Shown here piece by piece: positions 1 to 64,000 of a stretch of DNA of 64,000 bases (position 1 is the first letter of the stretch; each line of letters starts with the position of its first letter). The DNA is taken from contig NMRA01000035.1 of the NCBI GenBank assembly GCA_002633005.1, forward strand, positions 62,001 to 126,000. The letters run 5' to 3'. The notes beneath the pieces are model-generated. The model searched no databases, was not told the DNA's origin, and saw only the letters and a program-made list of their open reading frames with translations. The stretch is from Phoronis australis. Its lineage: Eukaryota > Animalia > Phoronida. Position numbers and translations under genes: made by a program.

Positions 1-640
1 ATACAAATACGTGGGCGCGCAATAAACAAAAGATGTTTGCAAATCACGACCGAACGCCTTGACATAGTCTTTAAAACAATGTAAAAGAAGAGAGCTAAAA
101 TATCACTACCTGTATCACAAACCCAACATTTTCACTCAAAACAGGATTTTAAAGTGATATATTTTTGATAAGAAAACAATGAATATGAACGCATCTGTGA
201 AAGACAGTATCCAAACAACCAGGCAGCAAAACTAATCTAAAATAATGAGGTACCTGTTACACAAAAATGATTGAAAAAATCCTCATGCCGATTCACTGCA
301 ATGATCACAACATAACACGATTTACAAACAAAACCGAATAACAGTCTATTTACCACACCTATTTGGTCGTTAGAAGCAATATGTTATGATAAGCATGAAG
401 TGACATACAAGCAGACAAAGCATAAGGATTAAGCATAGGAAAGCAAAAGCCAGCAAATGTACAATCATGTTGTTGTAGTTACTAGACACCAAACATGATG
501 AAATAAAACAAATTTATTCGCAAAACAGCCCTAATCTCCAAATTTTCTTTTTCCAGGTATGGCACCTATGGTAAAAGACAAATCTTCTCAATCATAACTG
601 TAAGTATGTATGTTTTTTTTTTCAGACCATTTACCAAGTA

Positions 641-1636
641 GAACAAGAGAAACGCTAGGCGTTGAAATGTGCCAATCACTGCACCGCAAATGGTATACAT
701 CTAGGGGTGTTTATAATTATTATTATTATTATTATTATTAGCACCTTGTAATATATAAAATGAAAAGGCCACTAGAGGGCACAGCCAAGTACTGTCGTCT
801 CCCAGATTGAAAATTACTAGCTACATTTCATGATCTTGGTAGATAAAGAGCCATAGACTTAAATCGCCACAAGGGGACATCACAATAAAAGGACTAGTCC
901 CACAATCAAGGTCAGGTGTACTCCCCCAACAGGATCAATTACACTAAATTTCATTAAGGTCAGTTAAGGAACTTCAGTTGATGGATATCGAGAAACCAGC
1001 AAAAAACAAATTTGCCACTAGGGGCACCACAGTGATTGGATCCATCATTATCATCTTAATAGGAACACAACTGTAAAAATTTCAAAATGATCCTTTGAGT
1101 GCATTGGCATACAGAGGCGGAGACCAAAATACCCCAAAATGATAAAACTGTCGCTAAGGGATGCTGAATAATACATAATCAAAAAGAAATTGGAATATGC
1201 TTTGTCTCCTGAACAGAAACCTATTTCCATATTTCATCAAAGAATTTTATAGATATAGAAGCACATATAAATATAAGCTAAATAGCCACCAGGTGGGGTC
1301 ACGGTCGACCTGTGAAATTTCATGATTCTTGGTAATTAGAGACTGAGGCGAATGGCAAAAGATGCAAAACTAGCAAAAATAATCAATAGTTGGTACAGGT
1401 TATCTAGAATCTGTCTAAAGGAACATCCTGCCTGCCACCTCCATTATCGAACCCTGTTTGCCAAATTTCATGATGTCCCATCCATGGTAAGAGCATGTTC
1501 GAAAAACTTCATAAATATCCATCACAGGCTTCAGGAGATACAACAGCAAATGTTGCATGCTAGCTGGACACTGGACAGAGGGGATGACAGCATAATGTGC
1601 CCATACATATTAATCTATATGTAGGCACATAAAAAT
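641..1636 (+). mobile_element. Putative non-autonomous Helentron/DINE-like repeat
   Basis: Begins aacaagag, contains (TTA)n and recurring gccactaggggc / aaatttcat submotifs, and ends in the hairpin atgtgcccatacatat..tatatgtaggcacat followed by aaaaa. A similar segment lies at 61.7-62.06 kb. Confidence 0.4.
713..740. repeat. (TTA)n microsatellite
   Basis: ataattattattattattattattatta. Confidence 0.85.
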
Positions 1637-1746
1637 CGAGACACCACAGGGCTGACAGACCAATGCACCACTGGGCACAGTGAGACACCACCAGGCACAA
1701 AAAAGTTTCACTGGACTCCGCACCACATGACACAAACATTACAAAC

Positions 1747-1839
1747 CTGTAAGCAAATCCTTAGGTGGTTCATCAGGCGAATACGTTGTCTTTGTCACTG
1801 ATCTTTGTACAAAGCCCGTCTCATTCGTTTCTCGCCATT
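1747..1839 (-). CDS. Ank2: Ankyrin tail exon after the giant exon ([31 protein letters not shown])
   Basis: 93 nt, tgatag / GTTTGT, phase 1-1, open frame. There is no stop, so the gene continues left of the window. Confidence 0.68.
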
Positions 1840-4800
1840 CTATCAGTAAAAGTTAGTAGTGAAGAACAAGGCACAGTGTGATCAAGTACGAGTGCAAAAT
1901 GCCAGCACCAAGTGATTTCACGAAGTGAGAAGTAAATGATAATCTCACAACAGCTAAGAATGGAAGACTATAGAGACGCAATGATGACTTAGCAGTCAAG
2001 CAGAGTAGAAGACTCTTATTGCCTAATAGCTGATGATCAGATAAATTTAATTTCGTGTAAAATGTTTTCGGTCCACATACACTACTTGACACAAAGTGCG
2101 AACGGATACACATAACAAGTGACATTTCCCCATTAGTCTACAGGTTCAAGTAACGGCAAAGCATTTTTTGAAGTGAGGGGGTCCCCAACACCAAACTCCA
2201 CAAACATATTCATAAAAACGGTCAGTAAATAGAGTTGTTTGTTTTGTCACTTTTTAGTTCTGTAGAAATTTGACTGAATCCAGATATGTTAATAAGGTCC
2301 CATATAACCACAATGGATAACATTACCAAAAAGCGATTTTTGGTCAGTTTGGCATGTTTTAAAAGGTACTTTGAATATTTGTAATCGATATTCGTAAAAT
2401 TTAAATGTGCGATTCTGAAAACTGGAGGCGTGACACAATGAAGAAGTCACACATTGCAAACACTGTGTCAGACCAGCTGCATCAAAGTTGCATTAGTTTT
2501 ATTACCTGCTCCTGGCATCACTGCCCTGAAGTCAAAAGTCAAAACATTATGTAACGGGTCTGGAGCAGAAAACTTGGAGGCGTCTTAGCTATTAAGCAGT
2601 TATCAGAACAGAAGTACAAGAGAACAAACTAGAACCATTTCAAGTTTTCAGAAATAGCTCACTGCACCACATCTTCGGTACAATTACTCATATAAGTGGA
2701 AGAAAAAAGTTCAAAACACCTTTTATAATACATACAATGTGCCCAAATTGACCAAAAATGCCTTAAAAGGCAACACCTTCCTTTTACATCAGCCACTGAT
2801 TTCTGAATTTCCCAAGTTAGGCATCCTCCGCATTATCCCAGATGATTATGGTTTGTCAAAAATGATCCCAAGCAGGTGATTGCACTATTAAATGGGCTCA
2901 TATTGCAGTGAGGCTTTTTTAAAAGAAGCATATAATATAATTTGGCAAAATGCTAAGGAAAAGCAAGAAAGCTCGGAAACTATGCAAACAGTCTGTAAGT
3001 GCACATAATTCTGCTTGCCTTTCAAATAAAATACACAGTATTTCTGACAGTTTAGTCAAATTGTAATGGAATACAATTAACTGTGCCATGACCCTTAAAA
3101 ATGATTTGAAACAACTGAAGAACAGACATTGACCAAATAATATAAAAGGATAGCATGGCACAAATTAAATTGCTAAAATCGTTGCTGCTATTAAGCAATA
3201 CAATTTCCATTGAATTATGAAAGTGTGAACAATAATTTAATTTTCTATCATAAAGATGACTGAAAGCCAGAAATACTTCAACAGTTGAACAAAATGCAAA
3301 AACAAGGGACAGTTAATGAAGTAACTTAAAATGCTCACAATTGCAGCAAAATCAACTTTTTGGGGGATTGAAGACATGAAAAGATGGACCGATCAAATAC
3401 AGGATGTGGACTGATTACATGAGAAGGACTCTTAATAATAAGACGCCAACAACAGGACATGCAGACAAACAAAGGACGGCAAACAAATGATCTTTATTTG
3501 GAATGATTAGTGGGTTTTACAGACAAAACATGGTTAAATAATGCATTTTGTACAGTTCACAGAAAATGTCAGTAAATCTAGGAAGACATAAAAATCAACC
3601 AGTTGGTTTTTTTTAATTCGGTACTTTCACATGGGAGCATAAATTAAATGGTAAACCAATTAACCGAAAAGCATATGAAAGGCATAAAGAACGTTAAAAA
3701 AGGGAAATCAACTATTGACACCACAAAACAAAAATAACAAGAATAACAAGAATAAGATTAAACCAAGCACTAATTAAAATAAGCAGGACAACTCACTCTT
3801 TCTACACAAAGCATTTAAAACTTGAGACGGCAGATTAATATGCTAATGAAATGTATCATAGAGGCTAAAGCAAAGCAAAATAGAAGAACTGGTCGATTTT
3901 TCATACAAAAAAGTGCCACTAGACCATAAAGCATTTCTTCTGCAACAAGCTCTCTCTCTCTCTCTAAATGAGCCATGCTGTTGTGCTCATAAGCGTTTCT
4001 CACCTGGTGTATCAAATTGGGATGTGTGACCAGTTGTCTCGTAATGGGTCTTCACCACTCGCTTTTTCACCACAGTCCCATCATCCAGTGTCTCCTCATA
4101 CTCTTGTACATCTGCACCATCGGGAATGGCACCAAACTCGGCAGACATCAGGGCCTGCATATCAGGCATCTGCGGTGCTGGGAGTGCTTCCTCTCTGACA
4201 ACCTCTTCCCCATTTTCATTAGTTGTCACAACACGACGTGTCACAGTTTGATGAGACTTAACTATCCTACGCTTCACAATTGTCCCATCTGGTAGGGTTT
4301 CTTCGTACTCTTCCACTTCATCACTAGGACCTGCTGTGAACTGATGAGAAGCAAGATCAAGTCGGCCTTCTTGCAACTGGCCAAGTTCCTCAGGCCCAGC
4401 AGACAGCAGATCCTCACCAGAAATCTTACGATGTACAGTTTGTTGTGTTTTTGTGACTACCACTCTTCGTTTTACAATGCTACCATCGGGTAATGTTTCT
4501 TCAAACTCTTCAACCTCAGGTGTCGATTCAGTATGCTCAGAAAAGTCATCTGGAACACCTTCAAGAATTTCAGACCCATCCAATGTGTGAACTACTCGGT
4601 GGGTTACTTTCTTGGTGACACGTTTCTTGATTATCTTTTTCCTGACAACAGTGCCATCTGGAAGAGTTTCTTCAACACACTCCACATCTTCTTCAGTCTG
4701 AGGAGCATCTTCCAGTGTCTCTTCCAGTCTAAAGCCATGGCCACCTTCTGTCGCTGACTGAGATTGGAATGTTTGCATCGTCTCATCAAATTCTCCCTGT

Positions 4801-7800
4801 ATACGTTCTGAAGAAATGTGATGGTCTTCAAATTCCTTGTTGGGCTCCAACTGCTCAACTTGTTGCACTAGCTCATCATCAGTAGTACTTTGCACTGGAG
4901 AATCGTCCATTTCCATATCTCTACCTAGTGCTTCTTGTGGAATTTCATCTTGTATTAGAAGCTGTGCTGGAGAAACAGGTGTAGGAGAAGGTTCTTCCTC
5001 GGTCACTTTATCTTCAAGAAATTTATCATCAAAACCTTTAGTTTGTGAATCTTCTTCTTCGAGGGGAGTCGGAATAGGAGTCATCTCTTCAGTTACCACA
5101 ATTTGATCTGAAATTTCTATTTCCTGGCCAAGTTCATGTGACACAAGAGTTTGTTCAAAATCCTCCAATTTAGGTGTTTCATCAACAAATGGATGATCAG
5201 CTTCAGGAGTACCAATGAGATCTGGGGATGTCTCATGAACTGAACTCCCAGGTGAGGACACCTCCTCAACAACAGGTGGTTCTTCTGTAGCAACTTTTTC
5301 AAAACCTGTTTCATCTAATTCAAAAGGAATTTCCTGAATTATAGGACTTTCGGGTGGTGAAACCTTGTCTGTTGCAGGAACATCTTGAAAAGTTTCTTCT
5401 GGCGGTTCTTCAACTGTGCAAACATTTGAAACTTCAGGAAGTGTTTCAACACGTCTCTCTTCTTCGTTTACTTCTTCGATAGTGGTAGACTGTTCAAAAT
5501 GGGTTTCCTCCAAATCTTCACCCTCCGCTGCTTCATCTTCTGTAGTCTTCGACTCATCTAAAAGAACTTCCTCTGAGGTCTGGTCCAGTAATCCAGCAGC
5601 AGTATAATCAGTAGGATATACATCCTCACTGACATGAGTCACTAAGGTTTCCTCACCAAATTCTGCTTCAAGTGGTTCAGGTGACTGAGGTTCATCAAAA
5701 AGTTCTACTTCAGGATCTTCCTCAATAATGTGCTTAGTGACTGTTTTTGTGACACGTGTCTTCATGATCTTTCGTATAACAGTTGTTCCATCTGGAAGTA
5801 ACTCTTCAAATTCCTCGACATCTGTGTGAGTCTCTGGTTTGCCTTCATACATTTCCATAGTTACTTCTCCAGTATAATCAGGGTGGAATTCATCTAAATA
5901 GCGTGACTGAGTTGGCTCTAAAGCCATGTCACGAATCTGTTCTGGTGTAATGCTTTGCCACCCTTCTGTAATGTATCGTTCTGTGAGCTCTTGAGTTGTC
6001 TTTGTTTTAATTATCTTTTTCTTAACAATTGTCCCATCAGGAAGTACCTCTTCAAGTTCTTGAACATCAGTCGCTGTTTCTGGTTCACTTTCAACGATTT
6101 CTGATCTCGTTATTGCACCTGGAGGAGCAGAGGCATGGGATGATGGTTGTTCTTCTTCAACAATTTCTTCTTCCAGAGGTTCATCTTGGTCTTCTTCCAT
6201 TTGTTCGAACTGTTCATCAATCAGCTCTTCGGTATATTCTTGTTCCTCAAGAGGATAACGTCGCTCAGCAAACTGCTCATCTTCAGCCAAAGCACTTATC
6301 AATTCTCCTGCTTCTTCAGGAGGCTCAAATTCTTTTCCAGCCTTATCAACAGGAGCATCCTCATAAGCAATTGGTGATTCTGGACCTAGTTCATGAGTGG
6401 ATATGTCAGCAGGGGCAACATTTTCTTCTGCAACATCTTGTTCTTTTACCTCTTGCTCTTGACTTTCATATTCTAGGTGGTCTTCTTCAATTTGTTCAAA
6501 CTGTTCATTAATCAGCTCTTCCGTATATTCTTGTTCCTCAAGAGGAAAGCGACGCTCAGGAAACTGGTCATCATCAGGCAAAGCACTTCTCAATTCTCCT
6601 GCTTCTTCAGGAGGCTCAAATTCTTTTCCAGCCTTATCAACAGGAGCATCCTCATCAGCAGTTGGCGATTCTGGACCTAGTTCCTGAGTGGATATATCAG
6701 CAGGGGCAACATTTTCTTCTGCAACATCTTGTTCTTTTACCTCTTGCTCTTGACTTTCATATTTTAGGTGGTCTTCTTCAATTTGTTCAAACTGTTCATT
6801 AATCAGCTCTTCGGTATATTCTTGTTCCTCAAGAGGATAATGTCGCTCAGCAAACTGCTCATCTTCAGCCAAAGCACTTATCAATTCTCCTGCTTCTTCA
6901 GGAGGCTCAAATTCTTTTCCAGCCTTATCAACAGGAGCATCCTCATAAGCAATTGGTGATTCTGGACCTAGTTCATGAGTGGATATGTCAGCAGGGGCAA
7001 CATTTTCTTCTGCAACATCTTGTTCTTTTACCTCTTGCTCTTGACTTTCATATTTTAGGTGGTCTTTTTCAATTTGTTCAAACTGTTCATTAATCAGCTC
7101 TTCGGTATATTCTTGTCCCTCAAGAGGATAACGTCGCTCAGCAAACTGCTCATCTTCAGCCAAAGCACTTATCAATTCTCCTGCTTCTTCAGGAGGCTCA
7201 AATTCTTTTCCAGCCTTATCAACAGGAGCATCCTCATAAGCAATTGGTGATTCTGGACCTAGTTCATGAGTGGATATGTCAGCAGGGGCAACATTTTCTT
7301 CTGCAACATCTTGTTCTTTTACCTCTTGCTCTTGACTTTCGTATTTTAGGTAGTCTTCTTCCATTTGTTCAAACTGTTTATCAGTCAGTTTTTCCGATTC
7401 TTCAGGAGGCTCAAATTCTTCTCCAGCCTTATCAACAGGAGCATCCTCATAAGCAATTGGTGATTCTGGACGTAGTTCATCTGTGGACAAATCAGCAGGA
7501 GCAATATTTTCTTCTCCAACATCTTGTTCTTTTACCTCTTGCTCTTGACGTTCATATTCTAGGTAGCTTTGTTCAGTTATCACATTCTGTTGAGACACTT
7601 CCACATTTGTTTGAGTCTCATCATGTGTTTCATACAGGTCAGAAGGAACTTCGTGCTTAGGAACCTCTTCAGCAGTAGCATCACTTTCACCAGGATATTC
7701 TTCAAATATAGGTGACTGGCCATCTGTCTCAGCAGGAAATTCGTCTGGGATAAGTTCTTCCTGCTCCATATACTGCCTTTCAAAAGTAGTATCTGGAGTA

Positions 7801-10800
7801 ATAGGAGCAGCAGCCGGCGTGTAGTCCTCTTCAACTAGTTCTGTTGTCTCAACTTCTTTACCCTCTACGAAAGAATCTTTTGCGAAGAGAGGCTGATAGC
7901 GCTCTTCCTCAGGAGTTGGTTCAGCTTCTTCAGGCTGGCGATCTTCAATTACCTGGGTCTCGGGCAATTTCTGATCAATAACCTCTTGCCCAGATGTCAC
8001 ACCAGCGTAGCGTGTCTCATCAGCCTCAGAAGAGAATTCTGAAGAGTAAGAAAATAGAAAATAGAAACCTTCACCAAACAAGAAGGGTGCAACAGAAGGC
8101 AGAATGCTAGCAACATAAAGTTCATGCTAATCCAATGTAGTAATAAATCAAACTTCTTAACACATGAGTTTCACATTAATTGTGGGCACACCAAGGTGAA
8201 ATTTGTAATATCACTATACAGTTGAAAAGCAAAAGTGTAAGGAACAAAACTATCAAGTCGTATTAATAATTCTGTCAATAAAAGTGTCGCTATTGAACAG
8301 CAGCCAGTGGACGTACAAAACAAAGCAGAAAATGACGTGTTACATACCTTCAAATCAGTGGCAAAGAATAAGCAGCAGCGACAGCCACTGAAAATTATTT
8401 GTTCTAAACCGCGCAGCTGATCAAGAACATGCAAGACCAAGCGTAGGCTCTTAATGTAGGTTATTTATTTGTGGATCTGGGCTAAACTGATGGAAGGCAT
8501 AACCAAGTGAGTGTGCATTGGCTAAGTGATACAATCCAGCACTGGTAACAGCAGCAGCAGCATGAACTTTCAAACAAACATGTTGAAGTAGTAAATTAAT
8601 AATATATAATACATAATGTTTATGCTGCTGAGCACGTTTGGCATTTGGAAAGCAGGCAGTTTGCACTCTAAAAGATACATTGTTTGTAGAATAACATGTT
8701 AATAAATGCATATCACAGTCAAAGCGACGTGGAAAAAAGTAACCAATGGGCAAACATAGTATTGTGAAGAGTCATGTCCATTTGGAATCCATTACCAACT
8801 TATTCGCATCTTGAATCAGAACCCATGCACATGTTAGGGATATCATTCCAAATATCTTTTTGTTATGAAGGCGTGTTGTCAGATACTTAGCCAATTGGTA
8901 CCTAAGTCAAGAGCTCATACAGAGCAATAAAGTGGTTTAGAATGCAGTAGCTAAACAAAATAGAAATATTCGCATACAATCAGTTTTAAAGGGGCTCCAA
9001 GCGCATGATTCTTCACTCTGCTCAAAGCAGGACTTTTACTGAGAAGATTAGGTCCAACAAAATAACGGCCTCTACAAAATTTCATACGTTGACGTCGAGT
9101 GACCACAACGTTTAATAACCCGAATGTCATTAGTTTAACATAAACAAGACCCAACCAATTCCGTTGGAATACACTAGAGTACAATTTAACCTAGTTAGCA
9201 GGCATCTAACTTAGTCATGTTAGTAGGCCGCATATCACAAAATCTGACATGCGTCAATCTAAATTTAGCTTCAGTACAAGAGTACTGAGATTCTATTTTA
9301 CAAGCTTCATGCTGCACGTAACTCACACGACAAAAATGAAAGCCGACACACACAAGTGTTCCAAAGCGGAATACATGTCCAGTACATACAATGGAATTTC
9401 ACACTACAGGGTATGGATGAAATATATCAAGTCACCTTTACGCAACAAGTTACCCTTAGAAAAACTTGTCCTACAGCATCTTGCCCTCAGTCAGCTGAGT
9501 GTCCAAACTACACACAGAACACCTTTTGACACAACGGAAGCATGGCTGCAGTTCAATGTGTTGGTTATTTGTATTGTTCTTTTCCGAGGTTTCTGCTCAT
9601 TTCTCGGGCATCGACTATTAGGCATCGACTATTAGATATTAAGTATTAGATTGTGTACGCAATCTTTCACGAGTAACTTGTTCTAGGTTAACTTGTATTT
9701 CTGACGGTACTTAAGCAGTGCCTAAGTATGTGATTTTGCAAAACTCGTCTGCAGAACTGCAAGAATGAAGCTATTAGCATGACAAGACAAATGTCATTTG
9801 CAGAAGAAAGTGTAGTAGTCTGAAGAACAATCAACTTTTAATTTAAAACATCGTTGAATAGACTTCACACACCTTCAACATAGGGAGCTTCCGCCGCCAT
9901 CTCTTGAGCAGTAGCACCACTTTCCACAGCCTCATCATCTGACATCTGCTCATCTGGTTGGTACTCTGGTTGCCTCTCAGTGACAACATCTCCCTCAGGG
10001 GTTAGTTCAGCTTCAGCTAAGCGGTCAATGATATCCTTCACCTCTGGGCTGGCCTCTTCAATTACTTGTCCATCTTCTACAATTGACATTGAGTGGATAA
10101 GACATGTAAGACACAAAAACGACATTTAAAAAGACAATATGTGAAAATCATTAAGTGCAAGAAGAGACTATGAGCTTTAACACACAACTGTGCACTTCCT
10201 TAGCTCTACTGACCTGCAATCAGATATGCCCGTGCGAGCACATTTGTTATCTTACACATTTTGTGAATAACATAGCATACACCATTTCCATCAAATGGCC
10301 TCTACCATTAGCGGTACAATTTACTAAGTTGCAGCCTAAGTCCTACCAGATGTTTATTCTAACAACACTGTATTAGAAGAGTCCTACCAGAAGATGAAAG
10401 TGCTAAGCCAATCCTACTGTTCGCATTTACTACAGAACACTAGCGCATATCTATCAAGAGCAGTAGTTTCTATCACTAGGATATAGGCGCACATTTAACA
10501 TACCCAATACAGACGCATACACAGAGTTGAGTTCCATACACTCAAGACATTGGCCAAGTGTGACTAGAGGCAAGAAATCTTCACTTACAGCACAGAAACA
10601 ACAAATACTATCCCATAATTTAGCATCACATTACCAATCAATCACTTCAAAGGCCACAAATTTGCTTAAGGTATAATAGTAGGTTCTAGAGCACACTCAG
10701 TTTTCACTAAATTGTGATTTTCTGCAGTCATGCGTGATCTTGCTTTTTGGCGACATTCTTGCGCCTATGGAACACATCCCTGATCAAACCCAAATGTTGA

Positions 10801-13800
10801 ATTAATTATTTTATGCTCGTCACTTTGGCCCAACACAGATGGATAAGTATGAGCTCAGCTGACTGCTTCAGATCATAGCTCGATGCAGGTGACCTGCAAA
10901 CAGTGAGACAAAATGTTCACATACCTGTGAACTACATTCGAAGTAATCAGCATAAATGTACTAGACATGGTTGCAATTAATTTTCATTGGCTACCGAAGG
11001 TAACTGACTACGCAGTTAGCTCACGTTGCCAGCATACTGTGAGGATTTACACAAGAGGAGAAAGAAACAAAACAAGTGAGATATTCACCCCACCGCTTCT
11101 TACTAGCAAAATCCTCAGTTCATTTTTGATACAGACATGAGCTATGACCTGAGCTCACTTGCATTTGAGGGGTGTAGCTCTCCATCTGCGCTGTCCCGTA
11201 CAAACAGCTCAATTTTGTGACAATGACGTAAGTGTGCAACAAATGAAACTACATGACACTGTGACATCATGGTTCTTATTAAGCATGCTATGTCTAGGCA
11301 ACCAGGAACTAGAGTTAAATGTTAACTAAATTGAAGATAGATCAACAGTAAGTTAACAGCATTTAAGGACAACATAAGTGTAAGCTTACATGTGAACGCC
11401 TTATCAAATAACCTTCACACTGTCCAATGTGAGCTCCCTCAACTACATAATATTTTTTGTTAATAGAACAACCGGATGAGAAGGTTTCCCACGTGTCTGA
11501 AATTTCATATTACTTTTCAAAAGATGTTACAAAGCAACTGAGTTAGAACTGAATACAAAGCAAACCTTTCCTAACCTTAAATACATCACTTCAGAAAGAC
11601 ACCTAAATAAATAAGGTTTTACAAAATTGGTAAAAATGCATTACATGCCAATAAGTACTGCGTGAAACCAGATCAGATATTCCATAGCGCAAATAAGACG
11701 AAGCATGAAATCAACGTTGCAGCCAAGTGAGAATATGAGTACGGAAACGAGAGCCAGTCAGCAACTTGTTGGTGGTAAACTAATAGCGAGAAAGCAAAGA
11801 AATATGCCATTGCTGTGAATGTCTTACGAGTGTTAAAAGCCTGTGGTAGCCAGGAAACGCAGCCTGAGCAACTAACAAGACAATGACCAGCTTGACTTGC
11901 AAGGATAAAGTTTATAATGGATTTAGAAAAAAGTACATTTTGTAAACTAAAAATCCAAAACAGTTCATCAAGTCCAATTAATAAATAAACTGGAAGGAAA
12001 AATCCTTTCATTTCACGATGTCATTTCAGTCACTGGTCAAGTGAATTTTAACCAATGACAACTGACTGGTAGTGTCAGTCAGTTGCCTTCAGACAAAACT
12101 GATCAAAAATTGAGTGAAGATGATCTTCGTTTTATCCTTTTTTCTTTTCAAACCTTGCTAGTTGCCCATGGTCAATAAGGGAACGTGCAGTTAGGCGACA
12201 ACGCCCTCTACCTGTCTCGTAATGAGTCTTGACATGGTGCTGTTCAAAAATAGTGACCCATTTCTCACCATCCCAGACCTCCTCCACTTCACGCCACGGT
12301 TGGTCTGACAGGACAACAGAACACATAACAATCAGCGTTAGCACAACTCATACCGCGCAGCCATTGGCCGGTGTTTTGTTGGACCACTGTTAGTCATTGA
12401 CATACTTAGCCATTGGTATGCTGGTGCAAGAGGGGAATAATGTTGTGTTGAAACCAACCTTGAGGAGACAGCTATTGGTAAGTTAATCACTGCAACACTA
12501 ATACAAAGCCTGTACAAGCACCATGTTAGCATGTGTTAACCACCGTTTGTTATTGACTAGATAGCTTAAGGTTAAATCTCACAACAAATATTTGCCACAA
12601 AAGCCTTCCACATGCACTGAATAATAAACCGTCACTAACATCAACTACTTTGAAGCTAACTAGAAGCTATTTAGATCAATTCTCAGTACGACACACATTA
12701 GGCATCACTTCTACTGTTATCTTGATGTAAAATGCACAAAACAAATACTATCCTAAAGTAGTGAATTCCTAAATAAGAATGCCTAAGAAGCTCACACTAA
12801 AGCATCAACGTCTTACTATAAGCGACACTCCATTCTAATGCTACTACAAGCAATGTTTCTCACAACTATGTATAACACATTTTATGTGCTTCATTCTTCA
12901 TTCAACACTCAAGCACCACCAAACATGACAAAGATGAGGAGACAGAAGAAGTGAAGAGAACAGCAATGTAGATTTATAGATGATACAATAGAACACAAGA
13001 TACAATACAATACAGTACAATACAACACAAGATCAGAGTCATATACAAGCATCAGATACAAACATTAATCAATAGAAAGCCTGGAATATAAAGTGACAAA
13101 GACAGACAACAGAACGGTGGCGTAACATCGACTATATGAAAACAACAGGGGGGAAGCACCGCGACATACTACAGATGATGGACATGATCATTTATCCAGA
13201 CAGAGTACTTAATGTATAAATTGTAGATCAGAATTTGCTGAAAAAAATTCCCGATAATGCAGAGCAATCTGGGTCCTTCTACTGGGGGTTAATGACTGAT
13301 TCCAAAAATTTTTTGTTGCCATTAGCAGGTGTTCCTGGTTCAGGAGTTGCTGTCTAGAAACATTGCCAGAGGACGCTGCAATTTTCACAGGAAAGTCACT
13401 TATCAATCCCAATAGAGGACACCAGGTGGAAAAAAATGTTCATTAAGTTTCCAGAAGTCTTGATTTAAATAATTTACACTTTAAGACTGCACACCTTTCA
13501 CCTAACAAAACAATGTTACCATAAAATGTGAATTTCAGTTGCACAAATCACATCACATTTCACAATATTTGAGGAAAAAAACAGAAGAAAATCCGTTTTG
13601 CTACACATTGATTGTTTCTTGTGTGGGATAATCAATGCAATAAAAATCACTTTCTGGAAACAAAAAGTGACATGAGTTTGCAAGTGAACAGAAAACAAAC
13701 AGAGCAGAAAAACAAGATAATGGAAATAACATAGAGAGCAGGGACACTCACAAATCTGAAAAGAAAACTGAGTCTCAGTAAAGAGGGCAAGTTCCCCTCC

Positions 13801-16800
13801 CCCTCCCCTGCCATCTTGTCTAAGTTTCCAGGTCAACACACAAGCCACCCAAGATAGGTAATTGCAAATAAGAAGCTCAGTCATAATTATGAACAGCGTT
13901 AGTCAAACAAAGATTGAATGATAAATGACGCTTTGTGTGCCAATGAATAACTTTCGCAGTTTACTATTCACAAAGCCACAACTTTATCGACAAAAATGTT
14001 GTGATAATTTCCAAACAATGATCAGTTTCACAAATAACAATAATATATGTCGGTACAACAAGAAAGGAGTGCAGATGAGAAAGACGGGAGGTGTCGTGGG
14101 CATATTGACATAAACAAAAGGTCAACAAGTGTCAGGAATCTACCTTTGGCTTCCGCGGAGGGTGAAGGGGGAGGCGTCCGAATGACGTCGCAGTCGAATT
14201 CAGAATCTGAAAGCAGCAGAGTCTAAGCATTTCAAATTGCTTTTCAGATGAAGAAAATAAATAGAATTTTGTCACTGCAGGATTCCGAAAGCTGAAGTTG
14301 TCTTAGCAATGCAAAGGATGTGATAAAAAGCTCGCCTCAATAACCTTAAATAGAAGGTGACATGAAATCTTTGTTTTATTAATTAAAACATGAACTACCT
14401 CACGACATAGCTTCAAAAAACTTCTGGAAATAAAAGAACACCATCATCAGCAAACAAACTCTACTGTCCACAACAGAACGAATAGGGTTAAGGTCAGTTT
14501 TTGTCAGAGAAAAGAGAAAAGTAGGAACGAAGAGGACAAATTAGACAATAAAGAGATAAAGAGAAGTTGTATGAGATTGATGTTGCGAGCAGGCGCTCAA
14601 ATGGGTTCAGAAATCAGAGGCAGTGAAATGAAAAAGGTCAATCAAAAGTGCACGCAAAGGCTTAGACAACACTAATATAGTGCATCAGACACATAGCAAT
14701 GGACATGCACAAGGATCAGGCATGTACCTTCCGGGCTCCTGTCCTCTGCTGGCTCCTCCTGTTGATCAACTTGTGAACTATCCATGAAATCCCGCTGCGC
14801 TTCAGTCGGCGTCGTCTCAACATCCTCAGTGAATTCTTCTCGTCTGTAGTCTTCTTGTGAAAACTGTGGCTCATCTCGAGGGGACTCCTGTTCGTAGGTT
14901 ACCGTCTCAGTCATGGTCTCATCTACCTGTTCTTCAAAGGTTCTGGTTGCAGGCTCAGGCTCTGGCTCAACCTCTTGCTCAGAGGTCTCTTGCTCCAGCT
15001 CAGGTCCTGGCTCATAAGACTGTGTAAAGTCCTCTGTCTCTACTTGATCTTCGAATGTTTCCTCATACACGGCTGGCTCAGTTGGTTCAGTAACTTCAAC
15101 GCTGATTTGTTTGGCCACGTAGCCACTTTCCTCAAAGTCTTCCTGCTCCGCCATCGGGGGAGGACACGACTCTACTGCCACAGCCTGCTGCTGCAGGACA
15201 AACTCTGAATCCTCCTCAGGCTCTTGGTCTGGGAAACGGCTCGACTCCACACCCATGTCTTCGACTCGGGAAACAAAGTCGTCACTTCGTCTGTCTTGGT
15301 GAGACTGTCCGACATCTTCCTCAACTATCTCATCTCCTAAAAGTTAGTCAACAACGGCACTCTGTTAAAAACACACAAATATAACAACAACAGGCTTCTG
15401 CGTGACAATGTCAAACACACCAGATAACACGTTACTTGCAAACCAATCACTGTTACAATTAGTCAATTACATTTAGTAATAAAACACGCTGTAATTATGA
15501 GTCAATACTGCAGTATACGAAACTTTCATGGCAAAAACTTTCATTTAATTGAATACTCATTTTATAACATACAAGTCATAAGCACAATTCAGTAGATGTT
15601 AGTGGACTGACTACCAGTAGGGATAGCAATGTTATGTAATGGCTAGGCCTCTAGTAAGTCACAAAGGTTGTTCAGCATTATTTTTGCAATGACAGTTTCT
15701 AGAACAAGAACAGTACAGTTTTACTAATGCATATGACAGACTATAACTGATGAATCAGTCAAGTACACTTAGTAAATAAGCTTAAGTATAAGTCAATACT
15801 GCAAACACATTGTGAAGAAGCGGTATAAGAAACTTTCATGGCAAAAACATAAGTGAATTGAACATTAGTTTCACAACACAAATCAAAAAAAAAAATTCAG
15901 TAGATGTTAGTAAACTGACTACTAATAGAGAGAATACCGTAATGTAATGACTAGGCCTCTACGTAAGTAACATATTTGTTAAGCATTGGCATTGCCATGA
16001 TAGTTCCCTGAACAAAAACAGCACAATTTTACTATCACATGCCTACGACTAATAAGTGACGATTTGGACCATTTAAGTTTAAGCAGTGTACACAACACGA
16101 TCATTATCCAAGTAATGACTGAGAGGCAAACATCGTGCGGGCCTAGCGATCAGCATGCGATCATTGCTTTGGGACCTGTATGGCCAATCAAAAAGCAAAA
16201 ACCAATATTAATTTACAAATTGTTAAACAAAACAAATGTGTGAATCAATTGCCAATTCAGAAAATACTCGCTACAACAAAAGTTTCAAACCAAACACCAG
16301 GAGCAGTAGTGAGGATGGAGAGTTGGATAATTCTTCAAAAATTGTTGGCCACAAGTTCAGTACCTTGCATATGTTCCGTGTACTTGCCAGGAAATTGACA
16401 GGAGTCAACTCGTATAAAGATGTTAATGGGTTAGTGTAAAAATTTGTGTGACTACCGTTCTAGGTGAAAAGAAGCTTGTTATTTGGGATAAAACATGTAT
16501 TTCTCATGCAAGGAAATGCTAATTCATGGAGAACCATGCAAGGTGAAAGAAATCTTCATTTGTTGAGAAGGCAGTGTGGCCTGTTTGTTAAGTGCTCACT
16601 TTCTTTACTCCAGGTCGTGGGTTAAAGTCCCACCAGGTCACACTGCTAAACCCTTGAGCCAGGTTTCTAGCTCCTCAGCTCGGTTTTAACCATATATCAA
16701 TAAAGCATAAAAATATTTTCAGGTGATCCGTGCAATGGGCCCACATGCGAGGCCTGCGCACGTCTGGTACAATGTGTATCAGACCGCCTGTAATTATTTT

Positions 16801-19800
16801 AATATTAAAGTGCACTCACGAGCAATAATGTGAATGACTATCGCAGAATCAGAGAGAGGGCGCTGTGGTGTTCCAGGAAGTGGACATTGTTAGTGCTTAT
16901 GTAAACACAGAGTGTAGGGTTACCCCAGGGTTTGGTATACATGCAAAATAAGACAAACAGAGAAAAGGAAGAAAATGTTAAACTGCAAAACAAAGGAACA
17001 CGCAGAGTGAACAAACCAAAACTACTGATAGAGGACATTCACGTGATTTTCACTGCTGTGCAGCTAACCTGACTCGTCCTGTTTGTTACTAGGGATAGGG
17101 GGAGCAGAATGGTCAAGCAGAGCTACGAAATCTGAGTAGGCCGCCTTTTTGTCTGCAGCCAAGGCCTCCTGCTCTTCCTCAGTTGGTGCGGGGCATGGCT
17201 TCCGCCTGTCATCTATGAGGGCGGAAAGGTCCTCTTCTTGAACTGAGTGCAGAGACTGGGTGTCTTCTTTGTCTGCTTTAAGAAACGGTTGAGTACATTT
17301 GAATGAACGACCAAATCACTGGAATATCTGACAAGACCTGCAAGTCATCATTGCATTGCCCATCGACTTTTCTCTAAACAACATCAAACGGTACACCTGT
17401 CCAATAAAAATGCTCATATTTTTGAGAATCGATATGTTTCCACCATTTAAGCAAAAAAGCAGGGAATAACATTATGAAGGTGAAGATTTCCTTGTACTTA
17501 AATGTGAACTTTGTAAAGCGAAAAATAGCAACAACTCAGCGAAGCCACAATGACACAATCGTTATACACTGTCTGGCAATTTAGGAAGTTGTAAATCTGA
17601 AAGAAAGAGTAATGACATGCATGAAAACACAGGGCCCGTGATCAAAAGATGTACAAGGTGTTGTAGTTGATGAGAAATTAATATCCCAACAGGCAAGGCA
17701 ATACTCCAAGTAACAGTGATACATTATAATAGGAAATGGTACACAGATTGAATGATATCCTTCAGTGCCTTCAAAATCCTTACAATTCAAAACTTATTAC
17801 ACCAATGACTACATCAAGACAATGGGGCTCTGCATTTCCATTCAGTCTATGTGGGTAAAACTAATCAAATGGCATACACTCAGCATCATCCTCAGGCTCT
17901 TGCTCTGGAAGGAAACGGCTCGACTCCACATCCATGTTTTCAACTCGGGAAACAAAGTCATCACTTCGTCTGTTTTGGTGAGACTGTCCGACATCTTCCT
18001 CGTCTATCTCATCTCCTACAAAAGTTAGCCAACAATGGCCCTCTCTTATAAAACATGCAAATATATCAACAACAGGACACCACTAACACGTTATTTGTAA
18101 AACAACCAATACTACAATTAGCCAAGTTCATTTAGAAGCAAAACAGGCAGTAATTATGAGTCAACGCTGAAAGCATATTACGAAGAAGCAAAAATCAGAA
18201 AACATATTTCATGACAAAAACTTTTAAGTGAATTGATACTAATTTTAAAACATATCGATCAAAAGCAAAATTCAGATGTTATTTAGCACACTAACTACCG
18301 GTAGGGAGAATAACGTTATGTAAGGACTTGACCTCTAGGTAAATAACAAAGCTTAGCATTGGTATTGCAAAAGTTTCTGGAACAAAAACAGCACAAATTG
18401 GACCATTTTAAAGTTTAAGCGGTGCACAAAACAATCACTATCAAAGTGACTGAGAGACAAACATCATGGGGGCCTAGAAATCACTATGTGATCAATACTT
18501 CGGATCTGTTTGGCCAATCAAGAAGCAAAAATTTATACTAAAATTGGTAAACAAAACAGATGTGTGAACAAATCATGTATTCCGAAAATGCTAATTACAA
18601 CAAAACCTTCAAAGCAACACCATGAGCAGCGGTAAGGTAGGGTGGGTGGTTGGATAAAGGTTCAAAGAGTTGTCCACAAGTTATGTACCTGGCTTATTTT
18701 TAGTGTATTTGTCAGGAAGTGGCCAAAGGTTAACTTGCTTCATGTTGTTAATGTAAGGATCATCTAAAAGTTTGTGTGACTAGCAATATGGGTCACAAGG
18801 AGCTTGCTATTTGAGATAAAACATGAATTTTATGTAAGGAAATGCCAGTTGATGAAGATCCATGCAAGGAGACAGAAATCTTCACAAGTTCGATGTGGTG
18901 GACCACTGTAAAGACCCCGCAGGGATTAGCAGTTCATACCCCATAATGTGCAATGATCTCCCGGAAAAAAGATATGAGCCACGCATATTGGACTCGTACC
19001 ATGCATACTTTCAGTGCAGATACTACACACAATGAATGAACTAAAATCGAGAACTGACATGTTGTATCGGGTACACGGTCGTCCTAAGATGGGTGCGGCT
19101 AAAGAAAACTCTCCGCATAACTACTACCTATGCAGCTATTAGCAACTAGAAAAAATAGTGCTGAGCAGTGCATACGCAAAGTATCAGCATGATTCATTAT
19201 TTGTATGCTAGGTGCCCGTTAAAGCCAATAAAAACTAGAAATTTTGACCATATGACTGCGTATTAAAACATTTAAGGACTTGAAACAATTGCAGCATGAC
19301 CTTAAATAAATGTAAAGAACATGCAAACAAACTTAAAAAAGAGATTTGAATTTAATTTAATACAGTGATAGGTTTTTGCAGAAATTCCAACAGTGCGAAT
19401 TCAACTCTCCTTTCTGCATAGGTAGAAAAACGCATTATATGATTGGCCTTGACCTTAGTTTTCAAAATGAAGGAAAGCTAAAACATTTCTGAGCCGAGTC
19501 AGTCAAGTGAAGAATCATTCATCATTCACTGCACAGTTTTCAATTTTTTGACGCCAGCATTACTACGTGTTGTGTTTTGAGTAGTAGCAACTCAAAACAC
19601 AACGACTAGTAAGATTTTATTGGGATGAGACTGACACATGTCAAAATAATTTCCATGCAAAACAGCGATTAGCAAATGTGTAGAAGTGTGGCCACTACTG
19701 CCCTCACATGTTGTAATGTGGGTAAATATCAGAGAATCAACAGAGGGCGCTGTGGTGTTTCAGGAAGTGGATATTGTTAGTGCCTTACTGTAAACACAGA

Positions 19801-22800
19801 GTGTAGGGTTACCCATGGGTTTGGTATACATGCAAAATAAGACAAACACAGAAAAGGAGGAATGTGTTAAACTGCAAAACAAAAGAACACGCAGAGAGGG
19901 CAAACACTACTGATAGAGGACATTCACGTGATTTTCACTGCTGTGCAGCTAACCTGACTCGTCCTGTTTGTTACTAGGGATAGGGGGAGCAGAATGGTCA
20001 AGCAGATCTACGAAATCTGAGTAGGCCGCCTTTTTGTCTGCAGCCAAGGCCTCCTGCTCTTCCTCAGTTGGTGCGGGGCATGGCTTCCGCCTGTCATCTA
20101 TGAGAGCGGAAAGATCGTCTTCTTGAACTGAGTGCATAGACTGGGTATCCTCTTTGTCTGCTTTAAGAAACGGTTAGGTAGATTTGAATGAACGACCAAA
20201 TCATTGGAATACTTGACAAGACCTGCAAGTCATAATTGCATTGCCCGTCGACTTTTCTCTAAACAACATAAAACGGTACACCTGCCCAATAAAAATGCTC
20301 ATTTTTTGATAATTGATAAGATCCCACCAATTAAGCAAAAAATCAGGGAATAACACTGTGAAGGTGAACATTTCCTTGTACATAAATGTGAACTTGTGAA
20401 CTTTGGAAAGTTAAAATAGCAACAACTCAGCGAAGCCACAATGACACAATCGTTATACACTGTCTGGCAATTTAGGAAGTTGTAAATCTGAAAGAGAGAG
20501 TCATGAAATGCATGAACACACAGAGCCCGTGATCAAAAGATGTAGAAGGTGTTGTAGTTGAGGAGAAATTGATAACCCAACAGCCAAGGCAATACTCCCA
20601 GTAACACTGATACATTATAACAGGAAATGGTGCACAGATTGAATGATATCCTTCAGTGTCTCCATGAACTTCAAAATCCTTAAAATTCAAAACTTATTAC
20701 ACCAATGACTACATCAAGACAATGGGGCTCTGCATTTCCATTCAGTCTGTGTGGGTAAAACTAATCAAATGGCATACACTCAGCATCATCCTCAGGCTCT
20801 TGCTCTGGAAGGAAACGGCTCGACTCCACATCCATGTTTTCAACTCGGGAAACAAAGTCATCACTTCGTCTGTCTTGGTGAGACTGTCCGACATCTTCCT
20901 CGTCTATCTCATCTCCTACAAAAGTTAGCCAACAATGGCGCTCTCTTAAAAAACATGCAAATATATCAACAAGACACCACTAACACGTTATTTGAAAAAC
21001 AACCAATACTACAATTAGGCAAGTTCATTTAGAAGCAAAACAGGCTGTAATTATGAGTCAACGCTGAAAGCATATTACAAAGAAGCAAAATAAGAAAATA
21101 TATTTCATGGCAAAAACTTTATTAAGTGAACTGAATACTAATTTTACAACATATAAATGAAAAAATTGTTAGCACAATTCAATAGATGTTAGCAGACTAA
21201 CTACAGGTAAGGAGAATAATTTTATGGCAAATGACAAAGTTTAGCATTGGTATTGTAATAGGTTCCCCGAACAAAAACAGCACAAATTGGACCATTTTAT
21301 AGTTTAAGCAGTGTACACAAAACTACAATTATCCAAGCAGTGACTAAGAGACAAACATCGTGGAGACCTAGCGATCACTATGTGATCAATACTTCGGATC
21401 TGTGTAGCCAATCAAAAAAGCAAAAAATTTGCAAACAAAACAAATGTGTGAACAAATCATCAATTCAGAAAATGCTAGCTACCACAAAACGCTCAAACCA
21501 ACACCATGAGCAACAGTAAGGTAGGGTGGTTGGTGGGATAAAGGCTTAAAAGAGTTGCCCACAAGTTTTGTACCTGGCTTATTTTTAGTGTATTTGCCAG
21601 GAAAAGGCCAAAGGTTAACTTGCTTCACGTTGTTAATGTAAGGATCATCTAAAAGTTTGTGTGACTACCCATCTAGGTGAAAAGAAGCTTGTTATTTGAG
21701 ATAAAACATGAATTTTATGTAAGGAAATGTCAGTTGACAGAGATCCGTGCAAGGTAACAGAAATCTTCATAAGTTCGATGTGGTGGACCACTGTAAAGGC
21801 CCCGTCACACATCAGTGTATTCTAACTCTTTGCGAGTTGCCCACTGACATTTCTTTCATATTACGTAGGTGTACACGCAACATGCATCCCCGGTTCATCT
21901 CTTGTGTAAGTTCAATGTTCCCCGCCATGAGCACTGTACCGTCCACTATGCTCTGTGGTTTTGGGTGTCAATAAAACTATGATGCGTATGTTGCAACGCA
22001 AATCATGAGTTGTGAACATGCAGTGTATCAGTCGTGTTGTGTTTGAGTTGTGGCAACTCAAAACACAACTAGTAAGATCTTATTGGCATGAGAATGACAC
22101 ATAGCAAAGTAATTTCCATGCAAAACAGTGATTAGCAAATGTGTACAACTGTGGCCACTACTGCCCACGCACGTTGTAATGTGGGTAAATATCAGAGAAT
22201 CAAGAGAGGGTGCTGTGGTGTTCCAGGAAGTGGATATTGTTAGTGCCTTACTGTAAACACAGAGTGTAGGGTTACCCATGGGTTTGGTATACATGCAAAA
22301 TGAGACAGAGTAAAGGAATGTGTTAAAAGTCCTAAACAAAGGAACACAAAGAGAGAGCAAACGACCACTACTGATAGAGGACATTCACGTGATTTTCACT
22401 GCTGTGCAGCTAACCTGACTCGTCCTGTTTGTTACTAGGGATAGGTGGGACAGAATGGTCAAGCAGAGCTATGAAATCTGAATAGGCCGCCTTTTTGTCT
22501 GCGGCCAAGGCCTCCTGCTCTTCCTCAGTTGGTGCGGGGCGTGGCTTCCGCCTGTCATCTATGAGGGCGGAAAGGTCCTCTTCTTGAACTGAGTGCAGAG
22601 ACTGGGTGTCCTCTTTGTCTGCTTTAAGAAACGGTTGAGTACATTTGAATGAATGACTAAGTCAGTAGGAGAATACTTGACAAGACCTGCAAGTCAACAT
22701 AGCATTACCCGTTGACTTTTCTCTAAACAGTATAAAAAGGCACATTAAATAAAATACCAGATATTACGTACAGGTGAATGGACATGGTTCTTCATTTGAA

Positions 22801-25800
22801 GCATGAGTGCTGCTCTTTTGTCAATAATGTAGAAAATTCTGCTCCAGAGAAACCAAGACAAGAACGCTGTGAAGCTGAAGATTTTCACATAACTATGATC
22901 ACAGCAGCAACAAGAGCAACAATATTGTCTGCTAAGCCACAACATGATCAATATTACATTAATTGGATATTCAGAAATTTGTAAACCTGAAAGAAAGACT
23001 GGTAAAATGTATGAAAACACAGAGCCATTAATTACAAGATGAATAAGGTGTTGTAGTTGTTGAGAAATTAATATCACAACACACCCACCAAGATGAATAC
23101 TGTGGAACATCAAGGACTGGTTTATGAACCAAACAATATACTTCAGTGTGTTAATGAACTTCAGAATGCTAACAACTCAAAATTAATTACACCAATTGCT
23201 GAATCAAGACAAAAGTTTGTGTATTTCCTTTCAATCTGTACGAATTAAACTAAATAAATAGCATACAAATCATCACAAATATGAAATTATAGCAAGAACG
23301 AAACAGAAATAGACAGATATGAAATGAAAATTATGAAAAGGATAAAACAAGAATGAAGATGATGACTCCAGACGCCACTTCTACTAGGCTGAATTTGTTA
23401 GCTAAATGCTTCCCGATTACTGTAACCGAGGTCCTGGTAACCTTGGCGACGGTAACCGTAGTTACCACACGCAAACCAAACAGAGTTTAAAACCAAACTA
23501 AACTACATGCGACTACAACTACGCAATGGAAAATAATTAATAGTCAATTCACACATCAACAACAAGAACATACCCCACGCACAATGACAATGAACTAAAC
23601 ACATAAAATTCTGCCAAGTATTTCGAACAAAATCCAACAAATATTAAACAGAAGTTTAAGATTAAAATGGAACACAGTACCAAGTTGAACTTAAATAGCA
23701 AGTAAATTATATAAAATGTAAACAATAATTGTGCGATGTCTGAAAAATAGTCTAGCAACAGCCAGAGTGACGGGCTCACTTACCCACTCTGCGAACTAAG
23801 AGCGAGTCTTCATCATGTGACTCACGATCTTCCTCGGATTCTTCCTCAGCAGCAGACTCGGACTCCTGCATGAAAACAAGGTGACACGGAAAATAACAAA
23901 AAAATCCAACAAGCAAAACTTAAGAAAGAAGAACTAACTGACATTGTCCACACTTCACATTTTTTCCAAACTGTTATGGAACGTTTGCAATTCTGAAAAT
24001 CATTCACCAGCTCGCAATTTGAAAAAAGATTGCCAAGCAAACATGCAGTTCTGTGAACTTTGAAGCGATAGTTGATAGAATTTGCAAGTGACGCAACAGA
24101 GACGAAGCCTAAATGAGTGCACTTAGTAAAGCCAGCAAGAGATGTGATACAATGCGCTGGTGACAATGCATGTGCAATGACTGACTGGAACATGCAAAAA
24201 AGCGTGCTTTAACCAGGGTATAGGATTTACAGTGCATTAGCAGCCACCAAAAGATTTGAGGAACCTTTATTAAGTGTATTTTCAAACCTATGAAAGGAAT
24301 TGTGAAGAGTGCCTCTTAAATAAAGAAATATCAACTATCCATGATATTAAGAAATAAATGGCACAATTATAAATTACTTATATCGGTATTATGAAATAAA
24401 TGGCACAATTATAAATTACTTATATCGGTATTACGAAATAAATGGCACAATTATAAATTACTTATATCAGTATTATGAAATAAATGGCACAATTATAAAT
24501 TATTTATATCGGTATTACGAAATAAATGGCACCATTACTAATAATGCAATCGTAACTTTTCAACAGTCTTTCATCAAACAAATTCCAACAATAACTCTGT
24601 GTACAGATGAAGTGAAAAAAATCAGCAAAACAAGGACGTCGAAACAGTAAGTATAAGATTGTGCTACCGTGACAAGACAATTTTGAGACTGGAATAAATC
24701 GGAGGTCTATTTGAAGATAAGTTGTTTCAGAACAACTATCTCTAATACATGAAAAAATAGAGCCGAGCAGAATTGTACCGTAACATAACTTTAAAGGTCC
24801 CTTTTCAACATATTTGTGAAAACATTTTGATTTGAACATCACAAACGTACTTTTAAAATCTACACTCAGTGTGCAGCCTTAGGCATCAAAAATGGACAAA
24901 CTATTCACTCATTGCGTTGGAAAAGGCTTGTCATTGCTTTCCGATGATACGAAGCTAAATGACTAAACCACTCACCAGACTCTCAATGCTTTTTAGTAAG
25001 TGATTCAGCCATTTGACATCATTCACTCATTGGCCAAAATCCCTGATGTCATGAACAGAGTTAAAGAGAGGAACAAAAAATTTCTCTCATTTTCTTTGAA
25101 GTGATGATGGTCTACCTATATTCACTGGCATCCAGGCTACATATTTGACCTTGACCTTGATACATCTTCCAATGAATAGACTTACACACATGGACCCTAA
25201 CTTTCCTAAAATTTGGTTAGCATGAAAAGTACTGCTCTCCAGTTTAACTGGCAGCAAACATTTTGAAGACACTTTACAACTAATGGGACAGAAACTACGT
25301 TTACAGTAACATGTCTTAGTAAGAAGACCAAACCATACCAAACTTCCTCAAATTTAAGAGCTTGCAAAAACCATACACGTATACTTTGGAAACGTAGGTG
25401 CACTATTAATAATACAGTAGCTATCCGCATGTTTAAATGCTCGGATAAACCTCAATATTTCATGTTAAGTATTATGATTACACAAACTTCAGCCTCCGCG
25501 TGTTAAAGTGAGAATTGATTTTTTTGAAAATTGAGAAGACGAAATTCATATTAGGGAAGTACAGTTACAAATTGTCATGCACCTCAAATGTTGCAATAGT
25601 TATGTGAAACACATACGTACTGTATTGTTTTTACGGAATGTATTTCAGAGAGCTGAAATTCTTTCTTGATGGCATTCACGGCCTTGGGAACTTTGCAAGA
25701 ACTTAACGTCCAGATTGTATAATATGAAGGTGAGTGTATTACCAACATGAATATCAAAAAGTGAAAACCTTTTAAAAATTTGGAAAGGCCTTAATTAAAA

Positions 25801-28800
25801 TGTAGGTGTTAGCAGGGAAACAAATTGTTATAGAGTAACGAATCCCAACTGAGATGACAGAACGATGCAGCACAGGACATGCTTTATACAGAAAGTTATG
25901 TTTACATTTAGGGTAGATAATACTGCAGATGACTTGAGAAGAGTGATAATAAATAAGTACATGGACAGGCTGCATGTCATGTTAAACACAACAAAGGAAT
26001 AGGATTCCAGTATAACAGAATATGACTGAACAGAAAAACTACACACAAATTGAACCAAAAAACACTGAAACCTGTAGGAACTACACTCAGGTAACTAAGA
26101 AAGTTTACAAAGTCCAGGACTCAAGTGGGTCTCAATGCACACCATACCTGGGTAGGACTATTGGAGGGACACTCGGCATGCGGCTGGTAATTCAAGCAAA
26201 ACATGAACGAAGCCAATGATCACCCTAGTGCGACCGCACAAATTCAGTAAACTGATAGACGATTCGCTCACTTATATAAACACTGCGGACGAGGCGCTTT
26301 AATAACATGGATTCTATCCAAAATATTGTTGATAATTATTACCAAAAAACAAACACAAAATGAATATCATGTGAAAAAGAAAGATGGACATAAAAATGTA
26401 AACTACAGAGCGTGTTTCTCACCATCACTTACTAGTTCAATTTTCTTCACTGGTCATTAACGTAACACCTGTTGTATCATAAGACCTACATCTACCTAAA
26501 GACCTAAAGCTATTGCACAACATTATCTATGCACTCACATGACACACACACACACACACTTTAGGGGAAGACAGGCTTGAACTAATGCAGATTAAAACAA
26601 AACAAACTGACGTCTGGTTTAAAGAATTATGCCATAAAAATTGATGTGACCACCATCTTCCTGATATGAAATAGAAATGAACAGATTTTCTTGTGTTCAA
26701 GGAGAGTAAATTCATTCACCCCAATTACTTCTAAAATGACATAAAATGTCAGGGGAAATAATCTTCAATTTAACAAACAGACAGAAACGTTGACGGCTCA
26801 GTTCCATTCATGGTAACCCGCATATTAAAGGTACCCTTATTTAACATGGATTGCTTAAATAATTTCCAAACAAAACTAACTTCCAATATCAGAACCTCAT
26901 TCAACTGGCTTTCAAAAAACAGTAAATGGCAAAAAAGAAATTTTAGTTAAAACAACTAGACGACCGAAACTGGCACAGAAACCTGTCTTCCTCAGGCATC
27001 ACAACAACCAGGATCTCACCTGAAGTGGGTACAGATTCATGTCTTGTAAGTTCTACACATGCAAAAAAGGAAACAAGAAGGTGTCATAAGCCCTGGCAGC
27101 TGCGTGTACGCTGCTAGGTGGCGCTGTGAGTCAGTGATACGTTCAAGCAGGAGGCATAATTTAGTTGTTAAGACAAAGAAACTGTTCAAAATTCAACAAA
27201 GGTAGAGAGAAGAACATCAACAAAATAATGTTAAGACTGTGGCTTGAACTTACAAAGTGGAACAAAAATGTGTACAGCGATATGAATTTTGACATCGGTA
27301 CTAAAAATCAAAAATCGAACGTTTTTTAATCCAAACACGATTTTTGAGACAGATGACGTCTCTTCAGTAGGCAAAATTTCTAACATGAATTGTAACAAGG
27401 TGCAGAGCCATTTGAACCTTGTAGTAGGTGTGACCGTGTAAAATTTGGCGTGAACTCTCAATAGAGCATTAAGCACGGATTTTTTAACAGTCATCGACAG
27501 CGTTGCAACAGCCACTAGCTGAGATCAACGAACTAAGAACCACATGAGTTTGATACATCGGTACAGATACGATTGGCAGGATGTCAATACAAATAAACCC
27601 TCCAAATTAAGCACAGAGTTGCTGAGCAAAACACAAGAGCACACAAAGCATAGAAAAGCATGGGAATTAGCAACTAAAGCTCATGGGTAGATAGCTTCCC
27701 ACTTAACAACTAATACATGGAAAAGTTTACGAGTTTTACTCCTATCTGTCAGAAACAAAATAATGACAACAACACTGCTATGAATGAAAATGCTATCAGA
27801 TAAGGCTAAATGTGTTGGGCGACATAACGTGGGCGACACAAAGCATTGACATCCACCCACGCCGGCACATTGCAAAAGGTAAGCTGTCTATACTATGGGA
27901 CGCTCTACCTTCATAACAACCAACCACTAAGGGTTAAGAGTTCACAACGGGAGTAAGTAAATTGAGAATGTATTAACACTTCACTGATACCAGTCCCTAA
28001 CAAGGAGAAACAACACTTGCGTGTACTCCATTTTTAAAAATCAACATCAACTCAAACATGGGCGGCGCACCATAGAGGACTGGGGGGCTATAGCCCCCAA
28101 ACTTTTCAGTGCTGCGCCGCCCATGTCAATTTGTTACGCGGTTTAAAAATTGTTCAAAACTAAAAATGAAATCGACACTGGAGGGCACAGTTTTTAGTTA
28201 GTGGTTTCAGTGTTGCTAACATGCCCCCAAACGTGATGTGGGTGCATGACAATTCAAAATAATGGATTGTCTGAATAGATGTATACATGCAAGAAAGGTA
28301 TAATACATGCAAAGTCATTATAGTGTAATCTGGTAGATACTTTAAGGCATTGCTACCCTGTTTTATAGCTTCTGGAGAAGTTGAACACAGAAACTCAAAG
28401 TTGGCTTCATGTAATACCATCGACCCCACAACACACAACGCAAGTGGGAGATGCATCAGATGAAAACATTTCAAATAGTTCAAAAAGTAAATACCTTAAC
28501 AAGATCCTGTTCATCGTAAGATACATCCAGAGACGCACCTCGCTGGAGAGTGGAATCACGTGACTTAACTTCAGCCTGCAAGTCTTCAAAACCTAAAGTT
28601 GTGAAGAGAAGAAAGCAGTCGTGGTACAGAGACAATGTAACCCAGTAACAACTTTATTCCTGTCAGATGGTAGTTAGCCACAATGTGAACAGACAGCTTA
28701 ATGAAATACAGAGGAAAAGTCCACAAAAGACATTTATACATTTATCATTGGATCAGCAGAATCTTCAGTGACAACGACACATTCCCCATTTCTAAAACAT

Positions 28801-31800
28801 TAGGCCAAAACTGACCAGACAAAATTTCGTTTCACCCATCACGTCGGACAATGACACGTGATGACTCAGGACTCTGATAGTAATTCCTGTCAGCACTCAG
28901 TCACCATGATGCAGAACTTCCCGCAATTTTCTTTGATTAAATTTGACAAGTACTGTATCTCCTGGTCACATGACCTACCTGCCGACTGCTCAATCTGCAT
29001 TTTCGCCATCGCCTTCTCCACATCGTCCGTGACCTCGTGCACGTTGTACATACACTTGTTCACCACGTCTTCGCGACCTATTTTTCTTAACGCTCTCTCC
29101 AGCTCATTTCCTGTGCAAAGATGAGAGAGACTAAAACATGAGCTACGCAAACCTAGCCATGAACCTTTGAACCTACTTGCTGATAAACCTCGCCGCTTCA
29201 TCACTCACACCCTTTTTTATGCTCTCTTCAGTCGTTTCCAGAAATAAATTAAAAAACAAAGTTTGCAGATATTTAACATCCTGATGATGAGAAATAAAAT
29301 GCAGTTCTTCAGCATCCAATCTTTGGGTTCAGTTTACAAGATGTAATGAGGAAGCCTACTTTTTGTTAACATAGAATCGTTTCACTGCAAATAAAAACCA
29401 ACGGGTTGAACGACAAATGTAAAAGTGGCTCTTATCAATAATTTACGCAAACCTGTAGCTTGACTTCCATTTGTCTCCGCCCAGGTGTGCAGCATGTACA
29501 GACACTGGTCGCTGGCCGTCTCAAACTCCATGCGACATTTTTCTATTTGTGAACTGGGCAACTGCAGCTCTTCGGCCAACTGAACCCAGTCATCCTGTAC
29601 GGCGTCAGAGATCTGCGTCAGTCGAAGTTCGGCACCAAGGTAACTTTCTGTTGTTGTTGTAGCTAAAATTAAACAGAAACTGAAATTAGAATGGACTAAG
29701 TTTCCACTAGAGTTTAGTCAATTTACTGGCCGTGATAGATCTCATGAATTAAATATTTACTAAAATTAAAAGGAACCATCACAATACTCACTTCGTATTA
29801 TTGTGTACTTTTCTCGTAATTTTTTAATAGTTTTCTCATCCAAATCAGGAGCAGGTTCCGGCTGAAAAGAACAGAAAATATGACTGAAGATAAAGGATAA
29901 CTTAAGATTCCGTAACATACCTATGTAATCCTGCAAATGTACAGAGTGTAAAACTTCAAGGAATTTTACAAAAATTCACTCAGATAACCTGAAAATATGA
30001 ACTTTGTTTAAATATTTTAATCAGTAAAGCTACAACTTGGATCACCACTCGTGCAGACTGCAGCTTTATTCAAATGATCCTTGACCTTTGGCAGCTGACC
30101 TTAATGCAAAATCCCTTCACAACACTATCACTGACCCCTGTGTATTCTGGAAGAGTCACATTGAGGTTACAGATGGGATGCTGAGGTGCCTCGCCCCTGG
30201 CTACTTTTGGCTCCTTCATGAATGCTATGCGACCCACAGGGTCTTGGTCGTCGTCACGGATACGAACAATAAAAGGCAGGCGGTTCTCTCGGAAGGCATG
30301 GAAGTTGATGTAGAGCTGTTCGCCAGATTTTGTGACTGGCACCAGATTGCCAGCCATCTCTATAAACTGTGGTTTGCCTTCTTGGACCTGTAATGAAAAA
30401 AAATGAGTTGTTTAAAAATGAGACCAAAGCAATTCACATTTCCTCATTTTTACTGGAAGTTATCAACTCTGGCAACACTCAGCTGAAGTTAACATAAAAC
30501 AAGTGTTCGCTTATTGGACAATTTCAAGTTTGCTACCTTATAATGCAATGAATGTATTGAACATGTTATTAAAATATTATATATCAATAAAAAGTTGTTC
30601 CCTCATCATCTGGTAGGAACATTAATCCACAATGGTCTCTCGTGAAAATAAATTAAACTACATAGGGCAAAAATTTTTCCACTTTGGGAGTAATTTGCGA
30701 CACTGAAATTCAAGCCGAAATTGAATTTTCTCGATTCTGAACATCAAGACATGGGCAATTTTGCAGTAAACCGATATTTCTCAAATATTGAGAACCTCAT
30801 TTTTATCAACAGCCTGAAAATGGACTTGGCAGACGGCTAACTTCTAGAACTTGGTACAAGCTCCGACATTAAGCGAAACAATTTTCACTGTTCCAATTTA
30901 CAGAATGTGTAATGTACTGTGTCTCAGCCAGTATCAGCATTCCAGCCGACAATCCCATACCTCAACGTCTCGACTCCTGGCCACCTCAACAAAGTGTTCC
31001 TGAGTCTCTAGGGTTTTGTCCATTTTGTCATCGGTCATGCAAAACGCACGGAGACGGGCCTCCTTCTCTTCGTGTCGTTTGGCAAAGACCACAAACTTGG
31101 ACATAAATGGTATGTTCATTGTTTCTCGGTAGAGCTCTGTGGCCATTCTGGATGCCTCTCCTATATTCTGGCAGTCCATCAGCCAAAACCTGCAATTTAC
31201 ATGCAACAATTACAATACATACCCGCAACACTTTTAAACTAAACCTAGACCTTTGTCGTAAGATATTTATTTTTCATTTTAACTCTCAATAACCAAATGT
31301 AATTTTGCATCAGTCTTGGAATGCCACGATTCTGTGGTTTCTTTCAACAAATCAATATACAGACTTTGGAGCATATAACACTGACACACATTCAAGTTCC
31401 AATCTGATTATCTCTATACAGTGTAGGCATTGACCTCATTAAATAAAAAATAAACATGATGATAATGATGTCTATTGAAATCCTACATTTTAGTTTTTAT
31501 CGACACTGTGAAGCCGATATAAAGACAGTCCTAGAAACAGAAGACACAAAACACTCTTATTGCTTTGCATTATTTTTGGCAAATCCTTTTCCTACAGCTT
31601 GACCTGTTCGCAGTATGGCAGAAAATCTACAATTTCGTGATGAACTGTTGATGTGGGCACTTTTTCCTCATGGAAACTGTCCTCATTGTTACGATTTCCT
31701 TACCGCCACATACAACAAATTCTTTGGAAAAAATACGGTACATATCTTTCGAAACATTCAAACCACAACTTAACGGATACGACAAAACTGCAAGCCGCAG

Positions 31801-34800
31801 TTTACCTGGCTGAGACCGTGGTGGTGAAGGACACACAGTCATTGACAAATGTCAGCGGGGTCGTTCCAGTAATGTCCTCCCACTGGGCTGCCTGTGTACC
31901 CCCTGCAACCAACAATCAAGATATAAGTCTGCACAGCACACAAACAGATCTACATGACTTACACATCTGTACAATTTCACAAAGCACTTTTACAGTCAAT
32001 GACACACAATATCATCTGCTGAAACATGCACAGAGCGCAGAATCACACAACGGGTCTGTTTTGTGAAAAGTGACTTACCATAAACTCGCGGGTTAACGCC
32101 CTGGGAGCTTAAATTGGGAAACTCTGACATAGGGGGTGGGCGATTACTCAAGCAGTGTGCGCTTAAACCGAAAATTGACATAAAGTCGGGGATGAGCGAT
32201 TACCTGGGCATAGGCGTTAACCCGCGAGTTTACGGTAGATCAAAAATTAGATCTTGCACTCCTCACGACTATTTCTTGAGCAAAAGTCCGAAGTTTCCAA
32301 GAATATATGCATAACTGATAGCTGCTGAGATAATATCTGTAAATTATTTCTATAATGCCATATCACTTACAAGAGGTTACCCTTTGTCAACAATTGTGAT
32401 GTGGGCGTAGAAGACCAAGTTTTTGGCTCACAGTACGAATTCTTCAGTATGTGACATAATGATAATGGTAGACAGGTGAAATTTCATTTTGTCAAATTTC
32501 TCAACAAAATAACTTTTCAGGATAATATACTTTGCTTTTAGCATGGTTTGCATGGCATAGCCATTACCAAACATCATTTGATAAAATTTTGAGCATTTGC
32601 AACAATGTAGCAAGCCTCTGAAAATTTGTCAATTTTCCAACTACTTTTGTCCCAAATTGAAGAAATTTTACCGTAATTCTCACTTTCATGATACAGCCCC
32701 AGACGCAAGGGTGTGTGATTCATATAGGTTCATAAGGTAACCAAATTTCAAAGCTGTAGCCAGAGAAAAATGCATTGCTTGGTGTTTCAATTAAATAAAA
32801 GATACAGGATAAAGGGAAAGTCCCAGTGACTAAATGAAGGGTTGGTGAGACAGCTTTGAATCTCACAAGCATTTCAACCACCTTTTGTATATCAGTGCCT
32901 CATTAAAAGCAAGAAGACACCAGCGCGCTGATTACATCATTACTGAAGAGAAATCTTTAAAGCAAAGATTGAAACTAAATATCTGACATGTCCAGGGTCA
33001 TAGAAAAGGAAAACGCAGTTCTGTGGCTAAACAGGTGGAAGTGACATGCACGTAGGATTAACCAAGTGACAAGTTGTGAATAGTGAATATTGGTGTATTA
33101 AGCTTTATCCACAAGGCTAACTTATTTTATTGCGAAAATTTACGAAAATTGGTATAAATCGGGATGGTTTAAAAAGTATAACAAACTGGAACAGCTAACG
33201 TAACATTTCACTTATAAATTATTATATTCTGGTGTGCCTTTTAGGTCGTTACTGTTAACCAGGTTGTTTCCAGATTCAACAATAAAGACAGATGCTAAAC
33301 AACAATAGTGACATCTTGTGGTATAATGAAATCTGATGACCAAATCAAAATTACCACGAAGCAACAGAATGGAGGTAACAGAACGTCGAATTACAAACTA
33401 CACCAATTTTCGCACTGTGTCTTCAATTCTGAGGCTATGAAACTGAATCAAAGGGAAGCCATCAATTAGCAGCTAAACAACGAGACAACATGCATGACGG
33501 ACATTTAGAACTAGACCTGCTACTGAGTTGCGACTTCCTATTTGTGTGCATTAAAGATAAAGGCAGACATCATGAATATAACAATGCAAAGAAAATGCAA
33601 ACGATTCAATAACAAATTCTACGGTGAACAATAAAATGTGGCCCATTTGTGGCTGAATGCCAGCCTATTTCCCAGTTAAGAGATTTCGGAGTTCAAGGAA
33701 CAAAAAGTTATTAAATTTCAAATGCAAAAGGTTGAGTGGAAAATTGTGCAAAGGCGTTGTACACCTTCATCCAAATGGAAAAAAACTTAGTAAAAAAACG
33801 TAACGGAATATTTAAGATGTCTCCCAGTAACAACAAATGTTTAGCATTTCCATTAATGGCAGTGATCAACCAATCAAAAAACTGATCAAAATGAATCAAT
33901 GATAGCAACCATAATGCACCTGGACATACTAGTAGCTGACATCTGCAAACCGTGCTTAAACGTTATCAGTAAACTACACAGTCAATCAAGTGTCTAATCA
34001 GTGGCACTACAGTTCAACTGCAAATAAAATGTCGCAAAAGCAACACAAATTAGCAACCCTGCCGTACTTATTTAGAACATTGCGGTCCACCAGATACTGC
34101 GAAATACCAAGCGGATATTTCTACTACAGATTTCAGAACACCAGCCCTATACAAACTACCGCGTGTACATATGGGACCAGTTATGACGGCTTTTCAAAAA
34201 TCTCTTACTCCCAATGTGACTTACCAGTTATGCTGCAGAGTAAGCGAAGAGTGGGCGCATCTCCGCCATATTGGTTGATCATGCCCTTCTGAGCAGCTTT
34301 TGGAACGGGGATTGTCAGGGTGATCGGCTTGTGGAACTTACGTCGCCTCGGCTCGACAGTAACAATGGGACTCACAGCAACGCGGTTACCAAACATCTTG
34401 GTTACTATGTCTGTGTTCACAGGTTGGGCCTGCAAAAGAAGCACCCGTCACTCAGTAAATGTAGCTCTGAATACTAGAATACCATAGGGAATGTCTCTGC
34501 GGCTCAACTTTACACTCAATATGTTTCACATGTTGAAAACAGTTAGCACAATTAAAAAACATCAATTCCAGAACCATAATGAACATTTCAATTAAACAGA
34601 TTATGCATTCTGGGGATGCCAGTGGTGACATGGTTAGCTATCGACCATGGCGTATATTCGACGTGTGACCTGGCTATGTAATACTAAGAAACAAACCGTC
34701 AATACCTGCAGTCCAACTTTGATGTTCTTGGTGAGAGCACCCTCTGGGAACACGGCCTGGACCTGCGGAACGACTGTGGAGCTTATGACGCCACCATCGG

Positions 34801-37800
34801 CACCGATCTGATTGGTCTCCTGGCGAACGCGGCTGACGATGGCGAAGTACTGTGGGAACTCTGTGGTCAGTATTCGGGTGATACGCTTCTGTGCCAACTC
34901 TTCAGACGTCTCCAGTTCTTGAGAAGCAATACGCAAGTTTGCCATTAATTGAAAGGTGTAAACCAGGAAAGTGGCATTTAAAAACAGAGTCAAACTGAAA
35001 AATTACAATTAAGGCAATAAAAACAAATGATGTTGACAAAGACTGATTATAAACCTACATTACATCGGGACTAATAATGATTACAATGTCACCACTGTGG
35101 CGGTTTGAACAGCAGTAAGAAAATTTATTTGTTAAACAAATCATGCTTAGAAATGGAACAATTTTTTTCCGAGGAAATCATCTAATATGACTAATGACAG
35201 TTTTTCCTGTTTGAATTATTGCATTGTAGTGAGTGATTATGAATCCTGGCTTTAATTGGCATTGTAACAAACCACTTGACCCACAGAACTTAACCTGATA
35301 ATTGACTGCTGGCATACAAAGGCCCGTATGTTTATTGGTTACACATGACCCCAAACTGAGAAAACTAATCATGTTTACAAAAGAAATCTGCAAATCACAC
35401 CATGAAAGATAGCAGAAATCGACTCAACATTTTGTTCTTAGAGGGGATCAGTAGTCTGAATAGTGGCTGCGAATTTTGCAGCTGACGATTGTAAATCATA
35501 GTGGTTTCGAATTTTGCGGCTGACAGTTGTAAATCATTGGTGTCGTTCACACATAACCTTTTTGAAAATGACATACAATGTCAATGAAAGCAGTTTTATC
35601 ACACAGCTGTCTCAGTTAGGACTGTGTAACAAAACACACCTTAACAAAGGGTTTGTGGGTCTGGTTGGGAAGACAATTATTTTATTACCCCCACATGGAT
35701 TCTGAATAGGTGGGGCTAGGAATGAAAGTGAAATTCATGGCAAATATGAACACTTTATCAACTTCATTTGTTTAACACTCAAGATGTCTTCCGAACTACT
35801 TTAAATAAACTTCCTTCAGCCTAGAGAATGTCCATGTGTAAAAAGGTCACATACTGACTTTCACGACAAAAGGACACAAAAAACAATATGACCTTCGGTT
35901 AACACTTGACACTCCTACTGAGCACAAATGTTACAATGAGTTTTTTGCCGTCTTTTAATGTAACAGAACAAAATACCACATGACTGGTTTGTGTTTTCGA
36001 AGATGTCGTTTTCTAGAAAACAAGACTAATGAGTTTTGATTAGTAACCAAACTTGATAATGTTGTTGTCACAAAAGTGGGAACCTTAAGACCAAGTACCA
36101 AAAGTCCTAAAAAACAACGCAGATTTATTTTTAAGTGTCACACTCCTGCCCTCCTACTGTCCTTAACACAATATATCACTATTGTGACTTCAAGTCTCAT
36201 AACTAAAGGAAGAAAACAAATTTAAGTTTTAAAGTTAATCAGTTTTCATGAAAAATTATTAATGCCACAGACCTGAACTTAAGATCACATGTTAAACATA
36301 AACATAACTTTTCTCTGTGCATGACCAAGCAGCAATGAATGCTAACAAGCAGACAGAGGTACAGTACAATACTGCCAGCATTACCAGGCACTCCATCGTA
36401 TACACCACATATACTGATGAATCAGTGATCGATTCTTAACATTTTAACTTTTTGCGGAAGATAGTTGATGCTACATTGAATCAAGCCTGAAGTTGACATT
36501 CATCAGTAGAGTTCTGCAACAAACCTTAGTCCCGAGACATCAGACATCACTGCTGTCAGGGGCCATAATGAAGAAAACTAAATTTGGATTTACAAACTGC
36601 CTTGGTTATGCAACTCTTGGCATGCTCACCTTCAAAGCTGTCCTTCAGAATCTCCTGCACAATGTCATCTGAGGCTTCCAAGCTGTGTTCTGACCACTTC
36701 TCACCATTGTTGCTACGCAGGATGACGATCTCGCGTTCACGTCCACGCAGTGAAGCAAAGTGGGGAATTTCCAGAATGACGGGTCTAAAAGGCAAATATT
36801 CCTGGATATGAGTAGATTAGTCTTCAGCTTTACAATGCATAAAAATGCAAAGGCGGTGAAATTAAATGACACAGGCGACTAGATGCTATGCTGCATACAG
36901 TGAAGTTTCGTCAGCACAGGACGTGTTATGGCTGAAAAGTGGAACTTTGATACGTCAAACTTCAATAACAAAATATTGAAACAGCAAGCACCCAACATTT
37001 GGTAAAAGTTTCAAGCATTTAGTATCAAACGTTCGAAATGTGTAAAAATTTCACAACAATCTACTGAATACTGTGATTTCACAGCACTCACCCCAAGAAT
37101 TGGGCATTGGCAGGGCCTAGCTCAATGATTCGACTGGCCAGGGCCTCTCCCTCCATAAGGGGAGGTGGTACTAGAACCTTTTCCTTCTTGACAAGGCGAC
37201 ACGTGACGCGGGTTGGCTGCGATGCCATGCCCGGTGGTACGATCATACGCACGCCCGAGTGGCGACAACCACGCATAGCTCCTCCGCGGGCGTCCACCAT
37301 GAAACTGACGAGGAAACTACAAGAACGTGGAAACAATAAATGCCTGGTGAAACATTAAATCAAATGCCCTAGTCTGATATTGTATGAATGGACATCTCAA
37401 AGGTGCAATAAAACCCATGTTGCCGTCAAAGAAACAAACTTTAGATCACTTACTGTTATAAAACAGGTCTTACTACGTCCTTACTCTGGTGAGAAATGGT
37501 TTCTAAACTTGGAAAGAACTGACAGTTTGTTACTGCTTTGAACCATGCTTGTGGACATCAAATAATCACTATTACAAGCCAACTTGTGGACTCGAGCAAT
37601 GACAAACTGTAAGCTACCTCTAACTTACGCGAAGAACGACAGGATACCAATTTCATAACTTTAAGTGCTCTAAATCAAAACTTAGTTTTTGACGGATGGC
37701 AGATTTACCGCAAGTTTAAGCAAAATTATAGCAAATGGTTAGTAGTGGTGACTAGTGTACTCTATTGACAGAGGAAACAACTACATTTCTATGGCAGAAA

Positions 37801-40800
37801 TATGCCCATACTGACCATGGAAGGTACTTTGCATCAAGTCAAATTTTGTCCTAATGCCATAAGATGGCCAGTCTGTCAACAGGGATTGGGTCATAAATAA
37901 CAACAGGTTAACAAATGTCTCATTCGGCACAGCATAAAACCAGTGCAAATATTAAAAAGGTGATTTTCAGTGGCCAGTTATGTTTTCCTGGTTTCAGCTT
38001 GACATGTCCAAATTACTATGCACCATTTCTCTTTAGTGATAAGTCTATACTTCCTGTATAGCACATGAAACGCATAGCAAGCATGGATTATTCTCAACAG
38101 TACAGCATGCCATAAAAATCTTAAATGAACATTAAAATGATATAGCACGGTATTTCAGGAAATAATAACAACCTCGGACCATTAACTATGGTCTGTAACT
38201 TGCCTGCGGACAGGGAACGCTTCCATGACTCCTAACTGTGTCTATTCTAATAGCAAGCTTCAATGTTAAAAACTACATATTATCACCGCAATCTATTCAT
38301 GGAAGACACAACAACAGAGATAATGTCAGCTTTAAAAATGTTGCTCATCATAAAATGTCAACAGTCACAAATACACGACACAAGAAGCTGTGACAATAAC
38401 TTGACTGCAAAATCATAACAACACAGAAACTGATGCCTGAAAGAGTGGTATAAAAACCATATTTGAGACTCAAGAGTTTTAAGGTTGGTATCTGCTGATC
38501 TATTCAGCATACGAGCTAACGAAAAAAAGGAATAATTCTATTTGCCATGGTTAAATTTCTCAGCAAAACAATATCACGATATTAAAGGGTAATTAGGAAC
38601 CATAAAACAACTTACATAAAACTATGGCTATTTGTACCAAGGTAATGCCAGTCTTTGAAAAATAAAAATGTCAGTTTCAGGTAATGCTTTGAGAACACAA
38701 TTGACGAAGTACTGCACAGTTTGAAATAAGACTGTAACTCAAACCATTGAGTGATGAGACAGAATAGGCACATTTTAGATATCAGCATAAGTATACAAAA
38801 CAATAAAACACCGAAGACAGACAGTCCAAGAAGATGGTGCTGGAAGGAATTTCTCAACATTTTTCAACATGTCTCATTGAATCGCACAATTCATTTTATC
38901 ACTCAAGGCACCAAAGGCAGCAAATTTCGAGGCGACACCACAAACAAAAAAAATTTGAAACATTGCACAAAAAGATTAACCAAGGATGAAAGCCACAGGC
39001 AAAGGTATCTGAATGTGGGTGATGCTTTGCACAATGCTATCTGTAACTTTCCGAAATGAACTGACTGAACACAAATAAAGACTAAGGCCAGAATATACAA
39101 GTCTAGACAACACAAATGGAAACTGAACAAAAGTTGTCTGACGACAAAATATATAACACATCTGAGGGGATACAAACGCGTGAATTTCCATTGGGAATTC
39201 ATGAATTAGGCAAGCAGGATTGCTTCAGTCCGCAATATACTGTTAATGCAAGATGGTCGCTGACTAGTTGACCACAGTAATTCATTTTTTCTTGTTTAGC
39301 ACACAGTATGGCAGACACATGAAATTTTATTTCGTCGAATTCCTCAACACATGTAGATATAAAATAACAGTCACATATTTACAACCCATTGAAAAATTTA
39401 ATTTTTTGGCAATCTCTTTAGAAGGAAATAAGCGAAGAAAATTGCCAGATTAATGTTATTTTGTCAGAGGAGATAGTTTACTTGTAATGTACAGGATCTG
39501 TAACTTAATAGAACACAGAAACAGGGAGACCAAACTTAGAAATGGTGCAAGAGATGAACTGAGTGGTTGACATATATCATGCATGTTCAGGGCCCTGGTG
39601 GCCATGCGGTTACCTTTTCCACTTCAGTTTGCTGGACAAGACAGAGGGAAGAAAAATCATGTATAGAATTATCCACAACGGACTAATTTGTCGCCACGCA
39701 TGAAAAACACCATTGCTTCAACAGCGTTTCAAACTGAAGTCTACGCAACTTAATAGTTTAACATGATGATATGGATAAAGAGCTTCCTCAAAAATCTTTA
39801 TTGAAATAACCAAAATGCTAGGCTGATGAACTCTCGTTTCACAAGAAAATGGAGGAATATTTGGCTTTGTGCACTTTGCTAAATTTCCAAATAATCACAA
39901 AAAACATTGGGTATTAAAGTTTTCATACTTGCCATAGTCGAATGTCACCAGTTTCGTTTTGGTTGAAACTATACAAACATGTAGTAGGCTACTTTCCTTG
40001 GTAAGGCATAATATAAACTAGCTACAAAATCTAACACAACAACAAAATAAAGAGGAATGTCTAAATCCTAAAATTCTAATTCTAAAACATTCATCCAAGG
40101 GATTATGTTATTCAAGACAATCTACCACGAAATGAACATTTAGTAGTTTTATTTGCAACTTTTTGTTAAACTTTTTTGGTTCGGTTCAGTTCCAGTTTTC
40201 ACCCTCGATTCTCATTCTTATATCACAGGTATAAATTAAAGTTGTTTCTTTGCTAATCACTATTAAAACATTACGTTAAAGTTTCACCAAAATAGTCTCC
40301 GTATCTGTTAAATACTCATCTACGGAAACTTTTGACTCCTTAAGAGTCATTCATTTGTTTGAGGTGGGATTGAATGGGAAGCTATTGAACCTCAGATCCA
40401 CAGTCTTTAAAGCAAATCAATCATTAACAGATCAAGGAAAAGTTTCCAATCGCTGGCGGATGCAGCAAAGGGGACAATTATCACAGTTTAGAAAGAGCCT
40501 AACGGTCGCAACAGCCCTAAAATGCCAATTTGTCAGCGTTACATTTTGGTCATGCCTGGACCCACTGCAAAGTCTTAAATTCGTCTACATCAAAAATATG
40601 CTACACGTAATGCCCATCCCCATACATTAATTTCTAAACAAACAAGCTGTTAACTTGGAAAGATATGAATTCACAAGTAGTAAAATTAATCTAAATACAA
40701 TAAGCTAATTTACAGAACACACGGCAGTCGTGATGATTAACCGAAACCATGCGAGCTATCATGTTTTCGAAAAAAGTCCAAAATTTACCCATGGTTGTAG

Positions 40801-43800
40801 ATTTAACAGGTATTTCTATTCAACGCCCAACTTCCTTAATGCCGACTACCACATAGGAGATTTTGATTAGTATGCACCGTCATACCAAACAGCTATACAA
40901 TTAGCTTGATGAAAAGGGCAAATTTCCAATTAAACTTAATGATGGTCTGTGAGTAATTGGTAGTTCAGTTCACATTTTCCTCTTCATAGAACAGGTGCTT
41001 CTAAGAAAATCTAGCAAAACTGGTTTTCGGACAGTGGTGACAAGTCTTGCTCTGGGTCAACCCTTACCCGCTGTAAACAGGTGTGCGGTCCACCACCACA
41101 TTGTCAGGGTCAAAAGTACTGTTGAAACTTTGACCGATGTACGACCCTCCACCATAGGGGCTTGTGAGCGACTGACCATAGGGGGCAGAGCCTGGGGAGA
41201 ACTCCATGCCAGCAAAGACTGAACGTTGGACCTGGGCTTCCACCTGGTCCTCCTATAAAACGACAGTACAAGATGAGCACCTCAAACACTGAATGCCACG
41301 TGACTCAGTCAAATTATGCAAGATGCAGGAAGGTAACTCCAAATTACACAACATCTAACGATAAAACAATACTGTCAAATGTGCTTGAATGCGATGAAAC
41401 AACAACAGGATATTAAGAAAACATAATGTACATTTCAAGATTACTTTTCCAGCTTGTTTTACTCATAACAACATGTATATGACATTTCAGTTAACATCAC
41501 AGGAATGATAAGAGGAGAGAGGAAGAAAATCATAAAGTTAAAGCAGTCTGGATGCATCTTAGAACAAAATATTTATAACAGGGAATGACTGGTTGAACTG
41601 CGACAGAACAGGAAATTGTAAGAAAAAGGCGTTAACATAACAAGTCCTACAAGTCCAAGAACAAAATCATATCTGAGGGAATAAAGTAGGAAGATTTACA
41701 AGCAAGTCAAAGCTGAGAACGGAAATTCTTATATTCAAACAAACACACAATCACGCACACAAGCAAGCATATTAAGGTAGCGGTATACTACAATCTACAG
41801 TGCAAACATGCCACAAACTCCAAGCTAATGGGTCACACCGTCGCCAGTTGCTGTCAGTGCAGAGTTAGCGTGCAAGTGTTAGACTGCACAGCAGACGCAT
41901 CACAGGCTGTTAGTACCGGCATCAGCAGAGAACTGGAGACCACAGAGATAGTAGACCATCTCCAAAATTAATACATGTAGTGTGACCTACTTGATGAATG
42001 GGTTGACCATCAGGTCCGTATCTGACCAGTGCAGACCTTGGTACAGCTGGCGGCCGCAATGACACTGCTGGGCCACCATTCATGGTTGCTCCAGTACCGC
42101 CAATGGTCATTTGCGCAGGGGATTCACCGTAGCGGCGCACCGTAGATGTGTCAATGGACTGAGCAGAATGGACATAGACAAGTTTTCCATCTGGGTTGTG
42201 ATGCACCATGATCTTGGCCTGCTCATAAATTGTAGGAAGCAGTTCTTTTAAAGTCACCTGACCTGGAATGTTGCCTCTACGCTGAACTGACGATGGATCT
42301 ACAGGCTGATTGACACGCATGTAGATGCGTTGGCCCTCGGGGCCAGGCTGCACCACAACTTTAGCATCACCACACCTGGGCGGTAGGAGTTCTTCCAGCG
42401 GAGTCTGAGTAGGGAACTCACTTTCTGTGTAAACAGATAGTGGGTCGAAAGCCTGGCGAGTTTTGGCATAAGCCAGGTGACCATTTGGAAGTCTTTCTAC
42501 AACAAGGCTGGAATCGTCTGAAGATGTTGGTATTTCACTTAAGGTCATGAAACTAGGTACGTCTCCCTCTCGATAGAGAACAGAAGTGTCAGTGGACTTA
42601 GCAGGATGTATGTAGACAAGTTTACCATCAGGTCCCTTGTGAACCAAAACCTTTGCCTCGCCATAGACTGTTGGCAACAACTCCTCTAAGGTCATCGCCG
42701 GTGGAACTTCACCTTCCTTGATAACTGAAGATGGCTCAAGACCTTCGTTGGTTTGGATATATATACGTTTACCATCTGGATTGTGCTGAACAACAACTTT
42801 GGCAAGAGCAAAATCAGCAGGTAGAAGTTCACCAATTGGCATATTGATTGGCGCATCTTGTTCTTCGAACACTACCAGTGGATTGAATTGCTGAGATGTT
42901 TTGGCAAAGACGAGTTCACCATTAGGGTCACGGTAGACGGCAACATTGGCATCATCAAAGATAGTCGAAGGGGTGACATCCAGAGTCATGAAGCAAGGAA
43001 CCTCACCTTCTTGAACAACAGTGGAAGAGTCAACTGAGTGAGCAGGATGGATATAGACAAGATTACCTTCAGGATCACGGTGTATCAACATTTTGGCGTC
43101 ACCATAAGCAATCGGCAACAGTTCGCCCAAAGTCATTTCACTTGGAACCATGCCCTCTTGATAGACAGGCGAGGGGTCAACTGATTGGACACTCTGCACA
43201 CAAGCATGTTGACCATCGGGGTCACGTTGAATGACTATTTTGACATCGCCACTTTCTGGAGGCAAGACTTCTTCCAGAGCACTTTGGAGGGGAACTTCGT
43301 CTTCTTTGTAAACCACAGAGGGATCAAACGACTGCCCCGTTTTTGCATACGTCAGTTTACCATCAGGACGTCGGTAGACAACAAGGTTGGCATCATCAAC
43401 AACAGCTGATGGGATTTCACCTAATGTCATGAAGCCTGGAACAATGCCCTCACGATAGACCTGTAATTGATCAGCAGATGGAGATGTGTAATACATTTTG
43501 CCATCGGGTCCACGATGAACGAAAACCTTGGCATCACCATAGACAACAGGTGGGATTTCTTCTACAGTCAACTGTGTTGGTACATCACCTTGGCGATAAG
43601 AGGCCGATGGATCCATTGAACGAACGGTCTGCATGATGGGTTTTCCATCTGGTCCTGGCTGAACAACTACTGTTGGGCGTCCATACACAGTTTGAGGAAC
43701 ACTGCCTGCGTACACAGAGCCTGGAACAGTACCTTCTTTGTAGGTGGCAGAGCCATCTACTGGTTCGACCTTTGAGTAGACAAATTTACCATCTGGTCCA

Positions 43801-46800
43801 CGCTGAACGACAATTGAAGCATCACCGTACTGGACTGGAGTGAGTTCTGACAGCTGCATCTGTCCGGGGACTTCTCCCATTCTATAACTAAGGGCATTGT
43901 CAACAGAGCGAGCGGTGTGTTGGGAGTTAATAGGTTTGCCGTCAGGGCCACACTGAATACTTACTGAAGCGTCGCCGTACTGAGTTGCTGGTAAGCTGTT
44001 AACAGCAGCGGACTGCTGCTCGATGAATTCTTGTGCATCGAAATGAACTTTGTTGCCTCTGACGTCTGCAACGGGTTTGCCATCGGGACCGACCAAACGT
44101 CCAGACACGTAGCGGGCTTCTGGCGAGGTGAACACAAATGAGGATTCAGCTCTCTCTTCAGGCGACAGTTGGGACAGCTCAAAGCTCTCGGCAGTAGCAA
44201 CATTTGCTTTACGTGTCAAATCTACTGGGCGAAACTGCTCGTCATTTTGTGGACGACGACCATCGCCTCCCCAGATGTGTTTCATGGTGTCATTTCGGTT
44301 GAAGGAGCCGAGTCTATCGTCTTCCAGCTCCATTGAGTGAACGGCATCAGGGGGACGCATCAGTTGGTGGTCATCACTACTACGAAAAGAGTCACGTCCC
44401 CTGTACTTGTGTTCCTCCCCAGACGTAACCCGCTGAGAATCTCCTTTCAGTCGCATGCTATCTGTTCGCTCAGGCTGCTTAATGTAGCTCTCTTCCTGAG
44501 CGTCTATAGCAAAGAACTCATCTTGGTACTTTTTGTCAAATGGAGTTCGCGGCAGATAAGATGGCGTCTCAGGAATCATCGAACCCTGAGGATCACCGAC
44601 GCGAAAGATTTTACCGCGCATCTGCTTTTTCTCGACGCCGGGATCAGTGCCCCATAGCGCTTCCATGGTTTCATCGGGGCTGAATGACACGTGACCATGA
44701 CTCATGCTGTCTCTATCAGGCATGCCCTACGACAACAATTGATTAGTGAAACTAACACAAAAATTATAACAACATCAACACAGCAACAGCATTGCAGCAA
44801 TGTCACGCAATGAATAGTAATAAAGAGTTAATTCATGAATCAAAATGTGTCAAGGCAAAACTCCTAGCATAAACTAGCCATGCTGTATTGTATTCATCTT
44901 CCCTGTACTAGATCAGTCGACATGTTAAATACTGCATGCAATTTGACTATAAAATGACTCATTAACTAATAAAAATTAGTAGACTTTTAGTACCATGACA
45001 TTTCTGCAATGTTAATAAATGTACAAAATAATAACAACACGGATAACGAATCGAGCGGTGAGTTTCTACTGAGATATCAAATAATAACTAGGGCAATCAA
45101 ATCAAAAGTGAGAATTTATAATCAAAATGAAACAATACGGCAATGAGCGTCAGAGATCAGCATTCGATGACAATGCAAGCAACAACTTAAAGACAGGGGA
45201 TGTTACCTGCACCGTTTGGATAGAGTCGTCATTTGGATAGTGACGGAACTCCTCATTGCTACCGGAGTAGCTGAACTGCTCGATATATCCCTAAACACGT
45301 GAGAAATACGACATACGACACGGATCACTGTCAGGGTAGCCACAACAACCACATATGGAAGGTTAACAAAACGAAACTGAAATAATGCTCGTGCAATGTC
45401 CACTTTCTTGGGTTTGTTTTCGTGCAAAATGCATGTTTGCTCACAAAATTAAATAAAACTGAATCGACATTATGCACATGAATCTCTCGTTAGCAATTAA
45501 AGTACAAACCAAAATCTCCCAACATTTTTAGTTATTGACCACGAAATGAAATTAACAATACAGCTGAGGGCATGACAATTTAAGTCACAAAATACGAAAA
45601 ATGCCATTATTAGTACCATTTAAAACTTTGAAAGGCACTTGATTAAAATCAAAGTTAACATGGATTGCTTTTCAGTCAAGATACAATGAGTGTATTTGTG
45701 CTATTTGGACAAAAAACAAGGAAAGCTAAGGAACACAGGTTCAGAATTCCATGACGAGACCTGTACAATAAATTAAACTCGGAAACACGTGACTTTCTTT
45801 TTTGTACATTTCTCAGCGATTACTACGATTAAAAGCCTTCAATCTCAAAACAGTATTAGTATTTACATCTGCACATGCATTGAAACACAAGATCCCCTTG
45901 CTGCGCAAAAACCAAACTGTTTCACTGACGTCCATAACGAATATCGATTCACTAATATTTCAAGAGCTACTAAATGCACCGTGCTATCTGCGCCCTACCC
46001 AGACACCTGTGATTCCAGTGAGTCACATACCTTGGCGGGAACGATGGAGTCATCCTTCATTCCTATGAACTGGTCAGTGTTCAAGTAACTGTAGTTAGTG
46101 TCTCCCAAAATAGTGTCGTCCTCTGTAAACCGCGACACACACAAAGTGAGATGAGGGCAGCATGATCAGAAACAGTGTTATGAAGGGACCCATGGAAAAT
46201 ACCAATGTCTTACAGCTAAGAACATTGAGTTTCCAACTTGTAATCAGTCACATTCAACCTGTTTTAATGTTGCCGTCTCGTTTACTTCGAGTGATAATTA
46301 TTTACAAAGTAGGAGTACTCATTAGCCGCTGTATTGTCCCCAGATAACCTCACCCTGAAATGGCCTTGACCTTTAGTTTATACCATGGTTAAAAGGTTTT
46401 AAGTGGTGTTTGAATCAAGACCTAGTTCTTGTAAAACAAATTATGGCTACTGGTGCATAGATCAAACACATAGAACTTCAGTATCTAAAACGAGGAAAAA
46501 CAACTCACAGCAGCAAAAATTAACATACCGAAACTACGCCTTAAAAAACACAACTGGAAAATTCGAAATGATATATGAAAGACTATATGTCATAAAGCAC
46601 TGACAGTGCAGGAATCCCCCATTGATGCAGTTATACCTGAAAGCAAATATATCTTCTGGCTAAAATGTTAAACTAGCCAGATCTGTCTTCACAGTGCAAA
46701 GATTGTGCTTGAAGGAACAGTGTTACTATTGTCATGTGAACATGGAGCACTGTTCAAATCTTTGTCTTCTTCAAATTTCAAGTTTGACTTCAAAAACACT

Positions 46801-49800
46801 GAAACACTGCCAACAAAGGTAAAGTCTGTATCTTTTCCCTAGAACACCATTTTCTATCCAAAATCAAGTCTAACAGATAACCAGAGTTGCTTTTATATAC
46901 AACTCATTGGTTTGTGCACAAAAACCAATCCCGCCTTGTTTACGATGTGTCGTGACTGTTGGGCAATTTTATCACTTGCGCACCTCACTGGTGTCGTTCC
47001 TTGCTCGAGTCTCACTCTCTTGACAGAGTGTCATGCAATGATGACTACATCCGTATTATTACAGGTCCGTGGCTTTAACTAACTTTAAAGTTTGAAGACC
47101 CTGGATTTGCGATTGTGTTAGGAGGAAAACCGATGGAAAACAATAATTTATGAATGGTGTTCGTGGGTATTCGACTGGTGAACAAAAATATCCACCTATT
47201 TGACAAGTGTTTCATAAAGACATAATACAATGACCAATAACAACAGAATGACTAAAGCAGCCTCTTTATATCACACTAAAACGAGTTAATTTGCAGTAAC
47301 CTACATATGGTTGTAACTTAAAACCGAATCATCAACATAATACAACAAAAAATAAAACAATTTAAAGGAACAAACCAATTCTCTACTTACTACATTCTGA
47401 AGAAGCGGCAATAGATGCAACATCACGTGACAAAAAGTAACCAATGAGTGAACAGCAGAAGCAACATGGACAGGTGAGTAACAATTAGCGACACAACAAG
47501 AGTACGTGTACGTCAAGTGTGAGTGGTCATGTTAAGAGTCGGATGTTCTCTAACTACTAAATTAATCAGAATCTAACTGATAAACTATAGAAGCTAGGTG
47601 TTGAGAATGAAAAAAAAATAAAACAAGGGAAATTCAGTTTTAGAAGGGCAAAATTTATCCACTGTTTAGATACAATTAGCATTTTCAATTGATAGAACTA
47701 GATTGTACAAACAGTAAGAAAGTTGCATATTCAATATTGAAAAAAAACTAAAGTCGAAAAAATAAAACAAAGGAAATTCAGTTTTATAAGGGCAAAATTT
47801 ATCCACTGTTTAGATACAATTAGCATTTTCAATTGATGGAACTAGACTGTACAAACAGTAAGAAAGTTGCATATTCAATATTGAGAAAAAACTAAAGTCG
47901 GAAGCAGATGTCGAATAGAATAGTTGAGCAATATTTCAACTGACAGTTACCTTCAGTTGCCAAATCATAAACTAAGAGCTTTCTTATCACAAGTAGTTCA
48001 TTTCCAAGCCAGAAAATTAAACATTATTTGTTTGAAAAGAAGCTTTAACATTTTTATTTTTTAGCATTTTTATTTTTTAACATTTTTATTTACCCACGAT
48101 TTAGTTTTCCAGCCTAACAGCAACCGGGGTTTTATTGGTGAAGATGAAACATTTCTAGCAAGAATATTGAGACATGGTTGTTAATTACATTCACCTCACA
48201 ACAGAGGTCAGGTCAATCTTGTGAATTCACAACACCAGCTTCATAAACGGAAGAACTAAAAGAAGACGAGTAAAAGTTTTAAACGAGCGTTATTTTTGGA
48301 GAACGCTTATTATTTTCACAGACACCAAGAAACGATAAGAGAGAGAGAAAGAGAGAGAGAGAGAGACAGAAAAAGATTGACTTGGATCAACTTACTATCG
48401 CGCAGCTTTTGACCCTCAAAATAAGGAAGGTAGACATGTTGTTCAGACAGAGGTTTGCCGTACGAGTGAGGCATGAAGAAATCGTCGTCACCTGAGAAGT
48501 TATTGGAACACACGAGTCCGTGGATTAGTCAGTGGGAAAAGCCAAGTGAGATACGAGACACAAACGGTGAGCTCAACAATGTAGAACGTTGGCAACTCGG
48601 AAAGTTGCGTGCACACGTAAAATGCTAGGTAGAAACAGAAGCATTAATTCTAGTGGTGATTCTCAGTTAACAAGTCTTACAACAGAACGGTAGGTAGACC
48701 AGGCCCATCTGACTATTGTAACGGTTGTACAAGCACGTCTGCTGCCACTGTCACAAATAGCCAACGCATGCCAACAGCCCATAGCGAGATCACGTCAACG
48801 GACGAGAGTTGGACAGACAAAACATTTAGGGTATTGCACATTACCCAGAATTCCAACATGTTTACCTGGTCTCGTCGAGTCTAACAAAGTGTGTAAAATT
48901 TAATTCTTAGAACAATTTCAGTACGGCAAACAGTGAAAAAGTGTCAGAGACAGTCACAATGCACTCTAAAGTTCATGTCTAAACACTACCTCAAACCATA
49001 CCGCACATCATGCTCATAGCAATGGCTTCCCTTCAGCTATGTTCGACTTTCTACAGACTAGCTGTTAATATTCGTGCTCACTCCAGTATCGAAAGAGAGG
49101 GCCAAATCGAGAGCAATATGCACTAAGGACAGACTAACGATAAAATCCTGTGGACCAGAACACGAGACAGTCATGTCCAAAAACTCCTCGCGATGCATGC
49201 AAAACGTTCAGTTGCAGAACAATCAGCTGCAGATATATCAACGTTATTCAAAGGAGGGACACAAAGAATAGACTAACACATCACACAGCCATTTATCGCC
49301 ATTCCTAGATGACGAAATGCAATCAATGCTAACTGGAAGTCTGGACTACAAAACCATGCCAGCTAACAGAACAAGATGAATCCGGATTCAGATTGGTAAC
49401 GACCAACGTACTTCAAATCGGCCACACCTATGTAACCCGAGTTAGTTCAAACTAAATAAGAAAAACTCCACGCAGTTTGAGTTAATATTTCATGAGAAAT
49501 ACGACAAAAGCATTCTGGTGAGAGCAGGAAATCTCATTCACTTAGCGTAGATTGGAGTCTAAATGTTCAATTTTCATCACATTTGGTAGAAAAAAAAATT
49601 ATATCAGGTAAAGGCAGCACAAAGCAAACAAAGCCAATGGTAGCACACTGATTGAATGTAACCACTGCATAGCTAACACAAACGTGCAACAAGTATCACA
49701 AACAAAAATTCTCAGAAATTATTAATCTAGTCAATTTGTGGTTTGAATTTTAACGTTTTAAATTATGTATGTTCAATTTTCGGATTTGTCTTGCCATCAA

Positions 49801-52800
49801 ATCTCATATTTTTTCTCAAAAATCACATCGACTAGGAAACGAGGAAGTGCAACATGGGTAGCTAAGCACTGAAGCATTGGCTACAAAAAGAGTTGGAATC
49901 TTATGCCAGTCGAGAAATAGCCAAAGTTTGACAGTTTTCGACGATGAAAGCACGCCTAATACTAACGCTAACAGGTGTGCAGAACAAGTACCTACGTTTT
50001 AGGCTACCACAAAGTCATACAAGGCAAATAACAGGCTGTGTACCTCCTTCATCTTCCGAGTCCGTCATAAAGGTCTCCTGCATCATCTCTGGAGCCTGCA
50101 CCTTGTATTTCTCTTCCATAGTCACCCCAGTCTTGATGGACTGAACCTCAGTCACCTCCTTTAGCACTTCCTCGACAGAGATGTAGCCCAGGTGCTGGGC
50201 AAGGGACAGGGGTGTCTGGCCGTTCTACAACATAGGAACAGATTAGACATGGTGTTCCACTACACAGATGTAGGCAATGTACTGGGCAAGAGACAAGAGT
50301 GTCTGGCCGTTCTACAACATAGGAACAGATTAGACATGGTGTTCCACAACACAGATGTAGGCAAAGTACTGGGCAAGATAAAGGGGTGTCTGGCAGTACG
50401 CTGATGAATTGTGGGTGACGATATGAGAAAACAAGATGCAGTAAACTGTGGAAAACACTTAGCAATTGAAATCTGTAAATTCAAAGGGGATATGATGGTG
50501 AAATTGCTCTGTCCCAAGGATGAGAATCACAATACAACAGAGACACTCAAAAATAACAAATATCACAGATTAGTGACTCCAGGAACATTTAAATAGATTC
50601 CGTTGTGATTTAATAACTTATCCACCGCTTCGCCATATTCAATGCATGGCAATTAATTTCATTGACAAAGAGCAATGAGACAAAAAATAAAAATATTATA
50701 AGACATAAGTTGAAACATGGGTAGTGATTTGGTCGAGGTAAGATCAGACTGAAGTATTTTCACGAGACTGTAAACGTGGTATTGTCGGTTTGTTTTCAGT
50801 TAATCAGCTGTTGACCCAGATAAGTGGGAATTCCGAGACAGTGATCCAGTGCAGCGAAAGTAGTCCGTCGCACGTGACTTTATTTGACAGTAGTTATTTG
50901 TCAGTAGATCAGTTATTTCACGTCTTTCATGCACGTTTATTGCACCATGTAATATGTACATGTGTGGTATTAAAGCAATTTAATCACTTAATATTTTCAC
51001 ATAAGCACATTTAAGGGTGGTACTTACGTTGGCTGTGATGTTTGGTGAAGCATTGTACTTCAACAACAGTTTGATGACCAATACGTGACCCTGCTGGGCA
51101 GCTTGGTGTAGAGGCGTGTACCCTTGCTGTAATTAAACAAAACATATTCCAGTTCAGAACACAAGGATTCAGAATTATTCGTCTTCAGACATGAACAATT
51201 TCCATAACAATGTCTTCGTTATTTTCAAAAGTAACGAGAACCAACTTGAACTTGGCCAGTGAAAATCTCGATGATTTTATGGAAATCTTGGCTCCCCGGA
51301 ATATCTTGCCAAAAAGCCTTGGAAACAGCAGTGTTGTGTTTAAGTTTCATCTGCAATGTTACATGGCAGGAACATTCGACTATCTCTGATTAAATCTACA
51401 TAACTTCAAACAATGTCACGCAGGCATGGTAGCATAACCACCATTTATTACAAAGGGTTTTAAAGCCTAAGCTGCTGACGAAGGCCACTTTATCTGTTGA
51501 AGGTGCCTATTAAACCTGAACAATATATAAACCAAGCTCTAGCGTCAAAAAGGATTTGCTTCACTGGTATGTTTTCCAAATCAACATCATCACGTTCTTA
51601 AGCTTTGCAACATCAGGGTTATTACTACAACCTTGCTCGGATAGAGATAAGTAACAATAAAACGCCTGGCTTCCCGGACTACTGGCAGCTGAAACAAACC
51701 TGCTAAGACAGGCAAACTTCACTTTTCTGGTCTGAAGCAATAATAAACAAACAGTTGTTATCAACCACGGAAATAATTTCTAACCTGAGTAAGGAACAAG
51801 ATGAGATGGTTTTATATAGTGGCCTTATTCGAATTTTTTGACAAAAGACGCGGATTTATAATTGTCCCTTTAAAAAACATGGAGAAAGCTCACCTTAGTC
51901 TTGGCATTGACGTCAGCGTCTTGCTCCAAGAGGAAGCGGATCATGTTGATCTGACCAAAGTGACAGGCTGTGTGAAGTGGGGTGTATCCCGCCTGCAATC
52001 AACAGAGACGATGAATAGATGAAGAGAGTCACAGAGTCACTGTCGAAATGGTCATTTTCATCCAAAGTATGTGGTCAAAAGTGTTTAAGTCTACATGGTA
52101 ATTGTTTTCAACATTGACTCTCGGTACTTAAGTGCTTTCTAAGTTGACCGTTTTGTAAGACGCACCAGTCATCATCAGTTGAGACAGTCCTTCCACTTAC
52201 TCAACAGACATGAGCATGAACTCACCACAACTGTGCATATCACCACCAGCACCATATTTGAATTGTGTACACTTGTACGAAATAGCATCAACACAGACCT
52301 TGGTACAGCATCAAAGCGCCATTTGTTGGGGCTAATTATTTCTAAAATTCAATGAAGACTCGACGGAAATTTTCGGAACATGGTGGGTGCTCATACAGAA
52401 ACAAAGCGAGAGTTGGTTTCAATATTTTCATCTTCCAGAAAGCTCCATCAGTAAAGATTGGGCGTGTTCTTCATAGTCTGCATTCCAAAGACTCAAGAAA
52501 CTCGCGCGTAAGATCATTCAAGACTTCGCCAGATATTGATGTGCATTACAGACGAAACAGGTGATCACACTTAATTGTGAAACTCTTGCGTCACGTAATG
52601 CAGCCCTGATGCTAATTCAGATATTCTGAGAGTTAAACACAAAACAGTAAGTATGACGAACACTGACCTTTGTGCTTGGATCTTTGTCAGCACCATACTT
52701 GACCAGGACTTCAGCCACATTCACCTTGTCTTCTTGAGCACACAAATGCATTGGAGTCAGTCCGTTCTGCAATGAATTAAGATCGTATGATTTCCGTCTA

Positions 52801-55800
52801 GATGCCACGACAGGGTTGATGACGTATGGTGAGTAACTCTTCCATCAGAAAACAGCCAATGAATTCAGACTTATTTTGAATCTCAAAGGACTCTACATTT
52901 ATGTATAATATTTCCATTTTAAACATGTTTGACTTTGGGGGAATTCTGGGAAGGAATAAAATCTAACTATTTAGGACATGACACAGGCAGACTAGTGCAA
53001 TTGAGTTTTCTTCATTTCTTAGAAAAGAAACGAGGAACGGAGTTCTGTAACATAGCAACCAGTAGTTTGAAAAAACTGCCGGCAATTCTGGTGATCATTA
53101 TTGCTCGAAATTGACAATAAATACCGTAACGTGTAATGTACTGTGCAATGCTTTTTTCGAAATTTTAGTAATTTTCATTATGCAAAAATCTTCAGATCAA
53201 AAAATAGTTTTGTCCACCAAGTGAATTTTCAAATGTGAACTGCAGCAGTTGAACAAGAAATTTCCAACTACCTGCAAAATAACGATAATGAGTCAACACC
53301 TCAACAAGAATCTGAACAATGTCTACATAACATAACAGGTTGCAACAAACAAGTGTATGTTCTTCCCTTTAAATACTATCGGATGATCAGTTGCAATAAC
53401 CATTGATCAGTTGCAATAACCATTGATCAAAACACCTGTATGTCATCGCAAGGACATTTCAGCAGCATGAACAACGTATTTGTGAATGAAGGAGTAGAGA
53501 ATACTACCAGGGCAGATCTACTACTCACATGGGCTGGGTGTTTAGAGGCAGCTCCGTGTTCCAACAGGAGAGATACCATGTCTGTGTGTCCCTCCTGGGA
53601 TGCCAAGTGGAGTGGAGTGAAACCATTCTGCAAAAACGAGGTCATAAAATTGTTAGACGGCTACATGTCAAAATGTTTTTGATGACCCTGTTCAAAAACA
53701 GTGAATGTGAATTCTGAACTTTTAATCCTAATTCACTAGAAAATGGTTTCACTGAAAGTTACATACTGCTATAAATCTTCCCACACATCAACTAACTTTT
53801 ATTTTGACCACTTATTATACAATTAATCTCTAGTTACTTCTTAGTCAAATTTAGGGTTATTTCTAAGCTTGTAGAGAAACGACAACCCGTTGTTACTAAA
53901 GACCAGGCTCTACAAGTTGGCTTGTCATGGCGGGTCATTTCATGCACCACGCATGATCTCATACAATAATGAAGATTCATGTCTTTCCAAGAACAGACAC
54001 CGCTGTACATCCGAGTTCGGAACAAATTGAAATCAATTAGGTAGCTAAAGGTCACCTACATTCAAGTTAGTTGATTCCTCATACCAGAATACTGGTAAAG
54101 ATTTAAAAGACAACTACGTTTCTAATCCTGAAAAGTTGAACTATGTATTAGTAGAATAAATTTATCAACCTACAACCTTATTGCCAGTTTCAAGAGGACA
54201 TTACCTTTGACTCAGCGTTGGGCTTGGCATTGTATTCTAACAATGTGGTGGCAATGTCCATCTGGTTTTTCTTGGCAGCGATGTGCAGAGGTGTGTAGCC
54301 GTTCTGAAGGAGAATGTACTCCGCATCATCAAAACACAATTTTCTCTTTCAATTGTTTTTAACCCCCAACACGAAAAACAAATTGCCATATCTTTCAAAC
54401 AATTTTAAAGTTACTGTTTTTTTTTAATTCAAAGTTAAACAATACAAACAATTTTAATAAAACAAGCAGCACAACTTAAACACCTACTAAAATAGTTAAA
54501 TTAATCCTCTTACCTTTGCCGTGCAGTGGGGGGAAGCGTTGTGATCCAGCAAGAGCAGCGCCACATTCACGTTGTTGTAGTGAGCAGCCACGTGCAGAGG
54601 GGTCAATCCATTCTTACCCTGCACATCAGGGTTGGCTCCCCTCTGCAGAAGGAGACGGGCCACCTTGATGTTACCATACTTGGCTGCAATGTGCAGAGGT
54701 GTGAACCCTTTCTGTAAAGGAGAAGCATAAGATGTTATAGTAAAGGATGCGAGCGTCATTGTTCAGATATATATCGTCTTTGCTCTGAATAATCCACAAC
54801 ACACTTGTAAGAAAGCAGCAGTGGGCACATCCGCTGTGGGAGAGGATGAATATTTCGTTAAGTGCACTCAGAAACACTATTTCAGCACAAAACTGTGGCA
54901 ACTTAAGTCTTCAGTGGTTAATATGAGCAACTTCTTATGAAATCCAGAAATCATTTCTAAATTTGGTACAGACCACACCAAAGTCTATTTCATAACAGTA
55001 GTCAGAACATTTTGGTTAGTCACTTTACCCTGATGGACACGTATAGCTTATGGTGATCCTGTCCTTAAAACAAAAATCTGACAAATGTCTGGTGCTCTTT
55101 AGAGCGATTTCCCATAATATTGTCAAGACCACTCACTTTAGTGGTAAGGTTGAGAGATGCTCCTTGATCAATGAGGACCGATGCGACCTCTTCCTGCCCC
55201 TCCTTGGAGGCGATGTGTAGGGGGGTGTACATGTCCTTGGTGGTGGCGTCGGGAGAGGCGGCGTGCTGCAGCAGCAGCACCACGTTGTCTACATTACCAA
55301 GGCGGGCAGCGATATGCAGGGGAGTCTGCTGCTCCTAGAGACCAGATAGATTCAGGCATGAAAGTGAATCTTATTATCATCAAGGTCTAATGATGAACTG
55401 ATGAAACAACTGAGTGTATATTCACCAACATGACAAGTGCATTTTTGTACAACGTACCAATTGTAGAACAATTCCCAGTGACGTGTTTTATGACAGATTT
55501 TGCAACATTCACCCTACTGTATGAATTTGTCTACTTTGCATTGGATTCATTTCCACAATGCTTTAAATGCTGGACTAAACTGAAAAACTCTCCAACTTGT
55601 ACATGACAACCTACCCTAGCCTTGGCGTCAACAGTTGCTCCGTTCCTGAGCAGGATCCTCATAATGTCAGTCTGGTTGGCGCGGGCCGCCAGATGGAGTG
55701 GGGTCTCACCACGCACTGTTGGGTAGTCAGGGTTGGCATTGTGTTGCAACAGGAACAACACGATGTTCATGTGTCCCATGAAGGCAGCCACATGAAGAGG

Positions 55801-58800
55801 AGTCAGGCCAGACTGAAATGAACAGATCACAAGGTAAGGACAGCATGGTAGCCATGTGAGGGGGCGTCAGACCAGACTGATATGAACAGATCACATGGTA
55901 AGGACAGCATGGTGACCGTGTGAAAGAGGGTCAGGCCAAATTCAAATGGACAGATCACATCGTAATGACAGCACGGTGGCCATGTGAAGGGGGGGTTCAG
56001 GCCAGATTGAAGAGGACAGACGGCAATAACAGCATGGACCTAAGTGAAGGAGGGTTAGGCAGAAAGAAATGGACAGATCAAATGGTAATGACAGCATCTC
56101 ATAAAAACTGGTTTCCTCTGAATATGTGTTTCCAAACATTTTATACAATTCACTGAAAGTGTATTGAAAGTTAACACATTGAGATGCCATGTTATTCTAA
56201 ACTGGACAAACATGTTTACTTCAAAGGGTGAAACAACCTATTTCAAATACTTCTGAACATAGCTCGATCAAACTGATTTCAAACCATTCAGGGTCGCCCA
56301 ACCAATCCAAAATTCCTCCTAAGAAGTCGAAACGATTAGCGGTCAAATACAACATAGACAAATCTAAGGAAATTAATTAGGAAGAAGTTTTGAGGCATCA
56401 CGGACAAAAAAACCCCTGAGTATTGGTAGAATTTGCTTAAATAAGTGGGCAGGTGGTCCGATGTCTTTTGTTGAGCATCAGACGTGCGCAGGGCTCATCA
56501 TTGGACACACTGCATAAAACACCCGAGCTAAAACTCATTACAGCCCTGATACCCATCAACAGATTCTTCCTGAAGGAAGTTTTAAAGTCCACCTGTTTCC
56601 GTTCAGATTTTCCCTTTTGCTGCCATGAACTATATAATGTAGGCATGTGCCACCCAGGAGAATACTCCTTAGACTTACCTCAGTGGTGGCTTCAATGGCA
56701 GCACCATACTTGAGCAACAGCTCCACCACCTTGATACGGTTCTTCTTGCAGGCAATGTGCAGCGGTGTGAAGCCATTGAGAGCACGGGCGTTCACCTCAC
56801 ACTTCCTGTCAAGCAGCAGCTTGGCCGTGTTAACGTTACCACAGTGGGCAGCTACATGAAGGGCCGTCAAGTAGTCCTGTAATGAATAGTCATTAGTTGT
56901 CTACTGTTGACCAGGTGACTGATGACATCTCATCGGGACATTCAAAAGTTAGCCGTGCAGATTCATGACTCATTATGGGATTCAGCTCACAGTCTCATTT
57001 AGGTTTATTGCCCTCGTGTGTGGGTAGAATGTTCTGAGCTTTAAACAGAAGTAAACGGTCAAAACTTTGGCAAACATGGGTCACTTTAACTCATAAAGCA
57101 TCATTGTTGATGTTTCAAGCAGCAGTTAAGGTTTTAAATTAAAGTAAATTGCATTAAATTTTAAAAAATGGTTTCCATAGGCACATAACATGCAGAACTT
57201 ATCACTGCCTGAAATCAATGTTACGTAATGACAAGTCCCTCTCTCACCAGTTGGGAAAGGTGCCTGTGCCATCTGAGGGGAATTGGTTCAGGTGAGGGCA
57301 AAATACCCCCACGATCGCCACCAATTCAAGGCACCGCGCAGGTTAAAGCGATTCCAAATCTGAGGGGAATTTTTTAATCGATGGAATTTTAAAATATTTT
57401 CAGAGATAACTCAGTGACAAAGTCTAGGTATCGAAGGCCCTGAAGAAGTCTGCAAACGCATACCATCCAGCTCAGAACCTGGATGACATGACAATACGCA
57501 GTTGTACTGCTTTACACGGTAATACTTTGTTATATGCTTTTATACTATGCTGGTACATGGTGATTTAGGCGTAGTTTTGAAAAGATCATCTGCTGTCGGT
57601 GGAAATGGGGATAGTTTCAATGCGTTTTTTTCCCCTTCTTTTAACTGTTTGAAATGTTGTCAATTGTCGCCAAGTTCTACCTTCACAACATCAGATATTT
57701 TTGATAATACATTGTCAATTTCACACAAATAAAAACGAGCTTATCGAAAACTGCTGCTGAGCCTTGTACAAGAGAGTAGCATCCTGGCCCTGCTTACCAC
57801 TGTGACATCATCTACCGGAGCTTTGTAGTGTAACAGGAGGCGGGCGCAGTCCTCATGGTCGCCTTGAGCCGCCATGTGCAGAGGGGTCAGTCCGTTACGA
57901 GTCTTAGCCGAGTGGTTGGCTCTACGCTCCAACAACAGATCTACCACCTCGCTGTGACCACTGCGGGCACCGCAGTGCAGGGGTGTCAGTCCGTCCTGAC
58001 GGGGGCGAGAAAGAGAAAGAACGTGACACGTGTGAAATGTATCATAATACAATTACGGTGCATTTCAAGGTTGCAATAAAAATTTCAAAGTTGAAGCAAA
58101 GTGGACATGTTTCCAAGATTTTAGGCAAGATCTTGATTTTACATTCTCAGCACTAAACTGAACAAAGTGTATTAATTTGCACTTGGAACATTAATAACGA
58201 ACAAAATGCTTGTCCAACAATCTCAATCACCTATACCCAATAAATATTTGCTTGTAGTTCCACACTCGCTGTGCCTAACCCTTTACTGGAAATAAATAGC
58301 TTTAAAACCTAGTGGCTAGTAAAAACGGGTCCCAATTTGATGATCCACAAGAATTTCATCAAGTGAGTGCCTGTCGACTGTATGGCAGAACCCTAAAGGA
58401 ACCAGATATGTTACAGTGTAACTAGGTTAGGAACTTGTTCTAATTGAGAGTAAGCATACATTTTATAGTAATTCAGGCAAGAATACATACCCTGGTACGT
58501 ATGTCAATGTCAGCTCCCCTATCCAACAAAAGGACAACCATGTTCTGGCGCCCCCATTTGCAGGATACGTGAAGTGGAGTGATATTGTTCTGAAAGAAAA
58601 TTCCAAGTTCCATCACCATGCAAAGCATTTTGATATAACCACAAATAATCAACACCAATGCCAAAAAAAAAAACATTTAAAAAGTTTAATGTACACCAGG
58701 GTACAGTAGACTAACTGAAACAAAAAGACAATACTTGTAAATGCTTTTAATATGAGGAAATGAAATAAAACAGTTGAAATGTCTTACTCGGGCCTTAAAA

Positions 58801-61800
58801 CTGATATCTGCTCCTTGATCCAGTAGGAGGGTCGCCACATTGACGTTTCCATAGTGAGCTGCTATGTGTAACGGAGTGAAACCGCTCTGCAAAACACACC
58901 AAAGTGAATCATCATGAGTTATCAACAGGTAAGACCAAAGTCACAAGAAACTAAATGAGGGATTGGAAAATTCACATTTGGAAATCAATGCCAGAGTATA
59001 CAAATTCACAACAATATTAAAAAAGCAAAATGTCATATTAAACAACTGTAGCCCTGCATTGATTTTCAAATTTTATCAGCAACGTGTCCAAAGCTGTTCG
59101 CAGAGTAACTAAAAGAAAAAGCTTGTGAGACCTTTTTTAACAATTAGTTTTAAAAACAAGTTAATTCTAACATGGAGCAAATGACATGAACAGCAGGTTA
59201 AAAAGATACATTTGATCAGAATTTTGAAAGTAACAGGAATAGGAATGAAATCAGCATCACGCAAAAGAATTTTAATTTTATTTTTACGTCAAAATAACCA
59301 TACACAAGGATAATACATTACACAGTCAAAAGGTGACAGGCTGCAGGATAGAGTAAACATCAGGTACAGACGATAAACAGAAGTTGGGATGAGACAGTGA
59401 TAGGTAGAAATGTGTAGGAAGGTAGGGTAGAATTCTCATAGGGAAATAGCATGCTTAAAATTTGCTGTGAAAGGCAACTGATGCACTCCATCTTCAAGCG
59501 AAGTCAGTTGTTCTGGTCTGTTCCACAGTTCACATTCAGCAAGCCTGCACTGGGTTCGTGGAAAGTTAAGTTTCATTGATATCTAAACATTTGGGTAGAA
59601 AACAGCAAATTCACGTTCTCTTCTATTACAACAAGAATGAAGGGTGACGGACATTTGATTTCTAGACAAATTGTAACATTATACGACATTTAACGAGACA
59701 ACTAATGTCTAAAGGCTTACTGGAGTTCCCTGAAATAGACAAGATGAAGGATTTGATGAAAATTACTTTCTACAACTACAGACTCCTTTCTTCTTCTGAA
59801 TTTGTTTGTGCCATGAATATACGGTAAAATAAATATTATGCACCAAATTGCAGGCTTCTAAAAATCTATAATTTGAGCAAAAATAAAGGATTCTATAAAA
59901 TCTTAAATAATATAAAATAAAATCAGTGGCTGGACAGTTGCAGTCATGGCTATAGAGTCCTTCAAAGTGTACAGTAAAAATTCTCTAATTTGGGACAGCG
60001 AGAAAAATTAAGTATTTTGATAAAAGTCGGAACTCTTCTCAAATTCTACAAAATAAACAGTATTGGCCGTCCAAAATTCAAAAGTCACAGGAAAGGCAGC
60101 AAGATTACGCACTCTGTACATTGAAAACACGTTCTACGAATCTTGAGATATATGGTGAACACCAAAACCACCCTTATCCCACATTCCAGAATCAAGAAAA
60201 TTCAATTTTTGCACGACCTTCTATGTCCCCAATTCTAGATTATGTCCCAAATTGGAGAATTTCTACCGTATTATTCTTAATGGTAAAATATTGCTTAAGC
60301 AACACAATTTTTTTCTGAAAAACATAAACATCGCCATATGAAAATGCTGAAGATGGCAGGAAGCTGAAAATGCCACAAGCAAAATAGCAGTATAAGTTCA
60401 TGAAATCAATAAAAGGCCTATAATTAATTAATGCGGATATGAGCCATCATGTTGCTATTGGCTAAAATTTAAGTTAGTTAAGGAAGGAGGTTGACGAAAT
60501 GTAATAAGCCACTGTGATCAATCAGAACAAATTGAACATTAAAGAGAGGCATTTTGCTATAAAAATTTTCAATGCATTTCGAAGCATCTTATTGACAGAA
60601 TTACATATTTTGAAGGAAGAGGGATGCAGTTTGACTGCCAATATTCGCAAGACATGTCAGAGAATGGGTGGTAGCTATTATCCATGTTCGCTGTAAATCA
60701 TTTTCTGCTAGTAGCTGGATTGATTACAAATAAAGGCTGTGGTTATGAGAACTTTCACAACACGGTAAATTATTCAACTTAACATGTACCAGGAAAGAGG
60801 TCCATGGCTTGTGCTGCAGTGTTTTCCACAACGTGTTTTGGCTCGTCACAGTGTCGAGTTTGAATTTTGCTACGACGAGCTTGGCTTACTTGCGTATGAA
60901 AACCTATGCCACCAGTTCGAAGTATTGGGAGATCGGTCAATTCTTAAGCTAATTGGGACATTTTGTATTTTTGGTACAAGTTCAATGCATGTATTCCTCA
61001 TGGTATGAACTTGGACTTTCGAATACGTACATCAATTTTGCAACACCAGTCAAGTATGAATTGCCTGTTGTGGAGAGCACTGTGTTGTACAGTCGTTATC
61101 AAGCAACTTAAAAGTACGCATCTGTAGAAATACAGCAAGCCTTTGAAATGCAATATACAGTCGGCCAATTAATGAATCAATACTGTAATGCGAGAAACAG
61201 GTTTGTTTTCAGGAATAATATTAAACTAGACTTTTTTAAACATGATGAAGACAATTTCACGCCAATGAAAACACATCCCAATGAAAGGGAGATTATTTGT
61301 CTGGACAATCCTGACTCAAATTATGATGTATGCACGTTTTAATCGTAAAGAATCTAACTCAAGACAGGACGGGCTTCTTTTCGTAGGAGATTGTTACTGG
61401 GTCCATTTTAATGAGGATAAGCTTGTTGAACAGTAAATCAAACAAGGTGGCATTGCAGGCAAATGGGCTGGAAGCGTTAGTTTTCACCACTGGGGATGGT
61501 TGCAGGGCAAGGAACCACATTCAGAAAGAGCACTAAGACCTTCGCACTGGGCATGCAGTCATATCAACATATGACACGTTTTAAAGTGGAGCAGGTTTGA
61601 TGGCAAGCCTTGCTTTTTTGTTTTTTCATTAATCAAAAATATCTCAAGTTCTGAAACAGGAGCAACGCACCCACAACTGCATTACAAACGGTATGCTTCT
61701 TCGGGTGTTTATTAGAATCATAGAAATCAGCATTAGATGGCGCAGAATGTGTCAAACTCTTCCAAAGACGAGAAAACATTATAGTTTCCCTAAAAGAAAC

Positions 61801-62487
61801 CTATTTGCCAAATTTCCAGAAAATCCATCAAGGAACCTAAGATACAGAGGCAAACGTAAAAAATAAAACTGCCACTAGGAGGCATAGCGGTTGTTGGAAT
61901 GGTCCGAAACTCCTAGTTATCTGCTGTAAGTTTCATAGGAACAAATCTGCTGAATCTTATTAAGATCCAGCAAGGAGTTCAGATCAGCAGTGAAAGCTGG
62001 ATGACCTGACAGAGATGAAGGCAATGTGCACCCACATACATATATGTGGGTGAATATAAACTAAAGTTCACACTTCAACAAGCGTACTATGTCCCGGCTG
62101 GAGCCAACAAACAATATTTTTGGGTGCTGAACTGTTTTAAATTTGCTTTATCTAAGTTTCAAATAGCAGAGTTTGGGACCCCTGAAAGTCTGCACATTCC
62201 CGACTGCTCAATCTCGTCAAAATATAACTTGAACATGCCCAGTGTTAAGACCTCTGTGTCTGCACTGTAAATACCTTGGAGTTGATTAGTAGTAATTACA
62301 AATCATTCGATAGTTTCAAGCCAGGTTGGAACAAAGCGGCACACACAGTACGGCAAATGTAACATAAATAACAAATGGAAAGGAAATGTGTGAACACGGT
62401 GCTAACAAAACGGAACCCATATAAACATAATGCTAGATAACAGTGAGGACAAACCTTGGTAGTATCATTCACCAAACTGACTCCACT
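1747..62487 (-). CDS. Ank2: Canonical (giant) ankyrin gene, multi-exon and partial: the 5' exons for ANK repeats 1-6 and the 3' end lie outside the window
   Basis: Ordered minus-strand exons encode TPLH-type ANK repeats, ZU5 ([21 protein letters not shown]; [19 protein letters not shown]), UPA and a death domain. All junctions are GT-AG and phase-compatible. The symbol denotes the family (ANK1/2/3, Ank2, unc-44), not tested orthology. Confidence 0.97.
4004..8038 (-). CDS. Ank2: Giant post-death-domain exon (4,035 nt, 1,345 aa), acidic and probably disordered, with 97-aa repeats and six LPDG-hairpin motifs
   Basis: Lies within the 1364-aa ORF. Acceptor tcttcag follows a long pyrimidine tract; donor CCA G|GTGAGA; phase 1-1. 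Confidence 0.9.
6187..7563 (-). repeat. Coding tandem repeat: four 291-nt (97-aa) units plus one shorter 213-nt unit
   Basis: Antisense shadow ORFs start at 6477, 6768 and 7059 (291-nt period). Unit: [57 protein letters not shown]...[10 protein letters not shown]. Confidence 0.95.
9873..10076 (-). CDS. Ank2: Ankyrin tail exon ([29 protein letters not shown]...AEAPYVE)
   Basis: 204 nt, ttgtag / GTGTGT, phase 1-1, acidic composition like the neighbouring exons. Confidence 0.8.
12212..12304 (-). CDS. Ank2: Ankyrin tail cassette exon ([31 protein letters not shown])
   Basis: 93 nt, ctgtcag / GTAGAG, phase 1-1. Shares VKTHYET with the end of the giant exon. Confidence 0.72.
14144..14206 (-). CDS. 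Ank2: Ankyrin tail exon ([21 protein letters not shown])
   Basis: 63 nt, ctttcag / GTAGAT, phase 1-1. The TPPPSP motif is typical of invertebrate ankyrin tails. Confidence 0.82.
14728..15336 (-). CDS. Ank2: Full tail exon B, acidic E/Q-rich ([16 protein letters not shown]...[10 protein letters not shown])
   Basis: 609 nt, cttttag / GTACAT, phase 1-1; overlaps ORF 14672-15256. Confidence 0.88.
15499..16065. repeat. Older diverged ~290-bp tandem duplication inside the third triplication unit
   Basis: agtcaatactgca..gaaactttcatggcaaaaac..attcagtagatgttagt..ctaggcctcta occurs twice, from about 15500 and 15791. Confidence 0.75.
16570..16690 (+). mobile_element. Degenerate tRNA-derived SINE-like fragment
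   Basis: A-box-like gtggcctgtttgttaag, B-box-like ggttaaagtccc, then core-like cccttgagccagg. Absent from the other two duplication units. Confidence 0.35.
17069..17275 (-). CDS. Ank2: Tail exon A, copy 3
   Basis: 207 nt, same splice sites, open frame. Confidence 0.8.
17878..18015 (-). CDS. Ank2: Truncated copy of tail exon B, copy 2
   Basis: 138 nt, ttgtag / GTATGC, phase 1-1, open frame. Confidence 0.55.
19954..20160 (-). CDS. Ank2: Tail exon A, copy 2
   Basis: 207 nt, same splice sites as copy 1, open frame (ORF 19949-20137). Confidence 0.8.
20778..20915 (-). CDS. Ank2: Truncated copy of tail exon B, copy 1 ([45 protein letters not shown])
   Basis: 138 nt, ttgtag acceptor, junction-derived GTATGC donor, phase 1-1, open frame. 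Confidence 0.55.
22415..22621 (-). CDS. Ank2: Tail exon A, copy 1 ([68 protein letters not shown])
   Basis: 207 nt, cttaaag / GTTAGC, phase 1-1, open frame. Confidence 0.8.
23784..23865 (-). CDS. Ank2: Ankyrin tail exon ([27 protein letters not shown])
   Basis: 82 nt, atgcag / GTAAGT, phase 0 to 1. Confidence 0.85.
24351..24533. repeat. 42-bp minisatellite, about 4.3 copies
   Basis: gaaataaatggcacaattataaattacttatatcggtattat at 24351, 24393, 24435, 24477 and 24519. Confidence 0.93.
26148..26183 (-). CDS. Candidate 36-nt microexon ([12 protein letters not shown])
   Basis: ttaccag / CAG|GTATGG, phase 0-0. Confidence 0.4.
27020..27052 (-). CDS. Candidate 33-nt microexon ([11 protein letters not shown])
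   Basis: cttgtttccttttttgcatgtgtag / CAG|GTGAGA, phase 0-0, inside a phase-0 intron. Confidence 0.5.
28057..28125. mobile_element. 69-bp miniature inverted-repeat element
   Basis: Perfect 13-bp TIR catgggcggcgca / tgcgccgcccatg, internal palindrome gggggctatagccccc, GC-rich island in an AT-rich intron; flanks tcaaa / tcaat. Confidence 0.6.
28495..28592 (-). CDS. Ank2: Ankyrin post-death-domain exon ([33 protein letters not shown])
   Basis: 98 nt, ctttag / GTATTT, phase 1 to 0. The [10 protein letters not shown]-type motif is seen in invertebrate ankyrins. Confidence 0.9.
28979..29110 (-). CDS. Ank2: Ankyrin death domain exon 2 ([44 protein letters not shown])
   Basis: 132 nt, gcacag / GTAGGT, phase 1-1. 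Confidence 0.94.
29453..29662 (-). CDS. Ank2: Ankyrin death domain exon 1 (…[25 protein letters not shown]…[16 protein letters not shown])
   Basis: 210 nt, ttttag / GTTTGC, phase 1-1, with death-domain W residues. Confidence 0.93.
29792..29861 (-). CDS. Ank2: Ankyrin UPA-death domain linker exon ([23 protein letters not shown])
   Basis: 70 nt, tttcag / GTGAGT. Phase 0 to 1 bridges the flanking exons. Confidence 0.88.
30136..30387 (-). CDS. Ank2: Ankyrin UPA exon ([25 protein letters not shown]...[14 protein letters not shown])
   Basis: 252 nt, ttacag / GTCAGT, phase 0-0. Confidence 0.95.
30961..31189 (-). CDS. Ank2: Ankyrin UPA exon ([22 protein letters not shown]...EVARSRDVE)
   Basis: 229 nt, ttgcag / GTATGG, phase 2 to 0. 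Confidence 0.96.
31806..31902 (-). CDS. Ank2: Ankyrin ZU5-B exon ([33 protein letters not shown])
   Basis: 97 nt, ttgcag / GTAAAA, phase 1 to 2; hand-translated. Confidence 0.95.
32078..32235. mobile_element. 158-bp MITE, Tc1/mariner-pogo (Tigger-like) type
   Basis: 23-bp TIRs ccataaactcgcgggttaacgcc / ggcgttaacccgcgagtttacgg (1 mismatch), flanked by TA on both sides. Confidence 0.8.
34225..34429 (-). CDS. Ank2: Ankyrin ZU5-B exon ([37 protein letters not shown]...LRLLCSIT)
   Basis: 205 nt, ttgcag / GTAAGT, phase 0 to 1. Confidence 0.96.
34706..34917 (-). CDS. Ank2: Ankyrin ZU5-A/B exon ([30 protein letters not shown]...KNIKVGLQ)
   Basis: 212 nt, ttctcaag acceptor (AAG, so the exact boundary is less certain), GTATTG donor, phase 1 to 0. 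Confidence 0.92.
36630..36784 (-). CDS. Ank2: Ankyrin ZU5-A exon ([33 protein letters not shown]...DSFE)
   Basis: 155 nt, ttttag / GTGAGC, phase 2 to 1. Confidence 0.95.
37092..37316 (-). CDS. Ank2: Ankyrin ZU5-A exon ([21 protein letters not shown]...[13 protein letters not shown])
   Basis: 225 nt, ttgtag / GTGAGT, phase 2-2. Contains the DARGG spectrin-binding motif. Confidence 0.96.
39614..39631 (-). CDS. Ank2: 18-nt microexon (G)KLKWK(S) immediately before ZU5
   Basis: tcttgtccag|CAAACTGAAGTGGAAAAG|gtaacc, phase 2-2, with a strong polypyrimidine tract. Confidence 0.8.
41068..41252 (-). CDS. Ank2: Ankyrin linker exon ([21 protein letters not shown]...[16 protein letters not shown])
   Basis: 185 nt, ttatag / GTAAGG, phase 0 to 2. 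Ends in the conserved pre-ZU5 motif DNV....PV.SG. Confidence 0.92.
41991..44726 (-). CDS. Ank2: Large (2,736 nt, 912 aa) linker exon of ankyrin with 13 copies of a ~49-aa GPDG-hairpin repeat
   Basis: Lies within the 933-aa ORF 41922-44723. Acceptor gttgtcgtag|GGC ATG, donor CAT CAA|GTAGGT. Phase 0-0 matches the flanking exons. Confidence 0.85.
42081..43979 (-). repeat. Coding tandem repeat: 13 units of ~47-50 aa, consensus [49 protein letters not shown]
   Basis: Manual alignment of the ORF translation. Units 4-13 fall into three subtypes repeating A-B-C. Confidence 0.9.
45207..45290 (-). CDS. Ank2: Ankyrin linker cassette exon ([28 protein letters not shown])
   Basis: 84 nt, gtttag / GTAACA, phase 0-0. 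Confidence 0.7.
46031..46122 (-). CDS. Ank2: Ankyrin linker exon ([31 protein letters not shown])
   Basis: 92 nt, ttacag / GTATGT, phase 1 to 0. Resembles the ankyrin linker motif EDT.GD..YL...D....DDS. Confidence 0.85.
47612..47900. repeat. 144-bp intronic tandem duplication (2 copies)
   Basis: aataaaacaa.ggaaattcagtttta...aaactaaagtcg at 47617 and 47761, near identical. Confidence 0.9.
48338..48366. repeat. (GA)n microsatellite
   Basis: Imperfect AG dinucleotide run. Confidence 0.8.
48396..48491 (-). CDS. Ank2: Ankyrin linker cassette exon ([32 protein letters not shown])
   Basis: 96 nt, ttctcag / GTAAGT, symmetric phase 1-1, open frame. Confidence 0.7.
50044..50224 (-). CDS. Ank2: Ankyrin exon, ANK repeat 24 plus linker start ([26 protein letters not shown]...[23 protein letters not shown])
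   Basis: 181 nt, ttgtag / GTACAC, phase 0 to 1. Carries the conserved LGYISV and PExMxExxxxSDxEG motifs. Confidence 0.94.
50175..50397. repeat. 87-bp tandem repeat (about 2.5 copies) spanning the acceptor and 5' part of the ANK-24 exon
   Basis: gtgtctggccgttctacaacataggaacagattagacatggtgttccac recurs at an 87-nt spacing. Confidence 0.9.
51028..51126 (-). CDS. Ank2: Ankyrin exon, ANK repeat 23 ([33 protein letters not shown])
   Basis: 99 nt, ttacag / GTAAGT; hand-translated. Confidence 0.95.
51894..51992 (-). CDS. Ank2: Ankyrin exon, ANK repeat 22 ([33 protein letters not shown])
   Basis: 99 nt, ttgcag / GTGAGC; hand-translated. Confidence 0.95.
52668..52766 (-). CDS. Ank2: Ankyrin exon, ANK repeat 21 ([33 protein letters not shown])
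   Basis: 99 nt, ttgcag / GTCAGT. Confidence 0.95.
53529..53627 (-). CDS. Ank2: Ankyrin exon, ANK repeat 20 ([33 protein letters not shown])
   Basis: 99 nt, ttgcag / GTGAGT. Confidence 0.95.
54205..54303 (-). CDS. Ank2: Ankyrin exon, ANK repeat 19 ([33 protein letters not shown])
   Basis: 99 nt, cttcag / GTAATG. Not in the ORF track; translated by hand. Confidence 0.95.
54514..54711 (-). CDS. Ank2: Ankyrin exon, ANK repeats 17-18 ([14 protein letters not shown]...SPHCTAK)
   Basis: 198 nt, ttacag / GTAAGA, phase 0. Confidence 0.96.
55137..55334 (-). CDS. Ank2: Ankyrin exon, ANK repeats 15-16 ([14 protein letters not shown]...SLNLTTK)
   Basis: 198 nt, ctctag / GTGAGT, phase 0. Confidence 0.96.
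55615..55812 (-). CDS. Ank2: Ankyrin exon, ANK repeats 13-14 ([14 protein letters not shown]...TVDAKAR)
   Basis: 198 nt, tttcag / GTAGGT, phase 0. Confidence 0.96.
55783..56097. repeat. ~64-bp degenerating tandem repeat (about 5 copies) spanning the acceptor of the ANK 13-14 exon
   Basis: gtcaggccagactgaaatgaacagatcacaaggtaaggacagcatgg and diverging copies. Confidence 0.85.
56679..56876 (-). CDS. Ank2: Ankyrin exon, ANK repeats 11-12 ([14 protein letters not shown]...AIEATTE)
   Basis: 198 nt, tacag / GTAAGT, phase 0. Confidence 0.96.
57798..57995 (-). CDS. Ank2: Ankyrin exon, ANK repeats 9-10 ([14 protein letters not shown]...APVDDVTV)
   Basis: 198 nt, gtcag / GTAAGC, phase 0. Confidence 0.96.
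58491..58589 (-). CDS. Ank2: Ankyrin exon, ANK repeat 8 ([33 protein letters not shown])
   Basis: 99 nt, tttcag / GTATGT, phase 0. Confidence 0.96.
58788..58886 (-). CDS. Ank2: Ankyrin exon, ANK repeat 7 ([33 protein letters not shown])
   Basis: 99 nt, ttgcag acceptor, GTAAGA donor, phase 0. Confidence 0.96.
61730..62060 (+). mobile_element. Fragment related to the 641-1636 repeat family
   Basis: Shares agaaacctattt, gatacagaggc, gccactagg motifs and a terminal 10-bp perfect hairpin cacccacata-cata-tatgtgggtg (62029-62052). Confidence 0.38.
62455..62487 (-). CDS. Ank2: Ankyrin 33-nt microexon [11 protein letters not shown] between ANK repeats 6 and 7
   Basis: cccttgcag|AGT...AAG|gtttgt, phase 0-0. 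Position and sequence resemble the vertebrate ANK2 alternative insert MMVNRTTE before SGFTPLH. Confidence 0.7.
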
Positions 62488-64000
62488 CTGCAAGGGATGG
62501 CGGACGGACAGTGTTATAACAAGCAGCTACTAGTACTGGTGAGCAGTGACACCAATTAACTACACTTGTACACAATGCCAATTCTGTGTTATTGAATATA
62601 GGGTCAACGCTGTTAGTATATGAGTTCTGTAGTCCACAAGTCCCGAGCTCTATAATTTAGACCCACAAAATTAGCGTAATGAATGCCATTTATTTGTCCC
62701 CAGGCTCTGATCATTCAGTCCAAAAAGCTCAAACCCCACATGACCTTCGGAGCACATGACCTCGGAGCCTGAGCACAGGACCTCGCATTCATTGAACAAT
62801 CAATAAACGTGAAACGTTAATTGCGTGTTCCTTGGGACTGTGAAAGCCTAAAATACACTGCACAACCTATGCGCACTAACACTACAATATGTAGCATAGG
62901 CAAACGTCAAAGAAAGCCCTGTTGGCCAAAATAAACATTCAGTCCTCACCAGGCTTTTAGACTACAGGTGAGCTAAGCAACCCCAGTGCCCCCTGTTGAC
63001 ACCGTCTTGTAAACAAACGGTGTAGTGCCTCCAATATTCTGGTTAATTTCTGCTGGTACAGGCAGTTAATAGTTATTTCGGGGGGTTGAACATGCACAGA
63101 ATTAACGTGGCACAAGCTCAACCACTTTGACCCATGTGGGTAATGCTATAAGCGCTCGCCAGTATTGTTTTGGGACGTAACCTCCTCAACGAGTTAATGC
63201 ATTAGTGTTAAGTGTAATATGCGACTTCTATTTAAAAAAGTTATACAGGAGCTATCGGAAAAAACGTACTTCGTGATTTTAATCAAAATAACAAGAATTG
63301 GCATCAACAACCGCATTAAGATAAACATGATTTTATGCCGGAATGTTGCAAAATTCTCAAGGTCCTACGTCAAAATGAATTTTTGTTTGGAAATGTTCAG
63401 TTGCATCTCATGTGCAAATGGTCGTCACTCTGCTTTTGGTAGATGACGAGAGTATGAGCATTGATGCTGCAAGTATATCAGGTATATTAAATGTGCACGG
63501 CATTCTTAACATAGTGGGAAACCACTAGTGACATCTAGGGAGCACACCACCACCATGAACGTACATGAACACAGTTAACAGACAGTGCGTCGTCATGGTC
63601 TCACAAGTGCACTGTGCAGACATCACGCTCGACTACAGGAAGAGAACCCGGCAGTTTAAGTTAATTATGAAACCAATAACCGAAATTGGAAACTAACATG
63701 AAAGAGTAAGCCAGGAAGTTGTACTGGAAAATTAGATCAAATGTAAGTGTCAAACTTCAGGTTGGCTACCTCTAAGTTGACCCAGTGAACAACTAGGAAA
63801 TTCAGTTCGTTTGCACACTTAATCAGGTAAACTGGACTGCAGAACACTGTTTGGTAACACCAGATTTTTAGGCATAGTGGTGGTGGTGATAAAACAAAAT
63901 GCCCTCTATACAGGGGTGTCTGAACTACTGGCAGTTTGAATAACAGAGTGTTGATGTTTCTACAAGGATCAATTGATATAAAAGTTTTTGGGGAATTTAT

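Follow-up and report, generated by a model that had tools for sequence, protein, structure and literature searches.

In the usual model, ankyrins are short adaptors: some 140 residues separate the membrane- and spectrin-binding domains, and it is only the tail that giant exons lengthen. Giant ankyrins include vertebrate AnkB (440 kDa) and AnkG (480/270 kDa), Drosophila Ank2-L/XL, C. elegans UNC-44 and proteins of Aplysia and Lottia (PMC5135030). The main survey of these proteins examined only the region downstream of UPA, with more than 3 kb as the working definition of a long exon. The repeat arrays of giant exons are often lineage-specific, with units of 12-76 aa (Table S4), and a spacer role has been postulated for the Drosophila XL repeats (PMC5135030). 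Neuron-enriched inclusion and an axonal role are further characteristics of these long exons. Concerning the linker between the ANK repeats and ZU5, it corresponds to residues 828-965 in AnkB (PMC5779224, PMC3663501). In mouse Ank3, according to the portion of PMC4449188 consulted, linker exons measure 12-124 nt except for a 384-nt alternative first exon, small alternative exons are clustered just 5' of ZU5A, and an alternative start is listed at exon 25.

Here we describe an ankyrin gene on the minus strand of a 64-kb stretch of genomic DNA (the window), which harbours a 2.7-kb alternative exon within this linker. The features of the gene are listed in Table 1.

Table 1. Features of the ankyrin gene in the window, in the direction of transcription
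Feature	Coordinates	Strand	Basis or remark
ANK-repeat exons within the window	50225..58940	-	Homology
Last ANK exon and segment aligned with vertebrate autoinhibitory AI-c	50044..50224	-	Alignment
Small alternative microexon	48869..48880	-	RNA reads; approximate place (12 read letters between joint sides)
92-nt linker exon, aligned with the B-linker exon of vertebrates (AI-b, first half)	46031..46122	-	Reads and alignment
84-nt alternative exon	45207..45290	-	22 reads in, 4 out to 41252
Alternative cassette exon, 912 aa, ~100 kDa	41991..44726	-	Frame and RNA reads
Polar first ~200 residues of insert, predicted disordered, FoldIndex -0.16	44127..44726	-	
13 full ~49-aa repeats of insert	42087..43985	-	Flanked by a divergent partial unit at either end
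185-nt linker exon, acceptor of giant exon	41068..41252	-	RNA joints
18-nt alternative microexon before ZU5A	39614..39631	-	RNA reads
ZU5-ZU5-UPA exons (225, 155, 212, 205, 97, 229 nt and onward)	30137..37316	-	
Death-domain region exons	28956..29666	-	Homology to P0005 and P0006
Candidate giant exon past the death domain (acidic; 4,035 nt; 291-nt tandem repeat)	4004..8038	-	Open frame

Results

Structure of the ankyrin gene

Judging from its sequence, the gene appears to be a canonical ankyrin, in which a ZU5-ZU5-UPA cassette precedes a death domain. The first six exons of the cassette match those of mouse Ank3 in size (225, 155, 212, 208, 97 and 229 nt in the mouse), and the ZU5A exon (37316-37092) matched solved ankyrin ZU5 chains with an E-value of 7e-31. 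The ZU5-ZU5-UPA core contains no stop codons, and the best identity found over its whole length is 78-79%. In a tree of 21 core sequences, the gene was placed in an open fork outside the chordates, the flatworms and one large further clade; it may belong to a lophotrochozoan. The ANK exons located in the window match residues 227-786 of a bird ANK2, and no exon for the first repeats was located. Beyond the death domain, an open frame spans 8126-3990 and contains the putative second giant exon.

The linker resembles that of vertebrates (PMC5779224, PMC3663501, PMC4449188) in that an AI-c-like segment can be aligned in the same region, as can the B-linker exon over its first half, and several small alternative exons and microexons are found here as well. 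When the linker was aligned to bird ANK2, using the limits given in PMC5779224, the AI-c-like segment appeared directly after the ANK repeats. Only the first half of AI-b could be aligned; the half corresponding to AnkB Met884/Tyr886 is not conserved, so that vertebrate autoinhibition can be transferred only in part. The difference from the vertebrate linker is that a single exon here brings in 2,736 nt together with a new repeat, with its entry point directly after the exon aligned with the B-linker exon.

An in-frame giant exon alternatively included in the linker

The giant exon (44726-41991) comprises 912 codons without a stop, is bounded by AG and GT, and is of phase 0-0. The remaining five frames of the same stretch contain 25-76 stops each, and the probability of 912 open codons by chance, estimated from base composition, is about 1e-19. 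It follows the last ANK exons and precedes the ZU5A exon by 4.7-7.4 kb; it does not lie downstream of UPA, next to the death domain. In a gene model running from ANK to ZU5A, the frame is kept with or without it. An earlier note on this DNA had proposed such a stop-free exon with good splice sites, and both the sequence and RNA joints at its two ends bear this out.

RNA reads were taken from three runs of a single study, with less than one fifth of each run read, and the counts are accordingly small; joints were listed when supported by at least 3 reads from 2 starts, which gave five joints. Stranded reads joined 46031 to 44726 in 25 cases (14, 10 and 1 over the three runs) and 41991 to 41252 in 15 (4, 10 and 1), the latter being one of two joints that the earlier note had singled out as a check. 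Skipping was also observed, with 5, 2 and 0 reads by run, and one contig from a second study, joining 46031 directly to 41252; a further 1, 3 and 0 reads joined 45207 to 41252. Of the 54 reads leaving the upstream donor, 25 entered the exon, and of the 26 reaching the downstream acceptor, 15 came from it, confirming that the exon can be included or skipped in frame. RNA depth covered the entire exon on the strand of the gene, and contigs inside it were present in the contig run, while depth in the intron stretch 45425-45967 was zero. The giant exon is a real, expressed, in-frame single exon that is alternatively included.

As to its neighbours, the earlier note had placed the exon between the 84-nt and 185-nt exons. 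The exit to the 185-nt exon was observed, but entry occurs from the 92-nt exon, whose donor can be joined to any of three exons (giant, 84-nt and 185-nt); the second joint proposed as a check, 45207 to 44726, which would connect the 84-nt exon to the giant exon, is not among the five joints listed.

The frame of the giant exon remains open for 22 further codons past the donor before a stop is reached, as might be expected if it were a nested gene of its own, belonged to a transposon ORF or were a terminal exon reading through to that stop. We consider this extremely improbable. Both ends are spliced to ankyrin exons, which refutes the possibility for these samples, and sense-strand depth at 41805-41985 was zero in all three raw-read runs. 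When the insert was compared with Pfam, two families were obtained, both below the cut-off, and no second copy of the exon is present in the 64-kb window.

Codon 2 of the giant exon is Met, and the exon might also, or mainly, serve as an alternative first exon producing an ankyrin without ANK repeats, as in mouse Ank3 with its listed alternative start (PMC4449188). One contig reaches 39 nt into the intron upstream of the exon, and faint RNA depth is seen at 44882-45062. However, the depth at the 5' end of the exon (17-20 and 10-12) is about explained by the 14 and 10 upstream junction reads, reads entering the exon outnumber those leaving it, and no pile-up of read ends is listed, making this role very unlikely.

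The insert contains a 49-residue repeat under purifying selection

Examination of the insert revealed an array of repeats that the earlier note had missed. Each 49-residue unit consists of a PDG-type turn between two hydrophobic strands, and a higher-order period of 3 units (~147 aa) was recognized. Three positions are invariant across the 13 units, which also conserve a hydrophobic pattern and are 34-63% identical to the first-listed unit. With a FoldIndex of +0.09, compared with -0.27 for the post-death-domain exon, the repeats are hydrophobic and predicted to be folded, whereas the other giant exon of the same gene is acidic and predicted to be disordered. An AlphaFold model of 3 units, for which the input was an alignment (5 rows) of repeats from the protein itself, displayed a repeated strand-turn-strand pattern, with pLDDT values of 66-85 in 10-residue blocks over residues 61-147. 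The model as a whole had a mean pLDDT of 64 and a pTM of 0.53, with residues 25-54 below 50 and two of the five models at about 33-35; a single-sequence model of 712 residues (pLDDT 33) was uninformative. A beta-hairpin fold is predicted for the repeat units at a moderate level of confidence. The insert is not an acidic disordered tail; about two thirds of it consists of the 49-residue repeat, which is predicted to be ordered.

Differences between RNA and genome were then used to evaluate constraint. Among the 34 differences listed in the giant exon, besides which there are 12 lesser ones, 28 were synonymous and 6 non-synonymous, corresponding to a pN/pS of 0.07-0.08 (p<1e-10). The sole indel is an in-frame 3-nt deletion allele near 44252. 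When 3-unit blocks were compared with one another, protein identity was 47-56%, with pS at 0.68-0.76, near saturation, and dN at 0.35-0.43. These comparisons give a strong signal of purifying selection on the exon, both within the species and between repeat blocks. Alternatively, the exon could be an expansion that has no function and is tolerated because the linker is loosely spliced, a possibility in line with its absence from 13 distinct other genomic loci and with the linker being a splicing hot spot. This is very unlikely and largely refuted by the pN/pS of about 0.07 and by inclusion near 50%; moreover, the frame has been kept open while synonymous sites between blocks became saturated.

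Such strong constraint on residues would exceed the needs of a passive spacer, and a binding role would fit equally well. It is conceivable, although we do not favour it, that the exon is translated mainly as a multivalent binding platform, its 13 similar folded units each docking a partner, so that ankyrin would gain a new interaction module and not length alone. The purifying signal, the invariant positions with their hydrophobic pattern and the predicted folding of the units are all consistent with this. On the other hand, no partner, family or fold match indicates a ligand, the units have diverged from one another, and folding by itself would equally account for the constraint.

Search for homologues and for the same exon elsewhere

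A HMMER search of the insert against 1.84 billion representatives gave two weak matches (E ~2e-4), one to a propeller protein of the Vgb-lyase family and one to an Ig-like repeat protein from an archaeon, both judged to be short turn-motif matches. No match was found in a word-index search against longer (1,597-4,560 aa) and shorter (30-500 aa) proteins, and no homologues were detected in metagenome contigs, the ESM Atlas or phage records; these blanks are weak evidence, as close relatives of the organism seem to be absent from the databases. The repeat profile gave no significant match among PDB sequences (best E 0.0012, over 17 positions only). Fold searches with the moderate-confidence model also gave no match (Foldseek, best E 0.12; VIA-align, best Z 2.9), and these blanks show neither a new nor a known fold.

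Of 17 further genomic ankyrin loci from animals, 13 of them distinct, not one has a long open frame in the ANK-ZU5 interval. In a survey of proteins, 57 of 123 (mostly vertebrate ANK2) had linkers of 112-201 aa, a figure that is no test of giant linkers because the proteins, all of 2,000 aa or less, could hardly include a full-length one.

Discussion

The exon described here shares with those of giant ankyrins (PMC5135030) a very long in-frame alternative sequence in a canonical ankyrin, a repeat array, and the lack of a detectable homologue, in line with the little homology seen between phyla among their long exons. It differs in lying upstream of ZU5A and, at 2.7 kb, in falling below the 3-kb cut of the working definition. 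The proposal of a third class of giant ankyrin is too wide, with no homologue found and 13 distinct other loci without a long frame. Since no long open frame was present at any of the 17 loci, we regard the giant linker exon as a variant of one lineage, not yet a class. Earlier descriptions of such linker exons would have counted against the proposal; our literature searches found none of a giant exon at this position.

Taken together, we think it probable, on balance, that this in-frame 2.7-kb exon, present in roughly half of the transcripts sampled, acts as a switchable 100-kDa spacer of predicted beta-hairpin repeats between ANK and ZU5-ZU5-UPA. The long isoform would be made as protein, with its repeats folding as a chain of small beta modules. 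The AI-c-like segment would remain next to the ANK groove, which would preserve some of the autoinhibition. With the insert, the distance from ANK to ZU5 would increase from 150 to 1,062 residues; this would allow bound membrane proteins a greater distance to the spectrin lattice and would make any fold-back by the tail more dilute. The exon may have originated by an old internal duplication, within one lineage, inside a known splicing hot spot.

A more speculative proposal goes further: the gene may represent a second, independently evolved giant-ankyrin design, common to an invertebrate clade absent from the databases, in which a splice switch adds folded repeats of an undescribed type that set the membrane-to-spectrin distance, in combination with the candidate post-death-domain giant exon of the same gene, which is of the conventional kind. 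We consider this possible but doubtful. If both giant exons are used, up to four size classes might result, as the earlier note suggested.

In this one species, the linker is seven-fold longer in about half of the transcripts and under purifying selection, which provides a natural test of whether ANK-to-ZU5 spacing is a constraint. The exon would indicate that a second site is open to the independent origin of giant exons, which bears on the argument for a single origin, the survey having covered only the region downstream of UPA. The orphan 49-residue repeat is a target for structure determination. For the ankyrin itself, the insert is likely to provide a much longer tether between the parts that hold membrane proteins and spectrin, respectively.

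A giant cassette exon in the linker of a canonical ankyrin gene

The gene carrying the giant exon between the ANK repeats and ZU5A is a canonical ankyrin. All six PDB chains returned with its ZU5A exon were ankyrin (best E 7e-31), and six core exons (225, 155, 212, 205, 97 and 229 nt) match in size those given for mouse Ank3 in the available text of PMC4449188 (225, 155, 212, 208, 97 and 229 nt), with 205 nt here against 208 nt in Ank3. The giant linker exon comprises 912 stop-free codons preceded by AG and followed by GT, and its frame runs on for 22 codons beyond the donor. The remaining five frames contain 25-76 stops apiece. The probability of such a frame from composition alone is ~1e-19, and GC is ~48% over the exon versus 39.5% window-wide.

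Positions of features and reads at the listed joints (donor>acceptor) in runs X2-X4
Feature	Position	Strand	Description	X2	X3	X4
ANK exons	~58,900 down to 50,044	minus	homology			
87-nt unit	50168-50394		2.6 copies			
Alternative microexon	~48869-48880					
92-nt exon	46122-46031	minus				
84-nt exon	45290-45207	minus				
Giant linker exon	44726-41991	minus	2,736 nt			
185-nt exon	41252-41068	minus				
Alternative microexon	39614-39631					
Short intronic stretches	~39295-39332, ~37500-37690, ~35619-35658					
ZU5-ZU5-UPA exons	37,316-30,137	minus	homology			
Death-domain exons	~29,666-28,956	minus	homology			
Tail segment	15200-23300	minus	~2.5-2.9 kb, present three times			
Acidic open frame	14675-15343	minus	223 codons			
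Open frame after death domain	8126-3990	minus	1,379 codons			
Candidate post-death-domain giant exon	8038-4004	minus	4,035 nt, ~152 kDa, acidic, open frame			
Joint into giant linker exon	46031>44726			14	10	1
Joint out of giant linker exon	41991>41252			4	10	1
Joint into 84-nt exon	46031>45290			10	12	0
Joint from 84-nt to 185-nt exon	45207>41252			1	3	0
Skip joint	46031>41252		also one X1 contig	5	2	0

RNA data comprised one contig set (X1, study 1) that is merely presumed to be RNA, together with three stranded runs of raw reads (X2-X4, study 2), of each of which 18-19% was read. Splice joints were taken from read alignments over 40,900-46,300. The stop-free exon and splice sites proposed in the earlier note are borne out by joints at both ends, and both inclusion and skipping, also proposed, are seen directly in the reads. 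The expected exit joint was present. The predicted entry from the 84-nt exon (45207>44726), on the other hand, was absent among the five listed joints, entry occurring from the 92-nt exon instead. At the upstream donor 25 of 54 reads supported inclusion, as did 15 of the 26 reads at the downstream acceptor. Depth on the gene's strand was unbroken across the exon (5-20 in X2, 7-20 in X3) and zero in the intron stretch 45,425-45,967; X1 also has contigs inside the exon. Sense-strand depth was zero at 41,805-41,985, just past the donor, so a terminal exon reading through to the nearby stop is ruled out in these samples. Readings of the frame as a nested gene, as a transposon or as a terminal exon fit the reads poorly and are scarcely credible; use as an alternative first exon, starting from the Met at codon 2, is likewise a poor fit and very unlikely.

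Depth at the 5' end of the giant exon (17-20 and 10-12) is approximately accounted for by the 46031>44726 reads, and RNAs containing both the 84-nt and giant exons therefore look rare. The 84-nt exon itself has 22 reads in and 4 out, and none of the listed joints links it to the giant exon. For this imbalance, which is not fully explained, mutual exclusion is one possibility and a counting limit of the read tool another.

Among 40 listed RNA-versus-reference differences (12 lesser ones besides), 34 fell within the giant exon, 28 synonymous and six non-synonymous, where 24-28% synonymous would be expected (pN/pS 0.07-0.08, p<1e-10). The sole listed indel there removes 3 nt and keeps the frame. 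These differences separate the sequenced individuals from the reference genome and, with three of the four runs from one study, do not sample the species independently. Neutral expansion, also a poor fit to the reads, is highly improbable. The exon is thus real, expressed and under selection in this one species: an in-frame cassette, present in about half of transcripts and constrained at the protein level.

Position within the ANK-ZU5 linker

Measured between the final ANK turn and ZU5A, the linker has 150 residues when the giant exon is skipped and 1,062 when it is included; the added mass is 100 kDa. The vertebrate autoinhibitory segments AI-c (828-852) and AI-b (865-896), as delimited in the accessible part of PMC5779224, were mapped manually via residues named there, with bird ANK2 as alignment partner. 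Both an AI-c-like segment and AI-b's first half precede the point where the giant exon enters; AI-b's second half showed no conservation in this alignment. Because of this alignment, the 92-nt exon is taken to correspond to the B-linker exon described in the accessible part of PMC3663501. The linker is a splicing hot spot here, with the 84-nt exon and two microexons, each in a minority of reads, beside the giant exon. This is shared with mouse Ank3, where most alternative splicing, with small exons, lies just 5' of ZU5A according to the available text of PMC4449188.

Two other observations were made nearby. The 87-nt unit extends across the last ANK exon's acceptor (50224) and duplicates that exon's start into the upstream intron; the loose letters of a few reads match it. 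At three short intronic stretches, likely dispersed repeats, reads pile up whose loose ends, on either side, are unrelated.

An orphan repeat in the insert

The N-terminal ~200 residues of the insert are polar (FoldIndex -0.16). After them come 15 turn motifs of the PDG type, spaced 47-50 residues apart in 13 of the 14 intervals, giving 13 full units with a higher-order period of three. Three 3-unit blocks share 47-56% protein and 58-62% DNA identity (dN 0.35-0.43), with synonymous sites near saturation, which suggests an old internal duplication maintained under constraint; Tandem Repeats Finder did not detect the array. By FoldIndex the repeat region (+0.09) is predicted to be hydrophobic enough to fold, unlike the acidic post-death-domain exon (-0.27). 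AlphaFold, given one block and an alignment of four sister stretches, returned a model with mean pLDDT 64 and pTM 0.53; 10-residue blocks from residue 61 onward reached 66-85, and much of the first unit was below 50. A beta-hairpin is predicted at every turn, then a short strand and helical turn. Fold searches with this moderate-confidence model gave zero matches, and a 712-residue single-sequence model was uninformative. The insert is built of an orphan repeat.

A second candidate giant exon and tail duplications

The candidate exon downstream of the death domain carries a 291-nt tandem repeat (4.1 copies of a 97-aa unit, 95% DNA identity) that, judged from its sequence, is a recent expansion. 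The exon also has six copies of an LPDG-type short hairpin motif that recurs in the tail of P0006, a relative (tBLASTn E 1e-4 to 5e-7), which supports the exon's belonging to this ankyrin gene. Four size classes from the two giant exons are a possibility.

Copies of the triplicated tail segment share ~89% DNA identity between the best and ~70% among others. Each holds a copy of two acidic frames that look like exons (near 22661/20173/17315 and 20979/18082/15343), and together they may form an array of tail-exon cassettes that arose by duplication. The 223-codon frame, the extended member of these, is probably a medium-sized alternative tail exon.

Distribution and relation to known giant ankyrins

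Searches of proteins, metagenome contigs, the ESM Atlas and phage records gave no homologue of the insert, but the organism's near relatives appear to be lacking there: identity across the complete ZU5-UPA core peaked at 78-79%, and its tree gave the gene no definite place among bilaterian invertebrates. Scanning related animal loci with the ZU5A exon retained 80 of 207. Twenty-five contain the whole interval between ZU5A and either the AI-c or the B-linker exon; 17 of these are genomic (13 distinct at 95% identity) and eight transcript-like, the remaining 55 loci being too short or without an anchor match. Over this interval the longest stop-free stretch was 173 codons and did not look exon-like, and neither tBLASTn, the comparison suggested in the earlier note, nor a repeat profile matched the exon in any of the 80. 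Giant linker exons are therefore not general, and on present data this one belongs to a single lineage.

In its accessible part, PMC5135030 defines long exons as >3 kb, confines its survey to the region downstream of UPA and places all positioned long exons adjoining the death domain; the present exon would be missed on both counts. It works like a giant-ankyrin exon, but lacks the position and size features given there. No paper describing a giant exon between the ANK repeats and ZU5 was found in full-text literature covering few subscription journals, and the position is apparently undescribed; the full sequences in Table S2 of that paper, which include mollusc and annelid ankyrins, could bear on this, and gene models in annotation databases may already include such an isoform without a paper. 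The earlier note's reading is partly supported: the gene has a spliced insert at an apparently undescribed position, but a third class of giant ankyrin is too wide a term for an exon shown in one species, with no counterpart in the 25 spanning loci.

As to function, a multivalent binding platform is the main rival reading, distinctly less probable, and one compatible with a spacer. We consider a switchable spacer the most likely role. The long isoform would retain the ANK groove with its AI-c-like segment attached, together with an intact ZU5-ZU5-UPA module, and between them the insert would place a flexible leader of 200 residues and a chain of 13 small beta modules.
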